DNA from: Nitrospirota bacterium
Lineage (GTDB): Bacteria > Nitrospirota > UBA9217
Direction: 5' to 3'
Assembly (NCBI GenBank): GCA_963754875.1
Contig: CAVWHO010000008.1
Span: forward strand, 128,001-192,000
Length of the DNA stretch: 64,000 bases
The position numbers and the translations under genes were made by a program. This document shows, piece by piece, positions 1-64,000 of the stretch (the first letter of the stretch is position 1; each line of letters starts with the position of its first letter). A model generated the notes under the pieces. That model saw only the letters and a program-made list of their open reading frames with translations, was not told where the DNA came from and made no database searches.

Positions 1-572
1 GCATACCCCATTGACTGCGCTTCTTTCAGGACGTCTTCGAACTTCCGGCCCGCGTTCGTCATGAGCGTCAGGATGTAATTGCACGTTCCGTTCACGATGC
101 CGTAGATGGACTTGATATGGTTCGCTGCAAGGCCGTTCCTGACGGCGGCAAGGATCGGGATGCCGCCAGCGACCGATGCTTCGAACCCGAGCGTAACGCC
201 GGACTTCTCGGCCGCTGCATAGATCTCCTCGCCATGCACGGCCAGGAGCGCCTTGTTTGCCGTTACCACATGTTTTTTATTCTTGATCGCCTCAAGGATG
301 AACTCCTTGGCAGGTTTGTATCCGCCGATAAGTTCCACCACGACGTCGATCTCGGGATCGGCAAAGATATCCTGTGCATTCGTCGTAAGCTGAACGCCCT
401 TGAGTGCAATACCCCTATCACGTTTCACGTCGAGATCGGATATCTTCTTCAAGACAACGGGAGCGCCGAGCCTGCGACGGATGATGTCCGCGTTCTCGAT
501 CAGGATGCGCGCCGTGCCCGTTCCGACGGTGCCGAAACCGATGATGCCTACGTTGATGGATTTCTTGGCCAA
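1..572 (-). CDS. hom: Homoserine dehydrogenase (N-terminal part; runs off window edge)
   Basis: Manual reverse translation from TTG at 572: AKKSINVGIIGFGTVGTG...GFEASVAGGIPI...IYGIVNGTCNYILT (Rossmann GxGxxG plus HSD motifs); not in the ORF track because it is truncated. Confidence 0.93.
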   Translation of the reverse strand, partial: MAKKSINVGIIGFGTVGTGTARILIENADIIRRRLGAPVVLKKISDLDVKRDRGIALKGVQLTTNAQDIFADPEIDVVVELIGGYKPAKEFILEAIKNKKHVVTANKALLAVHGEEIYAAAEKSGVTLGFEASVAGGIPILAAVRNGLAANHIKSIYGIVNGTCNYILTLMTNAGRKFEDVLKEAQSMGY

Positions 573-619
573 GATTCCTACCTGCCTTTTCCCTGGGCTT
601 TGTGCGTTGAACTCTGAAC

Positions 620-1795
620 TTATTTGGAAAGGGCCAGTTTTATCCCCTTTGCCGCCTGGCGCAGCCGGTGTTCGTTTTCGATGAGCGCGAATCTTACATG
701 GTCATCGCCGTATTCGCCGAAGCCGATCCCGGGCGAGACCGCAACTCCCGCTTCTTTGATCAGGAATTTCGAAAATTCGAGCGATCCCATTTTTTTGAAT
801 GGCCCAGGAATCTCAGCCCAGACAAACATGGTGGCCTTCGGCTTCTCGATGTGCCATCCCGCCTTGCTCAAACCGTCGATGAGCACGTCCCTGCGGGACT
901 GGTACATGTCCGATATTTCCTTTACGCATTCCTGCGGGCCGTTCAGCGCGATGATCGACGCGATCTGGATCGGCTGGAACATGCCGTAATCGAGGTAACT
1001 TTTGATCTTGACAAGCGCGGCCACAACCTCTTTATTGCCACAGCAGAATCCCACGCGCCAGCCCGCCATATTATAACTCTTGGTGAGGCTGTAAAACTCC
1101 ACGCCGACGTCCTTTGCGCCCGTTGCCTGAAGGAAGCTTGGGGCCTTGTATCCGTCGAAATTCAGGTCCGCATATGCCAAATCGTGGACCACAATGATGT
1201 CGTTCTCCCGCGCAAAATCGGAGATCTTCTGAAAAAACGTCACATCCACGACGGCCGTAGTCGGGTTGTTCGGGAAGTTGAGGATCAACATCTTGGGCCG
1301 GGGCCAGGTGTTCTTGTAGGCCTCCTCCATGTCGACGAAGAAGTCGCCGTCCCTCCTGAGAGGAATGGACCGAACCTCGCCGCCTGCGATGATGACGGCA
1401 TAAGGATGGATGGGATAAGCCGGTGCTGTCGTCAGCACCACGTCACCGGGTTCGACGGTGGCAAGAGCAAGATGGGAAAGCCCTTCCTTGGACCCGATCG
1501 TCGCGACCGCCTCTGACTCTGGGTCAAGATCGACATCGTAGCGGCGTTTGTACCAGCCGCAGACGGCGGTACGGAGTTTAGTTATGCCCTTGGACGCGGA
1601 GTAACGGTGGTTTTTGGGGTTTTGCGCGGCCTCGATGAGTTTGTCGACGATGTGCTGGGGCGTGCCCTGATCAGGATTGCCCATGCCGAGATCGATGATG
1701 TCTTCGCCGCGCCTGCGCGCCTCGATCTTCATGCTGTTCACAATCGCGAAAACATAGGGCGGCAGTCTCTTGATCCTGCCGAACTGCTCAGGCAT
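620..1795 (-). CDS. alaC: PLP-dependent class I/II aminotransferase (AlaC / LL-DAP aminotransferase-like)
   Basis: [10 protein letters not shown]...[33 protein letters not shown]; start trimmed to MPEQF; co-oriented upstream of hom. Confidence 0.8.
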
Positions 1796-1858
1796 CGTTA
1801 ACCCTTTCTTTTTCAAAGAAATCAGTCTTCTAACCACTCAATTTAAAAAGTAAAATTG

Positions 1859-1887
1859 ATAATAAAACAGTATCCATATTTTGTCAA
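1859..1887 (-). promoter_or_regulatory. sigma70-type promoter for alaC-hom
   Basis: TTGACA-N17-TATTAT on the minus strand. Confidence 0.65.
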
Positions 1888-2035
1888 TAAAAAATACTTG
1901 TGCCATGGTGTCATAGGCATGCAACGAGTCGTAAAAGTAAGAGAAAAGGCTTGATTTTTCAGCTCGCCTGTGATAGTGTTCAATTTCCAAAAAAGAGTAA
2001 GGTCGATTCCCGTTTGGACGCACGACTGCGGGATA

Positions 2036-2148
2036 CTCCTTGCTCTCCCCAATATAAACTCCCCTCACCCCTGTGCCCCTCTCCCCTGGAGGGAGAAGGA
2101 AAAAGGGAGAGGGACTTTACCGTGGGAGGGCTATAACCCATAAGGAGG
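2036..2148 (+). promoter_or_regulatory. rpsF (S6:S18) leader-like hairpin sequestering the SD, with a palindromic repeat in its loop
   Basis: CTCCTTG (2036-42) pairs with TAAGGAG (2141-47); GCTCTCCC pairs with GGGAGGGC (2124-31). Confidence 0.55.
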
Positions 2149-2156
2149 GAAAGCAC

Positions 2157-2525
2157 ATGCCGATTTACGAATCTATCTTCATCATTAATGCCAATCTTTC
2201 CGACGAAGAGACCGCAAACGTCATCAAGAAGATGCAGGATGTCGTCGCTAAGCAGGGCGGCGAGATGACGAAGTTCGAGGACTGGGGCAAGAAGAAGCTG
2301 GCCTACGAGATCAAGAAGCAAAAGCGCGGCCACTATGCCTTCTTCCAGTTCAAGGCAGCCCCTGCTGCCGTTGCGGAACTCGAGCGCACCTACAAGCTGA
2401 CGGACTCAGTAATCAAGTTTCTGACGGTCAAGCTTGAGAAAGAACTGCGCGTCAAAGCGCCGCCAAAGCCAAAAAAGAAGGACGCAGCGAAGGCCGCCGA
2501 AAGCGGTCCGGCCACAACGGCTTAG
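2157..2525 (+). CDS. rpsF: 30S ribosomal protein S6
   Basis: MPIYESIFII...WGKKKLAYEIKKQKRGHY; SD AAGGAGG. Confidence 0.97.
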   Translation: MPIYESIFIINANLSDEETANVIKKMQDVVAKQGGEMTKFEDWGKKKLAYEIKKQKRGHYAFFQFKAAPAAVAELERTYKLTDSVIKFLTVKLEKELRVKAPPKPKKKDAAKAAESGPATTA

Positions 2526-2607
2526 CCGTTCTACCGCAGGACGAACAGTCCGACTCCCCCGCTCCTGAACGAAGCGAGGAAGAGCGCGGGGAAATCGAGG
2601 GAGCACC

Positions 2608-3021
2608 ATGACGAGCTTCAATAAAGTTATCCTGCTGGGCAATCTCACCCGCGATCCCGAGGTCCGCTACACCCCGAATGGCATTGCCGTGGCAAGCTTC
2701 GCTATCGCCGTGAACCGCAAGTACAAGCAGGGTGATGAGACCAAGGAAGAAGTAAGCTACATCGATATCGTCGTGTTCGGGAAACAGGCGGAGTCCTGCG
2801 GCCAATACATCAATAAAGGCGATTCCGTCCTGATCGACGGCAGGCTTCAGCAGCGGCGATGGGAGACCGAGGAGGGGCAGAAGAGGAACAAGTTGGAGGT
2901 CGTTGCCCAATCTGTGAACTTCATGCCCAAGCGCTCGTCGGCCGGCAGGGGGGTGGGCGGCGACAGCCATCCCGAACCTGCCCCCGAATCCCCGGTGGAT
3001 GAAGGGGAGATCCCTTTTTAA
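2608..3021 (+). CDS. ssb: Single-stranded DNA-binding protein
   Basis: FNKVILLGNLTRDPEVRYT; acidic C-terminal EIPF. Confidence 0.97.
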   Translation: MTSFNKVILLGNLTRDPEVRYTPNGIAVASFAIAVNRKYKQGDETKEEVSYIDIVVFGKQAESCGQYINKGDSVLIDGRLQQRRWETEEGQKRNKLEVVAQSVNFMPKRSSAGRGVGGDSHPEPAPESPVDEGEIPF

Positions 3022-3076
3022 GACCGGATTCATGGTCAGTTATTACGGACACTAATTCCAAGAGGAGCACATTACT

Positions 3077-3406
3077 ATGGCAGAGTTTCATTCAAGACCA
3101 TCAGGTCCATCGAGACCATCCGATAACAGAGGCAAAGACAGGGGAGACAGCAGGGATTCCCGGGGTGGAGGCGGCGACAAGAGGAGACGCTTCCAGGTCC
3201 GGAAAAAAGTCTGCCGGTTCTGCGTGGACAAGTCCCCCTTTGTCGATTACAAAGACGTAAAGACGCTCCGGTTCTTCATCACCGAACGTGGCAAGATCCT
3301 TCCGCGCCGGATATCGGGTAACTGCGCACGGCACCAGAGAGAGGTGACTGTAGCGGTGCAGCGCTGCAGGAATATCGCGTTGATACCTTTCGCAGGCGAG
3401 AAATAG
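3077..3406 (+). CDS. rpsR: 30S ribosomal protein S18 (Zn-binding Cys form, N-terminal extension)
   Basis: KKVCRFC...[32 protein letters not shown]. Confidence 0.97.
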
Positions 3407-3443
3407 ACACCTCGTCGGCGCAGCCCACACCGTCCGTCATTAC

Positions 3444-3494
3444 AGGGGAAACCCAGCGGTTACTTGCCGTAACCCTGGATTTCCCCTTTTCTTT
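3444..3494 (+). terminator. Intrinsic terminator after rpsR
   Basis: AGGGGAAA..GGTTAC/GTAACC..TTTCCCCT stem followed by TTTCTTT. Confidence 0.7.
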
Positions 3495-3554
3495 GGTTTA
3501 GTCTCCGATGCGTTTGATGCAATGCCTTCTTCACTGAAGATAACGACGAAAAGC

Positions 3555-3770
3555 GAGTGGAGCCCCCTCGGCAGGAGTTGGAGGCTCCCTCTGATAACGC
3601 GACCTCCCGCCTGCACCAAGCGTTTACGAGTGCAATAGCGTAGCCTGTTCTTGCCTGTGGCCGCGAATTGGCAACACCAGGCTGCGAAAACGCGGCCATA
3701 AACGAGTGCAGGGCGCGGTTTACGACGCATTACCCCCGGCAGGAGCCGGAGCGCGGGATTTACCCCGGTC
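3555..3770 (+). ncRNA. Candidate structured RNA with pseudoknot (family unknown)
   Basis: Several nested stems plus an 8-bp loop-to-downstream pairing found by eye; no convincing ORF. Confidence 0.35.
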
Positions 3771-3882
3771 ACGGATATTTACGGATCCGCCCTGTTGAAA
3801 GAGAAGAATAATTCGCCGTTTGAGACCTCGCTGTCAGTGTTCATCCGAGGCAAACCGTTTCTTTTATTATCAGGAGATGTCC

Positions 3883-4815
3883 ATGAATTACCGATCTACA
3901 TTCGTCGCCGCGATTCAGACCGTGGGACTCTATGCCGCAGGCTTTATCGTTCCTGTCATTGGGCAAATACTCGCACTGTTAACGCCAATACCGCTCATTC
4001 TGGTATCCCTCCGCAGCGGCAGGAAGGAGGGGCTCGTAGCCCTCGGAACTTCCGCGGCCCTGATCGCGGCCATCGGCGGATGGCAGGCAGCGGCTCTACT
4101 CCTGGCCACATTCGGCTTGATGGCCGTCGGAATTTCCGAAGGGATACGCAAGCAGATGAAGCCGGAACAGGTCTCGCTCCTGGGGGGTCTTCTGCCCATA
4201 GCGGTCATCGGCATATTAGCCGCCTTCTACTTCGCTCGTGCAGGCAAAAGCCCGATCGGCGCCATTGAAGAGTATCTTCGGGCAAGCATTACAGAAGCGG
4301 CAGCGGTTTATACCAAGATGGGGCTAAACGAAATGGCGGCCATGGTCACTTCGGTAACGGACACCTTCGTCCACTATCTCGTGAGGCTCATTCCCGCTGT
4401 CACGATCGCAACTTCCGTTATGCAAGCGGCAACGTGCTACGGCATCAGCCGAACAGTCATTTTAAAGAAAGAGGTTTCGTCCCCGTTCGCAGGCCAACCG
4501 TCTCTCGCTTTGTGGCACGCACCCGATGCGTGGGTGTGGGGCTTGATCGTCGCACTCGCTCTCCTCGTCGTCCCGAATGAAACGTCACGGCTCATCGGCT
4601 GGAACCTCGCCATTCTCTTCGCTGTCGTCTATCTGGCGCAAGGCGCAGCCACCGTGGAATTTTATCTCAAAAAAATGCGTATCAGGCCGTTCATGCGAGG
4701 ATTGCTCCTCGCCCTCGTTTTGGCCATGCCGTCCATCGTATTCGCCATTGCTCTCGGGATCGTGGACATCTGGGCCGATTTCCGAAAGGTCCGCGGCTCG
4801 GTTCTGAAAATATAA
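3883..4815 (+). CDS. DUF2232 / YybS-family membrane protein
   Basis: Multi-TM protein after rpsR, C-terminal LGIVDIWADFRK; SD AGGAG. Confidence 0.85.
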   Translation: MNYRSTFVAAIQTVGLYAAGFIVPVIGQILALLTPIPLILVSLRSGRKEGLVALGTSAALIAAIGGWQAAALLLATFGLMAVGISEGIRKQMKPEQVSLLGGLLPIAVIGILAAFYFARAGKSPIGAIEEYLRASITEAAAVYTKMGLNEMAAMVTSVTDTFVHYLVRLIPAVTIATSVMQAATCYGISRTVILKKEVSSPFAGQPSLALWHAPDAWVWGLIVALALLVVPNETSRLIGWNLAILFAVVYLAQGAATVEFYLKKMRIRPFMRGLLLALVLAMPSIVFAIALGIVDIWADFRKVRGSVLKI

Positions 4816-5170
4816 GTTTTGAAAAGCCGGAACCATCCTCCTTTTTCAGAGGAAGATCAAAACGGATTAATAAACCACATTACACGATCTGATACCTGCC
4901 CTTTGAAATGAAGAATCTGGCCCAAAACTATTCTTTCTCTGTTTCGTCGAAGAACAGTTCGTTCATGCCGCAATTAAGAACGCTGTACATGATTCTTTGC
5001 CATCACGCTCCTGGATTCTTTGCATCCCCGGGAAAAGCATAAAAAAAGTCCCACTCCATGCGGCGAAGCATCCGGGTTCTCAGATGCTTCCCCTGCACCT
5101 ACCTTCGCCATTCCCCACTTTTCTTTCATTTTTTATCCCGTTTCTGTTATAATGCTCCAGAGGTAATTCA

Positions 5171-5452
5171 ATGCGTCTGCCCAAAGAAATGATCAAGCAT
5201 ATCGCTGATGCGATCGCTGTAAACGCGGAGAGCAAAGGTTTGGCCGAGTACGATGTTCCGAAGGCCGAGATCGCAGCGAAGATCGTTGACGTGATCACCG
5301 CAAACATGCTGGAAGAGGATAAACTCAACGCAGACGTTGAAAAGCTCCTCGCCGCGCACGAGGCGGAGATAAAAAAAGAAAATATGGACTACCGCAAGGT
5401 GTTCGAACTGACGAAGCAGAAGCTCGCGAAAGAACGGGGGATGGTCCTGTGA
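5171..5452 (+). CDS. DUF507-family protein
   Basis: MRLPKEMIKHIA...MDYRKVFELTKQKLAKERGMVL. Confidence 0.75.
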   Translation: MRLPKEMIKHIADAIAVNAESKGLAEYDVPKAEIAAKIVDVITANMLEEDKLNADVEKLLAAHEAEIKKENMDYRKVFELTKQKLAKERGMVL

Positions 5453-5727
5453 GGTTAAGCGAAGACAGAATATCCCACCTCTCGCACCTGATCCTGGACA
5501 AACTGGTTCGGGACAGAAGCGTTGATGTGCTCCAGCCGGAGGCAAAGCTCCTTCGCGAGATCAAGCGGACCATCAGCGACGAGTTGAAGTACGAAGATGA
5601 GGCCGACGAGGCCGCCCGCCGCACCATCCAGTCGTTGTCCCGCAAAGTTCCCGAAGGCAGCCGTGAATGGGACGTTCTGTACCGGAAATATTTCGAAGAA
5701 GAGATGAACAGGAGAAGAAAAGTGTGA
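5449..5727 (+). CDS. DUF507-family protein (second paralog)
   Basis: MRLSEDRISHLSH...VPEGSREWDVLYRKY; GTGA overlap with previous gene. Confidence 0.75.
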   Translation: MRLSEDRISHLSHLILDKLVRDRSVDVLQPEAKLLREIKRTISDELKYEDEADEAARRTIQSLSRKVPEGSREWDVLYRKYFEEEMNRRRKV

Positions 5728-7832
5728 GGAAAATCGTTCTCCCCGGCCTGGTCCTCTACTGCATCGTCGCCGGACTGGGATTGTTTCTCAAACCGGGCTA
5801 CGCAGGCTACCTGCTGGTAGGCTGGCTCGCCGGATTCCTTTTCCTCGTTTTCACCATTTCCTATCTGACGCTTTTCACCAAAGACCGAGACGATGGTTTT
5901 TCCTTTACCCTGCTTGCAATCATCGGACTCAATTTTCTCATCCAGCTGACCGGAGGTATGCAGTCCCCGATCTTTCCGCTCTACTTTCTCCTTACGTCGA
6001 TTGCCGCATTCCAACGCCTCAACTGGGCATACCCCGTGGTCGGGCTCATCCTGACCATCGAAGCGCTCAATATCATCATCTCGGGCCAGAACAATGCAAA
6101 CCGCTGGTATTCCTTTGGAGGCTTTGGTGTTTCGCTTGCGGGCGTTACGTTCATTACTTCCCATATCACCCGTGTGATCAGGGGCGAGGCCAAAACAGCC
6201 AAAGACAATTATGCAAAGTTGATTTCCGACGCCGATGCCGTGGATCCGCTCGCGGGCGGGACAAATGTTGAGGCACTGACCGAGAAAAAACGGCAGGCAA
6301 CCTACGTCAGTGCGGCGCGGGAACGGGAAGGCGCCTTCAGCTCTCTCATCGACATGATCTCCGATCTGGTGCCTGCCCACACCTATGCGCTCTTTCTCGA
6401 TGACCGCCTTGAGGGAGTTTACGCGCTGCGGGGCATCCGGAGCCAGAGCCGCGATGTGGCCACGGCACCGCTTCAATTTACCCGGGACCAGGGTCTTGTC
6501 GGTATCTGTGCCGCCCAAAAGCAGCCGCAATACCTGCCCTTCCTGGTTGTTCCCGTAAACAGTCTTAGATACTACACGCGCGATATCCCGATCAAGTCAT
6601 TTCTCGCGGTTCCGATAGTGCAGGGCGACCAGGTTCTTGGCGTCCTTGTTGTCGACAGCCTTGAACAGGATGCTTTTCCTGGGGAAATCCAGGAGACGTT
6701 GACGCGGTTCATCCCCTTCTTCAGCCAGATCATAGAAAAGATCAGAATATCGGTTGAGATGGACATTCGCGCGAAAAACTTTGCCGCGCTCCATGATATG
6801 AGTTCGGTACTGAGCAGCAGCCTTGAGATCAGCGAGGTTCTGGAAAAGCTGATGACGCAGATCAGGTCCGTGGTACCGTACGATTTTTGCGCCTTCCTGC
6901 TCTATGATGAACAGACAAAAGAAGCGGTGATCACGGCCATCAGGGGCTATGACACCAAGTTCACTAACAGCCGGTTTCCACTCGATCAAAGCGCCATCCT
7001 CACCCATATGATGAACCAGTGGCGCGACCGCCGTGTTTATGTCCACCACGACCCCGACCTCGGTGATCGGGGCAGGGAGATCGGCCTTTTCCCCGTTAAG
7101 GAACTCCAGCAGCCCATCAAATCGCTCTTCGGAAGGCCGCTGGTCGCCCGCGACAAGTTCATCGGAGCGGCGTTCCTCGCCTCCATCCGCACGAACACCT
7201 TTACCGAGTACCACCGCAATTTTCTGGACACCCTTTTGAACCAGGTATCCATGGTTGTGGACAACAGTATGCTGCACCGGAATATCTGCGACTTGGCCAG
7301 GACCGACGGTTTGACCGGTCTCCTGAACCACCGCACCTTCATGGAAAAACTCGCAGAAGAATACAAGCGCCTCGATCGCGAACCGCGCCCCTTTTCCATC
7401 CTGCTGATGGACATTGACAAATTCAAGAATGTCAACGACAAGTATGGCCACCCCGTGGGCGACGTTGCGATCAAGACCGTTTCAAAGGTGCTGAAAGAAA
7501 CTGCGCGCGGCTCCGACTTTGTGGCGCGCTACGGCGGCGAAGAATTCGCCGTAGGCATGGTGGACACTGACAGCAAAGGCGCCGAGCAAATGGGAGAGCG
7601 AATCAGGAGTATTTTGGAGAAAACCCTCGTAACGCGCGTGCCTGACGGAGAGTTGCGGGTCACCGTCAGCATCGGCGTCAGCACGTTTCCGTCGGATACG
7701 ACGAACAGGGCCGACCTGGTGACCATGGCCGATGATGCACTGTATCATGCCAAACGAACGGGAAGGAACCGTGTTAGCCCCTATCGCAGCGTAAAAGAAG
7801 ATGAAACAGTGCCGGCAAAATCGGCAAAATAA
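5724..7832 (+). CDS. Membrane-anchored GAF-GAF-GGDEF diguanylate cyclase
   Basis: N-terminal TM helices, two GAF-like segments, TDGLTGLLNHR, DIDKFKNVNDKYGHPVGD, RGSD I-site, GGEEF; GTGA overlap start. Confidence 0.92.
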   Translation: MRKIVLPGLVLYCIVAGLGLFLKPGYAGYLLVGWLAGFLFLVFTISYLTLFTKDRDDGFSFTLLAIIGLNFLIQLTGGMQSPIFPLYFLLTSIAAFQRLNWAYPVVGLILTIEALNIIISGQNNANRWYSFGGFGVSLAGVTFITSHITRVIRGEAKTAKDNYAKLISDADAVDPLAGGTNVEALTEKKRQATYVSAAREREGAFSSLIDMISDLVPAHTYALFLDDRLEGVYALRGIRSQSRDVATAPLQFTRDQGLVGICAAQKQPQYLPFLVVPVNSLRYYTRDIPIKSFLAVPIVQGDQVLGVLVVDSLEQDAFPGEIQETLTRFIPFFSQIIEKIRISVEMDIRAKNFAALHDMSSVLSSSLEISEVLEKLMTQIRSVVPYDFCAFLLYDEQTKEAVITAIRGYDTKFTNSRFPLDQSAILTHMMNQWRDRRVYVHHDPDLGDRGREIGLFPVKELQQPIKSLFGRPLVARDKFIGAAFLASIRTNTFTEYHRNFLDTLLNQVSMVVDNSMLHRNICDLARTDGLTGLLNHRTFMEKLAEEYKRLDREPRPFSILLMDIDKFKNVNDKYGHPVGDVAIKTVSKVLKETARGSDFVARYGGEEFAVGMVDTDSKGAEQMGERIRSILEKTLVTRVPDGELRVTVSIGVSTFPSDTTNRADLVTMADDALYHAKRTGRNRVSPYRSVKEDETVPAKSAK

Positions 7833-7934
7833 CCTTTGGAAGAAAGAACTGCAAATAAGTACAAATAAAATGTTTTTTTACGATTTCTGGCGCACATGGG
7901 TGCAGCACGATTCTTAAGAATAAAAGCTTTCTAT

Positions 7935-7960
7935 TCAACCTTTTCCCGTGCCTGGTGTCT
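7935..7960 (+). promoter_or_regulatory. Putative ECF-sigma (autoregulatory) promoter
   Basis: TCAACC ... TGTCT with ECF-like AAC/GTC spacing just upstream of the ECF sigma gene. Confidence 0.45.
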
Positions 7961-7984
7961 CACTAATCAGCATACGGCGCGTGT

Positions 7985-8563
7985 ATGGACGAAGACCTCG
8001 ATCTGATCAACAGAACCGAAGCCGGCGAGCGTGAAGCATTCGACGATCTGGTCAGAAAATACCAGAAACCGCTCTACGCAATGCTCTACCGAATGGTAGG
8101 AAACCATGAAGACGCTTCGGACCTCCTGCAAAAGGCCTTTGTCAAGGCATTCATTGGTTTGAAGTCCTTTGAGCGCAGAGCGACGTTCAAAACCTGGCTC
8201 TACCAGATCGCGATCAACCTTGCTAAGAACGTCTACCGCGACCGCGCCCGGATCGAGCAGGTCCCCATCGACGACGTCATCATCAAGAGGAACCCGCGGA
8301 CGCTCGAAATCATGATCATCAACGAAAACAGGCAGCTGCTGCGGCAAGCGCTTGCGAGGCTGCCGGAAAAACAGCGCATCACGCTGATGCTCAGGGTACA
8401 GAGTGAAAAGAAATTCGAGGAGATCGCCGGGATCATGAAATGCTCCGTAGGCACCGCAAAAGCGAACTTTCATCATGCAGTGCAGAAACTGAAAGCGATC
8501 ATGGCGGAAAAGAACTACGGCCAGGAATCAGGCGACGGGAAGCAGAAGCAAGACGACAAATAA
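7985..8563 (+). CDS. ECF RNA polymerase sigma factor
   Basis: Region 2 (FKTWLYQIAINLAKN) and region 4 (EIAGIMKCSVGTAKANFHHA). Confidence 0.93.
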   Translation: MDEDLDLINRTEAGEREAFDDLVRKYQKPLYAMLYRMVGNHEDASDLLQKAFVKAFIGLKSFERRATFKTWLYQIAINLAKNVYRDRARIEQVPIDDVIIKRNPRTLEIMIINENRQLLRQALARLPEKQRITLMLRVQSEKKFEEIAGIMKCSVGTAKANFHHAVQKLKAIMAEKNYGQESGDGKQKQDDK

Positions 8564-8626
8564 CGGAGTTGCAGGGTCGTTTCAGGCCTGATAGGTAATG
8601 TGGCCGGCCCCCTGCAAAGAACCAGC

Positions 8627-9247
8627 ATGTGCAATGATAAAAACATAAAAGAATTGATCCCCGCTTATCGGGAACAGGGGCTCGACCAATACAAGCAGGA
8701 AAGGGTCAGGAAACACCTGGAATCATGCGAAGATTGCCGGGCAGACCTGGCTCTTCTTCACATGATGCATGAGGATTCAGTGCCTGATCCCGGCGAAAGG
8801 TACTGGGACGAAATGCCGGGCCGCGTATTCCGTGCTGTTCAGGCGCAAAAGAAAAGGAAATGGTCTTTTGAGCTTTCATGGCTTACGGACCGGCTCATCC
8901 TGCCCCGCTGGGTAATAGCCGCAAGTACGGTCGGACTGGCATTGGTAATCTCGTGGTTTGCCGTTCAAACGCCGCAGAAAGGACCTGCATCGCAGGGCTA
9001 TGAGCCTGCTCCTGAGATCATGGTTTCCGATTCAGTGCCTCTGAGCGACCTCGACCGCGACCAGCTCGATACTGTTTCAGCCTGGGCAGGAAGCGAGTTG
9101 GCTTCGATCGCCCGTGAGACTTCGGCTGCGCCTGTTATGGTGAATACTACGGATACGGACATCTACGAAGAACTTGCCGATTTAAACACAAAAGAAGCGG
9201 AACGGCTTTCTACAATGCTCGATCAATGGGGACAGGAGGGATCATGA
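8627..9247 (+). CDS. Zinc-finger (zf-HC2) anti-sigma factor
   Basis: HLESCEDC (HxxxCxxC) followed by one TM helix; follows ECF sigma. Confidence 0.88.
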   Translation: MCNDKNIKELIPAYREQGLDQYKQERVRKHLESCEDCRADLALLHMMHEDSVPDPGERYWDEMPGRVFRAVQAQKKRKWSFELSWLTDRLILPRWVIAASTVGLALVISWFAVQTPQKGPASQGYEPAPEIMVSDSVPLSDLDRDQLDTVSAWAGSELASIARETSAAPVMVNTTDTDIYEELADLNTKEAERLSTMLDQWGQEGS

Positions 9248-9864
9248 TGAGGGCATTCATAATCGCTAGAGTGCTGATAACAACGTTAGCCATCGGTGCG
9301 GCAGCGTCTGCCGCATTCGCCCAGCAAGGCCGCCCCGCAGGACAGTATGACGACGTGATGGGGCTTGAAAACCAGCCCGGCCGCGGCAACGTTTTGTCGG
9401 AGGAGAAACGAGAACAGATCAGGAAAAAAATTGAGACCGTCAGAATCTGGCGGCTTACGGAACAACTAAAGCTCGACACCACAACAAGCGCAAAACTGGC
9501 GTCCCTCATAAGCTCAATTGATGAGCAGCGCACCAGTATCAACCAGGCGCAAATGATGAGCATGCGGGAACTGCGTATTACTCTGAAATCCCCGAAGCCC
9601 GACGAGGCAAAGATCAAATCCCTCCTCGATAAACTGGAGAACAATCAGCATGCCATGCAAGAACTCCGAGAGCGGGAGTGGAGAGGTCTGCAGGACATCC
9701 TGACAGTAGAGCAGCAAGCGCGTTACTTTCTCTTCCAGCAGGCATTTAGACATGAGATACAACGCATGATAGCCAACGCCAGAAACAGAGGGAGAGGTCC
9801 AATGGCCGGCCAACAAGGGAGAGGCAACGTGCCCGGAGGCCAGGCGGGGCCGCCGGAGAATTAA
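9244..9864 (+). CDS. Periplasmic Spy/CpxP-like helical protein
   Basis: Signal peptide (AFA-Q), helical, LTVEQQ (LTxxQ) motif; ATGA-coupled to anti-sigma. Confidence 0.65.
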   Translation: MMRAFIIARVLITTLAIGAAASAAFAQQGRPAGQYDDVMGLENQPGRGNVLSEEKREQIRKKIETVRIWRLTEQLKLDTTTSAKLASLISSIDEQRTSINQAQMMSMRELRITLKSPKPDEAKIKSLLDKLENNQHAMQELREREWRGLQDILTVEQQARYFLFQQAFRHEIQRMIANARNRGRGPMAGQQGRGNVPGGQAGPPEN

Positions 9865-9898
9865 GCTCGAACGCTGTGCCGCAATCGGTTATCAGAGT

Positions 9899-9926
9899 AG
9901 GGGGCTCTCCATGGCCCCCTTTTTTA
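9899..9926 (+). terminator. Intrinsic terminator
   Basis: AGGGGGC..GCCCCCT stem followed by T-run. Confidence 0.75.
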
Positions 9927-10086
9927 TAAGAGAGTCCTGTCCTTGAAGACCGGTATACCGGGGAGATTGAGACAATGCTTTCGCGCTTTGTACCGGTCAT
10001 TTCCTCCGGCATTTCGAAACCGGCAGCCTCGCCTTCCTGCTATATGAAAGAATTGCATCCAAAGATCATTTCGGCGACGCTTCTTA

Positions 10087-10116
10087 TTGACAAATAGCCC
10101 CCCAAGTCCGTATAAT
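10087..10116 (+). promoter_or_regulatory. sigma70 promoter
   Basis: TTGACA-N18-TATAAT. Confidence 0.65.
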
Positions 10117-10163
10117 CTTCTACTGTTTTTTTTAACTACTGTTCTCAGGAAGGCGTCATCCGA

Positions 10164-10778
10164 ATGCATCGAATTGTAAAAAAATATGCTAAGTTCCTTG
10201 AAAAATCCAGCGACAAGTTCCGCGAGGCAACTAACAAGCACGGTGTGGGCTGCAAACGTGGTTGCAACGAATGCTGTTCCGTAGGATTCTTCGACATCAC
10301 GCTCCTCGATGCCATCCATCTTCGGGCAGCGTTGAAAGAGGTCCCCTTGGATATTCGAAACAAAGTGATCGCAAAGGCCAATGAACAACTCGACATCCTG
10401 GAGAAGAAGAAAGCCTTTTCACGGAAAGATCCGCTGCTCAAGTCGCTGCCCGCCATCGACTCTATATCACGCCGGTCAGCCAAAATGCAGTGCCCGGCCC
10501 TGGACGACAACGGCGCATGCCTGATCTACAATCAGCGGCCGCACATCTGCCGTATATTCGGACCGACTATTCGCGGCCCGCGTCGCGCGGTCAGGCTCGA
10601 AGGGTGCGGTTATTTTACCAAAGACATCCCGGAAGCGGATTTTCCCATCTTCGACCATTATAATGAAGAAAAGGCAATGCAAAAAGCCATGTTCCAGAAG
10701 GCAGGCCGCAAGCGGATCCGCGAAGTCGACACAATCATTCCTGCGGCCCTGACCCTGGATCTGAAGAAGTGGCTGTGA
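10164..10778 (+). CDS. YkgJ-family Cys-cluster (putative Zn/Fe-chelating) protein
   Basis: CKRGCNECC ... CPALDDNGACLIYNQRPHICRIFG. Confidence 0.85.
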   Translation: MHRIVKKYAKFLEKSSDKFREATNKHGVGCKRGCNECCSVGFFDITLLDAIHLRAALKEVPLDIRNKVIAKANEQLDILEKKKAFSRKDPLLKSLPAIDSISRRSAKMQCPALDDNGACLIYNQRPHICRIFGPTIRGPRRAVRLEGCGYFTKDIPEADFPIFDHYNEEKAMQKAMFQKAGRKRIREVDTIIPAALTLDLKKWL

Positions 10779-10887
10779 TTCTTCAGAATTCAGGAGCCAG
10801 AAGACAGAAGCCAGATCAAACGATAATCAAAATCTAATTAATGCAATCTTAGTGCTGGGTCCTGGCTACCGACTCAGCTAGTTAACC

Positions 10888-11436
10888 ATGGAAATCCTCA
10901 GCAAAAAAATCGTCTGGACGGGCAAGTTCATGAGCGCCGTGGAAATCACCTACCGCGATGCGCACGGCATCGTTCGCACCTGGGAAGCGCTCGAGCGTGT
11001 GGGGGTCGGCGGCATCGTGGTGATGGTCGCGGTCACACCGTCCGGCAACGTCGTCTTCGAAAAGCAGTTTCGGCCTCCGGTCGGTCGGGACGTCATCGAA
11101 CTCCCCGCCGGGCTTGTCGAGTCAAACGAATCCATGGAAGTCGCAGCCAAACGTGAACTAATTGAAGAAACAGGATGGTCGGCAGGAAAGCTCGAATTCC
11201 TCGCCGAAGGCCCCATATCGACGGGGGCCTCCACTGAGGCCCTCCGGGCTTATCTCTGCACGGAGCTGGAGCAGGTAGGTAAAAGCGGCGGCGATGACAA
11301 TGAGATCATCGAGGTCATCGAGGTCCCGCTCCGGGAGGCTCAGGATTTCCTCAGGGAAGCCCAGAAAAAAAATACCCTCGTTGACCTTAAGGTGTTCGGA
11401 CTCGTGGAATTGGCGCGCAAAGCGCTAGGACTCTAA
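10888..11436 (+). CDS. NUDIX hydrolase (ADP-ribose pyrophosphatase-like)
   Basis: QFRPP..IELPAGLVESNESMEVAAKRELIEETG Nudix box. Confidence 0.9.
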   Translation: MEILSKKIVWTGKFMSAVEITYRDAHGIVRTWEALERVGVGGIVVMVAVTPSGNVVFEKQFRPPVGRDVIELPAGLVESNESMEVAAKRELIEETGWSAGKLEFLAEGPISTGASTEALRAYLCTELEQVGKSGGDDNEIIEVIEVPLREAQDFLREAQKKNTLVDLKVFGLVELARKALGL

Positions 11437-11525
11437 ACTCCAATTGATTGTCAAACCAGCATTTCGGAAGAGACACTCACATTTCCACACCAATTGCTAA
11501 AGCAATCGTCATTAATGCTCCGCAT

Positions 11526-12116
11526 TTATTTAGAAGTTGAGACAACAAGTGTTTTCCCTGCCTCGTATGCCTCGTGCAATGCTGTTGGATGGTCTCTGAT
11601 TGCCCCTTTCTTATCAACGGCATCAAACGCCAGGGTGACGTGCTCCTGGACGTTAACGGTCCTGAAAAAAGCCCGCACCGTCGCCTCTGCACATTGAAAG
11701 CCGACATTCCTCTCGTTTTGCTTCATACCTCCGACCAGCAGCAGCAACCCCTTGCGTCCGAAGGCACCCGCAGGGACAGGTTTTTTATGCACGTATTTCT
11801 CAGCCCAAAAAGCCTGGCATCGGTCTATCATAATTTTGGTCTGGGCGCTTATGCTGAAAAAAAAGATGGGAGAAGCAACAACGATCCTGTCCGCGCTCCG
11901 GATTTCCCGGTGAAGCGTCTGCATATCGTCTTTGACCACACAAAGCCCTGCATCGTCGCATTTCCCACAGTTCAGGCACGCCCGGAGATCAAGCGCATCG
12001 AGATTGTATGTCGTCACCTCGCCGCCGTGGTCCTTCACTCCCCTGATCGCCTCGGCGAGAAGAATTTCCGTGTTACCTTCCCTTCTCGGGCTTCCGTTAA
12101 ATGCGATTACCTTCAT
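11526..12116 (-). CDS. Flavodoxin-family / iron-sulfur flavoprotein (NADPH-dependent FMN reductase fold)
   Basis: NGSPRREGNT, CLNCGKC..C, ASPIFF, KIMIDRC. Confidence 0.88.
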   Translation of the reverse strand: MKVIAFNGSPRREGNTEILLAEAIRGVKDHGGEVTTYNLDALDLRACLNCGKCDDAGLCVVKDDMQTLHREIRSADRIVVASPIFFFSISAQTKIMIDRCQAFWAEKYVHKKPVPAGAFGRKGLLLLVGGMKQNERNVGFQCAEATVRAFFRTVNVQEHVTLAFDAVDKKGAIRDHPTALHEAYEAGKTLVVSTSK

Positions 12117-12160
12117 AGCTTTCCCCTGTCAACAATCCGGCCCTCTTCGTCCCTCTTTGG

Positions 12161-12763
12161 TTACAGATAATCCTGCAACTGTTTTTTAAAGTCATCCCTC
12201 GTGACGAAATGGATCGTCTGCAACCCCTGACGCCGAGCGCGGACAATATGGTTGATATTGTCATCGACAAAGAGTGTTTGTTCAGGTCGGGTGCCGAGCG
12301 CTGAACAGACATCTACGAAGACCGACCCATCGCGCTTGCTCTTGTGGATATGGTAGGAATTAAAGACCCGGTCGAAATGCCGAAACAGCAGCGTCCTTTC
12401 ATTGATTTCATCGAGCCAGTTGGTCTGGTCGCTCAGCATTGCGACTCTCACACCGCGTTTCCGCAGCGTGTCAACATCGGACAACATATCAGGCCTGATC
12501 ACAAATCTGCGAAGAATTTCCTGTTTCAGCGATTCATCGTCGCCCGTTATGCCGGTCCTGCTCCTGACGGCGTTCCAGAACTCGGCTTCATCAGCTGTGC
12601 CGATAAGATATCCCGTCTCATAGATGAGAGAATCAACAACAGTAAAAAAAGATTTCGGATCAAGCCCGTTTTGTTTTCCGATGGCCTGCAGCCCTTTGAA
12701 AAATCCTTCTTCTGCGATGACCCCGCCGAAATCAAAGAGAACCACCCTGATGATCTGCCCCAT
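12161..12763 (-). CDS. HAD-family phosphatase
   Basis: VVLFDFGGVI motif I, LFVDD motif IV. Confidence 0.88.
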   Translation of the reverse strand: MGQIIRVVLFDFGGVIAEEGFFKGLQAIGKQNGLDPKSFFTVVDSLIYETGYLIGTADEAEFWNAVRSRTGITGDDESLKQEILRRFVIRPDMLSDVDTLRKRGVRVAMLSDQTNWLDEINERTLLFRHFDRVFNSYHIHKSKRDGSVFVDVCSALGTRPEQTLFVDDNINHIVRARRQGLQTIHFVTRDDFKKQLQDYL

Positions 12764-12943
12764 GTTGACTTCCTTTTTGCATTCGATCGTCACCGTCGCA
12801 CTCTGTTGTAATCACGGCGAAAACCATGACTGTAAAATAGCACACTTGGGACAGGACTGCAAAAAAAACTTGACTATCTCCTGCGAGTCTGTATAATTTC
12901 GACCCTAAGTACGAAAGCCGCACGCGGAGCGACGGACGGTCTG

Positions 12944-14047
12944 ATGCAAAACACACCTGATCCAGTTCTGTATTGGGTAGGACTGAGCAGCATCCCCGGC
13001 GTGGGCAGAACGACTTTCAGAAGACTCGTCGAACGCTTCGGCTCTCCCGAGCGTGCACTCGGTGCAGGCCGCGATGATCTGCAATCCGTCGAAGGTTTAC
13101 CCCGCAAGGTCGTTGACTCGCTTTGTTCCTTCTCCTGGCGCGAACAGGCCGCAGAAGAACTGAAAAAAGCCTCGGATGCGGGCGTTGCCATCATTACCCT
13201 TGACAGCCCTGTTTACCCGGCTTGCCTTCGAGATACTCCCGACCCTCCGCTCTACCTTTATGTAAAAGGTACGCTGAGACCTGAAGACGAAAATGCCGTG
13301 GCAATCGTCGGCACGCGGAAGCCGACGCACTACGGGACGACCGTAACAAGCAGGATTTCATCGGAACTTTCATCGTCCGGCGTTACCATCGTGAGCGGCA
13401 TGGCGCGAGGTATCGACACCCAGGCCCATCGCGGGGCGCTTGCCGCGCAGGGCAGGACCATCGCAGTGCTCGGATGCGGCATCGATGTGGTGTATCCGCC
13501 GGAGAACAGGGACCTGATGGACCGGATCAGCCGTTCGGGCGCGGTTGTGACGGAAAATGCCTTCGGCACCAAACCGGAAGCCGGCTATTTCCCGGCCCGT
13601 AACCGGATCATCAGCGGTCTCGCGCGCGGGACCGTGATCATCGAAGCATCAGAAGACAGCGGCTCGCTGATCACGTCGCGCTATACTCTCGAACAGGGCC
13701 GACAACTGTTCGCCGTACCGGGGAACATCGGCGCGCCGACCAGCCGGGGCTCGAACAGCCTCATCAAAGAAGGCGCGATCCTCGTGGAAGGCGCGGAGGA
13801 CATTCTGGCCGGACTCGGCGTCAAACGCAGACCCGGCGCAGCGGGACCGGGTCGACGTCCCCTGCCGGCGCTCACGCAGGAAGAAGAAACCGTGTTCCGG
13901 TGTGTTACGTATGAAGCGAAACATATCGATATGATCATGAGCGAAAGTCGTGTCTCAGCGGGAAGGCTGAGCGGGGTCCTGATCAACCTCGAATTAAAAG
14001 GGCTTGCAAAACAGCTTCCAGGGAAGTATTTTATACGGGTCGAATAA
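12944..14047 (+). CDS. dprA: DNA-processing protein DprA
   Basis: VAIVGTR, VSGMARGIDTQAH, FPARNRIISGL, C-terminal wHTH; TTGACT-N16-TATAAT upstream. Confidence 0.96.
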   Translation: MQNTPDPVLYWVGLSSIPGVGRTTFRRLVERFGSPERALGAGRDDLQSVEGLPRKVVDSLCSFSWREQAAEELKKASDAGVAIITLDSPVYPACLRDTPDPPLYLYVKGTLRPEDENAVAIVGTRKPTHYGTTVTSRISSELSSSGVTIVSGMARGIDTQAHRGALAAQGRTIAVLGCGIDVVYPPENRDLMDRISRSGAVVTENAFGTKPEAGYFPARNRIISGLARGTVIIEASEDSGSLITSRYTLEQGRQLFAVPGNIGAPTSRGSNSLIKEGAILVEGAEDILAGLGVKRRPGAAGPGRRPLPALTQEEETVFRCVTYEAKHIDMIMSESRVSAGRLSGVLINLELKGLAKQLPGKYFIRVE

Positions 14048-14150
14048 AAAGCTCTACCGCATAGTCACCCCCTGCAACGAAAGCGGCATGTTTCTTTTTT
14101 CAGGAGTCCCTTTCGGCGGTGTATCAGTGCGGCAGAAACAGGAGTGTAGT

Positions 14151-14627
14151 TTGGACGAACGGATGATGCACTTGTTCTCGCTTATTGCAGACCAGGTACA
14201 GAACAAACAGGAACTTTTCGATGAAGAAGGGAAGATCATGCAGGCCCTGCTGAACGACGGGTATCGGCTGCATGAAGCGGACGCAGCGTTGACGCTCATG
14301 CAGACCCTCGTGCAAAAACAGTCTGAAGAGTTGTTCACTCCGGCAGCAATGCCGGCACGGTCCGGTTTGCGGGCGATGACCCGGGAAGAACGCGGGCGCT
14401 TCACCATCGACGCCTTCGGGTTTGTTACAAAACTCACACACCTCGGAATCATATCGGAAGACCAGCGTGAGGAACTGCTGGAACGGGCCATGACGGCATA
14501 TGCAGAACGGCTAGAGTTGGACCATATAAAAGCACTGATAGCTTTTACGCTCTTTGTTCCTCATCATGAACGCGTTGCGACCGACAAGGCCGTTATTCGC
14601 CAGATAAGGACGACAGCCTGGAATTAA
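14151..14627 (+). CDS. smg: Smg / DUF494-family protein
   Basis: Lies between dprA and topA; LRAMTREERGRF..AFGF..KLTHLGII..QREELLERAM; TTG start with AGGAG. Confidence 0.7.
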   Translation: MDERMMHLFSLIADQVQNKQELFDEEGKIMQALLNDGYRLHEADAALTLMQTLVQKQSEELFTPAAMPARSGLRAMTREERGRFTIDAFGFVTKLTHLGIISEDQREELLERAMTAYAERLELDHIKALIAFTLFVPHHERVATDKAVIRQIRTTAWN

Positions 14628-14733
14628 GATGCACATCTCCGCGGAGAATGTGAATACCATGATTGGCCGGAGGGCTCCTTCTTAATTCTGAGGGTGCGCT
14701 CTTGGTTGAAAAAAAGTTTTAAGGTTTATCAGA

Positions 14734-17031
14734 ATGAAATCACTCGTCATAGTTGAGTCGCCTGCAAAGGCAAAGACCATCGCCAAATATCTCGGCAAGG
14801 ACTATACGGTCAAGGCCTCGGTGGGTCACGTCATGGACCTGCCCAAGAGCAAACTCGGCGTAGACATCGAAAAAGACTTCGAGCCAAGCTACATCCAGAT
14901 CAAGGGCAAGGGCCCGGTCGTGAAAGAGCTCAAGGCCGCCGCAAAAAAGGCAGACCGCATCCTGCTCGCAACGGACCCGGACCGCGAGGGCGAGGCCATC
15001 GCCTACCACGTCGCCGAGGTCCTTTCAGGGAGCGCCAAGACCACCGAAGTATACCGCGTCCTCTTCAATGAAATAACCAAGAAAGCAATTCTCCTCGCCA
15101 TAGAGCATCCCGGAAAGATCGATATAAACAAAGTAGATGCCCAGCAGGCGCGGCGCGTTCTCGACCGTCTCGTGGGCTATCAGATAAGCCCCATTCTCTG
15201 GAAAAAAGTGCGGCGCGGGCTTTCGGCAGGCCGGGTCCAGTCCGTGGCCCTTCGGCTGATCTGCGAGCGGGAAGAAGAGATCAAGGCCTTCGTGCCGGAA
15301 GAGTTCTGGTCGCTCACTGCCCTGCTCGAAGGGAAACTGCCGCCGCAGTTCGAGGCTAAGCTTCTAAAAAAAGACGAAGAGAAGCTCAGGGTCAAGAACA
15401 ACGAAGAAGTGCAAAAGATCCTTGTTGACCTCCAGGGCGCAACTTATAGTGTTTCTAAAATTGATAAAAAAGAACGGCGGCGCAACCCCGTGCCGCCCTT
15501 CACGACAAGCAAGCTGCAACAAGAGGGCGGCCGTAAGCTCGGCTTCACGTCCAAGAGGACCATGGGCATTGCTCAATCCCTCTACGAAGGAGTCGATATC
15601 GGCAAGGAAGGGACCGTCGGTCTCATCACCTACATGAGGACCGATTCGACCCGTGTGGGCAAAGAAGCCCAGGACGAGGCCCGGGAGTTCATCTCGAATA
15701 AATACGGCAAGGAGTATCTGCCGGAAAAACCACCTGTATACGCCAGCGCCAAGTCCGCCCAGGAAGCCCATGAGGCCGTCCGGCCGACGTCGGTATTGCG
15801 CGAACCCGATGCGATCAAACAGTATCTCGAACCGGACCAGTATAAACTCTATAAGCTCATCTGGAACCGCTTCGTGGCAAGCCAGATGAACCCCGCAATC
15901 ATCGACCAGACCTCGGTCGATGTTAAAGCAGGCGATTACACGTTTCGGGCCACCGGGTCTATCGTAAAATTCCCGGGTTTTATGGCGGTCTATATGGAAG
16001 AAAAGTCCGAGGACCAGGCGCCGTCGGAGGAAGAGAACGGAGAAGCTGTTTTGCCGCCCCTGAACGAAGGAGAAACGCTCTCTCTCGTCAAGCTCGACCC
16101 CAAACAGCACTTCACCCAGCCGCCGCCGAGATTTTCTGAAGCATTGCTCGTAAAAACCCTCGAAGAAAAGGGCATCGGCAGGCCGAGCACCTACGCGGCG
16201 ATTATTTCTACCATCCAGGAACGCGACTACGTTAACAAGGTGGAAAATAAGTTTCGTCCTACCGAACTGGGGGTCCTCGTGAGCGATCTCCTCGTCAGCC
16301 ATTTCCCGGTGGTCATGGACGTGGCCTTTACTGCCAAAATGGAGGAGGACCTCGATAAAATAGAAGAAGGCCAGCTGCCGTGGGTAGAAGCGGTAAGAGT
16401 CTTTTACAAGCCATTTAGCGAAAGCCTCGAAAAAGCCCAGGCCGAGATGAAAGACTTCAAGGCCGAGCAGGTGCCTACGGACATCACCTGTGAAAAATGC
16501 GGCAAACCCATGGTGGTCAAGTGGGGCAGGAACGGCCAGTTCCTCGCCTGCAGCGGGTATCCCGACTGCAAAACCACCAAACCCTTTGTGCGCAACGAGA
16601 ATGGTGTTGTGGAGGCCGCGCCCGAAGAAACGACTGACGAGAAATGTCCCAAGTGCGGCTCCGCCATGATGATCAAGCGGGGCAGGTTCGGAAAATTTCT
16701 CGCCTGTTCACGCTACCCGGAGTGCAAGTATACGCAAGGCATGTCTACCGGCGTTCTCTGCCCTGAAGACGGCGGGAAGCTTGTTGAGCGGCGCTCACGC
16801 TTCGGGAAAATGTTCTATTCCTGCGCCAACTACCCCGACTGCAAATTCGCCATCTGGAACAAACCCCTTCCCCGCCCCTGTCCGAAGTGCGGCGCTCCCT
16901 TCCTCGTGGAAAAGTATTCCAAGAAAACCGGTGTATCCATCGTCTGCATGAAGAAAGAATGCGACTACAAGGAAGAGCCGAAGATTGAGGAACAGGAGTC
17001 GATAGCCGAGGACCAGACCGCGAAAGTCTGA
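14734..17031 (+). CDS. topA: DNA topoisomerase I
   Basis: LVIVESPAKAKTI, ATDPDREGEAI, SAGRVQS, ITYMRTD, C-terminal C4 zinc ribbons. Confidence 0.98.
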   Translation: MKSLVIVESPAKAKTIAKYLGKDYTVKASVGHVMDLPKSKLGVDIEKDFEPSYIQIKGKGPVVKELKAAAKKADRILLATDPDREGEAIAYHVAEVLSGSAKTTEVYRVLFNEITKKAILLAIEHPGKIDINKVDAQQARRVLDRLVGYQISPILWKKVRRGLSAGRVQSVALRLICEREEEIKAFVPEEFWSLTALLEGKLPPQFEAKLLKKDEEKLRVKNNEEVQKILVDLQGATYSVSKIDKKERRRNPVPPFTTSKLQQEGGRKLGFTSKRTMGIAQSLYEGVDIGKEGTVGLITYMRTDSTRVGKEAQDEAREFISNKYGKEYLPEKPPVYASAKSAQEAHEAVRPTSVLREPDAIKQYLEPDQYKLYKLIWNRFVASQMNPAIIDQTSVDVKAGDYTFRATGSIVKFPGFMAVYMEEKSEDQAPSEEENGEAVLPPLNEGETLSLVKLDPKQHFTQPPPRFSEALLVKTLEEKGIGRPSTYAAIISTIQERDYVNKVENKFRPTELGVLVSDLLVSHFPVVMDVAFTAKMEEDLDKIEEGQLPWVEAVRVFYKPFSESLEKAQAEMKDFKAEQVPTDITCEKCGKPMVVKWGRNGQFLACSGYPDCKTTKPFVRNENGVVEAAPEETTDEKCPKCGSAMMIKRGRFGKFLACSRYPECKYTQGMSTGVLCPEDGGKLVERRSRFGKMFYSCANYPDCKFAIWNKPLPRPCPKCGAPFLVEKYSKKTGVSIVCMKKECDYKEEPKIEEQESIAEDQTAKV

Positions 17032-17147
17032 TCACGAACGCAGGAAATCACCCGTCGTCGCAAATTGTTTCGTACAGCCTATTCCCTAATCCCCACAACG
17101 ATGGGGAAACCCTTGCAAATTCCCGCTTCTTACGATAAAGTACCCGC

Positions 17148-18050
17148 ATGAGGAAGTACATCTTCAATTTCATTCATTACCTCAAGAGCGAAAAAAATGT
17201 TTCTTTCCATACCGAGAGAAGCTATCTTTCGGACCTGGAACAGTTCGCCGATTTCCTCGACGGCAAGGACGCCGGAGCGGTCGACCACCAGACGCTCCGC
17301 CAGTTCATCGCTCTTTTCATGAAAAAAGGAACGAAGAAATCCTCGATCGCGCGTAAGCTGTCCGCAATCAGGTCTTTTTTCAAATATCTGAACCGTGAGG
17401 GGATCCTTGCCGGCAATCCCGCACGACTTGTGAGCACACCCCGACGGGAAAAAAGACTCCCCGCGGTGCTGACCGCAGACGACGCACAGCGACTCATGGA
17501 AGCGCCGGGCACAACGAGGCACGACGGCGGCGATACGATTTTCCGGGATCGGGCGGTCCTTGAAACGCTCTACTCAACCGGCATCCGGGCGAGTGAACTC
17601 ACCGGCATGAACCGCGAAGACATCGATCGGCATGACCGGCTCGTCCGTATCAGGGGAAAGGGACGCAAAGAGCGGGTCGTGCCTATCGGGCAGAAGGCGC
17701 TTGATGTGGTCGATGCATACCTCAGCAGCAGAAGAAACAGCGTGGATCCTGCCGCAGTCTTTACGGGTCCGTCGGGAAAACGCTTGACAGCGCGCACGGT
17801 TCAGCGTATTTTAGAAAATTATAGAAAATCACTCGGCCTGGCCCAGAAAGCCAGCCCGCATACACTGCGTCACAGCTTCGCGACTCACTTGCTCGAATCC
17901 GGAGCTGATCTGCGGGCAATCCAGGAGCTTCTCGGACACGCGAGCCTCTCGACGACGCAGCGGTATACTCACCTCAATCTCGACTCGCTCATGGAAACCT
18001 ATGATAAGGCCCATCCAAGGGCGAGGAGGCGGAGGGGCGAGGGAAGATAG
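17148..18050 (+). CDS. xerC: Tyrosine recombinase XerC
   Basis: LYSTGIRASEL, GKGRKER, HTLRHSFATH, LLGHASLSTTQRY; topA-xerC-hslV context. Confidence 0.9.
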   Translation: MRKYIFNFIHYLKSEKNVSFHTERSYLSDLEQFADFLDGKDAGAVDHQTLRQFIALFMKKGTKKSSIARKLSAIRSFFKYLNREGILAGNPARLVSTPRREKRLPAVLTADDAQRLMEAPGTTRHDGGDTIFRDRAVLETLYSTGIRASELTGMNREDIDRHDRLVRIRGKGRKERVVPIGQKALDVVDAYLSSRRNSVDPAAVFTGPSGKRLTARTVQRILENYRKSLGLAQKASPHTLRHSFATHLLESGADLRAIQELLGHASLSTTQRYTHLNLDSLMETYDKAHPRARRRRGEGR

Positions 18051-18160
18051 ACGAGGGACGTTGCACTGGAACCGAGGGACGACGGACGAGGGACGAAAAG
18101 TCGCAATTGACTGCGTCCATCTTTCTCGTGAGCTGAGCGAGCGGTCGTCCATCGTCCATC
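18036..18160. repeat. Heptamer-based (GACGAGG/CGTCCAT) palindromic interspersed repeat
   Basis: Related in reverse complement to 42815-42900. Confidence 0.55.
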
Positions 18161-18182
18161 ATTATTTTTTACAGGAGGCATC

Positions 18183-18725
18183 ATGGGAGAAATAACCCCC
18201 TTGCACGGAACAACGATCCTGTCCGTGAGACGGAATGGCAAGTCGGCGATCGCAGGCGACGGTCAAGTTACGGTCGGCACGACAGTAATGAAGCACAACG
18301 CGAAAAAAGTACGAAAGATGTTCAATGACAAGGTCATTGCCGGATTCGCGGGTGCGACGGCCGACGCATTCACGCTCTTCGAGAAATTCGAGGCCAAACT
18401 CGAGCAGTACCACGGTAATCTGACACGCGCAGCTGTGGAACTGGCCAAGGACTGGAGAACGGACAGAGTGCTCCGGAGGCTGGAAGCCCTGATGATCGTT
18501 GCCGACAATGAACGATCCTTTATCCTCTCCGGGAACGGTGACGTGATCGAGCCGGAGCAAGGCATTCTGGCAATAGGCTCCGGCGGCCCCTACGCCCTCG
18601 CAGCCGCGCAGGCGCTCATGAAGCACACATCGCTCGACGCGCGGGCTATCGTGGAAGAGGCCTTACGGATAGCCGGCGATATCTGCATCTACACGAATAA
18701 GGAAATCACAATAGAAGAATTGTAA
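18183..18725 (+). CDS. hslV: ATP-dependent protease subunit HslV
   Basis: [33 protein letters not shown]. Confidence 0.97.
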
Positions 18726-18842
18726 TAACAGGAGACAGCAGACAAGGTGCCGGAAGCCAGAATAAGACGGAGAAGCCCACGCGCGTTTACCCGGACTCCT
18801 GGCTCCTGACCCCTGACTGCTGTTTTCATTCCGGAGGTTTTT

Positions 18843-20187
18843 TTGAATAATTCGCTTACACCACGTCAGGTTGTCGAAGAACTGGACAAGTACATTATCG
18901 GCCAGCACAAGGCCAAGCGGGCCGTTGCCATCGCGCTCAGGAACCGTTGGAGACGCCAGCGTTTGTCCGAAGATTTGCGCGATGAAGTAATGCCGAAGAA
19001 CATCATCATGATCGGCCCCACGGGCGTGGGAAAAACCGAGATCGCCCGGAGGCTCGCGAAGCTTGTCCAGGCACCATTCCTCAAGATCGAGGCCTCAAAG
19101 TTTACCGAAGTGGGATACGTTGGACGAGATGTTGACTCGATCGTGCGCGACCTCACTGAGATCGGGATAAACATGGTTAAAAACGAAATGGCCGAGATGG
19201 TGAGAGAAAAAGCAGAGGCCCTGGCCGAAGAGCGGCTGCTTGATCTCCTGCTGCCGCCGCCCAGGATCTCCCCGGGATCGGAAGCCCCGACGTCCGAGCA
19301 GCAGGAACAGCATTCGACGACGCGGGAAAAGCTCAGGCAGCAGCTCCGCGAGGGGAAGCTCGACAGCCGCTCGGTTGAGCTCGAAACGAAAGAAAAAGTA
19401 ATGCCCTTCGGCATCGTCTCTAATGTCGGCATGGAAGAGATCGAGATGAACCTCAAGGAGATGCTGGGAGGACTGCTGCCGGAAAAAACGAAGCGCCGAA
19501 AAGTGAAAGTTCCTGATGGACTGAGGCTCCTCGTGCAGGAAGAAGCCGCAAAGCTCATCGACATGGATAAGGTGACCCGTGAAGCGCTCGAGCGCGTTGA
19601 ACAATCCGGCATTGTGTTCCTCGACGAGATAGACAAGATTGCCGGCCGTGAATCGCACGGTCCGGACGTGTCGCGCGAGGGCGTACAGCGGGACCTTCTG
19701 CCGATCGTCGAAGGCTCGACGATCTCGACTAAATACGGACCGGTCAAAACCGACCATATCCTCTTCATCGCGGCAGGCGCGTTTCATGTGTCCAAACCGT
19801 CGGACCTTATCCCGGAGTTGCAGGGCCGTTTTCCGATCCGGGTTGAGCTTGACTCCCTCGGCAAGACGGATTTCGTTCGTATCTTGACAGAACCTCAGAA
19901 TGCGCTCATCAAGCAGCATGTTGCGCTTATGGCCACGGAGGAAATCACTCTTAATTTCTTCGAGCGATGCCATCGAAGAGATCGCCGGCATAGCAGCCCA
20001 GGTGAACGAGCGGACCGAGAACATCGGAGCGCGCAGGCTTCATACGATCATGGAGAGGCTGCTCGACGAAATCTCGTTCGATGCTCCTGAAAAAAAAGGG
20101 ACCAAGGCCTCGATCAATGCGCAGTACGTACAGGAACGACTGGCTGAGGTTCTGAAGAGCGAGGATCTGAGCAGATATATTCTATGA
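18843..20187 (+). CDS. hslU: ATP-dependent protease ATPase HslU (one frameshift near 19958)
   Basis: [18 protein letters not shown]-terminus ([16 protein letters not shown]...DLSRYIL) continues in another frame after ITLNF. Confidence 0.95.
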
Positions 20188-20236
20188 GCTTTTGAACCAC
20201 AGGAGCTTCCGGGGCCCTTCATATGCTGATTTTTGA

Positions 20237-21283
<1,047 letters not shown>

Positions 21284-21434
21284 ATTTATAGTGGGAACAA
21301 ATCAAGAGAGGATGATCATGCATCCTCTTTTTTTGTTCGACGATGCGGCCGAATTGCTCAAGCTCATGCATGGACACCTGATTCTGCACAGGCGGCTCGT
21401 TGACAGCGGCAGGGCAAAGGTGTAATATTTTTTT

Positions 21435-21896
21435 ATGGTTTTTTTAATACCATTCTGCCAAGCCAGGGAAATAACTGTTATCCGCAATGCTGTTCTCATA
21501 TGCCTCATCATTTTCCCCCCGTTTTACTTCAGCAACCCGGCGAACGCGCAGGTCGCTCCATCGGGATACAGCCTCGTTGGAACAATTAAGAGCGGAGATT
21601 TTTCCGGAGCCGTCATCATCATAGCCAAAGAACAGTCCTTTTTCAGATTAAATGAGAAATTGCCGGATGGGTCTCTGGTCGTAAAGGTGCGCGACGACAG
21701 CATTTCACTCAAGGGACCCGACGGGACCCTCTATGATATGTATATTTCCCATGAAAAGACGGTGGGGTCTGTTGCCCCGCCGCCGGCATACACGACTTCA
21801 CCGCAACCGGCGGCCGCGGTAACCAATGTTGGCCCGGACCGGCCAGTTGCCCGATCACGACGTCGGCATGTGCATTCACAGTCGGAATATGAATAG
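21435..21896 (+). CDS. Stand-alone GspC HR-domain-like exported protein (paralog 1)
   Basis: Hydrophobic segment + ANA-Q, then YSLVGTI..GAVI...QSFFRLNEKLPDGSLVVKVRDDSISL, resembling the T2SS GspC HR / PilP domain; paralog at 28522. Confidence 0.55.
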   Translation: MVFLIPFCQAREITVIRNAVLICLIIFPPFYFSNPANAQVAPSGYSLVGTIKSGDFSGAVIIIAKEQSFFRLNEKLPDGSLVVKVRDDSISLKGPDGTLYDMYISHEKTVGSVAPPPAYTTSPQPAAAVTNVGPDRPVARSRRRHVHSQSEYE

Positions 21897-21943
21897 GCAT
21901 TACTTACGGACCTGAGCACTGTAGAACTACTTCCGAATAGCAA

Positions 21944-21978
21944 AGAGGGGTTACGGAAAATTCCGCAACCCCTCTTTC
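21944..21978. terminator. Bidirectional terminator-like hairpin
   Basis: AGAGGGGTTACGG..CCGCAACCCCTCT between convergent genes. Confidence 0.65.
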
Positions 21979-22013
21979 TATGATTATTGTACTGCGCTCA
22001 CGATCTTCTACTA

Positions 22014-22355
22014 CTACAGGCTCGCCTTCCAAACAGACTTGCCCTGACTATCTTGCTCTTTAAAAATCTTAAAAGTCGGCGTAGTCACCATTTGCTTAGT
22101 CTGGCCGTTGATCATATTCACCTTTAAGCTGAGCTTGACTTTTACCGGCCAGAAACCGCCCGCGTCCTTCTTGCCTTTTTCAAGGATTACAATCGGCTCC
22201 GTAAGGCTAAACCCTCCGCTTTTAAGAAAAACACTGTCGTTTATTGCCTTGAGTATTTCCGCATCAGAAGGGCCGAAAAAACGCGAGCAACCCGCTCCGT
22301 TGAGGACAATAGTAAACAACACAAAAGCCACAACAAGTTTTATCCCGTTTTTCAC
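22014..22355 (-). CDS. Small lipoprotein of unknown function (paralog 1)
   Basis: Lipobox GAGC, then FGPSDAEILKAIN; GTG start with AAGGAG; paralog at 29336. Confidence 0.8.
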   Translation of the reverse strand: MKNGIKLVVAFVLFTIVLNGAGCSRFFGPSDAEILKAINDSVFLKSGGFSLTEPIVILEKGKKDAGGFWPVKVKLSLKVNMINGQTKQMVTTPTFKIFKEQDSQGKSVWKASL

Positions 22356-22492
22356 TTCATTATCTCCTTAAACTGACATTATCGCAAAAACTGTTGATTA
22401 ATGGAAAAAGAGAATGCCCGGGCTCACATCCGGGCACTCTCCTCTTCTAATTCTTACCTCTGGCAATGTCACGGTCAGTTCATGCGTCACTA

Positions 22493-23338
22493 TTACCAGG
22501 CTCTCGTTACGTGACAACTTGGCGTGCATGTAGGATAGGGGGGGCCCAGGTTGTAGTTTACATAATCTTGAATCGTAGCTGAAGCTGGCCCTTCCATCGT
22601 CGATGTATTTAAAGACTTAAAATGGCTTAGCACAAGCTTCGATATGTCATGGCAAAAATTGCAGTTTATATTCTGCAGAAACACATGGGTGTAGTGCTGA
22701 CCGGACGCGAAGCTGTTATACTGGGTAGTACCGTAGGAGTGGCACGAGGTACACTGGGTCAGCACATCAATCTTGCCGCTCAACCACACCGGTGTCGTCT
22801 GCCCGCCATGACAGCTCACGTTCGAGCAGGTGCCGTCGGCGTTATGCACTGCGGTGCCGCTCTTTGCACTGTACGTGCTCAGGAACTGCACGTCAGTAAC
22901 GCCGTTATAGTGTTTGTCAGTGCCTGTCCCCGCACCGTTGTGACAGGTATTGCACGCATCAGGCAACGTGACCTGAGGAGCGAAATGACCCTCAACCGAA
23001 TTATGTGCGCCCTCCCTGTTCGGGGCAACGGTACCTGAAGGCGGTATTCCGTGACAGGAGGTGCATCCTGTCATTGTGAGGGGAGAGCCGTTCGTATGGC
23101 AGGATGCGCATGCGACTCTGGAAACACCTCCTGAGAAATCCTCTCCATGGCATTCCATGCAAACGCTCGGATCAGTCTTTGCAGCTGCCGGGTGGCCCGC
23201 AATTAGCCAGTTTGCCGGGTGCTGGTCCTCGTCGAATGGCAAGTTCTCATTCTTCTCACTAGTACCGCACCCCACCAAAACCAGCAGTCCTGCTGCGAGA
23301 AGCAATGCCGCCATCGCGATCTTATTTATCGGTGACAT
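22493..23338 (-). CDS. Multiheme c-type cytochrome lipoprotein (6 CxxCH + CxxxxCH + CxxxCH), ExtD-like position
   Basis: Lipobox LVGC; CMECH, CASCH, CTSCH, CNTCH, CSNVSCH, CTSCH, CNFCH, CTPSCH. Confidence 0.9.
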   Translation of the reverse strand: MSPINKIAMAALLLAAGLLVLVGCGTSEKNENLPFDEDQHPANWLIAGHPAAAKTDPSVCMECHGEDFSGGVSRVACASCHTNGSPLTMTGCTSCHGIPPSGTVAPNREGAHNSVEGHFAPQVTLPDACNTCHNGAGTGTDKHYNGVTDVQFLSTYSAKSGTAVHNADGTCSNVSCHGGQTTPVWLSGKIDVLTQCTSCHSYGTTQYNSFASGQHYTHVFLQNINCNFCHDISKLVLSHFKSLNTSTMEGPASATIQDYVNYNLGPPYPTCTPSCHVTRAW

Positions 23339-23766
23339 GTTCTGCACCTCTCATTATTCGAGCGGCCATGACATTTCATGCATGAAGCCGGGTTGATCCG
23401 ACCGTCGATTTTATGCTGATTGAGATAATCTCCCCGGTGTGGCAGGAACCGTTCCGGATCATCTTTATATTTATCGCTCGGCTTCAGCTCGTCCTTGTGC
23501 GCATGGCAGTCGGAGCAGAACGACTCCGCGTGGCAAACTTTGCAGGTCCCCGACTGCTGTTCTGCGTAAAAGCGATGCCGCGCCGCCCAGTCGCTGGTGT
23601 GGTCCATTGCGGTCCGCCAATCTGTGTGGCAGTCGCTGCAGATCGGGAAACCCGTTACTTCAACAGGATGCGACGTAACGATACTCGCCGTATGCGCACA
23701 GGCGTACAAGCCGATGAGTGCTACGAATACTGTCAATAAAACAATTTTGGTCGTCATCGTTTTCAT
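23326..23766 (-). CDS. Pentaheme c-type cytochrome lipoprotein, ExtC-like
   Basis: Lipobox LYAC; CSDCH, CKVCH, CSDCH, CMKCH, CRTCH. Confidence 0.9.
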   Translation of the reverse strand: MKTMTTKIVLLTVFVALIGLYACAHTASIVTSHPVEVTGFPICSDCHTDWRTAMDHTSDWAARHRFYAEQQSGTCKVCHAESFCSDCHAHKDELKPSDKYKDDPERFLPHRGDYLNQHKIDGRINPASCMKCHGRSNNERCRTCHR

Positions 23767-23768
23767 AA

Positions 23769-25067
23769 TTAAGCCCCTCCTGCGGCGCCAAAATGATAGA
23801 GAAGCTTGACGAAACTCCGGATGTCGCTGTTGAAATCGGGATCATGGGAATATTCCACATCGGCACCGAGTTTCCATGCTTCCGTAAGATCGTACTGGGC
23901 CGCTAGGGACCCGGAATAGGAATCTTTTACGCCGTTAATGGGTTGGGCATAGACTACATCGAGAATATCGGCGGTAAGATCAAACTTTCCGAGCTTCTTA
24001 TAGCCGTATGCCCGGTACTCGTTATATTGCAACCTTGTCGTTTTTCCCTGCATGCGGTGGTACCCCAGGCCGGCACCGCCGGAGCCTTCTGCTGAATACT
24101 TGACCAGACCTCCGTAATAATTGGCGTCGCCTTCAATAGAATAGTCGAAATTTTTGTAATCAGCAACAATGCTCACATTGTCTGTAACCTTGTATGATGC
24201 TGCTTCCCCCAGAATGCGTACCTTTTCATCGTCGATGATAAGCCCGTTGGCCACGGAGAGAGCGCTCGTGGTAGCACGGAAGAAATAATTGTCATAATTG
24301 ATCCATGACGCCGTAGTATCAAGTCTGAGATTAGCGAAAGGCCCCAGCATCAGAACATAGGTATGTTCCATCCAGCCTTTGGTGATGTCGTTATAGCTCG
24401 ACCTGCCGGAAATATCTACCTTGTTCATCAGATGGGCCCAGAGATCAATGCCCTCCTCTTTTCGGTAGTCCTGGTTGTTTTTTTCTTCTTTGAGAGCCGA
24501 TATTCCGATTTTGTACACATCGCCGACCTGGTGAGTCAGACGTCCACCGTAGATCACGTTGTCGCCGGGCGTTTCGATGTTGGTCTCAACCGGGCTGCCG
24601 CCGAATGCCGAGACGCCGAAGCCCCCTTTCAGATCGGTGCGCGCATAGATCCCGTCTACTCGTTCTGCAGCCACACCCTCAAAGACCATCACACGGCCAA
24701 GATTGACCACGGTGTTGTCGGTTTTGCTCTTGAAACTCAAATAAGAATATTGAAGATCGCTGGGCGATTTTCTCCCGAGTTCATCACCGAGAAAATCATA
24801 ATGGATCCACCCCCCGGTATGAAACGAGACAGTTTCATTGCCGATGTCCTGTACTGCGAAATCGAGGTATTCGTAGCCGCCTAGGATTTTTGTACCGTCG
24901 GCCGTCTCCCGTGACTGGAAATACGTATTGGAATTTCCGGTCAGGCTAGCCGCACGGGACTGACCCGGTAAACCCAATGTGATCAGTGACAGCAAGGCCA
25001 TAGCAGATACTATTCGCATGACCAAGGGACCGCTTTTCATTGTTCGCAGCATAATATTACTTCTCAA
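23769..25067 (-). CDS. Outer-membrane beta-barrel porin of a porin-cytochrome conduit, ExtB-like
   Basis: Signal peptide, alternating Y/F/W-rich beta strands, near-terminal KLLYHF; 2 bp from the pentaheme gene. Confidence 0.82.
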   Translation of the reverse strand: MRSNIMLRTMKSGPLVMRIVSAMALLSLITLGLPGQSRAASLTGNSNTYFQSRETADGTKILGGYEYLDFAVQDIGNETVSFHTGGWIHYDFLGDELGRKSPSDLQYSYLSFKSKTDNTVVNLGRVMVFEGVAAERVDGIYARTDLKGGFGVSAFGGSPVETNIETPGDNVIYGGRLTHQVGDVYKIGISALKEEKNNQDYRKEEGIDLWAHLMNKVDISGRSSYNDITKGWMEHTYVLMLGPFANLRLDTTASWINYDNYFFRATTSALSVANGLIIDDEKVRILGEAASYKVTDNVSIVADYKNFDYSIEGDANYYGGLVKYSAEGSGGAGLGYHRMQGKTTRLQYNEYRAYGYKKLGKFDLTADILDVVYAQPINGVKDSYSGSLAAQYDLTEAWKLGADVEYSHDPDFNSDIRSFVKLLYHFGAAGGA

Positions 25068-25297
25068 AATGTTGTCTCCTTTCTAAGAACTGTGCACAAC
25101 GACTTTCGTATCTCTGAAGTGAGATGGTCATAATAACCGATTCTGTAATATCGAGCTAACGCACTTTTATGTGCGCTTGAAGGTGAGAGTATATTTTTCA
25201 TTCAACTCAAATTAGTACAAAGCTGTGAAGGACTACAGAGATATTACCGGCACTATACGCTTGAAACGGTTGATGAAAACATCTGCAAAACGGTCAT

Positions 25298-25326
25298 ACT
25301 ATACAGAAAAACACCTTGCAAATCAA
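25298..25326 (-). promoter_or_regulatory. sigma70-like promoter for the porin-cytochrome operon
   Basis: TTGATT-N17-TATAGT. Confidence 0.45.
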
Positions 25327-25527
25327 GAAAAAAAGGACATGCCTTTCTTACTGAGGCATGTCCTTCGTGAGTGCTGAACCAGTTCTACAGCATGCGTCAA
25401 TATAGATAATAACATCTATTTGCAACTCGTAAAAGCTGGCGGACCCCGTAGGGTCCGCCTGATGTTGAGTTTGGTTCCGGTTTGGCGATTATCATCCAAA
25501 CCTTACTTCAGACCTGTTATTACGATA

Positions 25528-27996
25528 CTAGTTGACCTTGTGCACAACAGCGATGTCTTCTATTGCGCCGTGGCCATGGCATACGAGACACGATTCGATT
25601 GCCGGAGAAGGAGCCTGGTCACGCCTTTCGTAGAACTGGCCGCCGTTTGCCTCCATGTGGTTCACATCAGTCGCAAGATCGTGGCATGCAACGCAGGTCG
25701 CTGTGATCGGCGACTGTACGAGGTTGCTGCCGCTGCCAGCCGTCAAGATGCCGTCGCTGGTGATAGAGGGGCCTGCTCCATAATTAGTTACAAGGTCGAC
25801 GTACGGTGAATTCTTAAACCCGGCAAGTGAATCCGTGTTCGTGTACGTCTTTGCAGACACCAGGACATTCAGCATTCCGCTCATAAGAGCCGGGGTGTAT
25901 TGGGTTGCGCTGAAGTCGTAGGTGCCGGGCAAATGACACTTCTGGCAGTCGTTCAGGATTGCCGGGTACAGGAGCAGCGAGAAATTATCGTCAATAGCTA
26001 CAGCGTGCCAGGTAAACGGCACTGAACGCTTGCTTGCTCCGTGAATGCCATGGACCCAGGTCCTGAATGATGCGGACCATCCGTTGCTTGACTGGTTGGG
26101 AGTATGGCAGGCCGCGCAAATGGCGATGCTATAGTTGCCGCCGTGGAAATTAGGCACGGTGCCAAGCTGCTTATGACAAGAATCGCACCTAGCGGGGTCG
26201 ACGATCACGCGCCGAGCGGTGTAACCGGTCGCAGTCTTCATCGCTGGCACTGCGAGGACGTTCACTCCACCTACGTTGGGAGAATCCTTCATGATTGCCG
26301 TGACCATGCTTGCATTCGAAGGAATATTCAGATAGCCGGCACTGATGGTGCCGCCGCTCAGGACAGCGGTGTAGAGGCCGTTCACCGGGCCAGTCAGTGT
26401 GCCTTTTGTCCCGTCCCAAATATTCTGAAGTGCTAATGAACTGTGACCGCTATTCCAGTCGGACGGAGCAGTGATGCCATCCTGCGGTACAGAGTATGCA
26501 GCAATGAACGTCGGGCCGGCGGTGGTGGTGAGGCCGGTTATCATGTTCGACGGGTTATTTATAGCATCAAAGGTATTCAGAACCACGTCCGAACCGTTCT
26601 GCTGAATCTTGAACACCACGGACATAACGTTGCTGCTAACAGAAGCTGATGTGACGACGTAGGTGATGGGTGCAGTAGACGTCGGGAAGGAAGCACCTGT
26701 TAACGCGTTGGTTTCTGTTCTTGTAATGTCGTGATTAAACAGGATATCCGGAGCATCATGACAGCCTGCGCAAACACCGTCGACCTTAGGGCCTGCTGGG
26801 TGAGCTTTAAAACCAGTTGGTACGGTTGCTGCCCAGCTGATATTGTCATGGCAGGAGCCGCAGGCCTTGATGCTGGGTTTAGTCAGATAGTTGCCGCCGT
26901 CGGTCCCGACGTGACAGGTTGTGCAGTTTCTAATGTCCTGAGGATAGCCGATATTGTTCGGGAAAAAGTGGCCGTCATTGATGCCATACCCCTGGAGCTG
27001 GAGGTTCTCACCCATGTGGGCTTTATGGATCATAGTCACGAACTCCATCTGGGCATAGGTGGCCGTTCCATTGCTGAGGAGCCATGTGCTGCCGTTCGGA
27101 GCCTTCGCGTCGATGTCCGGGTTAGTCAAATTACCGCTAGCATCGGCAGTAGACACCGAGCGGCCCGTTGATTCCATCTGCGGGTTATGGCACATCACGC
27201 AATATTTCGTGACTTGGCGTCCGCCATGGCCGGGCTGGCCGGGTTTAAAGCCTGTGCCGGTAACATCGAGTGAAGTGTTGCCGAGCTTCGTGTGGCAGCC
27301 GTTGCAGGCAGTCTCACTCACGATGTCCCTGGTATCGGTGACGGGTGACCCATTGGGAACAAAGGTATAGACAATGTTCACCGGGTGGGTTATCGGCAGC
27401 GTAGGAGTAACGCCCGGAACGTTGCCGGAAATCTGGACCGCTATCCGGTGCGTGGCAGCAGGGTCAAAGGTGATATTGGAATTCGCAAATGTGTACACAT
27501 AGGTACCGTCGCCATTGTCAACCAGATTTGCCGTGAGGCCCGTGCTGGTCGGCAAAGACTGGGGGCTCGAATCCAGGAGGTAGTTGCTCCAGGCGTTGGT
27601 AACGGAATCTGTGGGGTCAGTTGCAAGAGTTGCGATTACCAGCTTCGTATAGTTGGTATTCGCTGCGTTCGACGGGCTTGCTACGCCGAGGCCGGTAACC
27701 CCGCGGCCGTTCTGATCGACAACCTTGAAATTCACAACCGGCTGCGCAGCCATCGTAACGCTGGTAATTGTGCCGGTCATTGTGAGCGCTACCATGTCGT
27801 CCGCGGACAGAGTATTGATATTCACTGTGTTGCCGCCATTTGTTCCATTTGTTCCATTTGTTCCATTTGTACCGTTCACGCCATTCGCGCCGTTGCTGCC
27901 GTCGCTGCCTTTGCATCCTGCTACGGCAACTATGGCAACAAGAAGCAACAGCACGAGCAACAACGTACTACATTTACCTTTGAAGATATGTTGCAT
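25528..27996 (-). CDS. OmcA/MtrC-type decaheme c-type cytochrome lipoprotein (copy 1)
   Basis: Lipobox VAGC; 10 CxxCH arranged 5 + heme-free domain + 5; (GxN)n linker. Confidence 0.9.
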   Translation of the reverse strand: MQHIFKGKCSTLLLVLLLLVAIVAVAGCKGSDGSNGANGVNGTNGTNGTNGTNGGNTVNINTLSADDMVALTMTGTITSVTMAAQPVVNFKVVDQNGRGVTGLGVASPSNAANTNYTKLVIATLATDPTDSVTNAWSNYLLDSSPQSLPTSTGLTANLVDNGDGTYVYTFANSNITFDPAATHRIAVQISGNVPGVTPTLPITHPVNIVYTFVPNGSPVTDTRDIVSETACNGCHTKLGNTSLDVTGTGFKPGQPGHGGRQVTKYCVMCHNPQMESTGRSVSTADASGNLTNPDIDAKAPNGSTWLLSNGTATYAQMEFVTMIHKAHMGENLQLQGYGINDGHFFPNNIGYPQDIRNCTTCHVGTDGGNYLTKPSIKACGSCHDNISWAATVPTGFKAHPAGPKVDGVCAGCHDAPDILFNHDITRTETNALTGASFPTSTAPITYVVTSASVSSNVMSVVFKIQQNGSDVVLNTFDAINNPSNMITGLTTTAGPTFIAAYSVPQDGITAPSDWNSGHSSLALQNIWDGTKGTLTGPVNGLYTAVLSGGTISAGYLNIPSNASMVTAIMKDSPNVGGVNVLAVPAMKTATGYTARRVIVDPARCDSCHKQLGTVPNFHGGNYSIAICAACHTPNQSSNGWSASFRTWVHGIHGASKRSVPFTWHAVAIDDNFSLLLYPAILNDCQKCHLPGTYDFSATQYTPALMSGMLNVLVSAKTYTNTDSLAGFKNSPYVDLVTNYGAGPSITSDGILTAGSGSNLVQSPITATCVACHDLATDVNHMEANGGQFYERRDQAPSPAIESCLVCHGHGAIEDIAVVHKVN
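27837..27870 (-). repeat. 9-bp tandem repeat encoding (GTN)n linker
   Basis: CCATTTGTT x3 plus a degenerate copy. Confidence 0.8.
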
Positions 27997-28186
27997 TTTG
28001 TTTCCCCTTTCTTTATTTAGAGTCTATTTACCAGCTCACTGCTTTACTTACGTCTTATCGCCGCTTTACTGCTCTTCCTGCAGCAGCAATGTTATCTGAT
28101 ATTTATGCACATCTGCCACAATATATTTGTGTTTATAGCAATAAATATCGTAAAGTTTCAAATTATCGTAAAACCCGTCTGAATAT

Positions 28187-28202
28187 TGCAACTAAAATGC
28201 CA
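28187..28202 (-). promoter_or_regulatory. sigma-54 -24/-12 promoter of decaheme copy 1
   Basis: TGGCATTTTAGTTGCA (GG-N10-GC). Confidence 0.8.
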
Positions 28203-28220
28203 AAATGCAGTTTTATTAAA

Positions 28221-28303
28221 AAACAGATAATTAGCAGCAATATGTTGCATTTTATATTACGAATTCAGTGTCATTTCGCTCAACTCATGTGCGTTTTCGC
28301 TCA
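28221..28303. promoter_or_regulatory. IHF-like site and two enhancer-like (UAS) boxes
   Basis: AAACAGATAATTA (28221-33); AGTGTCATTTCGCTCA (28267-82); TGTGCGTTTTCGCTCA (28288-303). Confidence 0.6.
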
Positions 28304-28521
28304 TTATTATCTACTGGCGTTGGTTTACCCAAGAACAAGTCAAAAGTGATACAAATGATCCATCGACGCAAGCGAATGTTTTTAGTGCAGATAGGGAATA
28401 GAGGACTTTGTCAGTGTTTCTAACTGACACCGCTATTATTGCTTTTAACGGACTAAGCGGCGATGCAGTTGAGCCCTCGCTCGTATTGACATATGAAAAC
28501 AAAGAGGTTATGATTCGTCTG

Positions 28522-29004
28522 ATGAATGGAGAGGGTATTCATAAACAATCCCCCATAAAAAATCAACCTGAAGGCAATCGAGAACTTCTGACCTTCTCCA
28601 CCTTGGTGTTTTTTTTATCCTTGTGCTTTTTCAATACAGCGGACGCTCAGGCAACTAATCAATCAGGCTACAGCCTCGTCGGAACAATACAGAGCCGGAA
28701 TTTTTCAGGAGCGGTTATCACTGTAGCAAAAGGCGAACAGTCTTTTTATAGACTGGGCGACAAACTGCCGGATGGGTCGCAAATCGTTAAGGTGCGGGCG
28801 GATACTATTTTGCTCAAGGTCGCAGACGGATCGACGTATGAAATGTATATACTCCACGAGACGAAGGTAACGGCAGCGCTGCCCTTTTCGCCGCTCGATC
28901 CGTTCGCGGGAAAAGTATGGACGCCCCCCGAAAAACGACCATTAAGTGCATATGAAAAACGACGTCAAAAACGGCTCGGCACGCGAAGTTCAGACGATGA
29001 ATAG
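28522..29004 (+). CDS. Stand-alone GspC HR-domain-like exported protein (paralog 2)
   Basis: ADA-Q then SGYSLVGTIQS..GAVI..EQSFYRLGDKLPDGSQIVKVRADTILL; start placed downstream of TTGACA-N17-TATGAT (28486-28514). Confidence 0.55.
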   Translation: MNGEGIHKQSPIKNQPEGNRELLTFSTLVFFLSLCFFNTADAQATNQSGYSLVGTIQSRNFSGAVITVAKGEQSFYRLGDKLPDGSQIVKVRADTILLKVADGSTYEMYILHETKVTAALPFSPLDPFAGKVWTPPEKRPLSAYEKRRQKRLGTRSSDDE

Positions 29005-29335
29005 GGGCGCTGTTTTTCAAGTTCGGCTGCCACGGCAGTGGCTGAAAAAATAAGAGGCCGTAAACACGCCAGACTGTGTCTTCTCAATCAGATTGACCTC
29101 CCATCCCCCAGCCATCGAGCAGGTTCCATACGCTAGGCGGATCAAAAAAAGACCCGGAAGTTTCCCCGGGCCTTCCAAAAATCACGGTCTGTTACCAGAA
29201 ACATGCTGCAGAAATATTTACCGATGCAAAAAAAGGCTATTAGAATCTGCGATTCACAGTATGTCTGAAAAAAGACCGACAGCTGACGTTGTGGATGGAT
29301 GCCGCTCTCGATATCCTGTGTGATTTTGATAAGGT

Positions 29336-29683
29336 TTACGAACCGAATTTCACCTTCCAGACAGTATGTCCCTTATCGTCTTTAGATTTAACCAGGTTAT
29401 AAACAGGCGTTTTCTCAACCGGCGCGGACATTTGCTTGTTCCCTATCTCATAAGAAAATATTGCTTTAACTTGGACAGTCCACGAGCCGTCCTTATTAGG
29501 GCCGTCCTTTTTCAGGACCACGATGGGTGCTTGCATGGTAAGATCTTTTAAGGCTCCGCTTTCATTAATAGCTTTGATCACTTCTGCATCCGAGGGTCCA
29601 AATAGCTTGGAGCAACCAGAAAAACTGAACACAGCTACTATTAATAGCAGGAATGCAACATAATATATTGTTTTGGCTCTCAT
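29336..29683 (-). CDS. Small lipoprotein of unknown function (paralog 2)
   Basis: Lipobox FSGC, FGPSDAEVIKAIN...PIVVL...W.V.VK...VWK. Confidence 0.8.
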   Translation of the reverse strand: MRAKTIYYVAFLLLIVAVFSFSGCSKLFGPSDAEVIKAINESGALKDLTMQAPIVVLKKDGPNKDGSWTVQVKAIFSYEIGNKQMSAPVEKTPVYNLVKSKDDKGHTVWKVKFGS

Positions 29684-29779
29684 TTCATTCTCCCTCGTAA
29701 CTCGGAACGTTTTCCCAACAGACAGTAAGTGCAACCAAATCATTATCCTTCATTGCCATTGAAACTAGGACCGCTTATA

Positions 29780-29807
29780 AAAAAGGGCGGACCTTTCGGT
29801 CCGCCCT
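29780..29807 (-). terminator. Intrinsic terminator after decaheme copy 2
   Basis: AGGGCGGACC-TTTC-GGTCCGCCCT with T-run on the minus strand. Confidence 0.75.
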
Positions 29808-29848
29808 GCGAAACAGTCTTCGAAATCGAGTTACAGTTTCAAAAGTAA

Positions 29849-32263
29849 TTACGGTGTATCGGCAATATCAACATCCTTGCCAGGTCCGTGACAAACCACA
29901 CAAGACTCGGGTTGATTTACCGTACCTGACGTGCCAACTACGAGTGAAGTGAGGCTGCCGCCCATCGTGGTCATGTGATCAGTTGCTCCGGGCACATCGC
30001 CATGGCATCCATAGCAGGGGATTTCATACAGATTGCTCTTGTATGAAGTATTGCCTGAATAATGGCAGATAGTACACCGCTTGATGTTCGCCGGGTACGT
30101 AATGGTGGACGTCGGGAGACTCTCCACGTTCCAAGTTTGTGGCACTGACCAGTCAATGACCGAGATGTCGCCATTCGCTTGGGCGGAATGAACGGCATGT
30201 ACACGGTTATTAATGGGTGCTGTCGATGCGCTAAGGCCTATGGAGGAATTACCGCGGGCCCCTACGTAGTGGCAGGCGTTACAGTCATCGGTATCGAACT
30301 TCGCGGCATGGTCATCGCGGTGCATAATCTCGTTGCCATGGCATCTCAGACAGCTGCTCTTGTTGTTGTTATCGCCGGCAATCCTCAGATCCTCGGTCGC
30401 ACTGCCAACCTGGAACTGTGTTATACCGACGGAAACGACCTGGTTAGGAACGGTACCACAACCAGAGGCCAACGTCTGTGTGTAGGTATTGCCGAGATAG
30501 ACACGGACAAAGTAGGTGCCCGGCAATGTGCCTGCTGGGATCGGCTGCAGCGCATAGGTCCAGCCCGTTGCCGTTGGCGTTATGTTAATATTAGTATTGG
30601 TGGTCGTACCGGTTGAAGTACTACACGACGACCTGCTCGCGGAAAAATAGGTGCCCAGCAGGGGGATCGACTTCTTGCCCGCCGGAAGGAAGCTCGGCCT
30701 GGGAGAGGTGCGGGGACCGTAGACATACATGTTGGCTAGGGCCAGGCTGTTGGGGTCGTAGTTTCCTACTTGATGACCGGCGGCTGCGGTGAGACCAGTC
30801 GGCACAGCGCTGCCATCAGGGTTGGTCAAGGTGATCGTGACGGTCGGTGTTTCACCTGAGACAAAATAGCTGCCGTTTGACGGGGTGCTCAAGGAGATGA
30901 CGATGTTATATTCCTGAGTATCCGGCGTACTAAGCGTCGTTACCACACCGGTCACTGGTGCGACAAACGTCGGCAGCGTAGTGCTGTGGACGGTCACGAT
31001 GTCCGTAAAATCACCAGCAGTTCCGAGGCCATTATGGCAGCCGGCGCACTGTACATCGGTTTTTGCACCAACGGGAACGGCGGTTTTTGTCGTAAACGTG
31101 CCCGTGTTATGCGTAAACGTCGCGGCGACGGTGCTCGTGGCCGCAGTGACGACGTTCGTGGTATGGCAGGAAGCGCAGACCCGGCCGGTCGGATGGGTCT
31201 TCCAGTTGCTGAGCGCCGTCAAGTCACCGGGGGCCGAGCCGCTGGGATCGCTATGACAGACATCGCACTTCTGGATCGGCTGCGGATAGGTGACAGGGTT
31301 TTCAACAGCTGCCTCGAGAATGTCATCCTGGTCAGTCCACGTTGAACCGTGGATCTCGTGAATGAAGACCGGGAGGTCGGCGGCGTCAGCTGCCATAAAG
31401 CCCGTGAGATGCTTGGGCGCGGAGCCGTACAATGCACTGTGGCAGAAGTCGCACTCACGGATGTCATTGCGGCTGTTGGCATGGGCCGCATTGTCCATAT
31501 ACGGACCGTGGCACTTCTGACAGGCCTGGATGGTCACGAACTGGCGCAGGGAAGCGATCGAGGTAGCAGCATTGCCAGCACCGGGATCACCAGCGATATC
31601 CAGGATGCCGACTGACTTATTGTATCCAACTGGCGGACTGCTCAACTCTATCGCTACACGCTTCTTGTTGGCAGCCGCATAACCGGCATTGTTGTAGCCC
31701 GGCCACGTTGAACCGAAGGGAGTAACAAAGGTATAAGCGTAATTGCCGTTGGTGGCATCGCTTACGTCAAGATTGTTGGTGGCAGGAGTTGTAAATGTTG
31801 ATGATGTTGCCACCGCTGCTGCTTTACCTGGCGTTTCCGAAACCCACATCTCGTAGTAATCGGTTGAAAAGGTGTTATCACCGGTGCCTGCAGGGACCAG
31901 GTCGGCGATCTTAAAGCTCAGATTGCTATTGGTAATCGTAGTGACAGGCTTATTACCGGTTGTGGTTGCAACATGGAAAGCAACCTTTGCGACACCGCCG
32001 ACGTTCGTCACGGAAGTGATCGTTGTGGTGATGTCCACCGCACCTTGGAGAAGGCTGTGCGTGCCGAAAAGATTGGCTGCCGGTCCTGCCGGACCCGCTG
32101 GGCCCGTTGAGCCGGTTGGGCCGGTTAAGCCGGGCAAGCCGTTTGTGCCTGCAGCGCCGTTTGAGCCGTCGCTGCCCTTACATCCGCCTAGGACGGCTAC
32201 AGTAAGGAGCACCAACATCAATACCAACAACTTTGCAACTTTGCTCTTTGTGAAACTTTGCAT
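29849..32263 (-). CDS. OmcA/MtrC-type decaheme c-type cytochrome lipoprotein (copy 2)
   Basis: Lipobox LGGC followed by KGSDGSNG as in copy 1; collagen-like GxY linker; 10 CxxCH in 5+5 layout. Confidence 0.9.
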   Translation of the reverse strand: MQSFTKSKVAKLLVLMLVLLTVAVLGGCKGSDGSNGAAGTNGLPGLTGPTGSTGPAGPAGPAANLFGTHSLLQGAVDITTTITSVTNVGGVAKVAFHVATTTGNKPVTTITNSNLSFKIADLVPAGTGDNTFSTDYYEMWVSETPGKAAAVATSSTFTTPATNNLDVSDATNGNYAYTFVTPFGSTWPGYNNAGYAAANKKRVAIELSSPPVGYNKSVGILDIAGDPGAGNAATSIASLRQFVTIQACQKCHGPYMDNAAHANSRNDIRECDFCHSALYGSAPKHLTGFMAADAADLPVFIHEIHGSTWTDQDDILEAAVENPVTYPQPIQKCDVCHSDPSGSAPGDLTALSNWKTHPTGRVCASCHTTNVVTAATSTVAATFTHNTGTFTTKTAVPVGAKTDVQCAGCHNGLGTAGDFTDIVTVHSTTLPTFVAPVTGVVTTLSTPDTQEYNIVISLSTPSNGSYFVSGETPTVTITLTNPDGSAVPTGLTAAAGHQVGNYDPNSLALANMYVYGPRTSPRPSFLPAGKKSIPLLGTYFSASRSSCSTSTGTTTNTNINITPTATGWTYALQPIPAGTLPGTYFVRVYLGNTYTQTLASGCGTVPNQVVSVGITQFQVGSATEDLRIAGDNNNKSSCLRCHGNEIMHRDDHAAKFDTDDCNACHYVGARGNSSIGLSASTAPINNRVHAVHSAQANGDISVIDWSVPQTWNVESLPTSTITYPANIKRCTICHYSGNTSYKSNLYEIPCYGCHGDVPGATDHMTTMGGSLTSLVVGTSGTVNQPESCVVCHGPGKDVDIADTP

Positions 32264-32504
32264 ACTTTTTTTCTCCTTTTCTTTAAGTTTTTTGAACCAC
32301 GATCCTGCAAACTACATTTGAATCTGTTGCTGAAAAATCTGGGTATGAATTGAATAATGCCTAGCCACGGTTCCGACTCGACCTTGTATCGGCATTCAGT
32401 GATTTACCGCTGACTTACTGCTCCGCGTGTATAACTCACAGAAGCCAACTTCGCCTGGTTTAATGACAAAATTATGTATAACTATTTAGTTGCGGTCATG
32501 TAGA

Positions 32505-32520
32505 TGCAACTCGAATGCCA
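32505..32520 (-). promoter_or_regulatory. sigma-54 -24/-12 promoter of decaheme copy 2
   Basis: TGGCATTCGAGTTGCA. Confidence 0.8.
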
Positions 32521-32537
32521 AGCAATAAATAACTTAA

Positions 32538-32621
32538 AATCAAATATTTAGCAGTATGTTTATATATGTGCAAATAGAATTTAGTACTTTTTCGCTCAGA
32601 CTTATTGTAGGTTTTCGCTCA
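32538..32621. promoter_or_regulatory. IHF site and two enhancer-like (UAS) boxes
   Basis: AATCAAATATTTA matches WATCAANNNNTTR; AGTACTTTTTCGCTCA (32583-98); TGTAGGTTTTCGCTCA (32606-21). Confidence 0.62.
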
Positions 32622-33581
32622 AGCCGCAAGTGTTGTCGCAATATATTGCAAAATATAGGTTTTTTTGCAATTTATAGTATGCATCCAACATGAATTGTGA
32701 ATCGATTGAAACTTCTCAGCAAGGTGAAAACCGTGACCACAGCTCTGCCGGAGACACGGCCTTCCCTCCGGCCTTTTTTATATCATTGGGAAAAACAACA
32801 CCTCAAAAAGTACCCTCTCCGATTGCTCTAAGCTAACTGTCCAAATGCAGAAGGCAGTTCAACTACACGCTCAAACCAATATGCAGCAGGCGAAAAATGG
32901 TACTACATCATTATGATCCCGCGTCGTCCGTCTTCTTCATATTTCCCATGCTTAGTATTTCTCCTTGATCCTTCTTTCAAAATGCGTTATTCTCACTACC
33001 AGAAAAATCACTACATCGGGAGAACAGTTGATAAATTTCCCCGTTTCGCCGAAAAATCTCTCGTAAAATTTAAACGCCGGGGGCAGTAGACAACTTAATC
33101 TTTACGTCTGACTGTTCGCATTAGCATCTGAAGGCGCACAGGTCATAGAGACCGAAACGGACGCAGGAAACACGGAAGTGACCCGGTAAACGCCGAAGCC
33201 GCCCGGCGTGATAATAGAAGAGGTCAATATCACTCCCGCTATTTTCATCAGTGCAAAAGCAGCAAAGCACTTGGCAGCCTTAAGTTGGATGTGGAGGAAC
33301 GAGCGCGCCCGCACTTGCGGAAACATCATGCGATCAAGAGCAGGCAATGTGATTCATACGATTTACTAACAGGTCTTTGTACGAGAAGTGCGGGCTCCAT
33401 AAAGTTCCTACGACAGCCGGCTTGACAGAGGCGCGTGCTTTACGGTGAAGAACGCCGGTAAGCCATGTGAAAGCGCACGCACGGTTTGATTGTTGGGAGT
33501 CTTTGCGGAGAGAGTTGGTCGTATTGATCAGCCCCCCTCTCATGTAAAATTCTCTCGTGCACGGTTAAAAGGAGAAGACAA

Positions 33582-36575
33582 ATGCGGGGAAATGGCCGAA
33601 CCCTGTTCTTTTTTATTTTTACTGCTTCCGGATTTGCCGGGCTCATCTACGAATCCATCTGGTCGCACTACTTGAAGCTTTTTCTCGGCCATGCTGCCTA
33701 TGCTCAGACCCTGGTGCTCACCGTATTCATGGGCGGCATGGCGCTCGGCTCCTTGCTCTGCGCGCACTACTCGAAACGATGGGGCAACCTGCTCCTCGGT
33801 TATGCACTGGTAGAAGCGATCATCGGCATCTGCGCAGTGCTCTTTCATCCGCTCTATGTTCAATTTATCGAACTGGCGTATACGAAATTGATCCCCGGTC
33901 TTGGATCGCCTGCCGCGGTAACGATCTTCAAGTGGACAACGGCAAGCCTGTTCATCCTTCCTCAGTCAATCCTTCTCGGCATGACCTTTCCCCTCATGAC
34001 TGCAGGCGTCATTAGACGGTTTCCACAGAACGTCGGTGCAACTGTTGCCATGCTTTACTTCACGAACAGCATCGGGGGCGCCGTAGGCGTCCTTGCCGGC
34101 GGATTTCTTTTCATCGCCTGGTGGGGACTCCCGGGCACGCTGGGCATAGCAGGTGTCATCAACATTGTCGTGGCAGCGATCGTCTGGCGGAACGTTCGTG
34201 GGGACAAGCCCCTTGCCCAGCAAACAGCGAAGACGGTTGAGAGCGGCACCGATGTTGGCACGGCCTATACCTATCGGGCGCTGCTCGGAGTGGCGCTTCT
34301 GACCGGCCTATCGTCATTCATCTATGAGATCGGCTGGATACGCATGCTAAACCTGGTCCTGAGCAGTTCCACCCATGCTTTCGAACTCATGCTGTGCGCC
34401 TTTATTACGGGACTCGCATTGGGAGGTTTGTGGATACGGCGCCGCATCGATGGCTTACAGCAGCCTGTCCGGCTCCTTGCCTTTGTGCAGATGGCCATGG
34501 GGGTGCTGGCATTGGCAACCCTGCCCCTCTATGGGCATACCTTTGAGTTCATGGCGTGGCTTATCGGCAACTTGGAAAAATCCGCCCTGGGGTATGCCGC
34601 TTTCAACATAGCAAGCAACAGCATAGCACTGGTCATCATGTTGCCCGCCACCTTCTGCGCAGGAATGACCCTGCCGCTTATCACCGCTATCCTGCTTCGC
34701 GGCGGACAGGGCGAAAAAAGCATCGGTGCGGTTTACGCATTCAATACCATCGGGTGCATCATCGGCATTTTTATTGCCGTGCACGTTGCGATGCCTATGC
34801 TCGGGCTTAAAGGGATGCTCGGCCTTGGCGCCGGCATAGACATCGCGCTGGGTCTGGCGCTCGCCTGGTGGGTCTTCCCCTCGGCCCGCATTCCGGCAAT
34901 AGCAACGGCAGTGGGCGCCGCAGTGCTCCTGATCGCCATGACCGGTGTTACCTTCGAACAGAACAAGATGGCCTCGGGAGTCTATCGCTCAGGTGTTTTG
35001 CTCGATCCCGGGAAAGATGTCGTTGTTTACCATCACGATGGCAAGACTGCCACAGTCTCCGTAACGAAAACCGGCCCCTTCCTTACCATCAAGACGAACG
35101 GCAAATCCGATGCGAGCATCAGTTTGTCCGCTGAAAGTAACTTATACGACGATGAGTCTACCCAAATCATGCTTGGCGCCATGCCGCTTGTATTGCATCC
35201 GCATGCCAAGACGGCCGCGGTCATCGGCTGGGGATCCGGTATGACGACCTCAGCCCTCTTAAGTACACCGCAGCTCGCTCGTGTGGATTCCGTGGAGATC
35301 GAGCCGACCATGATTAAAGCCGCCATGCTCTTTCGTCCCCGCGTGGACCGTGCTTACATGGACACCCGAAGTCATATTCACATCGAAGATGCCAAGACCT
35401 TTTTTTCTCTTTACCACCAGAAATATGACATCATTGTTTCGGAGCCTTCCAACCCATGGGTCAGCGGCGTGGCAGGCCTTTTTTCAAAGGAGTTCTACAA
35501 AAGGATAAAGGACCATTTGCACGAAGACGGGCTGCTGGTCCAGTGGCTGCAGCTGTATGAGATCGACATGCCCCTTGTGGCCTCGGTATTCGATGCGCTT
35601 TCCTCCCAGTTCTCCGACTACGCCGTCTACGTCACGGACGATGCCGATATCATCATTCTTGCGCGTCCTTCGGGCGCGATTCCCGGGCCCGATCCGGCGG
35701 CAGTGAGCGCGAAGGGGCTTTCGAACGAATTGAAACGGGTCGGGATCAATGGTCTTCAGGACATTCTCGTCCGCAGAATCGGAAATAAACGCGCCCTGCA
35801 GCCTCTGTTCGACAGCTACAATGTACCGGCCAATTCCGATTACTACCCCCTGCTGGATCTTTATGCTGCCCGCGCGCTGTTTATGAAGACTACAGTAAAT
35901 GACCTTACGAATAATCCGGGTTTACAACTTCTGCCTGCCGTGGAGATGCTCGGACAGGAGCCGGAAAACCTGAAAAACGCAGAAATAAGCGATGCGGCTT
36001 TTAAGCGGTCGGCCAAAATCCATCTCGCGAACATGTTGTACGGATATATACTATATGGCCGCCCCTGGAAATTGGATCTTCCAGATGGGCGTTCGGCCGA
36101 GGATCTGCAACAATACGCGGATAACGTCAGGCAGGAGCTATCGGGTTGTTCCGGGAAAATGTCCTCTGACGACTGGTGGGATGGGACGTTCTACATTATG
36201 GCTCAGTGCATCTTGCCCTATTCATCGCCCGATCAATTGGCGCGCTTCTGGCAGAGGGCTGAATCTTCTTCCTGTTGGTCGCAGATATCTCCGTCTCAGC
36301 AGGACTTTGTAAAGCTGCTCAAGGCCGTGGACGGCCGAAATGCACCGATGATGGCTCAAACCGCTCGCATCCTCCTGGAAGAAATGCCCAGGGTTCATCC
36401 GGTACTCGAAGGATACATTCTGGCTGCCGGCATGCTGGGCGAACTTTCCCGTGGGAAAAAACAGGCAGCGCATGCATTATGGGAACAATACAGAAACCGC
36501 TTGAACGCAGAAAACTCGCAGACATTGCTGATGCGCCTGCTCGTCGCTCATGCCGAAAAAAATGCCCAAAAATGA
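33582..36575 (+). CDS. Fused MFS-like membrane domain / spermidine synthase-like protein
   Basis: Many TMs (SGFAGLIYE..W repeats), then AVIGWGSGMT, VEIEP, EDAK, DIIVSEPSNPW. Confidence 0.85.
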   Translation: MRGNGRTLFFFIFTASGFAGLIYESIWSHYLKLFLGHAAYAQTLVLTVFMGGMALGSLLCAHYSKRWGNLLLGYALVEAIIGICAVLFHPLYVQFIELAYTKLIPGLGSPAAVTIFKWTTASLFILPQSILLGMTFPLMTAGVIRRFPQNVGATVAMLYFTNSIGGAVGVLAGGFLFIAWWGLPGTLGIAGVINIVVAAIVWRNVRGDKPLAQQTAKTVESGTDVGTAYTYRALLGVALLTGLSSFIYEIGWIRMLNLVLSSSTHAFELMLCAFITGLALGGLWIRRRIDGLQQPVRLLAFVQMAMGVLALATLPLYGHTFEFMAWLIGNLEKSALGYAAFNIASNSIALVIMLPATFCAGMTLPLITAILLRGGQGEKSIGAVYAFNTIGCIIGIFIAVHVAMPMLGLKGMLGLGAGIDIALGLALAWWVFPSARIPAIATAVGAAVLLIAMTGVTFEQNKMASGVYRSGVLLDPGKDVVVYHHDGKTATVSVTKTGPFLTIKTNGKSDASISLSAESNLYDDESTQIMLGAMPLVLHPHAKTAAVIGWGSGMTTSALLSTPQLARVDSVEIEPTMIKAAMLFRPRVDRAYMDTRSHIHIEDAKTFFSLYHQKYDIIVSEPSNPWVSGVAGLFSKEFYKRIKDHLHEDGLLVQWLQLYEIDMPLVASVFDALSSQFSDYAVYVTDDADIIILARPSGAIPGPDPAAVSAKGLSNELKRVGINGLQDILVRRIGNKRALQPLFDSYNVPANSDYYPLLDLYAARALFMKTTVNDLTNNPGLQLLPAVEMLGQEPENLKNAEISDAAFKRSAKIHLANMLYGYILYGRPWKLDLPDGRSAEDLQQYADNVRQELSGCSGKMSSDDWWDGTFYIMAQCILPYSSPDQLARFWQRAESSSCWSQISPSQQDFVKLLKAVDGRNAPMMAQTARILLEEMPRVHPVLEGYILAAGMLGELSRGKKQAAHALWEQYRNRLNAENSQTLLMRLLVAHAEKNAQK

Positions 36576-36706
36576 AAAAAATACTGCGGCCACGCTTCTT
36601 CTATCTACGACACCTGCGGCGCGTATTGTACGTTTCAAGAGTTTTCGTATTTAGGTGTTCTGGCGAGGAAATGGAAACATGACTTGCTCCTCGAATCCGT
36701 TGGAGA

Positions 36707-38236
36707 CTACTTTACCAGGCCGAAGAATTCCTTGATTTTAGAGAGCATCTTTCTCGAAACGTCTTTCTTTCGCCGTTCAAGCGCCGATGCGTCGAGCCGT
36801 TCGTGCTCGGCATCGAGACTGGCCTGGCGCTCCGAGAGAATGCGACTGAGAGATTCAGCAATGGAAGGATTATTGGCGAGCGTGGAACCGAAACTGTCTT
36901 TGTCAATGACTATGAATTCGGCATCTTCTTTCACGTGAATGCTGGCAGTACGAACAGCGCCGGTAAGCAGACTCATTTCTCCGAAGAAGTTGCTTGGGCC
37001 CAAGGCGGCCACGACTGCGGTCTCTCCGGATGATTTCTCAACAACTACATTCACACTCCCGCTCTTGATGATATAGAACGAGTCTCCGGGATCCCCCTGC
37101 CGAACCGGGACCTCCCCTGTTGAGTAGGTCTCCACTCTTACATCTTTTACCAGTTTAGCGAGTTCCGCTTTGGAAAGAGGCGAGAATATCTCCACACCTT
37201 CCATCAGCACCATGACTTCGCCGTCTCGCCGATCCTGATTGGCCCGAATACTCTCAGGAGTTACGTGACTGACGTTGACGTTTCTGATCGGCATGGGGAT
37301 GTCAATCCCATTCCGCTTGAAGCGGTACCAGATCAGGTGCATGATGTCTGCGGCGATGTCGATATGACGCGAAAAATCGTCGATACAATATCTCATTTCA
37401 TAGTGGATCGAAAAGTCTCCGTACTGTATCAGACGAACAATCGGCTCAGGCAACTTGCTTACGCCTTCTACGGATGAGAGCACGTCCAGGATTACCTTTC
37501 TCACTTTGTTGGGCGGAACCAAATAACTCACGCCGACCGATAGTTTTCTCACGTGAAGCGTGTTTTGAAGGCTGTAATTCACGACCGCTTCACTCAAGAC
37601 CTTGCTGTTCGGGATGAACACTTCATTGTGGTCCATCGTCATGATCCGTGTCGAACGCAGTGTAATGTCCATGACTCGGCCCTCATGCCCGCCGGCGGAT
37701 ATCCAGTCGCCTTGTCTCAGAGGTTTTTCGAGATGGATAGTGAGGCCCGCCAGCATATTCGCCAGTGTGCTCTGAAACGCTAAACCTATTGTCGCTGTCA
37801 AGACGGTCGTGGTCGCGATAAGCGACGTAACATTAATGTCCAGAATTTCCTTGAGCAGGACCAAAGCAACAACGATGATCACCATGGTCGTGATGATGTT
37901 CTTGAACGCAGCCGGAAAGCTGCCTTGCTTCCATCGGACAACAAAGAGGTCACCGTACACGTAGAGGCCAAGCCGGAGAACTGCGAAGGTAAACACGAGC
38001 CAGGAGAAAAAATTCATCTGGCGGGAAAGTCCTGGATGGGTCTCAGCGGCCCCGAGGTGCAGGAATATCTGGAAGGACAGGAACAGCGCTATGAGCTTGA
38101 GACCCGTACCAATGGGCTTTAACAGGGCCGACTTCTTCGAAAGAAACCCTAGGGAGATGTGGCTACCGACATAAATGAGCACGCTGAGGACCAAGGCCCA
38201 TGAGAGGGACGCGGTGAGATCACTTATGATTTTCAT
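36707..38236 (-). CDS. MscS-family mechanosensitive channel with C-terminal cyclic-nucleotide-binding domain
   Basis: IGLAFQSTLANMLAG, GDWI, VFIPNS; RQGDPGDSFYII, FFGEMSLLTGAVRTA. Confidence 0.9.
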   Translation of the reverse strand: MKIISDLTASLSWALVLSVLIYVGSHISLGFLSKKSALLKPIGTGLKLIALFLSFQIFLHLGAAETHPGLSRQMNFFSWLVFTFAVLRLGLYVYGDLFVVRWKQGSFPAAFKNIITTMVIIVVALVLLKEILDINVTSLIATTTVLTATIGLAFQSTLANMLAGLTIHLEKPLRQGDWISAGGHEGRVMDITLRSTRIMTMDHNEVFIPNSKVLSEAVVNYSLQNTLHVRKLSVGVSYLVPPNKVRKVILDVLSSVEGVSKLPEPIVRLIQYGDFSIHYEMRYCIDDFSRHIDIAADIMHLIWYRFKRNGIDIPMPIRNVNVSHVTPESIRANQDRRDGEVMVLMEGVEIFSPLSKAELAKLVKDVRVETYSTGEVPVRQGDPGDSFYIIKSGSVNVVVEKSSGETAVVAALGPSNFFGEMSLLTGAVRTASIHVKEDAEFIVIDKDSFGSTLANNPSIAESLSRILSERQASLDAEHERLDASALERRKKDVSRKMLSKIKEFFGLVK

Positions 38237-38378
38237 AGGAGCTCCCTTGCACGGAGTCGTAACAGAGAACAAGATGCAGTCGAAAGAACTCAGGTTGAAC
38301 GCGAATTGACGGAGGGCACGAAGAAAGCTTGACAATTCTTTGAGGTCTTTTTGCCCGTGTCCTTTTCGCTTCTCCGGT

Positions 38379-38963
38379 TCATTTCTTCATCAGCATTGTA
38401 TTGATCTCTCCCCACAGTTCCTTCATGCCGAGTCCGCTTTTCGCAGACGTAAGGATCAACGGTCCTGTGAGGTCCAGTTCGGCGCTGACGGCCCGCCTCG
38501 CCCGCTCCGTCTCCTGCCGGTTCAGCTTGTCCGACTTGGTCAAAGCGTATATTGCCGGCAGGTCAAACTGCCGCAGCCATTCGATAAGCCGCGCGTCGCG
38601 CTCGTCCGGCGTTCGCCTGCTGTCGAGAAGCACCACGACCGCGGCGAGGCGGGGGGAGTTTTTCAAATAGCCTTCGATCATGGGCGCCCAGGCGTCGGTC
38701 ACGGCCTGCGGGACGCGCGCATATCCGTAGCCGGGAAGGTCAACGAAGTAGAATGAATCGTTAATGATGAAAAAGTTTATGAGCTGGGTCTTCCCAGGTG
38801 TCGCGCTGGTCTTCACGAGGTTTTTGCGGTGAAGCAGTGCATTGAGGACCGAGGATTTTCCCACATTCGAGCGGCCGGCGATAGCTATCTGCGGTTTCCC
38901 ATCTCTCGGGAACTGCTTCGGCCCCGGCGCACTGACGACGAATTCGGCAGAAAGGATTTTCAT
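38379..38963 (-). CDS. engB: Ribosome biogenesis GTPase EngB/YihA
   Basis: AGRSNVGKSS, TPGKTQ, DLPGYGY, TKSDK. Confidence 0.95.
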   Translation of the reverse strand: MKILSAEFVVSAPGPKQFPRDGKPQIAIAGRSNVGKSSVLNALLHRKNLVKTSATPGKTQLINFFIINDSFYFVDLPGYGYARVPQAVTDAWAPMIEGYLKNSPRLAAVVVLLDSRRTPDERDARLIEWLRQFDLPAIYALTKSDKLNRQETERARRAVSAELDLTGPLILTSAKSGLGMKELWGEINTMLMKK

Positions 38964-39075
38964 GGATTCGGAAGACAAAAGCCAGTTTCCGGACTCCGGG
39001 CTAAAAAAAAGATGCAAGATTACGATTTCGAATCCTGCATCTTTAATTTTATCGTCGGATTCCGTTCTCGGACAG

Positions 39076-40320
39076 CTACGCTATTTTTTCGTAGACGAGC
39101 AGGGGGTCGGCCCCTTCGATGATCACTTCTTCGTTGATTACGCACTCCCTGATGCCCGGCTGCGACGGTACGTCGTACATCACGTTCAGCATCACGTCCT
39201 CGAGTATCGCCCGGAGACCGCGTGCGCCCGTCTTTCTGGTGATTGCCTTCTTGGCAATCGCGTTCATGGCGCCTTCAGTAAAGCGCAGCTTGCACCCTTC
39301 CAGGGCGAGCAGCTTTATGTATTGTTTGGTCAACGCGTTCTTGGGCCGCGTAAGGATATCGATGAGAGCATGCTCATCGAGCTCTTCGAGCGTGGCCACC
39401 ACCGGCATCCGCCCGATGAATTCAGGGATGAGGCCGTACTTCAACAGGTCTTCGGGCTGGAGCGCTGCTAGCGTTACACTCAGCTTCCGGTCCTGTTTGC
39501 TCTGGATATCGGCGCCGAAGCCCATGGTCTTTTTGCCGACTCGCTGTTCGATGATCGATTCGATCCCCACGAAGGCCCCCCCGCAAATGAACAGGATGTT
39601 CTTGGTGTCCACCTGGATGAACTCCTGGTGGGGATGCTTGCGGCCGCCCTGGGGCGGGACGCTTGCCACCGTTCCTTCTATCAGTTTGAGGAGCGCCTGC
39701 TGGACGCCCTCCCCTGATACGTCTCGGGTAATCGAGGGACTTTCGGACTTGCGACTGATCTTATCGATCTCATCGATGTACACGATTCCGCGCTGGGCCC
39801 GTTCAACATCGTAGTTCGCGCTCTGGAGAAGTTTGAGGATGATGTTCTCCACGTCTTCTCCCACATAGCCGGCCTCGGTAAGCGTCGTGGCATCGGCGAT
39901 CGTGAAGGGTACATCAAGAATGCGCGCCAGGGTCTGGGCAAGCAGCGTCTTGCCGACGCCCGTCGGTCCAATCAGCAGGATATTGCTTTTCTGCAGCTCC
40001 ACCTCGTCGCCGATTTCCTGCTGGATGCCGATCCTTTTATAATGATTATGTACGGCCACGGACAGGATCTTCTTGGCCCGTTCTTGGCCGATTACGTACT
40101 CGTCGAGGGAGCGTTTGATTTCGGAAGGCTTCGGCAGGCGCGGTATCTTGGCCTCTTTTGCCTCCTCCCACTCCTCTGCGATGATCTCGTTGCACAGGTC
40201 TACGCACTCATTGCAGATGAACACCGAAGGCCCCGCAATGAGCTTTTTCACTTCTTCCTGCCCCTTGCCGCAAAACGAACATTTGAGGGGCGCCGTGTGT
40301 TGTTCTTTTTTCTCAGTCAT
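39076..40320 (-). CDS. clpX: ATP-dependent Clp protease ATPase ClpX
   Basis: CSFCGK zinc finger, [26 protein letters not shown]. Confidence 0.98.
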
Positions 40321-40324
40321 ACGT

Positions 40325-40930
40325 TTACTTCTCCTTCGCAGCGCGGGACACTTTTTTGGCAATGACCTCGTCTACAATTCCGTACGTTTTTGCGTCCTCG
40401 CCTGACATAAAGAAATCACGATCCGTGTCGGTCCGGATCTTGTCGAGCGGCTGGCCGGTATGGTTCGCCAGGATGGTGTTCAGGGTGTCCTTCATGTTCA
40501 GGATCTCCCGGGCATGGATCTCGATGTCCGTGGCCTGGCCCTGGAAACCGCCCATGGGCTGATGGATCATGATGCGGGCATGGGGCAGGGAAAACCGCTT
40601 GCCCTTCGTGCCCGCAGCCAAAAGGAGGGCGCCCATGCTCGCCGCCTGCCCGATGCAAATGGTCGAGACCGAGGACTTGATGTAGTTCATGGTGTCGTAG
40701 ATCGCAAGGCCTGCCGTAACAACGCCGCCCGGCGAATTGATATAAAGGTAAATGTCCTTATCAGGATCATCGGCCTCCAGGAAGAGGAGCTGCGCGATCA
40801 CAGTGTTTGCAACGATGTCATCGATTGCCGTCCCGAGGAAGATGATCCTGTCCTTCAGGAGGCGGGAATATATATCGTACGCCCGCTCACCGCGGCTTGT
40901 TTGTTCTACAACAATGGGAATTAATGACAT
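40325..40930 (-). CDS. clpP: Clp protease proteolytic subunit
   Basis: [32 protein letters not shown]. Confidence 0.98.
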
Positions 40931-40957
40931 GATTTCTCCTCGTCTTTGTTCTTCGAT

Positions 40958-42242
40958 TCAATTATAACTCTTCTTTGCCCGGGAAAGCAAGAGACTGAGA
41001 GTCTTTTCCCGCATCAGCGAGGACCGTAAGGTTATCGAGTCCGCCGTCGAGCGATTCGTAGTATTTCTTTGACCGCTTCAGCCGTCTGTCCGGAGCTGCG
41101 GGCCATGACCGCGATCGCTGACGTGACTTCCTGGTCGGTCACGTCGATATTTTCTTTCTCTGCTATCACATCGAGCAGCAGAATGCCCTTCACGCGCTTT
41201 TCCGCCAACGGTTTGTTCTCATCGCTGAATTTTGCGAAGTCAAAGGTCTTCACGTCAACACCCTGGCGCGCCAGGCGCGTCGCATGCGACCGCGCCATGG
41301 ACTGGAGTTCCCGATCCACCATGCCCGGCGGAATGTCGAAAGTATGGGCATCTACGACTTTCGAAAGCAGTTCTTCGCGCTGTTCAGAAGCCTGGTCGTT
41401 TTTCTTCCGGTATTCGATGTCTTTTTTGATCCCCTCTTTGAGCTCATCTACCGACGCGTTGTTGCCGATGTCCTTCGCGAACTCGTCGTTCAGCTCGGGC
41501 AGCACCTTCTTTTTGATCTCCTTCAGCGTGACGGTAAAGGTTGCGTCCTTTGCCGGCCAAGTCCTTGTTGGTGTAATCAGCCGGAAACGTGACCTTGATC
41601 TCCCGTGTGTCGCCGCGGTTCATGCCCACAATCTGGTCCTCGAACCCGGGGATCAGGGAATTCGAACCGAGGGACAGCATATAATCCGCGGCCTTGGCGC
41701 CCTCTATGGTCTTGCCCTCGCGGAACCCCTCGAAATCGATGATTGCAGTGTCGTTTTTCTCGAGCGGACGGCCTTCTACAACCTCGAGCTGGGCATACAT
41801 CTCGCGTAAGCGGTCGACGGTCTGGTTGACCTCTTCGTCGGTTACCGAGACGGCCGTTTCCTTCACTTCGATGCCGTCATAGGTGCCGAGTTCAATGTTC
41901 GGCCGGACTTCGACGGTGGCCGTGAAGGTAAGCGGTGAACCTTTGGCAAAGCGTCGATACCTTGTCGATCTCGGGCATATCAACAGGATTCAAATGATGC
42001 TCCTGGATCGCCTTCAGATAGGATTCGGTGACGAGCCGGTGCACAACCTCGTTCCTCACTTCGTCGCCGTAGTGCCTCTCGACAATGTTCTTCGGCGCCT
42101 TACCGGGACGGAATCCCGGGATTTTTGCTTTCTTTCCAACGTCCACAAGTGCCTTGTCGAACTCTTTGGCCACTTCATCGGGCGCGAGTTCGATAGTTAG
42201 TTTTTTCTTTACCGTAGTAATATCTTCTATAAGAGATTTCAT
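40958..42242 (-). CDS. tig: Trigger factor (about four frameshifts)
   Basis: IPGFRPGKAP, FKBP-like IPGFEDQIVG and C-domain split across frames; breaks near 41950, 41550, 41070, 41030. Confidence 0.92.
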
Positions 42243-42352
42243 TTTTTACCGCCTTTTTAAAAGGGTCTGTATCTATATAGTTTCCCGCGAACAATGATCC
42301 GGCAAGTTTTGTTTTGCACTCCAAGCCCCACACAGAATGAGATAATTAATAT

Positions 42353-42435
42353 TGGTGCGAGAGGGGGGACTTGAACCCCCACGGTCACCCACTGGCTTCT
42401 AAGACCAGCGCGTCTGCCAGTTCCGCCACTCTCGC
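42353..42435 (-). tRNA. tRNA-Leu(TAG)
   Basis: GCGAGAG/CTCTCGC acceptor, CTGGT-CTTAGAA-GCCAG, long variable arm, CCA. Confidence 0.93.
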
Positions 42436-42524
42436 AGTCATGATAAAAAGAAAGCAGTGAGCATTGTGCAGCATCCCGCTCAACGGATTCCTGCCCATTA
42501 CCCACTGCTCCCTGATTTTTGTTA

Positions 42525-42600
<76 letters not shown>

Positions 42601-42724
42601 GTAAGTACTGAGAGTTCCACGTGCAAAGCGGCTACATTATACTTATCTTTGTATCTGGATGCAACAAAAAATTAAAAGCGAAGAGAAATATTTGAGGGAC
42701 TTTAGCTCTTCAGTTGTAATGATA

Positions 42725-42801
42725 TGGTGCGCCCGGCGGGAATCGGACCCACGACCTTTGGCTTCGGAGGCCAACGCTCTATCCAGCTGAGCTACGGGCG
42801 C
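42725..42801 (-). tRNA. tRNA-Arg(CCG)
   Basis: TTGGC-CTCCGAA-GCCAA; T-loop reads TCCGA instead of TTCGA. Confidence 0.9.
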
Positions 42802-42814
42802 ATGCAAAAACAAA

Positions 42815-42900
42815 CTCCGACGGACGATAGATGACTCTCGCTCCGCTCGTCAGGATGACAGACGATAATTCGTCCATCTTCCCTCGTTTCTTTCGTTGCT
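42815..42900. repeat. Heptamer-based palindromic interspersed repeat
   Basis: Reverse complement CGTCTGTC..GAGCGGAGCGAGAGTCATCTATCGTCC resembles CGTCCATC..GAGCTGAGCGAGCGGTCGTCCATCGTCC at 18114-18160. Confidence 0.55.
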
Positions 42901-42901
42901 T

Positions 42902-42932
42902 CATTTTTGGTGCGCCCGGCAGGAGTCGAACC
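42902..42932 (-). repeat. Direct repeat of the tRNA-Arg(TCG) 3' end (att-like)
   Basis: 31 bp identical to 43084-43114. Confidence 0.9.
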
Positions 42933-43089
42933 ATGCAGCCGTCGCCCGTAAAGGGCTCCCCAGAGAGGGCCTGCCCCCTCTGGTCTCTCCCCCGAATCGC
43001 AGGGGAGTCTCTCCCCTGCACCCCTCAGGCCGCAGGAGAACGACATGAATAGTTGCAGCCGAACGCTATGCTCACTTTCGTTGCATTTT

Positions 43090-43166
<77 letters not shown>

Positions 43167-43223
43167 AGTTACTGTCCTCAGAAAAACTGAGACGGCCGCA
43201 TTGGCCGTCTCTCTATAAGAAAA

Positions 43224-43300
43224 TGGGGTGAGCGACGGGGCTTGAACCCGCGGCCACCAGGGCCACAACCTGGAGCTCTACCAACTGAGCTACGCCCACC
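43224..43300 (-). tRNA. tRNA-His(GTG) with G-1
   Basis: CCAGG-TTGTGGC-CCTGG; C discriminator; CCA. Confidence 0.95.
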
Positions 43301-43422
43301 ATGAATTTAATTGAGATTGTGGATTTCGATATGCAAAATTTATTTTAATGCGTTGCCTGCTCTTTGTCAATAAACAATCAAACAATCGGACTTCGGCAAT
43401 CGTATTTCCCGGGGAATTCAAT

Positions 43423-43499
43423 TGGCGCGCCTGAAGGGATTCGAACCCCTGACCCACAGCTTAGAAGGCTGTTGCTCTATCCACCTGAGCTACAGGCGC
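43423..43499 (-). tRNA. tRNA-Arg(TCT)
   Basis: ACAGC-CTTCTAA-GCTGT; CCA. Confidence 0.95.
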
Positions 43500-43577
43500 A
43501 TTCAAAATGCGGAATTCGGAATGGCGAATTCGGAATTTGAAAGTCCGTAGCCCATGCCTCTCATTCCGCATTTAAAT

Positions 43578-43654
43578 TGGTCGGGGCGAGAGGATTTGAA
43601 CCTCCGGCTTTCTGCTCCCAAAGCAGACGCGCTACCGGGCTGCGCCACGCCCCG
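43578..43654 (-). tRNA. tRNA-Pro(TGG)
   Basis: CGGGGCG acceptor, TCTGC-TTTGGGA-GCAGA; CCA. Confidence 0.95.
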
Positions 43655-43693
43655 AGGTACTTTGCTGCTGTTTACCCCTGACTTGTAGGCCAT

Positions 43694-43722
43694 ATAATAC
43701 TCACACTCCTGCGCATTGTCAA
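43694..43722 (-). promoter_or_regulatory. sigma70 promoter of the tRNA cluster
   Basis: TTGACA-N17-TATTAT. Confidence 0.75.
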
Positions 43723-43836
43723 GCGCTATGTATCTGCCAAACAAGCAGATTCGGTCCATCCCGGCTTGTCCTTCCCGGTCGTCGGGCAATCGATTTCCCC
43801 TTGAAATGCCCTACATTTTATACTATGATTATCGCC

Positions 43837-44091
43837 ATGGAAGAACGGATAGGTTCGGTCATCAAGTTTTTCGAAAAAACCTCAATCGCGGCGATCAAGC
43901 TTGATTTCGACGATCTCGTCATCGGCGACCTGATCCGCATTAAAGGGTCGACGACCGACTTTACCCAGAGGATCGATCTTATGGAATTCGACCACAAACC
44001 GGCAGACAAGGCAAGCCGCGGCCAGTTCATTGGCATCAAAGTTTCCCATCCGGCAAAACCATTCGACCTCGTGTACAAGGTAACCGCATAA
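43837..44091 (+). CDS. Small translation elongation factor-like beta-barrel protein
   Basis: [30 protein letters not shown]...GQFIGIKV. Confidence 0.65.
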
Positions 44092-44101
44092 ACGCCTGAC
44101 G

Positions 44102-45073
44102 ATGCTCACGTATATTATAAAACGCGCGCTTCTGATGATCCCTATCCTTATCGGCATAACGGTGCTGAGCTTCGGCGTCATGCGTCTTGCTCCCGGCGGG
44201 CCGGCCGAGGCGCAGATGGATTTCTCGGCAAAAGCGTCGGCCGAAGCACGGGAGCGGCTCCGAAAGCTTTACGGCGCCGACCAGCCGTTTTATAAACAGT
44301 ATGCCACGTGGCTGGGGAAGTTCGTGACCCTTGATTTCGGCGAGGCCTTTGCCGACGGACGCAAGGTCAAAGACAAAATCCTGGAGTGCCTGCCAATCAC
44401 GCTCACGATCAACCTTCTTTCTCTCGGGCTCGTGCTTCTGATCGCCATACCCATCGGCATCATGTCCGCCACACGACAATACTCGCTCCTCGACCGTTTC
44501 ACGACCATGTTCGTTTTCGTCGGTTTTTCTACACCGTCGTTCTGGCTTGCTCTTCTGCTCATCTATCTCTTCAGCGTACAATGGGGCGTACTTCCGATTT
44601 CAGGCATCCACAGTCTTGATATTTCGGGCTTGACCTTCTGGGGCAAACTCGCAGACGAAGCAAACCACCTGATCCTTCCCGTGTTCGTCTCCGCCTTTGC
44701 AGGGCTCGCAGGGTTTTCACGGTATGTGCGGAACAACATGCTGGAAGTCATGCGCCAGGATTACATCCGGACAGCGCGGGCCAAAGGCCTCTCAGAAAAA
44801 ATCGTCATTTACAAACATGCGCTCCGGAACGCTCTCATGCCGGTAATTACCATCCTCGGCCTTTCCCTGCCGGGCATTATAGGCGGCAGCGTCATCATGG
44901 AAACGGTCTTCGGCATCCCTGGCATGGGACAACTTATGTACCTGGCAGTGCTGTCAAGGGATTATAACCTCGCCATGGGCATTCTCGTGCCCGGTGCGTT
45001 TCTGACAATGCTCGGAAATTTCTTTGCCGATGTCGCTTACGCGCTTACAGACCCGCGGGTAAGGCTGAAATAA
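44102..45073 (+). CDS. Peptide/nickel ABC transporter permease (DppB/OppB-like)
   Basis: [37 protein letters not shown]. Confidence 0.93.
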
Positions 45074-45111
45074 ACTGGGTCAGGGCGTTGGTGCAAGGGC
45101 AGGTTATATCA

Positions 45112-45136
45112 TGTAGCCGCAGGCTTCAGCCTGCGT
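45112..45136 (+). repeat. GTAG-type REP-like palindrome
   Basis: TGTAGCCGCAGGCTTCAGCCTGCGT; 24/25 match to the reverse complement of 59478-59502. Confidence 0.75.
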
Positions 45137-45159
45137 CGAGATAATCGACAGGAATGTAT

Positions 45160-46014
45160 ATGGCAAAGAACGCCGAATCCTTCATATCCCGGACTCTTCA
45201 TTATCTGATGAAGAACAAACTTGCGGTCCTCGGTGGGCTACTGGTGCTGCTCGTCTTCCTGCTTTCGATCTTTGCACCCCGGATCGCCCCCTATGACCCG
45301 TCCAAAATCGACATCAAAAACATCCTCGTCGGCCCGAGTTGGTCGCATCTTCTTGGTACCGACGATCTGGGCAGGGACGTCCTTTCAAGAATGCTGTGGG
45401 GTGGACGGATTTCTCTCGAAGTAGGGTTCGTCGCAGTCGGGATCGCGACCATCATCGGCCTTATCCTCGGTTCCCTAGCGGGATTTTACGGGGGCTGGAT
45501 CGACAGCGCCGTCATGCGGGCGGTGGACATTATGCTGAGCATCCCCACAATTTTTCTCGTGCTTGCCGTGATCGCAATACTCGAACCGAGCATCATCAAC
45601 ATCATGATCGTGATCGGCCTCACGAGCTGGATGGAGCCGGCCCGGCTCATCCGGGCGGAATTCATATCGCTCAAGGAACGCGAGTTCGTGATTGCGGCGC
45701 GCGCTATCGGCGCAGCAGACGGCAGGATCATCATGAGGCACGTCCTGCCGAACGGCCTCTCCCCGATCCTCGTCTCCGCCACCATGGGTATCGGCGGCGC
45801 CATCCTCATCGAGTCTGCTTTAAGCTTCCTCGGCCTCGGCGTCCAACCGCCCACGCCCTCCTGGGGCAGCCTCCTGTCATCGGGCAAGGACAATATCGAG
45901 ATCGCCTGGTGGCTCTCGGCCTTCCCGGGCCTCGCAATCCTTATTACCGTCCTCGGCTATAATCTGCTCGGCGAAGGGATCCGAGACGCACTCGATCCAC
46001 GGCAAAGAGAATAG
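45160..46014 (+). CDS. Peptide/nickel ABC transporter permease (DppC/OppC-like)
   Basis: HLLGTDDLGRDVLSR, EFVIAARAIGA, ESALSFLGLG, GEGIRDALDP. Confidence 0.93.
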   Translation: MAKNAESFISRTLHYLMKNKLAVLGGLLVLLVFLLSIFAPRIAPYDPSKIDIKNILVGPSWSHLLGTDDLGRDVLSRMLWGGRISLEVGFVAVGIATIIGLILGSLAGFYGGWIDSAVMRAVDIMLSIPTIFLVLAVIAILEPSIINIMIVIGLTSWMEPARLIRAEFISLKEREFVIAARAIGAADGRIIMRHVLPNGLSPILVSATMGIGGAILIESALSFLGLGVQPPTPSWGSLLSSGKDNIEIAWWLSAFPGLAILITVLGYNLLGEGIRDALDPRQRE

Positions 46015-46077
46015 ATAACGTTGCCCTCTGCATATTGGCAGGGAAATAGCGAACAAAAAGGGTTGAGACAAACAATG

Positions 46078-46110
46078 AGGGGTTACGGTGCTGCCGTAAC
46101 CCCTTCGTTT
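46078..46110. terminator. Bidirectional hairpin between convergent genes
   Basis: AGGGGTTACGG-TGCTG-CCGTAACCCCT. Confidence 0.65.
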
Positions 46111-46140
46111 TGTGCCGGATGCAAGGGATGGATCGGTTTT

Positions 46141-47230
46141 TTATTTCGACGTTGCCTGTTTCCTGGCCTTCTTTTTGTTCGACCGATACCTTCCGATGGC
46201 CTTAGCGTGAGCACCGAAATCTTTTGAGAAAAAGTGGCTGCCGTCGCCCTGGGCTACGAAGAAAAGATAGTCATCATTATCGGGATAGAGCGCGGCAAGG
46301 ATCGAGCCCTCACCGGGATTTGAGATCGGGCCCGGGGGCAGCCCCTTGTGCAGATAGGTATTATAGGGTGATTTCCGCCTGAGGTCCTGTGCCGTGACTT
46401 TCGTTATCCACGCTTTTGTTCCGTAGACCGCGGTCGGGTCCGCCTGGAGTTTCATCCCGAGTTTGAGGCGGTTCTGGTACACCGCTGCAATGAGTTTGCG
46501 TTCTGAAGGCACTTTTGCCTCTTTCTCGACGATGGAAGCCAGCGTGATGATCTGGTGTTCGCTAAAGCCGAGTTCCTCTGCCCGGTTCCGGTAACTGTCG
46601 ACAAATACAGCTTGGTAACGTTGGACCATTTTCCTGGGAATGTCTTCCAGTTTGGTCCCCTTGGGGAAAAAATAGGTGTCCGGGAAGAGATAGCCTTCAA
46701 GCGAATCGGCATCGATTCCGAGCGAATGGACATACTCCTTGTTCTTCACGAGCTTGATAAATTCCTGCGGATCGGAGACAAGCGGCGTACCGGAAAGCGT
46801 CCAGGCGATCTGGTACAGGTTGTATCCTTCGGGGATCACCACTTCGTATTCGATGATCTTGCCCTTGCGCAAGGCATCGAGCACTTCCCACAGGCTCATG
46901 TTCGTAGCTAAACCCGTAATAGCCGACCCGGACTTTGCGGCTGATGCCCTCAATCCTGCCGATGATCTCGAAGTAGCCCCGGTAGCGGATGATCCCTTCT
47001 TTCCGGAGTGTTGACGCGATCGCTTTGAAGCTCATGCCGTCGGTGATCTGGACTTCTTTCCAGACTTTCTCGTTCGTTGGCGGCACAAAGAGCGCAATGT
47101 AAAAATGGACGATGACGGTCAATATTATTGTCGAAGCGAGGAACGCCAGCCAGGGATTTTTCTTGATCCCTTTGCGCGACCGCTCCTGCCGTCGCTGCCG
47201 GCTCTGTTTATTTTCTTCTTGCACAGTCAA
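46141..47230 (-). CDS. mltG: Endolytic transglycosylase MltG (frameshift near 46910)
   Basis: N-terminal TM in 46697..47230; IPEG, LEGYLFPDTY, LASIVEKE, LQADPT, SPYNTY..GLPPGPI in 46141..46953. Confidence 0.92.
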
Positions 47231-47287
47231 TAACCTCGCATCACGTACTCATAAGCCTGGGGAATACATCCACCGGGGATTTCTCGG

Positions 47288-48996
47288 TTATAACTGCCCC
47301 GATCTGAGTATTCCAACGAGTATCCAAAGGCCCAAAAGCGCTGCTACAACATACCCTATCAGGCCGAACATTGGCAAGCCGAAAAGCAGAGGGCCCTGAG
47401 CCGAGTGGATGATGATGGATGAAGCCACAATGATGGCCGCGGTGATGACACTGAACGCCAGCCGGTTGCTCGACTTGTCGATGTCCCTGATCAGATGATG
47501 AAGTTCCTCATGATGGATGTTGATCCGAATCTCTCCGTGAGTGACTTTTCTGAACGCCGCTTTGACCTGTCTCGGCAAGAGCATCAAGTTATCGCCGAAT
47601 TCCTCCAGGTTCTTCTTCATGTTTTGAGCAACCTTGATCGGGTTCCTCCTGCGACGAATGAGGTCCGCAACGTAGGGCGTCGCCGCCTCGAAATAATTGA
47701 ACTCGGGATCAAGCTGTTTCAAGATGCCCTCAAGGGTGATAAGCGACTTGTCCATGAGGTACAGGTTGGACGGCAGCTTCAAACGGTGCCGGAGCAAGAG
47801 GTGGGTGACGCGGTCGATGTAGGCGCCGAAATCTATCTGTTTCACCTGCATGACGTAGTAGGGTTCGAGCAGTTCGACCAGGTCTTGCTTCATCTCCCGC
47901 TGAAACTGTTCTAGTATCGACGGACGTCTCGGACACGAACCCGAGTTCCACGTACTGCCGGACAAGCGCGTCATAATCATGGTCAGCCAGGGCGAGAAAA
48001 ATGGACGCAAAATGTTCCATGTTCTCCTCGGTAACACGTCCCATGATGCCGAAGTCCACGAGCCCGAGCCTGCCGTCGGGGAGCACGAAAATATTTCCCG
48101 GGTGAGGATCGGCGTGGAAGAAACCGTCCTGCAGCACCATCTTGAAATATGCCGCGCCCCCCTTTCGGGCGATTTCCTTTCGGTCATACCCCTCGCGGTC
48201 AAGACGCTCGTACTCGTCGATCCGGATCCCCGCGATTTCCTCAAGGACAAGGACCCTCTTGCTCGACAAATCGGCGTAGACCTGCGGGACATAGAGAACC
48301 GGACTGCTGCTGAAATTCTTGCGGAGCTGGGTGGCGTTCGACGCTTCGATGAAAAAATCGAGTTCCCGTTTGATCGTGCGTGCGAACTCTTCAATAATAC
48401 CCGGCAGATCGTAGGGGGCGATCTCGGGGATCTGCGCTTCGATGAGTTCGGCAAGCCATCGCATGATGCTGATGTCCCGTTCGATGATGCGCACGATATG
48501 GGGCCGCTGGACCTTGACCATGACCGCACTGCCGTCCGGCAGCGTGGCCCGGTGCACCTGGGCGATGGACGCGGCCGCAACAGGAACACGGTCAAAGGAA
48601 GTGAACAGCGAGCTGATCGGCGCCTTGAGGTCCTCTTCAATGATCTTCGTTGCTTCAGCGGAAGGGAACGGTGCGACAGAGTCCGTCAATTTCAGGAATT
48701 CGCGGGAATATTCGATGGGCAGCATGTCCGGCCGGCACGCCAGCACCTGCCCGAATTTGATGAACGTCGGCCCCAGGTCTTCGAACATCAGCCGGAGACG
48801 TTCCGGCATGCTGACACGATGCGCAAGTGGACGGGGGCTTTTTGAACGAAATAATACGTCTGCTCAGCGAGAAGAACCGCTGAAGACCAAGCTGTTCCAC
48901 AAGATGGCCGAACCCGTGGCGGGAAGCCACAGCGATGATCCGGCCGATCCGCGGGATGTCCCGGATATGTCTTCTCCTGAAGCCGAAAAGAGGCAT
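47288..48996 (-). CDS. ubiB: UbiB/AarF (ABC1) atypical kinase (two frameshifts)
   Basis: LGPTFIKFGQ, AAASIAQVH, VKVQRP, FFHADPHPGN, DFG; breaks near 48815 and 47915. Confidence 0.88.
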
Positions 48997-49019
48997 TGGT
49001 GCCGCTCTGGGACGGGAAT

Positions 49020-49340
49020 TTAGTCCCCGCCCTTTCCGTCGCCACCCTCAAGTTTCGAGAGCCGCGCGGACAGACCCTGGATTTTTTTCTCCAGGCTCGC
49101 CATGTCGTCGCGGGTCGGGATATTGAACTTTTCAAAGGCGGCAGAAATCGCGTCCTTGACCTTGTGATCCATGTCTTTGGTGCTCTCCTCGGCCTTGGAG
49201 ACCCATTCCTTGACAAGCGTAGCGCCCTCGTTCTTGGAAAGCTCCCCTGCCTTCACCAGCTCGTCGACAAACTCCTTGGCTTTCTCTTGTGCGCCCAATC
49301 CTGCCAGCATAGCCTTCTTGATGACTTCTGCAACCGTCAT
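49020..49340 (-). CDS. Phasin-like / PHA synthesis regulator family protein
   Basis: KKAMLAGLGA..KAKEFVDELVKAGEL...NIPTRDDMASLEKKI; upstream of ubiB. Confidence 0.75.
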   Translation of the reverse strand: MTVAEVIKKAMLAGLGAQEKAKEFVDELVKAGELSKNEGATLVKEWVSKAEESTKDMDHKVKDAISAAFEKFNIPTRDDMASLEKKIQGLSARLSKLEGGDGKGGD

Positions 49341-49358
49341 GGTAGCCTCCTTTAGGAA

Positions 49359-52021
<2,663 letters not shown>

Positions 52022-52264
52022 AGCAAAACTCCTTTAATACAGGGAGTGATTATTTTGCAGATAGGAAGATAACAGAAATAACGGAAGAATTCAATATTGC
52101 TGAAATGCGAACCGGGATTTGCTTCACGCTTATTTCCAATGATTATTGTTTAACGACTACAAATAATTTTTTACGGGATCTGCCGAATCAAAGCCTTATG
52201 CAGCTACTCTTCTGACAGCTCCGTTTCCGAAGTCATGAGGTTTGCGGCACGGGTCTCTCAAGTT

Positions 52265-52715
52265 TCACTCAGAATCCCCAATGGCTTCAACATCAGCCAG
52301 ATCCTTCTTCCGCCCCAATGCCTTTTTGTTGCGAAGGAACTCCCTCTTCCCGATAAAATAAACCGGGGTGTCGCCAAAATTTCCCTGTAACGCGCCCTGC
52401 TGCTGCTGCTTCCCAGGAGACCCCGGTAAGCGAAGTTATGATATCAACCCTCACTGGAGGAACGCCAAGCTGCACAACCTTGTCCAAAGCAGTGAAATCC
52501 GTAACGACAAGCCCAAGCGATCCGAAGCCGAACGAATCAAGCGCCCGAAGAATGCGTTGTCCATTTTCCGCGTCCGGCCGAATCAAGATGTCCAAATCTC
52601 CGGTATATCTCGGCGAACCGTGATAAGCTAGTGCAAAAGCACCCACGATCATATAATCTACGTTATGAGCGTTGAATAATGCGAGCAGTTCTTTGTAGTC
52701 GTTCTGAGTTTCCAT
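52265..52715 (-). CDS. Nucleotidyltransferase-fold protein (DUF6036-like; frameshift near 52378)
   Basis: YMIVGAFALAYHGSPRYTGDLDIL; C-terminus NKKALGRKKDLADV in the next frame. Confidence 0.75.
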
Positions 52716-52855
52716 GACGCTCTCTCCGCAGCCAGTTCGACCGCTTCAATACGCTCTTCAGAAGATTTTGACAACCAGTAGGCGAGATTCTCCTTTAGCT
52801 CCGAAATACCATGCAGGTTTGCTTTCCTTACGATTTTAGTAATCATATTCACCAT
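52663..52855 (-). CDS. Small partner protein overlapping the nucleotidyltransferase start (frameshift near 52732)
   Basis: LAYWLSKSSEERIEAVEL then LRRERHGNSERLQRTARIIQRS in shifted frame. Confidence 0.55.
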
Positions 52856-52869
52856 CGATCTAAGGAACG

Positions 52870-53390
52870 CTATTCTATCGTCTTTATGATGTTACGGATG
52901 ATCTCGTAGGAAAACCCTTTTCTCTCCAGGAAACCGGCAAGCCGCCGGTACTTTGTCTCCCGGTCAGCTGATTTCAGTCGAAGAGAGTTTTTTCTCCGCC
53001 GCCTTTTTCGCGGTCTCGATTTCCGTATCACCTTCGAAAACCCGGGCGAGCGTGTCGCTTACGATCGGCGTTCTATCCCTTTGTTCCCGAGTTCCCGTTC
53101 AACCCTTCGTTTGCCCAACCCGCGCAGCCTGATCCGGCTGGAAGCAAACTGCTCTGCAAACTGACGATCGTTCACGTATCCCAACCGCGACCAGATCGTC
53201 CAGGACTGCATCAATGACAACCTGCGTCAAATGCTTTGTCCTGAAGTTTTTGCCTCAGTTCAGCGCGGCTTCTCGGTCGGTACGTGAGAAGGCGATAAGC
53301 CGCATTCCTGGCCCGGACAACTATCTTGTCGTCCTTGTCCTGCCACTGTCCCGCGGCCTTTGTCCCCTCTTCTAATTCCGCATTCCCCAT
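52870..53390 (-). CDS. recX: Recombination regulator RecX (frameshifted; start uncertain)
   Basis: AAYRLLTYRPRSRAELRQKL; GYVNDRQFA; LAGFLERKGFSYEII; downstream of recA-pilT. Confidence 0.85.
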
Positions 53391-53525
53391 ACCGCAATCG
53401 TCATCCCGGGCACTGCCTTCATTTTTCAATGCAAATTCCGTTGCACACTCGCTTTCGAGCTTGCACCCAGTGCTATGAGTGCTCGCCACGAATACAGGGA
53501 GTGCAGGGTGAAAATCCTGCATGGA

Positions 53526-54698
53526 TCACTTTTCCCCGAACCGGTCTATCTTGAATTCCGTACCGCCGCCCGGCTTCTTTGGGACGGTTTTCCGCTTCTC
53601 ATCCTCTTCCTCGGCCATATCACTCGTGGACTGGATCCCCTTGACTTTGAGGGCGAAGTCGTCAGGATTACTTGCCGTCAGCAGCGCCTCATCATAGGTG
53701 ATATATCCCTTTTTGTAGAGCATGAGGAGCGACTGGTCAAAGGTCTGCATGCCGTAGTGCGTGAGTCCTTGCGCGATGATCGACGGGATCTGGCGCGTCT
53801 TGGCATCATCGATGATGGCCTCGCGGACCGACAGGGTGCCGAGCAGGACTTCCGCGGCCGGTACGCGGCCGCTTCCGTCTGCCTTGGCAACAAGCCGCTG
53901 GGAAACTATGCCCTTGATCACCGAAGCAAGCTGCATCCGCACTTGCTTTTGCTGGTACGGCGGAAACACGGTAATGATCCGGTTGATCGTTTCAGATGCG
54001 TCCAGGGTATGGAGCGTGGAGAGCACAAGGTGGCCGGTCTCGGCCGCGGTCAGGGCCGTCGAAATGGTCTCGAAATCGCGCATTTCGCCCACGAGGATCA
54101 CGTCGGGGTCCTGGCGCAGGGAACTCCTGAGCGCGTCGCTGAAGCTGAACGTATCGCTGCCGATCTCGCGCTGGTTCACGATGCTCTTTTTATCTCTATG
54201 GAGGAATTCGATCGGGTCCTCGATCGTGATGATGTTCGCGGTGCGGGCGGTGTTGATGTAATCGATCATTGCCGCAAGGGTCGTTGATTTACCGCTTCCC
54301 GTCGTCCCCGTCACGAGAATGAGACCGCGCTGCTCGTTCGCTATCTTCTGCAGCACCGTCGGCAGCATGAGGTCCTCGAAGGTCAGGATCTTGACCGGGA
54401 CCTGTCGAAACACCATGCCCACGCTCCCGCGCTGCTGGAACACGTTCACGCGGAACCGGCCGAGCCCCGGCACGGCATAGGCCATGTCGAGCTCGTTCTT
54501 TTCCTTGAACTTGGTTTTCTGGGCCGGGTTCATGATGCTGAGCGCGATATTGAGCGCATCTTCCTGCGTCGTCCGTTTTTCGGTTTCGATCGGCACGAGC
54601 CTCCCGTCGATCCGAAGAATGGGGGGAACGCCGACTTTCAGATGCAGGTCTGACGCCCGTTTTTCAAACGTCATCTTGAGCAGATCATTCAGGTTCAT
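53526..54698 (-). CDS. pilT: Type IV pilus retraction ATPase (PilT/PilU family)
   Basis: ASDLHL, RFRVNVF, GTTGSGKST, EDPIE, LRQDPDVILVGEMRD, AETGHLVLSTLH, GMQTFDQ. Confidence 0.9.
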   Translation of the reverse strand: MNLNDLLKMTFEKRASDLHLKVGVPPILRIDGRLVPIETEKRTTQEDALNIALSIMNPAQKTKFKEKNELDMAYAVPGLGRFRVNVFQQRGSVGMVFRQVPVKILTFEDLMLPTVLQKIANEQRGLILVTGTTGSGKSTTLAAMIDYINTARTANIITIEDPIEFLHRDKKSIVNQREIGSDTFSFSDALRSSLRQDPDVILVGEMRDFETISTALTAAETGHLVLSTLHTLDASETINRIITVFPPYQQKQVRMQLASVIKGIVSQRLVAKADGSGRVPAAEVLLGTLSVREAIIDDAKTRQIPSIIAQGLTHYGMQTFDQSLLMLYKKGYITYDEALLTASNPDDFALKVKGIQSTSDMAEEEDEKRKTVPKKPGGGTEFKIDRFGEK

Positions 54699-54724
54699 TT
54701 ATGCCTCCGCATGTTTTTCGGATT

Positions 54725-55828
54725 TTAGTCCTTTTGCTGGTTTTCGCGCCTTTTTCCACGATGCTCTCTTTTTCCTTTGGCGCGGCTTCTTTTGCCGGCG
54801 TGCTTCGGCACTGCCGCGTCAGGCACACCGGCGCCCGGGAGCCCCGCAGCCTGCCGTACCTTCGTCTCGATCTCCTGGGCCATGTCCGCGTGATCGTGCA
54901 GGAACTGTTTTACATTCTCCCGTCCCTGGCCGATCCTCGTCCCGCTGTACGAGAACCATGCTCCGCTCTTCTCGATGATATTTTTGTCGGCACCGATGTC
55001 GATGATCTCGCCGATCTTGGAGATGCCTTCGTTGAACATGATATCGAATTCAGCGGCCCGGAACGGCGGCGCGATCTTGTTCTTCACGACCTTTACCTTC
55101 ACTCTTCCGCCGGTCACTTCCTCGCCTTCCTTGATTGCCGATATCTTGCGGATGTCGAGCCGGACCGAGGCGTAGAACTTGAGCGCGTTGCCGCCTGTCG
55201 TGGTCTCGGGGTTCCCGAACATCACACCGATCTTCATGCGGATCTGGTTGATGAAGATGAGCGTGGTATTGGACTTGCTGATCGCGCCGGTCAGTTTCCT
55301 GAGCGCCTGGCTCATGAGCCGCGCCTGGAGCCCCATATGCGCATCGCCCATCTCGCCCTCGATCTCGGCGCGGGGCGTGAGCGCTGCAACGGAGTCCACG
55401 ATGATCACGTCGATGGCGCCGCTCCGCACAAGCGTTTCGGTGATTTCGAGCGCCTGCTCGCCGGTGTCGGGCTGGGAGATGAGGAGGTCGTCCGTGCGCA
55501 CGCCGAGCTTGCGCGCATAGGTCACGTCGAGGGCATGCTCGGCATCGATGAAGGCCGCTTGGCCGCCTGCCTTCTGCGCCTCGGCGATCATGTGGAGCGC
55601 CAGCGTGGTCTTGCCCGAAGACTCGGGGCCGTAGATCTCGATGATCCTGCCCCGCGGCACGCCGCCCACGCCGAGGGCGATGTCCAGGCCCAGCGACCCG
55701 GTGGATATCGCGGGAATGCCCGCGGGAACTTCCTCCCTGCCCAACCGCATGATGGAGCCCTTGCCGAACTGTTTTTCGATCTGGCCAACCGCCAGTTCCA
55801 ATGCCTTTAACTTGTCCTTGTCCGCCAT
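54725..55828 (-). CDS. recA: Recombinase RecA
   Basis: [37 protein letters not shown]; extreme C-terminal tail possibly frameshifted. Confidence 0.98.
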
Positions 55829-55936
55829 TTTCTCTCTCCTTTCGCCGCCGCGCGGCTGTCCAGTATTTAGTTTGATTACTATAACTCAGTTCTGTCTCGA
55901 AAATCGGATGTTCACATTGAACGTTGAACTTTGTAC

Positions 55937-56497
55937 TTATTTAAGCTCCACCTTCCCCATCTCCGTATACACCGCGCCCGATGGTTTGAGCTCGCTCTTC
56001 ATAAGGCTGACTGCTGCCACGTCGAACCCCGACAAACGGATGTCCTTGACTCCCTCAAGCGCTTTGAGCCACTTGTCGCGGGACCGGATGTACTTGATCC
56101 GTCCGAGCGTGAGGTGCGGCGTAAACGCCCGCTCATCACGCTCGAAGCCGATGCCGCTGATCGTCTCTTCGATAACTGCCTGAAGGCTGGAGAGTTTTTC
56201 AACATCGCCGGAAAGTCCGACCCATACAACGCGTGCGTTTTTGGGGCTCGGAAACGTCCCGATACCGCCGACTTCAAGCCGGAACGGCCCGGTCCCTTCA
56301 GCAGCGCGTCGCAGTCCGTTCATGATATCCGGGACCTTTAATTCCGACACCTCGCCCAGAAATTTGAGCGTCAGGTGAATTCCTTCAGGCCTGGTCCAGC
56401 TCGCGTCCACCACACCTAAATCCCTGAGATTGCGTTGGGCTTGGGTCAGTCCAGCCTTGATCTCGTCAGAAATCTCTATGGCGATGAATGTCCTCAT
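55937..56497 (-). CDS. thpR: RNA 2',3'-cyclic phosphodiesterase
   Basis: Two HxT motifs (HLTLKFLG, PHLTLGR). Confidence 0.93.
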   Translation of the reverse strand: MRTFIAIEISDEIKAGLTQAQRNLRDLGVVDASWTRPEGIHLTLKFLGEVSELKVPDIMNGLRRAAEGTGPFRLEVGGIGTFPSPKNARVVWVGLSGDVEKLSSLQAVIEETISGIGFERDERAFTPHLTLGRIKYIRSRDKWLKALEGVKDIRLSGFDVAAVSLMKSELKPSGAVYTEMGKVELK

Positions 56498-56583
56498 ATT
56501 TTGGACCAAGGCAACCATGTTGCCGTAACTTGACCGAAGGAACCGTTTCCCGCCTGACGCCGACTCGGTCGGCTCGCTCCATA

Positions 56584-57816
56584 CTACCCGATCAGGTATC
56601 GCCTCACCATGTCGAGCGCCATCTGCGAGGCCCTCATACGTACCTGTTCCCTGTTGCCGATGAGCCGGTACTCCGCTGTTTTGGTCCCCTGCGGAGAAGC
56701 GAGTCCGATATGAACCAGTCCTATTGGTTTTTTATCAGTCCCGCCGCTCGGCCCGGCAATACCTGTAACCGAAAGCCCCAGGTCCGTGTGCGCGGCCTGC
56801 CGGATGCCCTGCGCCATGGCAGCAGCTACTTCGCTGCTGACCGCGCCAAGGCGATCGATCAGGTCAACAGGCACGCCGAGCATCTCATTTTTCGCACGAT
56901 TGCTGTACACGACCGCCCCACGCTCGAAATACTCGGAGCTTCCAGCGATGTTCGTGATCCGTGCGCCGATCAGACCGCCTGTGCAGGATTCGGCCACGGC
57001 AAGCGTGAGCCTGCGCTGTTTCAGGAGCGCGCCGACCACCTCTTCCAGTTCCACACCGTCGACCCCATAGATCGCATCACCGAGTTTTTCCCGGATGACT
57101 GCTTCGGTCCGTTCCACAAGCGTCTGGACCTGTTCTCCGCTCGTTGCGCGGGCAATGATACGGACGTCCACGCCGGTCTCTTTGACCGATAAGCCGACCG
57201 TCGGCTCATTGCGCCGCATGATGTCCTGGATGGATTGGTTCACTGCGGACTCTGATACGCCGCAGGTGCGCAGCACTCTTCGTTTGATGAATGATTTGTT
57301 GCCGAAGCGCTGTTCGAGTGCGGGTTTGAGCACTTCGCTGTACATGGCCCGCATCTCTTTCGGGACACCGGGGAGTACGGCAAGGAACGGGCCCTCTTCG
57401 TCGATATAAAAGCCCGGCGCAATTCCGGCCGGGTTCAAGAGCAGCCGCGTGCCTGCCGGGACCAGCGCTTGCCGCTCGTTCGCGATGATGACGTCCTTGC
57501 CCCTGCCCGCGAGCCTGGCGTGGATCGCCTTGCGGGCATCTTCGTTCAGGATAAGGCGCTTTTTCGTGATCTTGGCAATCACCTTGCGGGTAACATCATC
57601 TTCCGTCGGGCCGAGCCCTCCGGTGATGATCACCGCATCAACCCGTTCCAAAGCCCGCTTGAGAGCCTCTTCCATGTCCTTTTCATCGTCCCCCACCACC
57701 GTCTTAAAGGCGGTTTCAAGGCCCACGAGCATGAGCTCTTCGGAAAGGAAAACCGAGTTTGTCTCAACAGAACCGGTCAGCAGTTCGGTGCCGGTGGCTA
57801 TGATTTCTGCGCGCAT
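56584..57816 (-). CDS. cinA: Competence/damage-inducible protein CinA
   Basis: GGLGPTEDDVT MoCF domain; AESCTGG, VTGIAGP PncC domain. Confidence 0.93.
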   Translation of the reverse strand: MRAEIIATGTELLTGSVETNSVFLSEELMLVGLETAFKTVVGDDEKDMEEALKRALERVDAVIITGGLGPTEDDVTRKVIAKITKKRLILNEDARKAIHARLAGRGKDVIIANERQALVPAGTRLLLNPAGIAPGFYIDEEGPFLAVLPGVPKEMRAMYSEVLKPALEQRFGNKSFIKRRVLRTCGVSESAVNQSIQDIMRRNEPTVGLSVKETGVDVRIIARATSGEQVQTLVERTEAVIREKLGDAIYGVDGVELEEVVGALLKQRRLTLAVAESCTGGLIGARITNIAGSSEYFERGAVVYSNRAKNEMLGVPVDLIDRLGAVSSEVAAAMAQGIRQAAHTDLGLSVTGIAGPSGGTDKKPIGLVHIGLASPQGTKTAEYRLIGNREQVRMRASQMALDMVRRYLIG

Positions 57817-57902
57817 ATCGGTGGGTACCTTCCATTAATCCATGGTTCTACGCGTTGGATTGTATCATCGCAACACGTGAACAGTCAACGAAAATTGACT
57901 TT

Positions 57903-58463
57903 CTACAACAGCTCATACGCCCATATCTTCCCGTCGCTGCGGACTTCCTCAACACGCTTCACGAGCCTTTTTTTGTACAAGTTCAAGAGACGCGTGCCGC
58001 TCGTGTTTGGCTCAATTTTTTTCGCGTCCGAAAGTTCCTTGGACGTGGCTTTCTTCTTTTTCACAATAAAATCGAGCGTGTCTTTGAGATAACTGTTGAG
58101 ATTCCCCAAAACACTCCTGCTGCCGTCCTTCATTTCGGCCATGACTGCTAGGTCCTTCCGCTCGACAGCGACCTCGATATTCTCCTTCTGATTCTCGTTC
58201 AGCCCAGCAAGGAGAATGTACTTGTCCCCATACTCGCCCGAGAGCAGTCTCGACACGAGCTTAGCCACGATCTCGTCAGCGCAGGAATAGTCGATCACTC
58301 CGATTTTAGAAAAGTCGAGGCTGATGACCGCGCCATCGGGTTCTTTCTCGATGTCTTGCTCGATCCGCTCCCGGATCGCCTGACCCGATGGCCGGGTCAC
58401 GAGGTCCTTGGAACCGTTGCCGAGTTCTTCTTTTAAGAGTTTATAGAGGTCATATTTCGACAT
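57903..58463 (-). CDS. STAS-like (DUF4325-type) domain fused to winged-HTH
   Basis: DLVTRPSGQAIRE..ISLDFSKIGVIDYSCADE; C-terminal ATSKELSD..IEPNTSGTRLLNLYKKRLV. Confidence 0.6.
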   Translation of the reverse strand: MSKYDLYKLLKEELGNGSKDLVTRPSGQAIRERIEQDIEKEPDGAVISLDFSKIGVIDYSCADEIVAKLVSRLLSGEYGDKYILLAGLNENQKENIEVAVERKDLAVMAEMKDGSRSVLGNLNSYLKDTLDFIVKKKKATSKELSDAKKIEPNTSGTRLLNLYKKRLVKRVEEVRSDGKIWAYELL

Positions 58464-59302
58464 TAACCGTTTACTTCCTTCAATATATATCTCCCGATTG
58501 GTTCTGCATCTGCTTCGCCGGAGACATCGAATTTTTCAAGTTCCCAGCGCCCGCCCATGCCTACGGCCTTCGCTGCAAGGTGCAGATTGGCCATCGCAAT
58601 TCCGCAGTCAAGTAAATGATAATCCTTGCCCTCTCGCTCCTGGTGTTTCTTCTTGTAGACCATGATCTCTTTGTCAATAAGGATGAAGCGCCAGGGCTGC
58701 TTGTTCATCCACGAAGGCGCCCTGCGCGCGGCTTCTAGTACGCGACCCATCCGCTCGTCTGCCAGAACTTTCTCAGGCAATGGCGTGCCAGGACGTTCCC
58801 AGAAGAAAAGCTCTTCCAGCGGTTTGCGAGTTGATGAGCCGGCCATGGCCCGAAGCGAACGGCTCACAAAGCTCTGTTCTCCAACGCGGCCGATCGGGGT
58901 CAGCACCATCACGCGCCAGGAATGATCGAGCCCGAGGTTGGAACGGAGTGATGCTTCCTTGAACATGAGACCGACCCAGCAGGTGCCCAGGCCTTTGCGC
59001 GTGGCTTCGAGGACCATCTGCTCGAAACGAAAGCCCGCGTCCATAAGATAGCCTTCGCCCTCCTTCGACGCGAGGACGATGTAGTGCGGGGCGCGGATGG
59101 TCTTGCCGTAATTGCCGATTACACCCTTGACCTCTTGGCCCATCTGCTCATGGGAACGGAGAAAGAACCGCATCTCAACCTGCGTCAGGGCTTCGGCCTT
59201 TTCGCCGGCGAGCCGGATGGCTTCGAGTTCCCCCGTCGCCACGGGTGCGGGTTCATAGGTGCGTATGCTCATGCGACGGGAAATGGCTTCCAGGATGTCC
59301 AT
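58463..59302 (-). CDS. Nitroreductase-family protein (duplicated domain)
   Basis: AISRRMSIRTY, GLGTCWVG, ARRAPSWMNKQPWRF, DCGIAMANL. Confidence 0.88.
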   Translation of the reverse strand: MDILEAISRRMSIRTYEPAPVATGELEAIRLAGEKAEALTQVEMRFFLRSHEQMGQEVKGVIGNYGKTIRAPHYIVLASKEGEGYLMDAGFRFEQMVLEATRKGLGTCWVGLMFKEASLRSNLGLDHSWRVMVLTPIGRVGEQSFVSRSLRAMAGSSTRKPLEELFFWERPGTPLPEKVLADERMGRVLEAARRAPSWMNKQPWRFILIDKEIMVYKKKHQEREGKDYHLLDCGIAMANLHLAAKAVGMGGRWELEKFDVSGEADAEPIGRYILKEVNG

Positions 59303-59343
59303 GCGGCTCCTTGTACATTTGTGACTGCCCTGCTCCAATCTTA

Positions 59344-59452
59344 ACTTAAGGTCACAGATTGTGACCTTAAGTCTGCAACCGCAAAGGAGCGAATCGCCAA
59401 ACCACTTCAATTGATTCAATTGAAGTATAATAAACTGGATGGACTTTGTCAA
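59344..59452 (-). promoter_or_regulatory. sigma70 promoter with two perfect palindromes (operator-like)
   Basis: TTGACA-N17-TATACT (59452-59424); ACTTCAATTGA-T-TCAATTGAAGT (59404-26); ACTTAAGGTCACA-GAT-TGTGACCTTAAGT (59344-72). Confidence 0.7.
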
Positions 59453-59477
59453 GGGTTTTTTTTGAGAAAGACCGCTC

Positions 59478-59502
59478 ACGCAGGCCGAAGCCTGCGGCTA
59501 CA
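59478..59502 (-). repeat. GTAG-type REP-like palindrome
   Basis: Copy of 45112-45136. Confidence 0.75.
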
Positions 59503-59532
59503 ATGCTGCGTGGAATGGGAGCTGAAGGAGGC

Positions 59533-60375
59533 TTACACTTCCGGCAGCATAATGTTGATCTGGCTGCCGGGGAAAAAGGTGAGATTCCGCTCCTGGTCAC
59601 GGCCCCTCGCCCATGAAGGGATGATGGAAAGACGGGCTGTGCCGGACCGAATCGAGAGCTTGCCCTGCCACTGCGTGACGAACTTACGGACCCCGGCGAG
59701 TCCGTGTCCCCTGCCCTCGTCTTCGTAGCGCGATGCGCCGTGGAGCAGGGCCTTGTCGATGGCTTCGAAATCGCTCTTCAGTTGGAACCTGTTCGCAAGG
59801 GACTTCCGGAACCCGATGCCCACGTCCATGACAGCGATCTTCACGATATTCTTTCCCATGCTCTGGTAGCGGTACTTCTGGATGCCGACGAAGCCTTTGT
59901 TCTCGCTGTGCTCGATGATGTTCTGACAAACCTCGGATAGAGCCACGATGAAGCCGTTGATCGCCCGTTCGTCGTACCGGAGGTGCGTGGCGAGAATGGC
60001 CTGGGCGCGGTCCCGGACCTTGCCGACGATGAAGTGGATGTCGTTCGATTTTTCGATGGGAGTGATTTCGAGCAGAACGTCCGAATCGGAACTGCTTTGA
60101 TACTTCCCCGGCGTGATCGTTGACGTGTGTTCGAGAGCAAAATAATTCTTTGCAAAAGTGAAGAAGTTCAGACGGTCGAGATATCTGCAGACCTCGGCGG
60201 ACCGGGGAAGGAGGATGGTTTTCCGCACGTCTTCGAGCATACAGAGCTCGCCGATTTCAAGGAGTCCCAGCATGCCGTAGGGATCGACAAAGGAGACGTC
60301 GCGAAGGTCGATCTGTTCCGAGTGGATGAAAGAGCGGAGGGTCTTCTCGAACGTATCTTCGGTTATCTGGGTCAT
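59533..60375 (-). CDS. STAS-like + HATPase_c (RsbW/SpoIIAB-like) ATP-binding protein
   Basis: IDLRDVSFVDPYG; SEVCQNIIEH (N box), DVGIG (G1), GRGHGL (G2); no H-box seen. Confidence 0.75.
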   Translation of the reverse strand: MTQITEDTFEKTLRSFIHSEQIDLRDVSFVDPYGMLGLLEIGELCMLEDVRKTILLPRSAEVCRYLDRLNFFTFAKNYFALEHTSTITPGKYQSSSDSDVLLEITPIEKSNDIHFIVGKVRDRAQAILATHLRYDERAINGFIVALSEVCQNIIEHSENKGFVGIQKYRYQSMGKNIVKIAVMDVGIGFRKSLANRFQLKSDFEAIDKALLHGASRYEDEGRGHGLAGVRKFVTQWQGKLSIRSGTARLSIIPSWARGRDQERNLTFFPGSQINIMLPEV

Positions 60376-60836
60376 CGGTTGAGCAAATAAGCAGCTATCT
60401 GGAGCAGGATGTTCGTGTACACCCCGGCCCCGATGTCGTCGAGCATCACACCAAGACCGCCGTGAACATCCTGCAAATCATGGAGCGGCCAGGGTTTCAG
60501 AATGTCGAACACGCGGAAGAGGATAAAACCTGCAGCAACATATCCCCAACCAACAGGAACCATGAACATGGAAATGAGATAGCCGGCGATCTCGTCGATC
60601 ACGATCGACGGGCTGTCCCGTTTGGCGAGTAATACTTCAGCACGGCCGGCGGCCCATGTCCCGATAATACAGACCAGGCAGGTCAGGATACTATAAGGAA
60701 GGAGACCGGCATTCTTCACCGCCACATAGAGAAGAACACCCACGAGCGTTCCTGCCGTACCCGGCGCAAAGGGGGACTTCCCGGAATACGCACCTTCTGC
60801 GATAAAAAGAATGACTGCGTTCGATGCTTTGCTCAT
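60372..60836 (-). CDS. pgpA: Phosphatidylglycerophosphatase A
   Basis: SPFAPGTAGT, DSPSIVIDEIAG, FRVFDILKPWP, GVMLDD. Confidence 0.93.
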   Translation of the reverse strand: MSKASNAVILFIAEGAYSGKSPFAPGTAGTLVGVLLYVAVKNAGLLPYSILTCLVCIIGTWAAGRAEVLLAKRDSPSIVIDEIAGYLISMFMVPVGWGYVAAGFILFRVFDILKPWPLHDLQDVHGGLGVMLDDIGAGVYTNILLQIAAYLLNR

Positions 60837-60925
60837 CTGCCTCAATTCTTTGAAAATTCGGTGCATGATAGCGAGCGCTCTTGGGTGTTATGGGGCGAGT
60901 TATTAATGGTCAAAAAATGATATAG

Positions 60926-61012
60926 ACCCATCCCCTTCTTCAGTCTCCCCCTTGAAGGGGGAGAAATACGGTTCCCCTCTCCTTCAAGGAGAGGGCTGGG
61001 GTGAGGATGGGT
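60926..61012. repeat. CCCTCTCC/GGAGAGGG composite palindromic repeat
   Basis: ACCCATCC...TCTCCCCCTT/AAGGGGGAGA...CCCTCTCCTT/AAGGAGAGGG...GGATGGGT; related to 2058-2115. Confidence 0.65.
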
Positions 61013-61026
61013 CCTGAGTGAAAGAT

Positions 61027-61608
61027 CTACATATCCCCGTTCTTATCCAGTTGCACACCACCGTCAGCGCCCTGCGGGATGGAGCACCGGAGCGCATCGA
61101 ACGCCAGGAGAACGCGCTTCTCCCGCTCCAGCTTTTCCGGGGCAATCGGTTGTAATTCTTTTCCCGATAGCATGGCGATCAACTGCTGCTTCGACGGGAT
61201 CGCATCAAACCCTTCTCCAATGACCTTACCCGTCATCGTATCGAGTATCACTGCACTCATCGGGTCCATGACCACTGCGACAGGGACGGGCAAACTGTTC
61301 AGCACGCGCGCCGCAGCCACGACATGCCGTTCCCGGGACGACAGAGAACCGGGGGCGCATTTGACCACCATCGCCTGCCTGTTGTCCACGGTCACGAGGA
61401 AGTCCACGTGTGACTCCACGGTCTCAGGCCCCAGCGTAACAGGAAAGCGGATATTTTTCCGCACATCAGCCTGGGTATATCCCTTCTCATTGAGAAGCAC
61501 ACGCTCCGCGATATGCTTTACCGCAGCCGTCATCTCTTCACCGTCAGAGATCTCCTGCTCAAGGATGGAGAGAATTTTCTTTTCCCGAGTTACAAATTCG
61601 TCTTCCAC
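61027..61608 (-). CDS. HsdR N-terminal-like (HSDR_N_2) stand-alone protein
   Basis: LLNEKGYT...VDFLV..AMVVKCA...AAAR..VAVV; EcK-type motif appears degenerate. Confidence 0.6.
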   Translation of the reverse strand: MEDEFVTREKKILSILEQEISDGEEMTAAVKHIAERVLLNEKGYTQADVRKNIRFPVTLGPETVESHVDFLVTVDNRQAMVVKCAPGSLSSRERHVVAAARVLNSLPVPVAVVMDPMSAVILDTMTGKVIGEGFDAIPSKQQLIAMLSGKELQPIAPEKLEREKRVLLAFDALRCSIPQGADGGVQLDKNGDM

Positions 61609-61625
61609 GTTCTAACCTCGAATCA

Positions 61626-62219
61626 TTATTTTTTCTTCGCTGACTTCTTTGCCGAAGCCTTGCGTCCCTTGGCCGGCTTTGTTGGACGTTTCGCAGTTTT
61701 CTTAACGGTCTTTTTGACGGCCTTTTTGAGTGTTTTCTTCGCCGCTTTTTTTGCAGTTTTCTTGGCTGCTTTCTTTGCCGCTTTTTTCTTCGGAGCCGAG
61801 CGTTTCGGCGCGACAAGCTTAGCGCTTGGCATCAGCGTGGTAGAGCCGGACGCGGTCGTTCTGGCCGGGATCTGCAGCGGCGCCTGTCGCGGCTGCCTCT
61901 CCGGCAGGATCCCGAGAATGTTTCGTTCGCGCACCAGGACCAGTTCCTCGCCGTTTATGGTGTAGGTCTGGCCCGCAAACTGTTCATAAAGCACACAGTC
62001 GCCCGGCTTTACGGTCGTGGGAATGAACCGGCGGTCTTTCTTCTCGACTTTTTTCTTTCCGTACTTTTCCTCCTCCAGGGCGCCGGGGCCGATCGCCTCG
62101 ACGACGCCTTCGTGGGGCTTTTCCTTCGCCGTATCGGGAATGATGATGCCGCCCGCGGTCATCTCGTCCGCTCCGGACGGCCGTATCACGGCCCAGTCTT
62201 GCAATGGTGTAATGTTCAT
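61626..62219 (-). CDS. groES: Co-chaperonin GroES domain fused to a Lys/Ala-rich histone H1-like tail
   Basis: ITPLQDWAVI, TAGGIIIPDTAKEKP, VEAIGPG, VKPGD; tail KKAAKKAAKKTAKK... Confidence 0.8.
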   Translation of the reverse strand: MNITPLQDWAVIRPSGADEMTAGGIIIPDTAKEKPHEGVVEAIGPGALEEEKYGKKKVEKKDRRFIPTTVKPGDCVLYEQFAGQTYTINGEELVLVRERNILGILPERQPRQAPLQIPARTTASGSTTLMPSAKLVAPKRSAPKKKAAKKAAKKTAKKAAKKTLKKAVKKTVKKTAKRPTKPAKGRKASAKKSAKKK

Positions 62220-62436
62220 AGTGTTCCTCCTGTCAGTAAGATACGGTCATGCACGTATTATACGGAAATTTGTCCCTCCTGTCAAAACAAGGGATGAATA
62301 ACCGCGGCAAAAGGCGGGACAGGCGTCGGCAGAAAAACTGCCTTGACAGCAGGGCTGCATCATTGTATAAGAATGCTGTTCGCAGCTCCTTCTGGGTGCT
62401 CGGTTTTTGAGACTATGTTTTTACGGGAGATACATT

Positions 62437-63015
62437 ATGAAGAATACCGGCCTTGCATTACTCGCAGCATGTGTTTTACTCTTGTCAGGCACCTTGGCCT
62501 TTGCAAAAACCATCAGGAGTTCATCTGCCGGATTACAAACAAGTGAAGCGGAAGTGGACGGTTCCTTCGCTTTTGCAACGGGGCCGGGGTCTTTTGATAC
62601 GGGTTACGGCCTCAATTTCGGCGCAGGTTACACGTTAGGCGAGATCGATAAGAACCTCCAGGCAAGGGTGGACATTTCGTATTTTCAGTTCTCCTACGAC
62701 TACGCTTTCGGCGGGGGCTCGACCGGCCTGAATTATACGAGGGTACCCATCACTGTCAGCGGGAGATACTACCTCCCCGTCATGGATAAGCTGAGGGTCT
62801 TTGGCCAGGCAGGACTGGAAACCAGCTTCGATCATTCTGATTATTATTCGGGCGGCAACAAGCAGTCGAAGACCGAATTGAATCTCGGCATTTCACCAGG
62901 CGCGGGCGTTGAATTCTTCGTGAACAGGCACATCAGCATCTTCGCCCTCGGCCGTGCGCATCTTATTTCAGACAGCTACTTCAGCATGCAGTTCGGCATT
63001 GCGTCGTATTTTTAG
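62437..63015 (+). CDS. Small outer-membrane beta-barrel protein
   Basis: Signal peptide (AFA-K), amphipathic strands, C-terminal F. Confidence 0.75.
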   Translation: MKNTGLALLAACVLLLSGTLAFAKTIRSSSAGLQTSEAEVDGSFAFATGPGSFDTGYGLNFGAGYTLGEIDKNLQARVDISYFQFSYDYAFGGGSTGLNYTRVPITVSGRYYLPVMDKLRVFGQAGLETSFDHSDYYSGGNKQSKTELNLGISPGAGVEFFVNRHISIFALGRAHLISDSYFSMQFGIASYF

Positions 63016-63072
63016 ACTTCAAGAAGTGCCTCATTACCTAAATCTTTTTGATAAAATTTATGGCTCACGAAA

Positions 63073-63105
63073 AGAAAGCCCCGGACGTATTTCCGGGGCT
63101 TTTTT
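63073..63105 (+). terminator. Intrinsic terminator
   Basis: AAAGCCCCGGA..TCCGGGGCTTTTTT. Confidence 0.75.
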
Positions 63106-63166
63106 AATTAGATCGCGTTGTTGCGATGATACGATCCTTATCGTATTTCGGTCATGCGCAGCACAT

Positions 63167-63464
63167 TCAAAGAACCAAATGTGGACGATAGGCGCGCACC
63201 CAGCGCCCTCCCGACTCACTGCTCACCCCGCATTCCTGATGGATCACCGCGGCAGGAACGCTCTCCTCAAGGTACTTCTTAACTACTTGAAGCATGAAAT
63301 CGGCTCCATAACGTCTGTTTCGCTCTGGAACCTGCCTTTTTGCACCGTTCTTCTGTATACTCTTTACTGGTTCCATCGATGACACTCCTCTCGTTAACCT
63401 AAACTTGGAGTGCCACCCTATTTTCTCATATCTTTGGTATCATTAACTGGTGGCTACGACAACA
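63167..63464 (-). mobile_element. Truncated IS remnant (transposase N-terminal HTH; possibly IS481/IS3-like)
   Basis: RRYGADFMLQVVKKYLE..AAVIHQECGVS..RWVRAYR then stop; candidate end TGTTGTCGTAGCCACC. Confidence 0.55.
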
Positions 63465-63875
63465 GCGTAATGACGTCTCAGGTGGGAGGGAATCGGAAAT
63501 TTATTAATTAAGAAGCAGGTTGAGCGTTCCGGATGGCGCCGGGGGCAAAAGGCGTCACAGGAGCTTGTTCCGCTTTACCGTAAGCATCCCATAAAGAGGG
63601 CCTGCGTCCATTTATTTGAGCTGTCTGAACGTCAGATGGAAAAGAGGAGGATATTCGTCACCAAGGCTGCTTTCTTCCCCGAAAACCTCGCCACTGCAAG
63701 GTCGAGTCGATATGGCTTCCGGACGCTTCTATGACACTATCGGCCTCGATAGGGAATAGAGGTTTTTTGAAAGAATGTACAAGAACGGTCGCAAAAAATC
63801 TCTGAATGTTTTTAACGGTGTATAATTAGGGGAGTTGTTCATTGCACAGCGGCTAAAGCATGCGGGAGGTCGGCC

Positions 63876-64000
63876 ATGTTCGGTAAACGCCTAAAGCTGT
63901 TTCGTCTCCTCGGGTTCGAGGTCCGCGTCGACCTGAGCTGGCTGGTTCTTGCCCTGCTCGTCACCTGGTCCCTGGCCGACGGCCTGTTCCCGAACTATTA
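63876..64000 (+). CDS. Site-2 protease (M50) family, N-terminus only
   Basis: MFGKRLKLFRLLGFEVRVDLSWLVLALLVTWSLA; SD GGAGG; truncated by window edge. Confidence 0.7.
   Translation, partial: MFGKRLKLFRLLGFEVRVDLSWLVLALLVTWSLADGLFPNY

Follow-up and report, generated by a model that had tools for sequence, protein, structure and literature searches.

An ExtEFG-like porin-cytochrome set beside two OmcA/MtrC-family decahemes at argB in a Nitrospirota bacterium

The Mtr and Pcc conduits have been described as unrelated inventions. Among the Pcc conduits, OmbB-OmaB-OmcB has been tested biochemically and moves electrons across liposomes (PMC4282303), and in a strain with extEFG only, reduction of Fe(III) oxide persists at 60% and that of Mn(IV) oxide at 87% (PMC6148476). 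An MtrCAB system is recognized where mtrC lies in one cluster with mtrA and mtrB (Baker 2022). Genomes without MtrAB are discarded in surveys of MtrC (Baker 2022, Shaw 2025), which therefore overlook any MtrC-type protein linked to a porin of the ExtE type. The joint presence of Mtr, Omc and Pcc genes in Desulfobacterota (Shaw 2025) resembles the present case in that MtrC-family genes lie outside Proteobacteria, often apart from mtrAB, but that survey kept only full-MtrCAB genomes, whereas MtrAB was absent from 26 of the 27 decaheme carriers considered below. A passage of Shi 2014 describes a porin, a 5-heme protein, a CX3-4CH cytochrome and a 10-heme protein in Geobacter sp. M18 (GM18_3461-3469) and reads the last as a porin-cytochrome fusion; its 5 + (2+1+2) heme spacing suggests an MtrC-type protein to us. 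A passage of Otero 2018 records extBCD sets that lack extA, and also a decaheme lipoprotein encoded upstream of extE (Fig. 9 note c). The porin/5-heme/CX3-4CH/10-heme composition, tandemly repeated, is like that of a Geomonas locus (L095), and neither passage labels a Geobacteraceae decaheme as MtrC-type or mentions Nitrospirota. An earlier note on the DNA studied here called its layout undescribed, which was an overstatement in view of these sets. The same layout is present in five cultured Geomonas strains, namely G. azotofigens Red51, G. diazotrophica Red69, G. edaphica Red53, G. anaerohicana Red421 and G. paludis Red736.

We analyzed a window of 64,000 nucleotides, in which the conduit cluster directly follows argB (254 bits), as the earlier note had said (Table 1). 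Of the two phyla it had offered for the host, Nitrospirota and Desulfobacterota, the former was correct; the host genome is 90% complete. The count of heme motifs was reproduced, with 10 + 10 + 5 + 6 = 31 CxxCH in four cytochromes and two CX4CH in the 284-aa protein (residues 174 and 274), and matches of TIGR03507 and PF22113 to the decahemes and of TIGR01904 to the 284-aa protein show that these are not chance motifs. All four cytochromes, claimed to be lipoproteins, show by pattern match a hydrophobic N-terminus followed by a lipobox-type Cys (C28, C28, C23 and C27). The spacers were not AT-rich as claimed: their GC of 0.37-0.48 is ordinary for the host (intergenic median 0.46, quartiles 0.43-0.50, n=1233), and one of eight fell below the genome's 10th percentile. 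This, together with a core that is kept at argB across the family, ruled out an AT-rich island. Five spacers that we examined held no porin or cytochrome remnants, and no riboswitch was found in the window, whose Rfam matches were 7 tRNAs only. Of the 64 porin loci compared from relatives, 27 have argB, and each of these is in Nitrospirota; on sequence comparison the core has been passed down vertically beside argB across the family, and the window is a core plus two allelic decaheme cassettes.

Table 1. Features of the conduit locus, with positions in the window
Feature	Position	Strand	Basis
argB, conserved locus anchor, flank outside conduit	20315..21283	+	TIGR00761
Sigma70-like promoter of GspC-like gene 1	21400..21428	+	consensus match 10/12, not in itself evidence of function
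GspC HR-domain protein 1, stand-alone, without PDZ, with charged tail and signal-peptide-like N-terminus	21435..21896	+	PF11356 E 0.022
Small lipoprotein 1 of 113 aa, outside any named family	22014..22355	-	41% to copy 2
Short ExtG-like lipoprotein cytochrome, 284 aa, 6 CxxCH + 2 CX4CH	22493..23347	-	ExtG homology, TIGR01904
Pentaheme lipoprotein, ExtF/ExtC/OmaB family, likely barrel plug	23326..23766	-	homology
Outer-membrane barrel, ExtE/ExtB/OmbB family, 432 aa	23769..25067	-	homology; predicted 22 strands, no plug
Terminator-like 9-bp hairpin and T run, decaheme 1/porin gap	25438..25459	-	read from sequence; absent from scanner list
Decaheme lipoprotein 1, OmcA/MtrC family, 822 aa, 5+5 hemes	25528..27996	-	TIGR03507, PF22113 x2
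Sigma54-like site, GG-N10-GC, 191 bp upstream of decaheme 1	28187..28202	-	consensus match
Stand-alone GspC HR-domain protein 2	28408..29004	+	PF11356 31.5 bits, cut-off 27
Small lipoprotein 2, 115 aa, predicted helix and curved sheet	29336..29683	-	AF2 pLDDT 85.6
Terminator-like hairpin after decaheme 2	29784..29807	-	10-bp stem and T run
Decaheme lipoprotein 2, OmcA/MtrC family, 804 aa, 5+5 hemes	29849..32263	-	TIGR03507, PF22113 x2
Sigma54-like site, 242 bp before decaheme 2	32505..32520	-	consensus match

By gene order and homology the triad is ExtE/ExtF/ExtG-like and not ExtBCD. The hybrid of Ext and Mtr parts proposed earlier stands as Geobacter-type porin-cytochromes beside OmcA/MtrC decahemes, and its ExtBCD assignment does not. 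The order porin, pentaheme lipoprotein, CX4CH/CxxCH cytochrome of the ExtG family, without ExtA, is that of ExtEFG in G. sulfurreducens (GSU2726-2724). The porin is 31% identical to ExtE (E 1e-56) and 28% to ExtB (E 1e-35), and its family profile gave 480 bits to ExtE, 433 to ExtB and 134 to OmbB (E 3.6e-41); an alternative ATG start at 25052 would shorten it to 427 aa. The beta-barrel proposed earlier was borne out by a model with 22 strands (mean pLDDT 82, pTM 0.70), in which beta1 comes straight after the signal peptide and no plug is present. Its best structural matches were TonB-receptor barrels minus the plug (FyuA, Z 19.5, rmsd 4.7, 348 aligned); Foldseek returned generic barrels only, and neither the porin profile nor single-sequence searches with the five main proteins gave a significant match in the PDB. 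Pcc conduits are recognized by a barrel of 18-22 strands homologous to Pcc porins and an adjacent OmaB/ExtC/ExtF-family cytochrome of 5-14 hemes, and both are present here. In a quick tree the porin fell in its own 68-row clade (SH-aLRT 99), the fork between ExtB and the ExtE clade was left open, and Geomonas genomes carried both porin subfamilies; with a porin subfamily of its own, the phenotypes of ExtEFG may not transfer to this locus. The locus further differs from ExtEFG in its third gene (284 aa against 691 in ExtG), in its Nitrospirota host and in its neighbours: OmcA/MtrC decahemes, GspC-like genes and small lipoproteins lie on its flanks, while a hydrogenase is transcribed together with extEFG.

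The pentaheme is 46% identical to ExtF, 38% to ExtC and 29% to OmaB, aligns with the first five hemes of OmaB (hhalign 98.6%) and was present at 62 of 64 porin loci, the remaining two of which stop at contig edges. It would likely plug the predicted 22-strand, plugless barrel. Porin and pentaheme are related to those of OmbB-OmaB-OmcB, but OmaB is soluble and has 8 hemes against a 5-heme lipoprotein here, and decahemes stand in the place of OmcB, which is absent. The 284-aa protein is 44% identical to the C-terminal module of ExtG over 245 aa (E 1e-51), and its N-terminal module also matches; it scored 167 bits to ExtG against 17 bits to ExtD. ExtD matched nine of the relatives' third genes at E<1e-5, and a distant kinship with ExtD is possible. 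The third gene is the most variable member of the triad, its product ranging from 140 to 896 aa across loci, and porin-free paralogues of it lie on contig C13.

Both decahemes are OmcA/MtrC family members by their features, namely ten CxxCH arranged 5+5 as in Shewanella MtrC, OmcA, MtrF and UndA, PF22113 domains and a lipoprotein signal. Decaheme 1 scored 366 bits to TIGR03507 (cut-off 209), and decaheme 2 scored 198, just below the cut-off; the family profile of decaheme 2 matched MtrF (3pmq, E 2.5e-57), UndA and MtrC. Decaheme 1 has a Gly-X-X linker and lacks the domain III cysteines, and decaheme 2 bears an extra Cys547/Cys602 pair, 55 residues apart, whereas MtrC has a Cys pair of short spacing. 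A recent tandem duplication was ruled out by the 25% identity between the two.

The absence of a soluble MtrA/ExtA-type gene, as claimed earlier, also held. In the host genome (90% complete) PF11854 (MtrB) had no match, TIGR03508 (MtrA) matched only partial or repeat proteins, and mtrA and mtrB clustered with mtrC were not found; the barrel also differs from that of Shewanella MtrCAB, with 22 predicted strands against 26 in MtrB. ExtA had no match among the 64 porin loci, and its sole match in the host genome (26%) was to a 16-heme repeat protein. No soluble dodecaheme ExtA lies upstream of the porin, nor is the third gene ExtD, in contrast to ExtABCD. Since ExtEFG has no ExtA-like member, no partner is missing here. 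Elsewhere the host genome has type II secretion system genes, six TIGR04257 trihemes and an OmcS locus that also encodes a barrel-like protein of 756 aa; its dsrA passes the cut-off, and a narG-like gene is split into pieces by frame shifts.

In the host's order, for which 64 genomes were compared, 28 of 34 decahemes were within 10 kb of a porin and six were away from one; the pairing occurred in 25 genomes, and because these genomes are kin and not independent the counts overstate the linkage. All 27 decaheme-carrying genomes had the porin and one had a full-length MtrB, but only 27 of the order's 65 strong porin loci had a TIGR03507 decaheme. The decaheme was often the gene immediately upstream of the porin. 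In Geobacteraceae, at loci where we found no argB, the decaheme was upstream or downstream of the triad. Some relatives' loci were broken by transposase-sized ORFs, and an MFS-spermidine synthase gene also recurred in the argB-mscS interval.

Four small genes within the cluster, two for GspC HR-domain proteins and two for small lipoproteins, were missed by the earlier note, as was a sigma54-like site before each decaheme; the sites are named from the GG-N10-GC consensus. GspC-like protein 1 shares 58% identity with copy 2 and, over 49 aa, 47% with the host's own GspC, whose gene lies away from the locus on C11, and the family profile aligned with host GspC (hhalign 98.9%). At 153-198 aa, and with a GspC_delta score of 24 against a cut-off of 150, these are not full-length, PDZ-bearing GspC proteins. 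The profile had no significant PDB match, and BLAST found no such genes in the Geobacteraceae loci. Gene 2 likely starts near 28522, with a sigma70-like site (11/12) at 28486-28514. Small lipoprotein 1 has an invariant Cys after the signal, and none of its 63 homologues had a Pfam match. Neither a fold nor a family could be assigned to small lipoprotein 2: its best fold match, NTF2/cystatin-like, was weak (Z 6.1, rmsd 2.4, 71 aligned), Foldseek found nothing at E<=0.001, Pfam matches were weak and Atlas clusters unnamed; a role as pilotin is conceivable. A general one-to-one pairing of GspC-like, lipoprotein and decaheme types was dropped, as it was clear in 4 of 17 loci (L045, L050, L053 and L057) and mixed or ambiguous in the others.

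We consider it fairly probable, from homology, conserved linkage and the barrel model, that the triad and the two decahemes form one outward electron path. Periplasmic c7 trihemes, six of which are encoded, would charge the pentaheme, so that no ExtA or MtrA would be needed. The pentaheme, an OmaB homologue of about the size of a TonB-receptor plug, would carry electrons through the barrel, and the length-variable ExtG-like lipoprotein would prolong the wire outside the cell. The separately promoted decahemes would accept electrons as exchangeable OmcA-like partners and, with the ExtG-like protein, would be surface terminal reductases for Fe(III)/Mn(IV) oxides, humics or partner cells. Export of the lipoproteins would fall to the type II secretion system, possibly with help from the GspC HR-domain proteins of the locus. 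As a wire, five hemes may fall short unless partners are docked at each face.

The place of the ExtG-like protein would be reversed if ExtG is periplasmic, as a passage of Otero 2018 predicts. The locus would then be a true MtrCAB analogue, with the ExtG-like protein as periplasmic collector, the pentaheme spanning the barrel and a decaheme docked on the barrel as MtrC is on MtrAB. Such a topology would solve the short-wire problem and would suit the decahemes directly upstream of porins, but the variability of the ExtG-like gene is typical of exposed parts (PMC6148476), it has porin-free paralogues, and many porin loci are without a decaheme. We regard this inversion as unlikely. The same parts might also carry an inward current, with electrons drawn from Fe(II), electrodes or partner cells for sulfate or nitrate reduction; heme wires are reversible, and the dsrA and narG-like genes would fit. 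However, the tested relatives (ExtEFG, OmbB-OmaB-OmcB and MtrC/OmcA) have been studied as reductive, the host has OmcS, and mtr clusters of Fe(II) oxidizers, according to a passage of Shi 2014, tend to be without an mtrC-type gene, which leaves an inward current quite improbable.

The hairpins and separate promoters predicted from the sequence would uncouple the decahemes from the porin operon and count against one path, as do the many porin loci without a TIGR03507 decaheme and the six decahemes away from a porin. The argB-mscS interval could be a recombination hot spot for surface genes, with the decahemes either charged through the OmcS locus, whose barrel-like protein could do so, or acting as adhesins or shuttle reductases independently of the triad. 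The transposase-sized ORFs, the recurrent MFS-spermidine synthase gene and the statement that MtrC/OmcA-like proteins of Desulfuromonadia are not porin-associated (Soares 2024) agree with mere neighbourhood, to which we give as small a chance as to the inward current, as the pairing recurs in the Geobacteraceae loci in which we found no argB. The version built on the earlier ExtBCD label, in which an ExtA or MtrA from another locus completes the conduit, could appeal to the homology of porin and pentaheme to ExtB and ExtC, to the separation of extA from extBCD in some genomes (in a passage of Otero 2018) and to the incomplete assembly; with the negative ExtA searches and an ExtG-like third gene, it is scarcely credible.

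With the outward path as the preferred reading, the host likely sends respiratory electrons to minerals through mixed known parts, as judged from its genes. The parts themselves are already known and the surprise is moderate. The barrel with five hemes is a small candidate wire for structure work and engineering, the locus offers a lead on how the type II secretion system chooses surface cytochromes, and the presence of the linkage in five cultured Geomonas strains opens it to genetics now. A bolder and rather doubtful extension is that Mtr and Pcc parts are interchangeable, that a minimal transmembrane wire, a five-heme lipoprotein plug inside a barrel of 22 strands, charges MtrC-fold reductases without MtrAB, and that each decaheme comes with a kit of its own for export and docking, made up of a free GspC HR-domain adaptor to the type II secretion system and a small lipoprotein chaperone, under sigma54 control. 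If this were true, the adaptor would be the first one dedicated to the secretion of a surface cytochrome, and dsr-bearing Nitrospirota would be a large unrecognized group of mineral respirers.

We identified extABCD in the Geobacter locus L122 through exact matches of all four published primer stretches (PMC6148476, supplement 1), and recognized extEFG (L138) and omb/oma/omc (L139) because their gene lengths agreed with the table of that paper and their coordinates differed from it by a single fixed offset. The 432-aa porin shared 31% identity with ExtE (E 1e-56) and 28% with ExtB (1e-35), and the pentaheme was 46% identical to ExtF, 38% to ExtC and 29% to OmaB (hhalign to OmaB, 98.6%). The 284-aa cytochrome aligned with the C-terminal module of ExtG at 44% over 245 aa and likewise shared its N-terminal module, compared to 17 bits against ExtD. 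Among the 64 related loci, ExtG-like matches were found in 56, ExtD matches in nine and ExtA in none; the sole ExtA match in the host genome was a 16-heme repeat protein at 26%. The ExtE, ExtF and ExtG identities, the ExtD score and the absence of ExtA from the loci mark the triad of porin, pentaheme and 284-aa cytochrome, by sequence, as ExtE/F/G-type and natively without ExtA. The earlier note had proposed an ExtBCD-like conduit lacking ExtA; the Ext-family membership of porin and pentaheme was borne out, but the third gene moves the triad away from ExtB/C/D, and the absent ExtA is not a missing partner. By its placement the triad is probably not a strict orthologue of ExtEFG, as a quick tree of 79 porins put the window porin inside a 68-row Nitrospirota and Geobacteraceae clade, with ExtE and ExtB forming an open fork. 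According to Otero 2018 (PMC6148476), the Ext and OmcB complexes have no homologous components; our profile comparisons contradict this and agree with the single Pcc family of Shi 2014.

No Pfam or NCBIfam family matched the porin, which is the only gene of its family found in the host genome. It was modeled as a 22-strand barrel (pLDDT 82), with strand 1 directly after the signal peptide. The closest structural matches were TonB-receptor barrels minus the plug (FyuA: Z 19.5, rmsd 4.7, 348 aligned), compared to Z 15.2, rmsd 7.0 and 327 aligned for MtrB. The FyuA and BtuB alignments omit a plug of roughly 135 residues.

The heme-motif counts reported previously were confirmed: the four cytochrome ORFs, all on the minus strand, contain 6, 5, 10 and 10 CxxCH, and the two non-canonical motifs are CX4CH in the 284-aa protein, besides its CxxCH. 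Each cytochrome has a lipobox-type cysteine and is lipoprotein-like by this pattern. Profile matches to TIGR03507, PF22113 and PDB entries likewise upheld the MtrC/OmcA-like nature of the decahemes. The 822-aa protein (decaheme 1) scored 366 bits and the 804-aa protein (decaheme 2) 198 bits against TIGR03507 (cut-off 209), and both contain two PF22113 stretches. A profile of the 804-aa protein, built with 48 homologues and its paralogue, matched MtrF (E 2.5e-57), UndA and MtrC when run against PDB. The two decahemes are just 25% identical, against 70% DNA identity between their signal-peptide regions. A common short motif starting TGAGCGAAA upstream of both is a possible activator site.

The nearest named loci belong to MAGs of Nitrospirota, one of the two phyla (Nitrospirota/Desulfobacterota) already suspected for the host, and then to Geobacteraceae. 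The porin was present in 13 of the 14 other genomes of the genus and, by profile, in 49/64 genomes of the order, and argB was present in 27/64 related loci, every one from Nitrospirota; the core has thus been passed down at a fixed position, with variable genes around it. One related locus (L045) shares about 80% DNA identity with the window over the stretch that includes GspC-like gene 1, decaheme 1 and all between them, and in three others (L048, L052, L057) the place upstream of the porin is taken by decaheme 2 and lipoprotein 2; thus, by sequence type, the window holds both alleles of the decaheme cassette. A chimeric assembly at the junction of decaheme 1 and GspC-like gene 2 is disfavored because contigs of two other runs bridge it; in those two runs, further contigs have the porin immediately next to lipoprotein 2, and no single piece covers the whole stretch. 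The spacers, previously called AT-rich, are ordinary (0.37-0.48 GC versus a genome intergenic median of 0.46). The short hslU and the frame-shifted narG are possibly long-read indel errors.

Shewanella MtrC and OmcA are exported by the T2SS. Two plus-strand genes that the earlier note lacked encode only the GspC HR domain (PF11356) behind a signal-peptide-like N-terminus, with a sigma70-like site at each; their family matched the host's own GspC (hhalign 98.9%). We picked 38 short HR-only copies from 99 rows matched by a profile built from porin-locus copies, which biases the counts: 26 lay within 10 kb of the porin, seven beside a full gspC and five elsewhere, and decahemes occurred in 18/23 porin loci with a short copy versus 9/42 without. 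The HR-only paralogues beside true gspC suggest that the short form is a general T2SS accessory in the order. Beside these genes lie two small lipoproteins, likewise absent from the earlier note, that match no named family; 23/36 homologues lay near the porin and 19/20 of the best-scoring near a decaheme, and the model, a helix on a curved sheet, had no assignable fold. The pattern TGGCA-N6-TTGCW, picked after the alignment was viewed and presumably sigma54-like judging by the sigma54 consensus, had just two matches in the window (0.20 expected), both on the coding strand, 191 and 242 bp before the decahemes; it preceded 5/30 relatives' decahemes and 0/64 porins. A sigma54-like site also lies ahead of a 159-aa porin-free ExtG-family cytochrome of the host. 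Hairpins lie 3' of both decahemes, so their transcription is probably separate from that of the porin operon.

The host genome, 90% complete, encodes two OmcA/MtrC proteins, T2SS genes (gspC, D, E, F, G and K-like), six c7-type trihemes and an OmcS homologue (hexaheme versus 6ef8, E 1e-95). Most likely, the trihemes would charge the pentaheme, and the pentaheme would plug the modeled barrel, since its size (mature 123 residues plus five hemes) comes near that of the omitted FyuA/BtuB plug. The ExtG-like lipoprotein would most likely prolong the wire outside the cell, with the decahemes most likely serving as exchangeable terminal reductases. Known systems lend this path support: electron conduction across liposomes was reported for OmbB-OmaB-OmcB (PMC4282303), and a strain with extEFG only reduced Fe(III) and Mn(IV) oxides (PMC6148476).

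The whole path, including contact, topology and direction of current, is our proposal and, by analogy, the most likely reading; its rivals are an inverted conduit, electron uptake by inward current through the same proteins, and decahemes and triad that are merely neighbours. Merging 44 TIGR03507 rows by hand gave 34 decaheme genes in 27/64 genomes, and among the porin rows we distinguished 65 strong from 12 distant loci. Of the decahemes, 28 had a strong porin within 10 kb, one was near a distant porin and five were elsewhere, and all 27 carriers had a strong porin; these counts, from kin that are not independent, are descriptive and carry no test. MtrB (PF11854) matched 10/64 genomes, full-length in just 4, with one full-length and one further weak partial match among decaheme carriers and no match in the host. 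Only 27/65 porin loci held a TIGR03507 decaheme, which counts against a fixed partnership. The decaheme profile matched 33/64 named loci, including those of Geomonas diazotrophica, G. azotofigens, G. edaphica, G. anaerohicana and G. paludis.

Features in the window, the host genome (G000), other genomes of its order (further G numbers; C, contig) and related loci (L numbers)
Feature	Position	Strand	Detail
hslU	window 18843-20090		early end, 415 aa versus about 447 in relatives
Decaheme signal-peptide regions	window 27887-28015; 32154-32285
Common upstream motif	window about 28260-28290; 32575-32600
Fused MFS/spermidine-synthase-like gene	window 33582-36575	+	997 aa; homologues near porin in L052, L069, L100
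Seven clustered tRNA genes	window 42356-43654	-
ExtKL (seleno)cytochrome homologue	G000:C13:139974-140981		441 bits
dsrA, dsrB-sized second match, DsrJ	G000:C19:100727-112000
narG-like gene	G000:C20:86314-89868		frame-shifted pieces
Geobacter-like nanowire locus (L140)	G000:C8:392254-410280		two hexahemes, 756-aa unnamed protein, 1957-aa protein, 26- and 16-heme cytochromes
Porin-free ExtG-family cytochromes	G000:C13:41395-44014; C17:177708-179282		13+1, 2+1, 8+2 motifs
HR-only GspC paralogues beside true gspC	G019:C15:916666; G111:C12:45288; G149:C60:19603; G148:C65:2661; G125:C91:17359; G127:C9:51131; G128:C197:5063
ExtG	L138:3120-5195	-	lipobox-type signal (LALWGC) at start; predicted periplasmic in PMC6148476
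OmbB-like porin and 9-heme OmaB-like cytochrome	L063:4070-6260		Nitrospirota; ahead of decaheme and ExtE-type triad

Shi 2014 (PMC4245776) described GM18_3461-3469 as a tandem porin, 5-heme, CX3-4CH cytochrome and 10-heme protein, took the last as a porin fusion, and proposed that 5-heme and 6-heme proteins are enough for a wire. The Fig. 9 legend of Otero 2018 (PMC6148476) records extBCD in the absence of extA, and also a decaheme lipoprotein encoded upstream of extE. Soares 2024 (PMC11492766) called 57 MtrC/OmcA-like Desulfuromonadia proteins not porin-associated, and a Holophaga MAG expressed extEFG and mtrF (bioRxiv, 10.1101/2024.02.22.581617). A search of mostly non-subscription literature, by titles, opening lines of abstracts and selected passages, found no paper on the layout in Nitrospirota and none on the GspC-like genes; the supplements of PMC12545173, PMC11475568, PMC12133095, 10.64898/2026.05.27.727921 and 10.1101/2024.02.22.581617 may hold Nitrospirota loci. 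The layout, which had been thought undescribed, is thus partly in print for Geobacteraceae. The locus is a genuine hybrid, conserved and made up of known parts, extended here to a Nitrospirota order, and it comes with unexplained secretion-related accessories.
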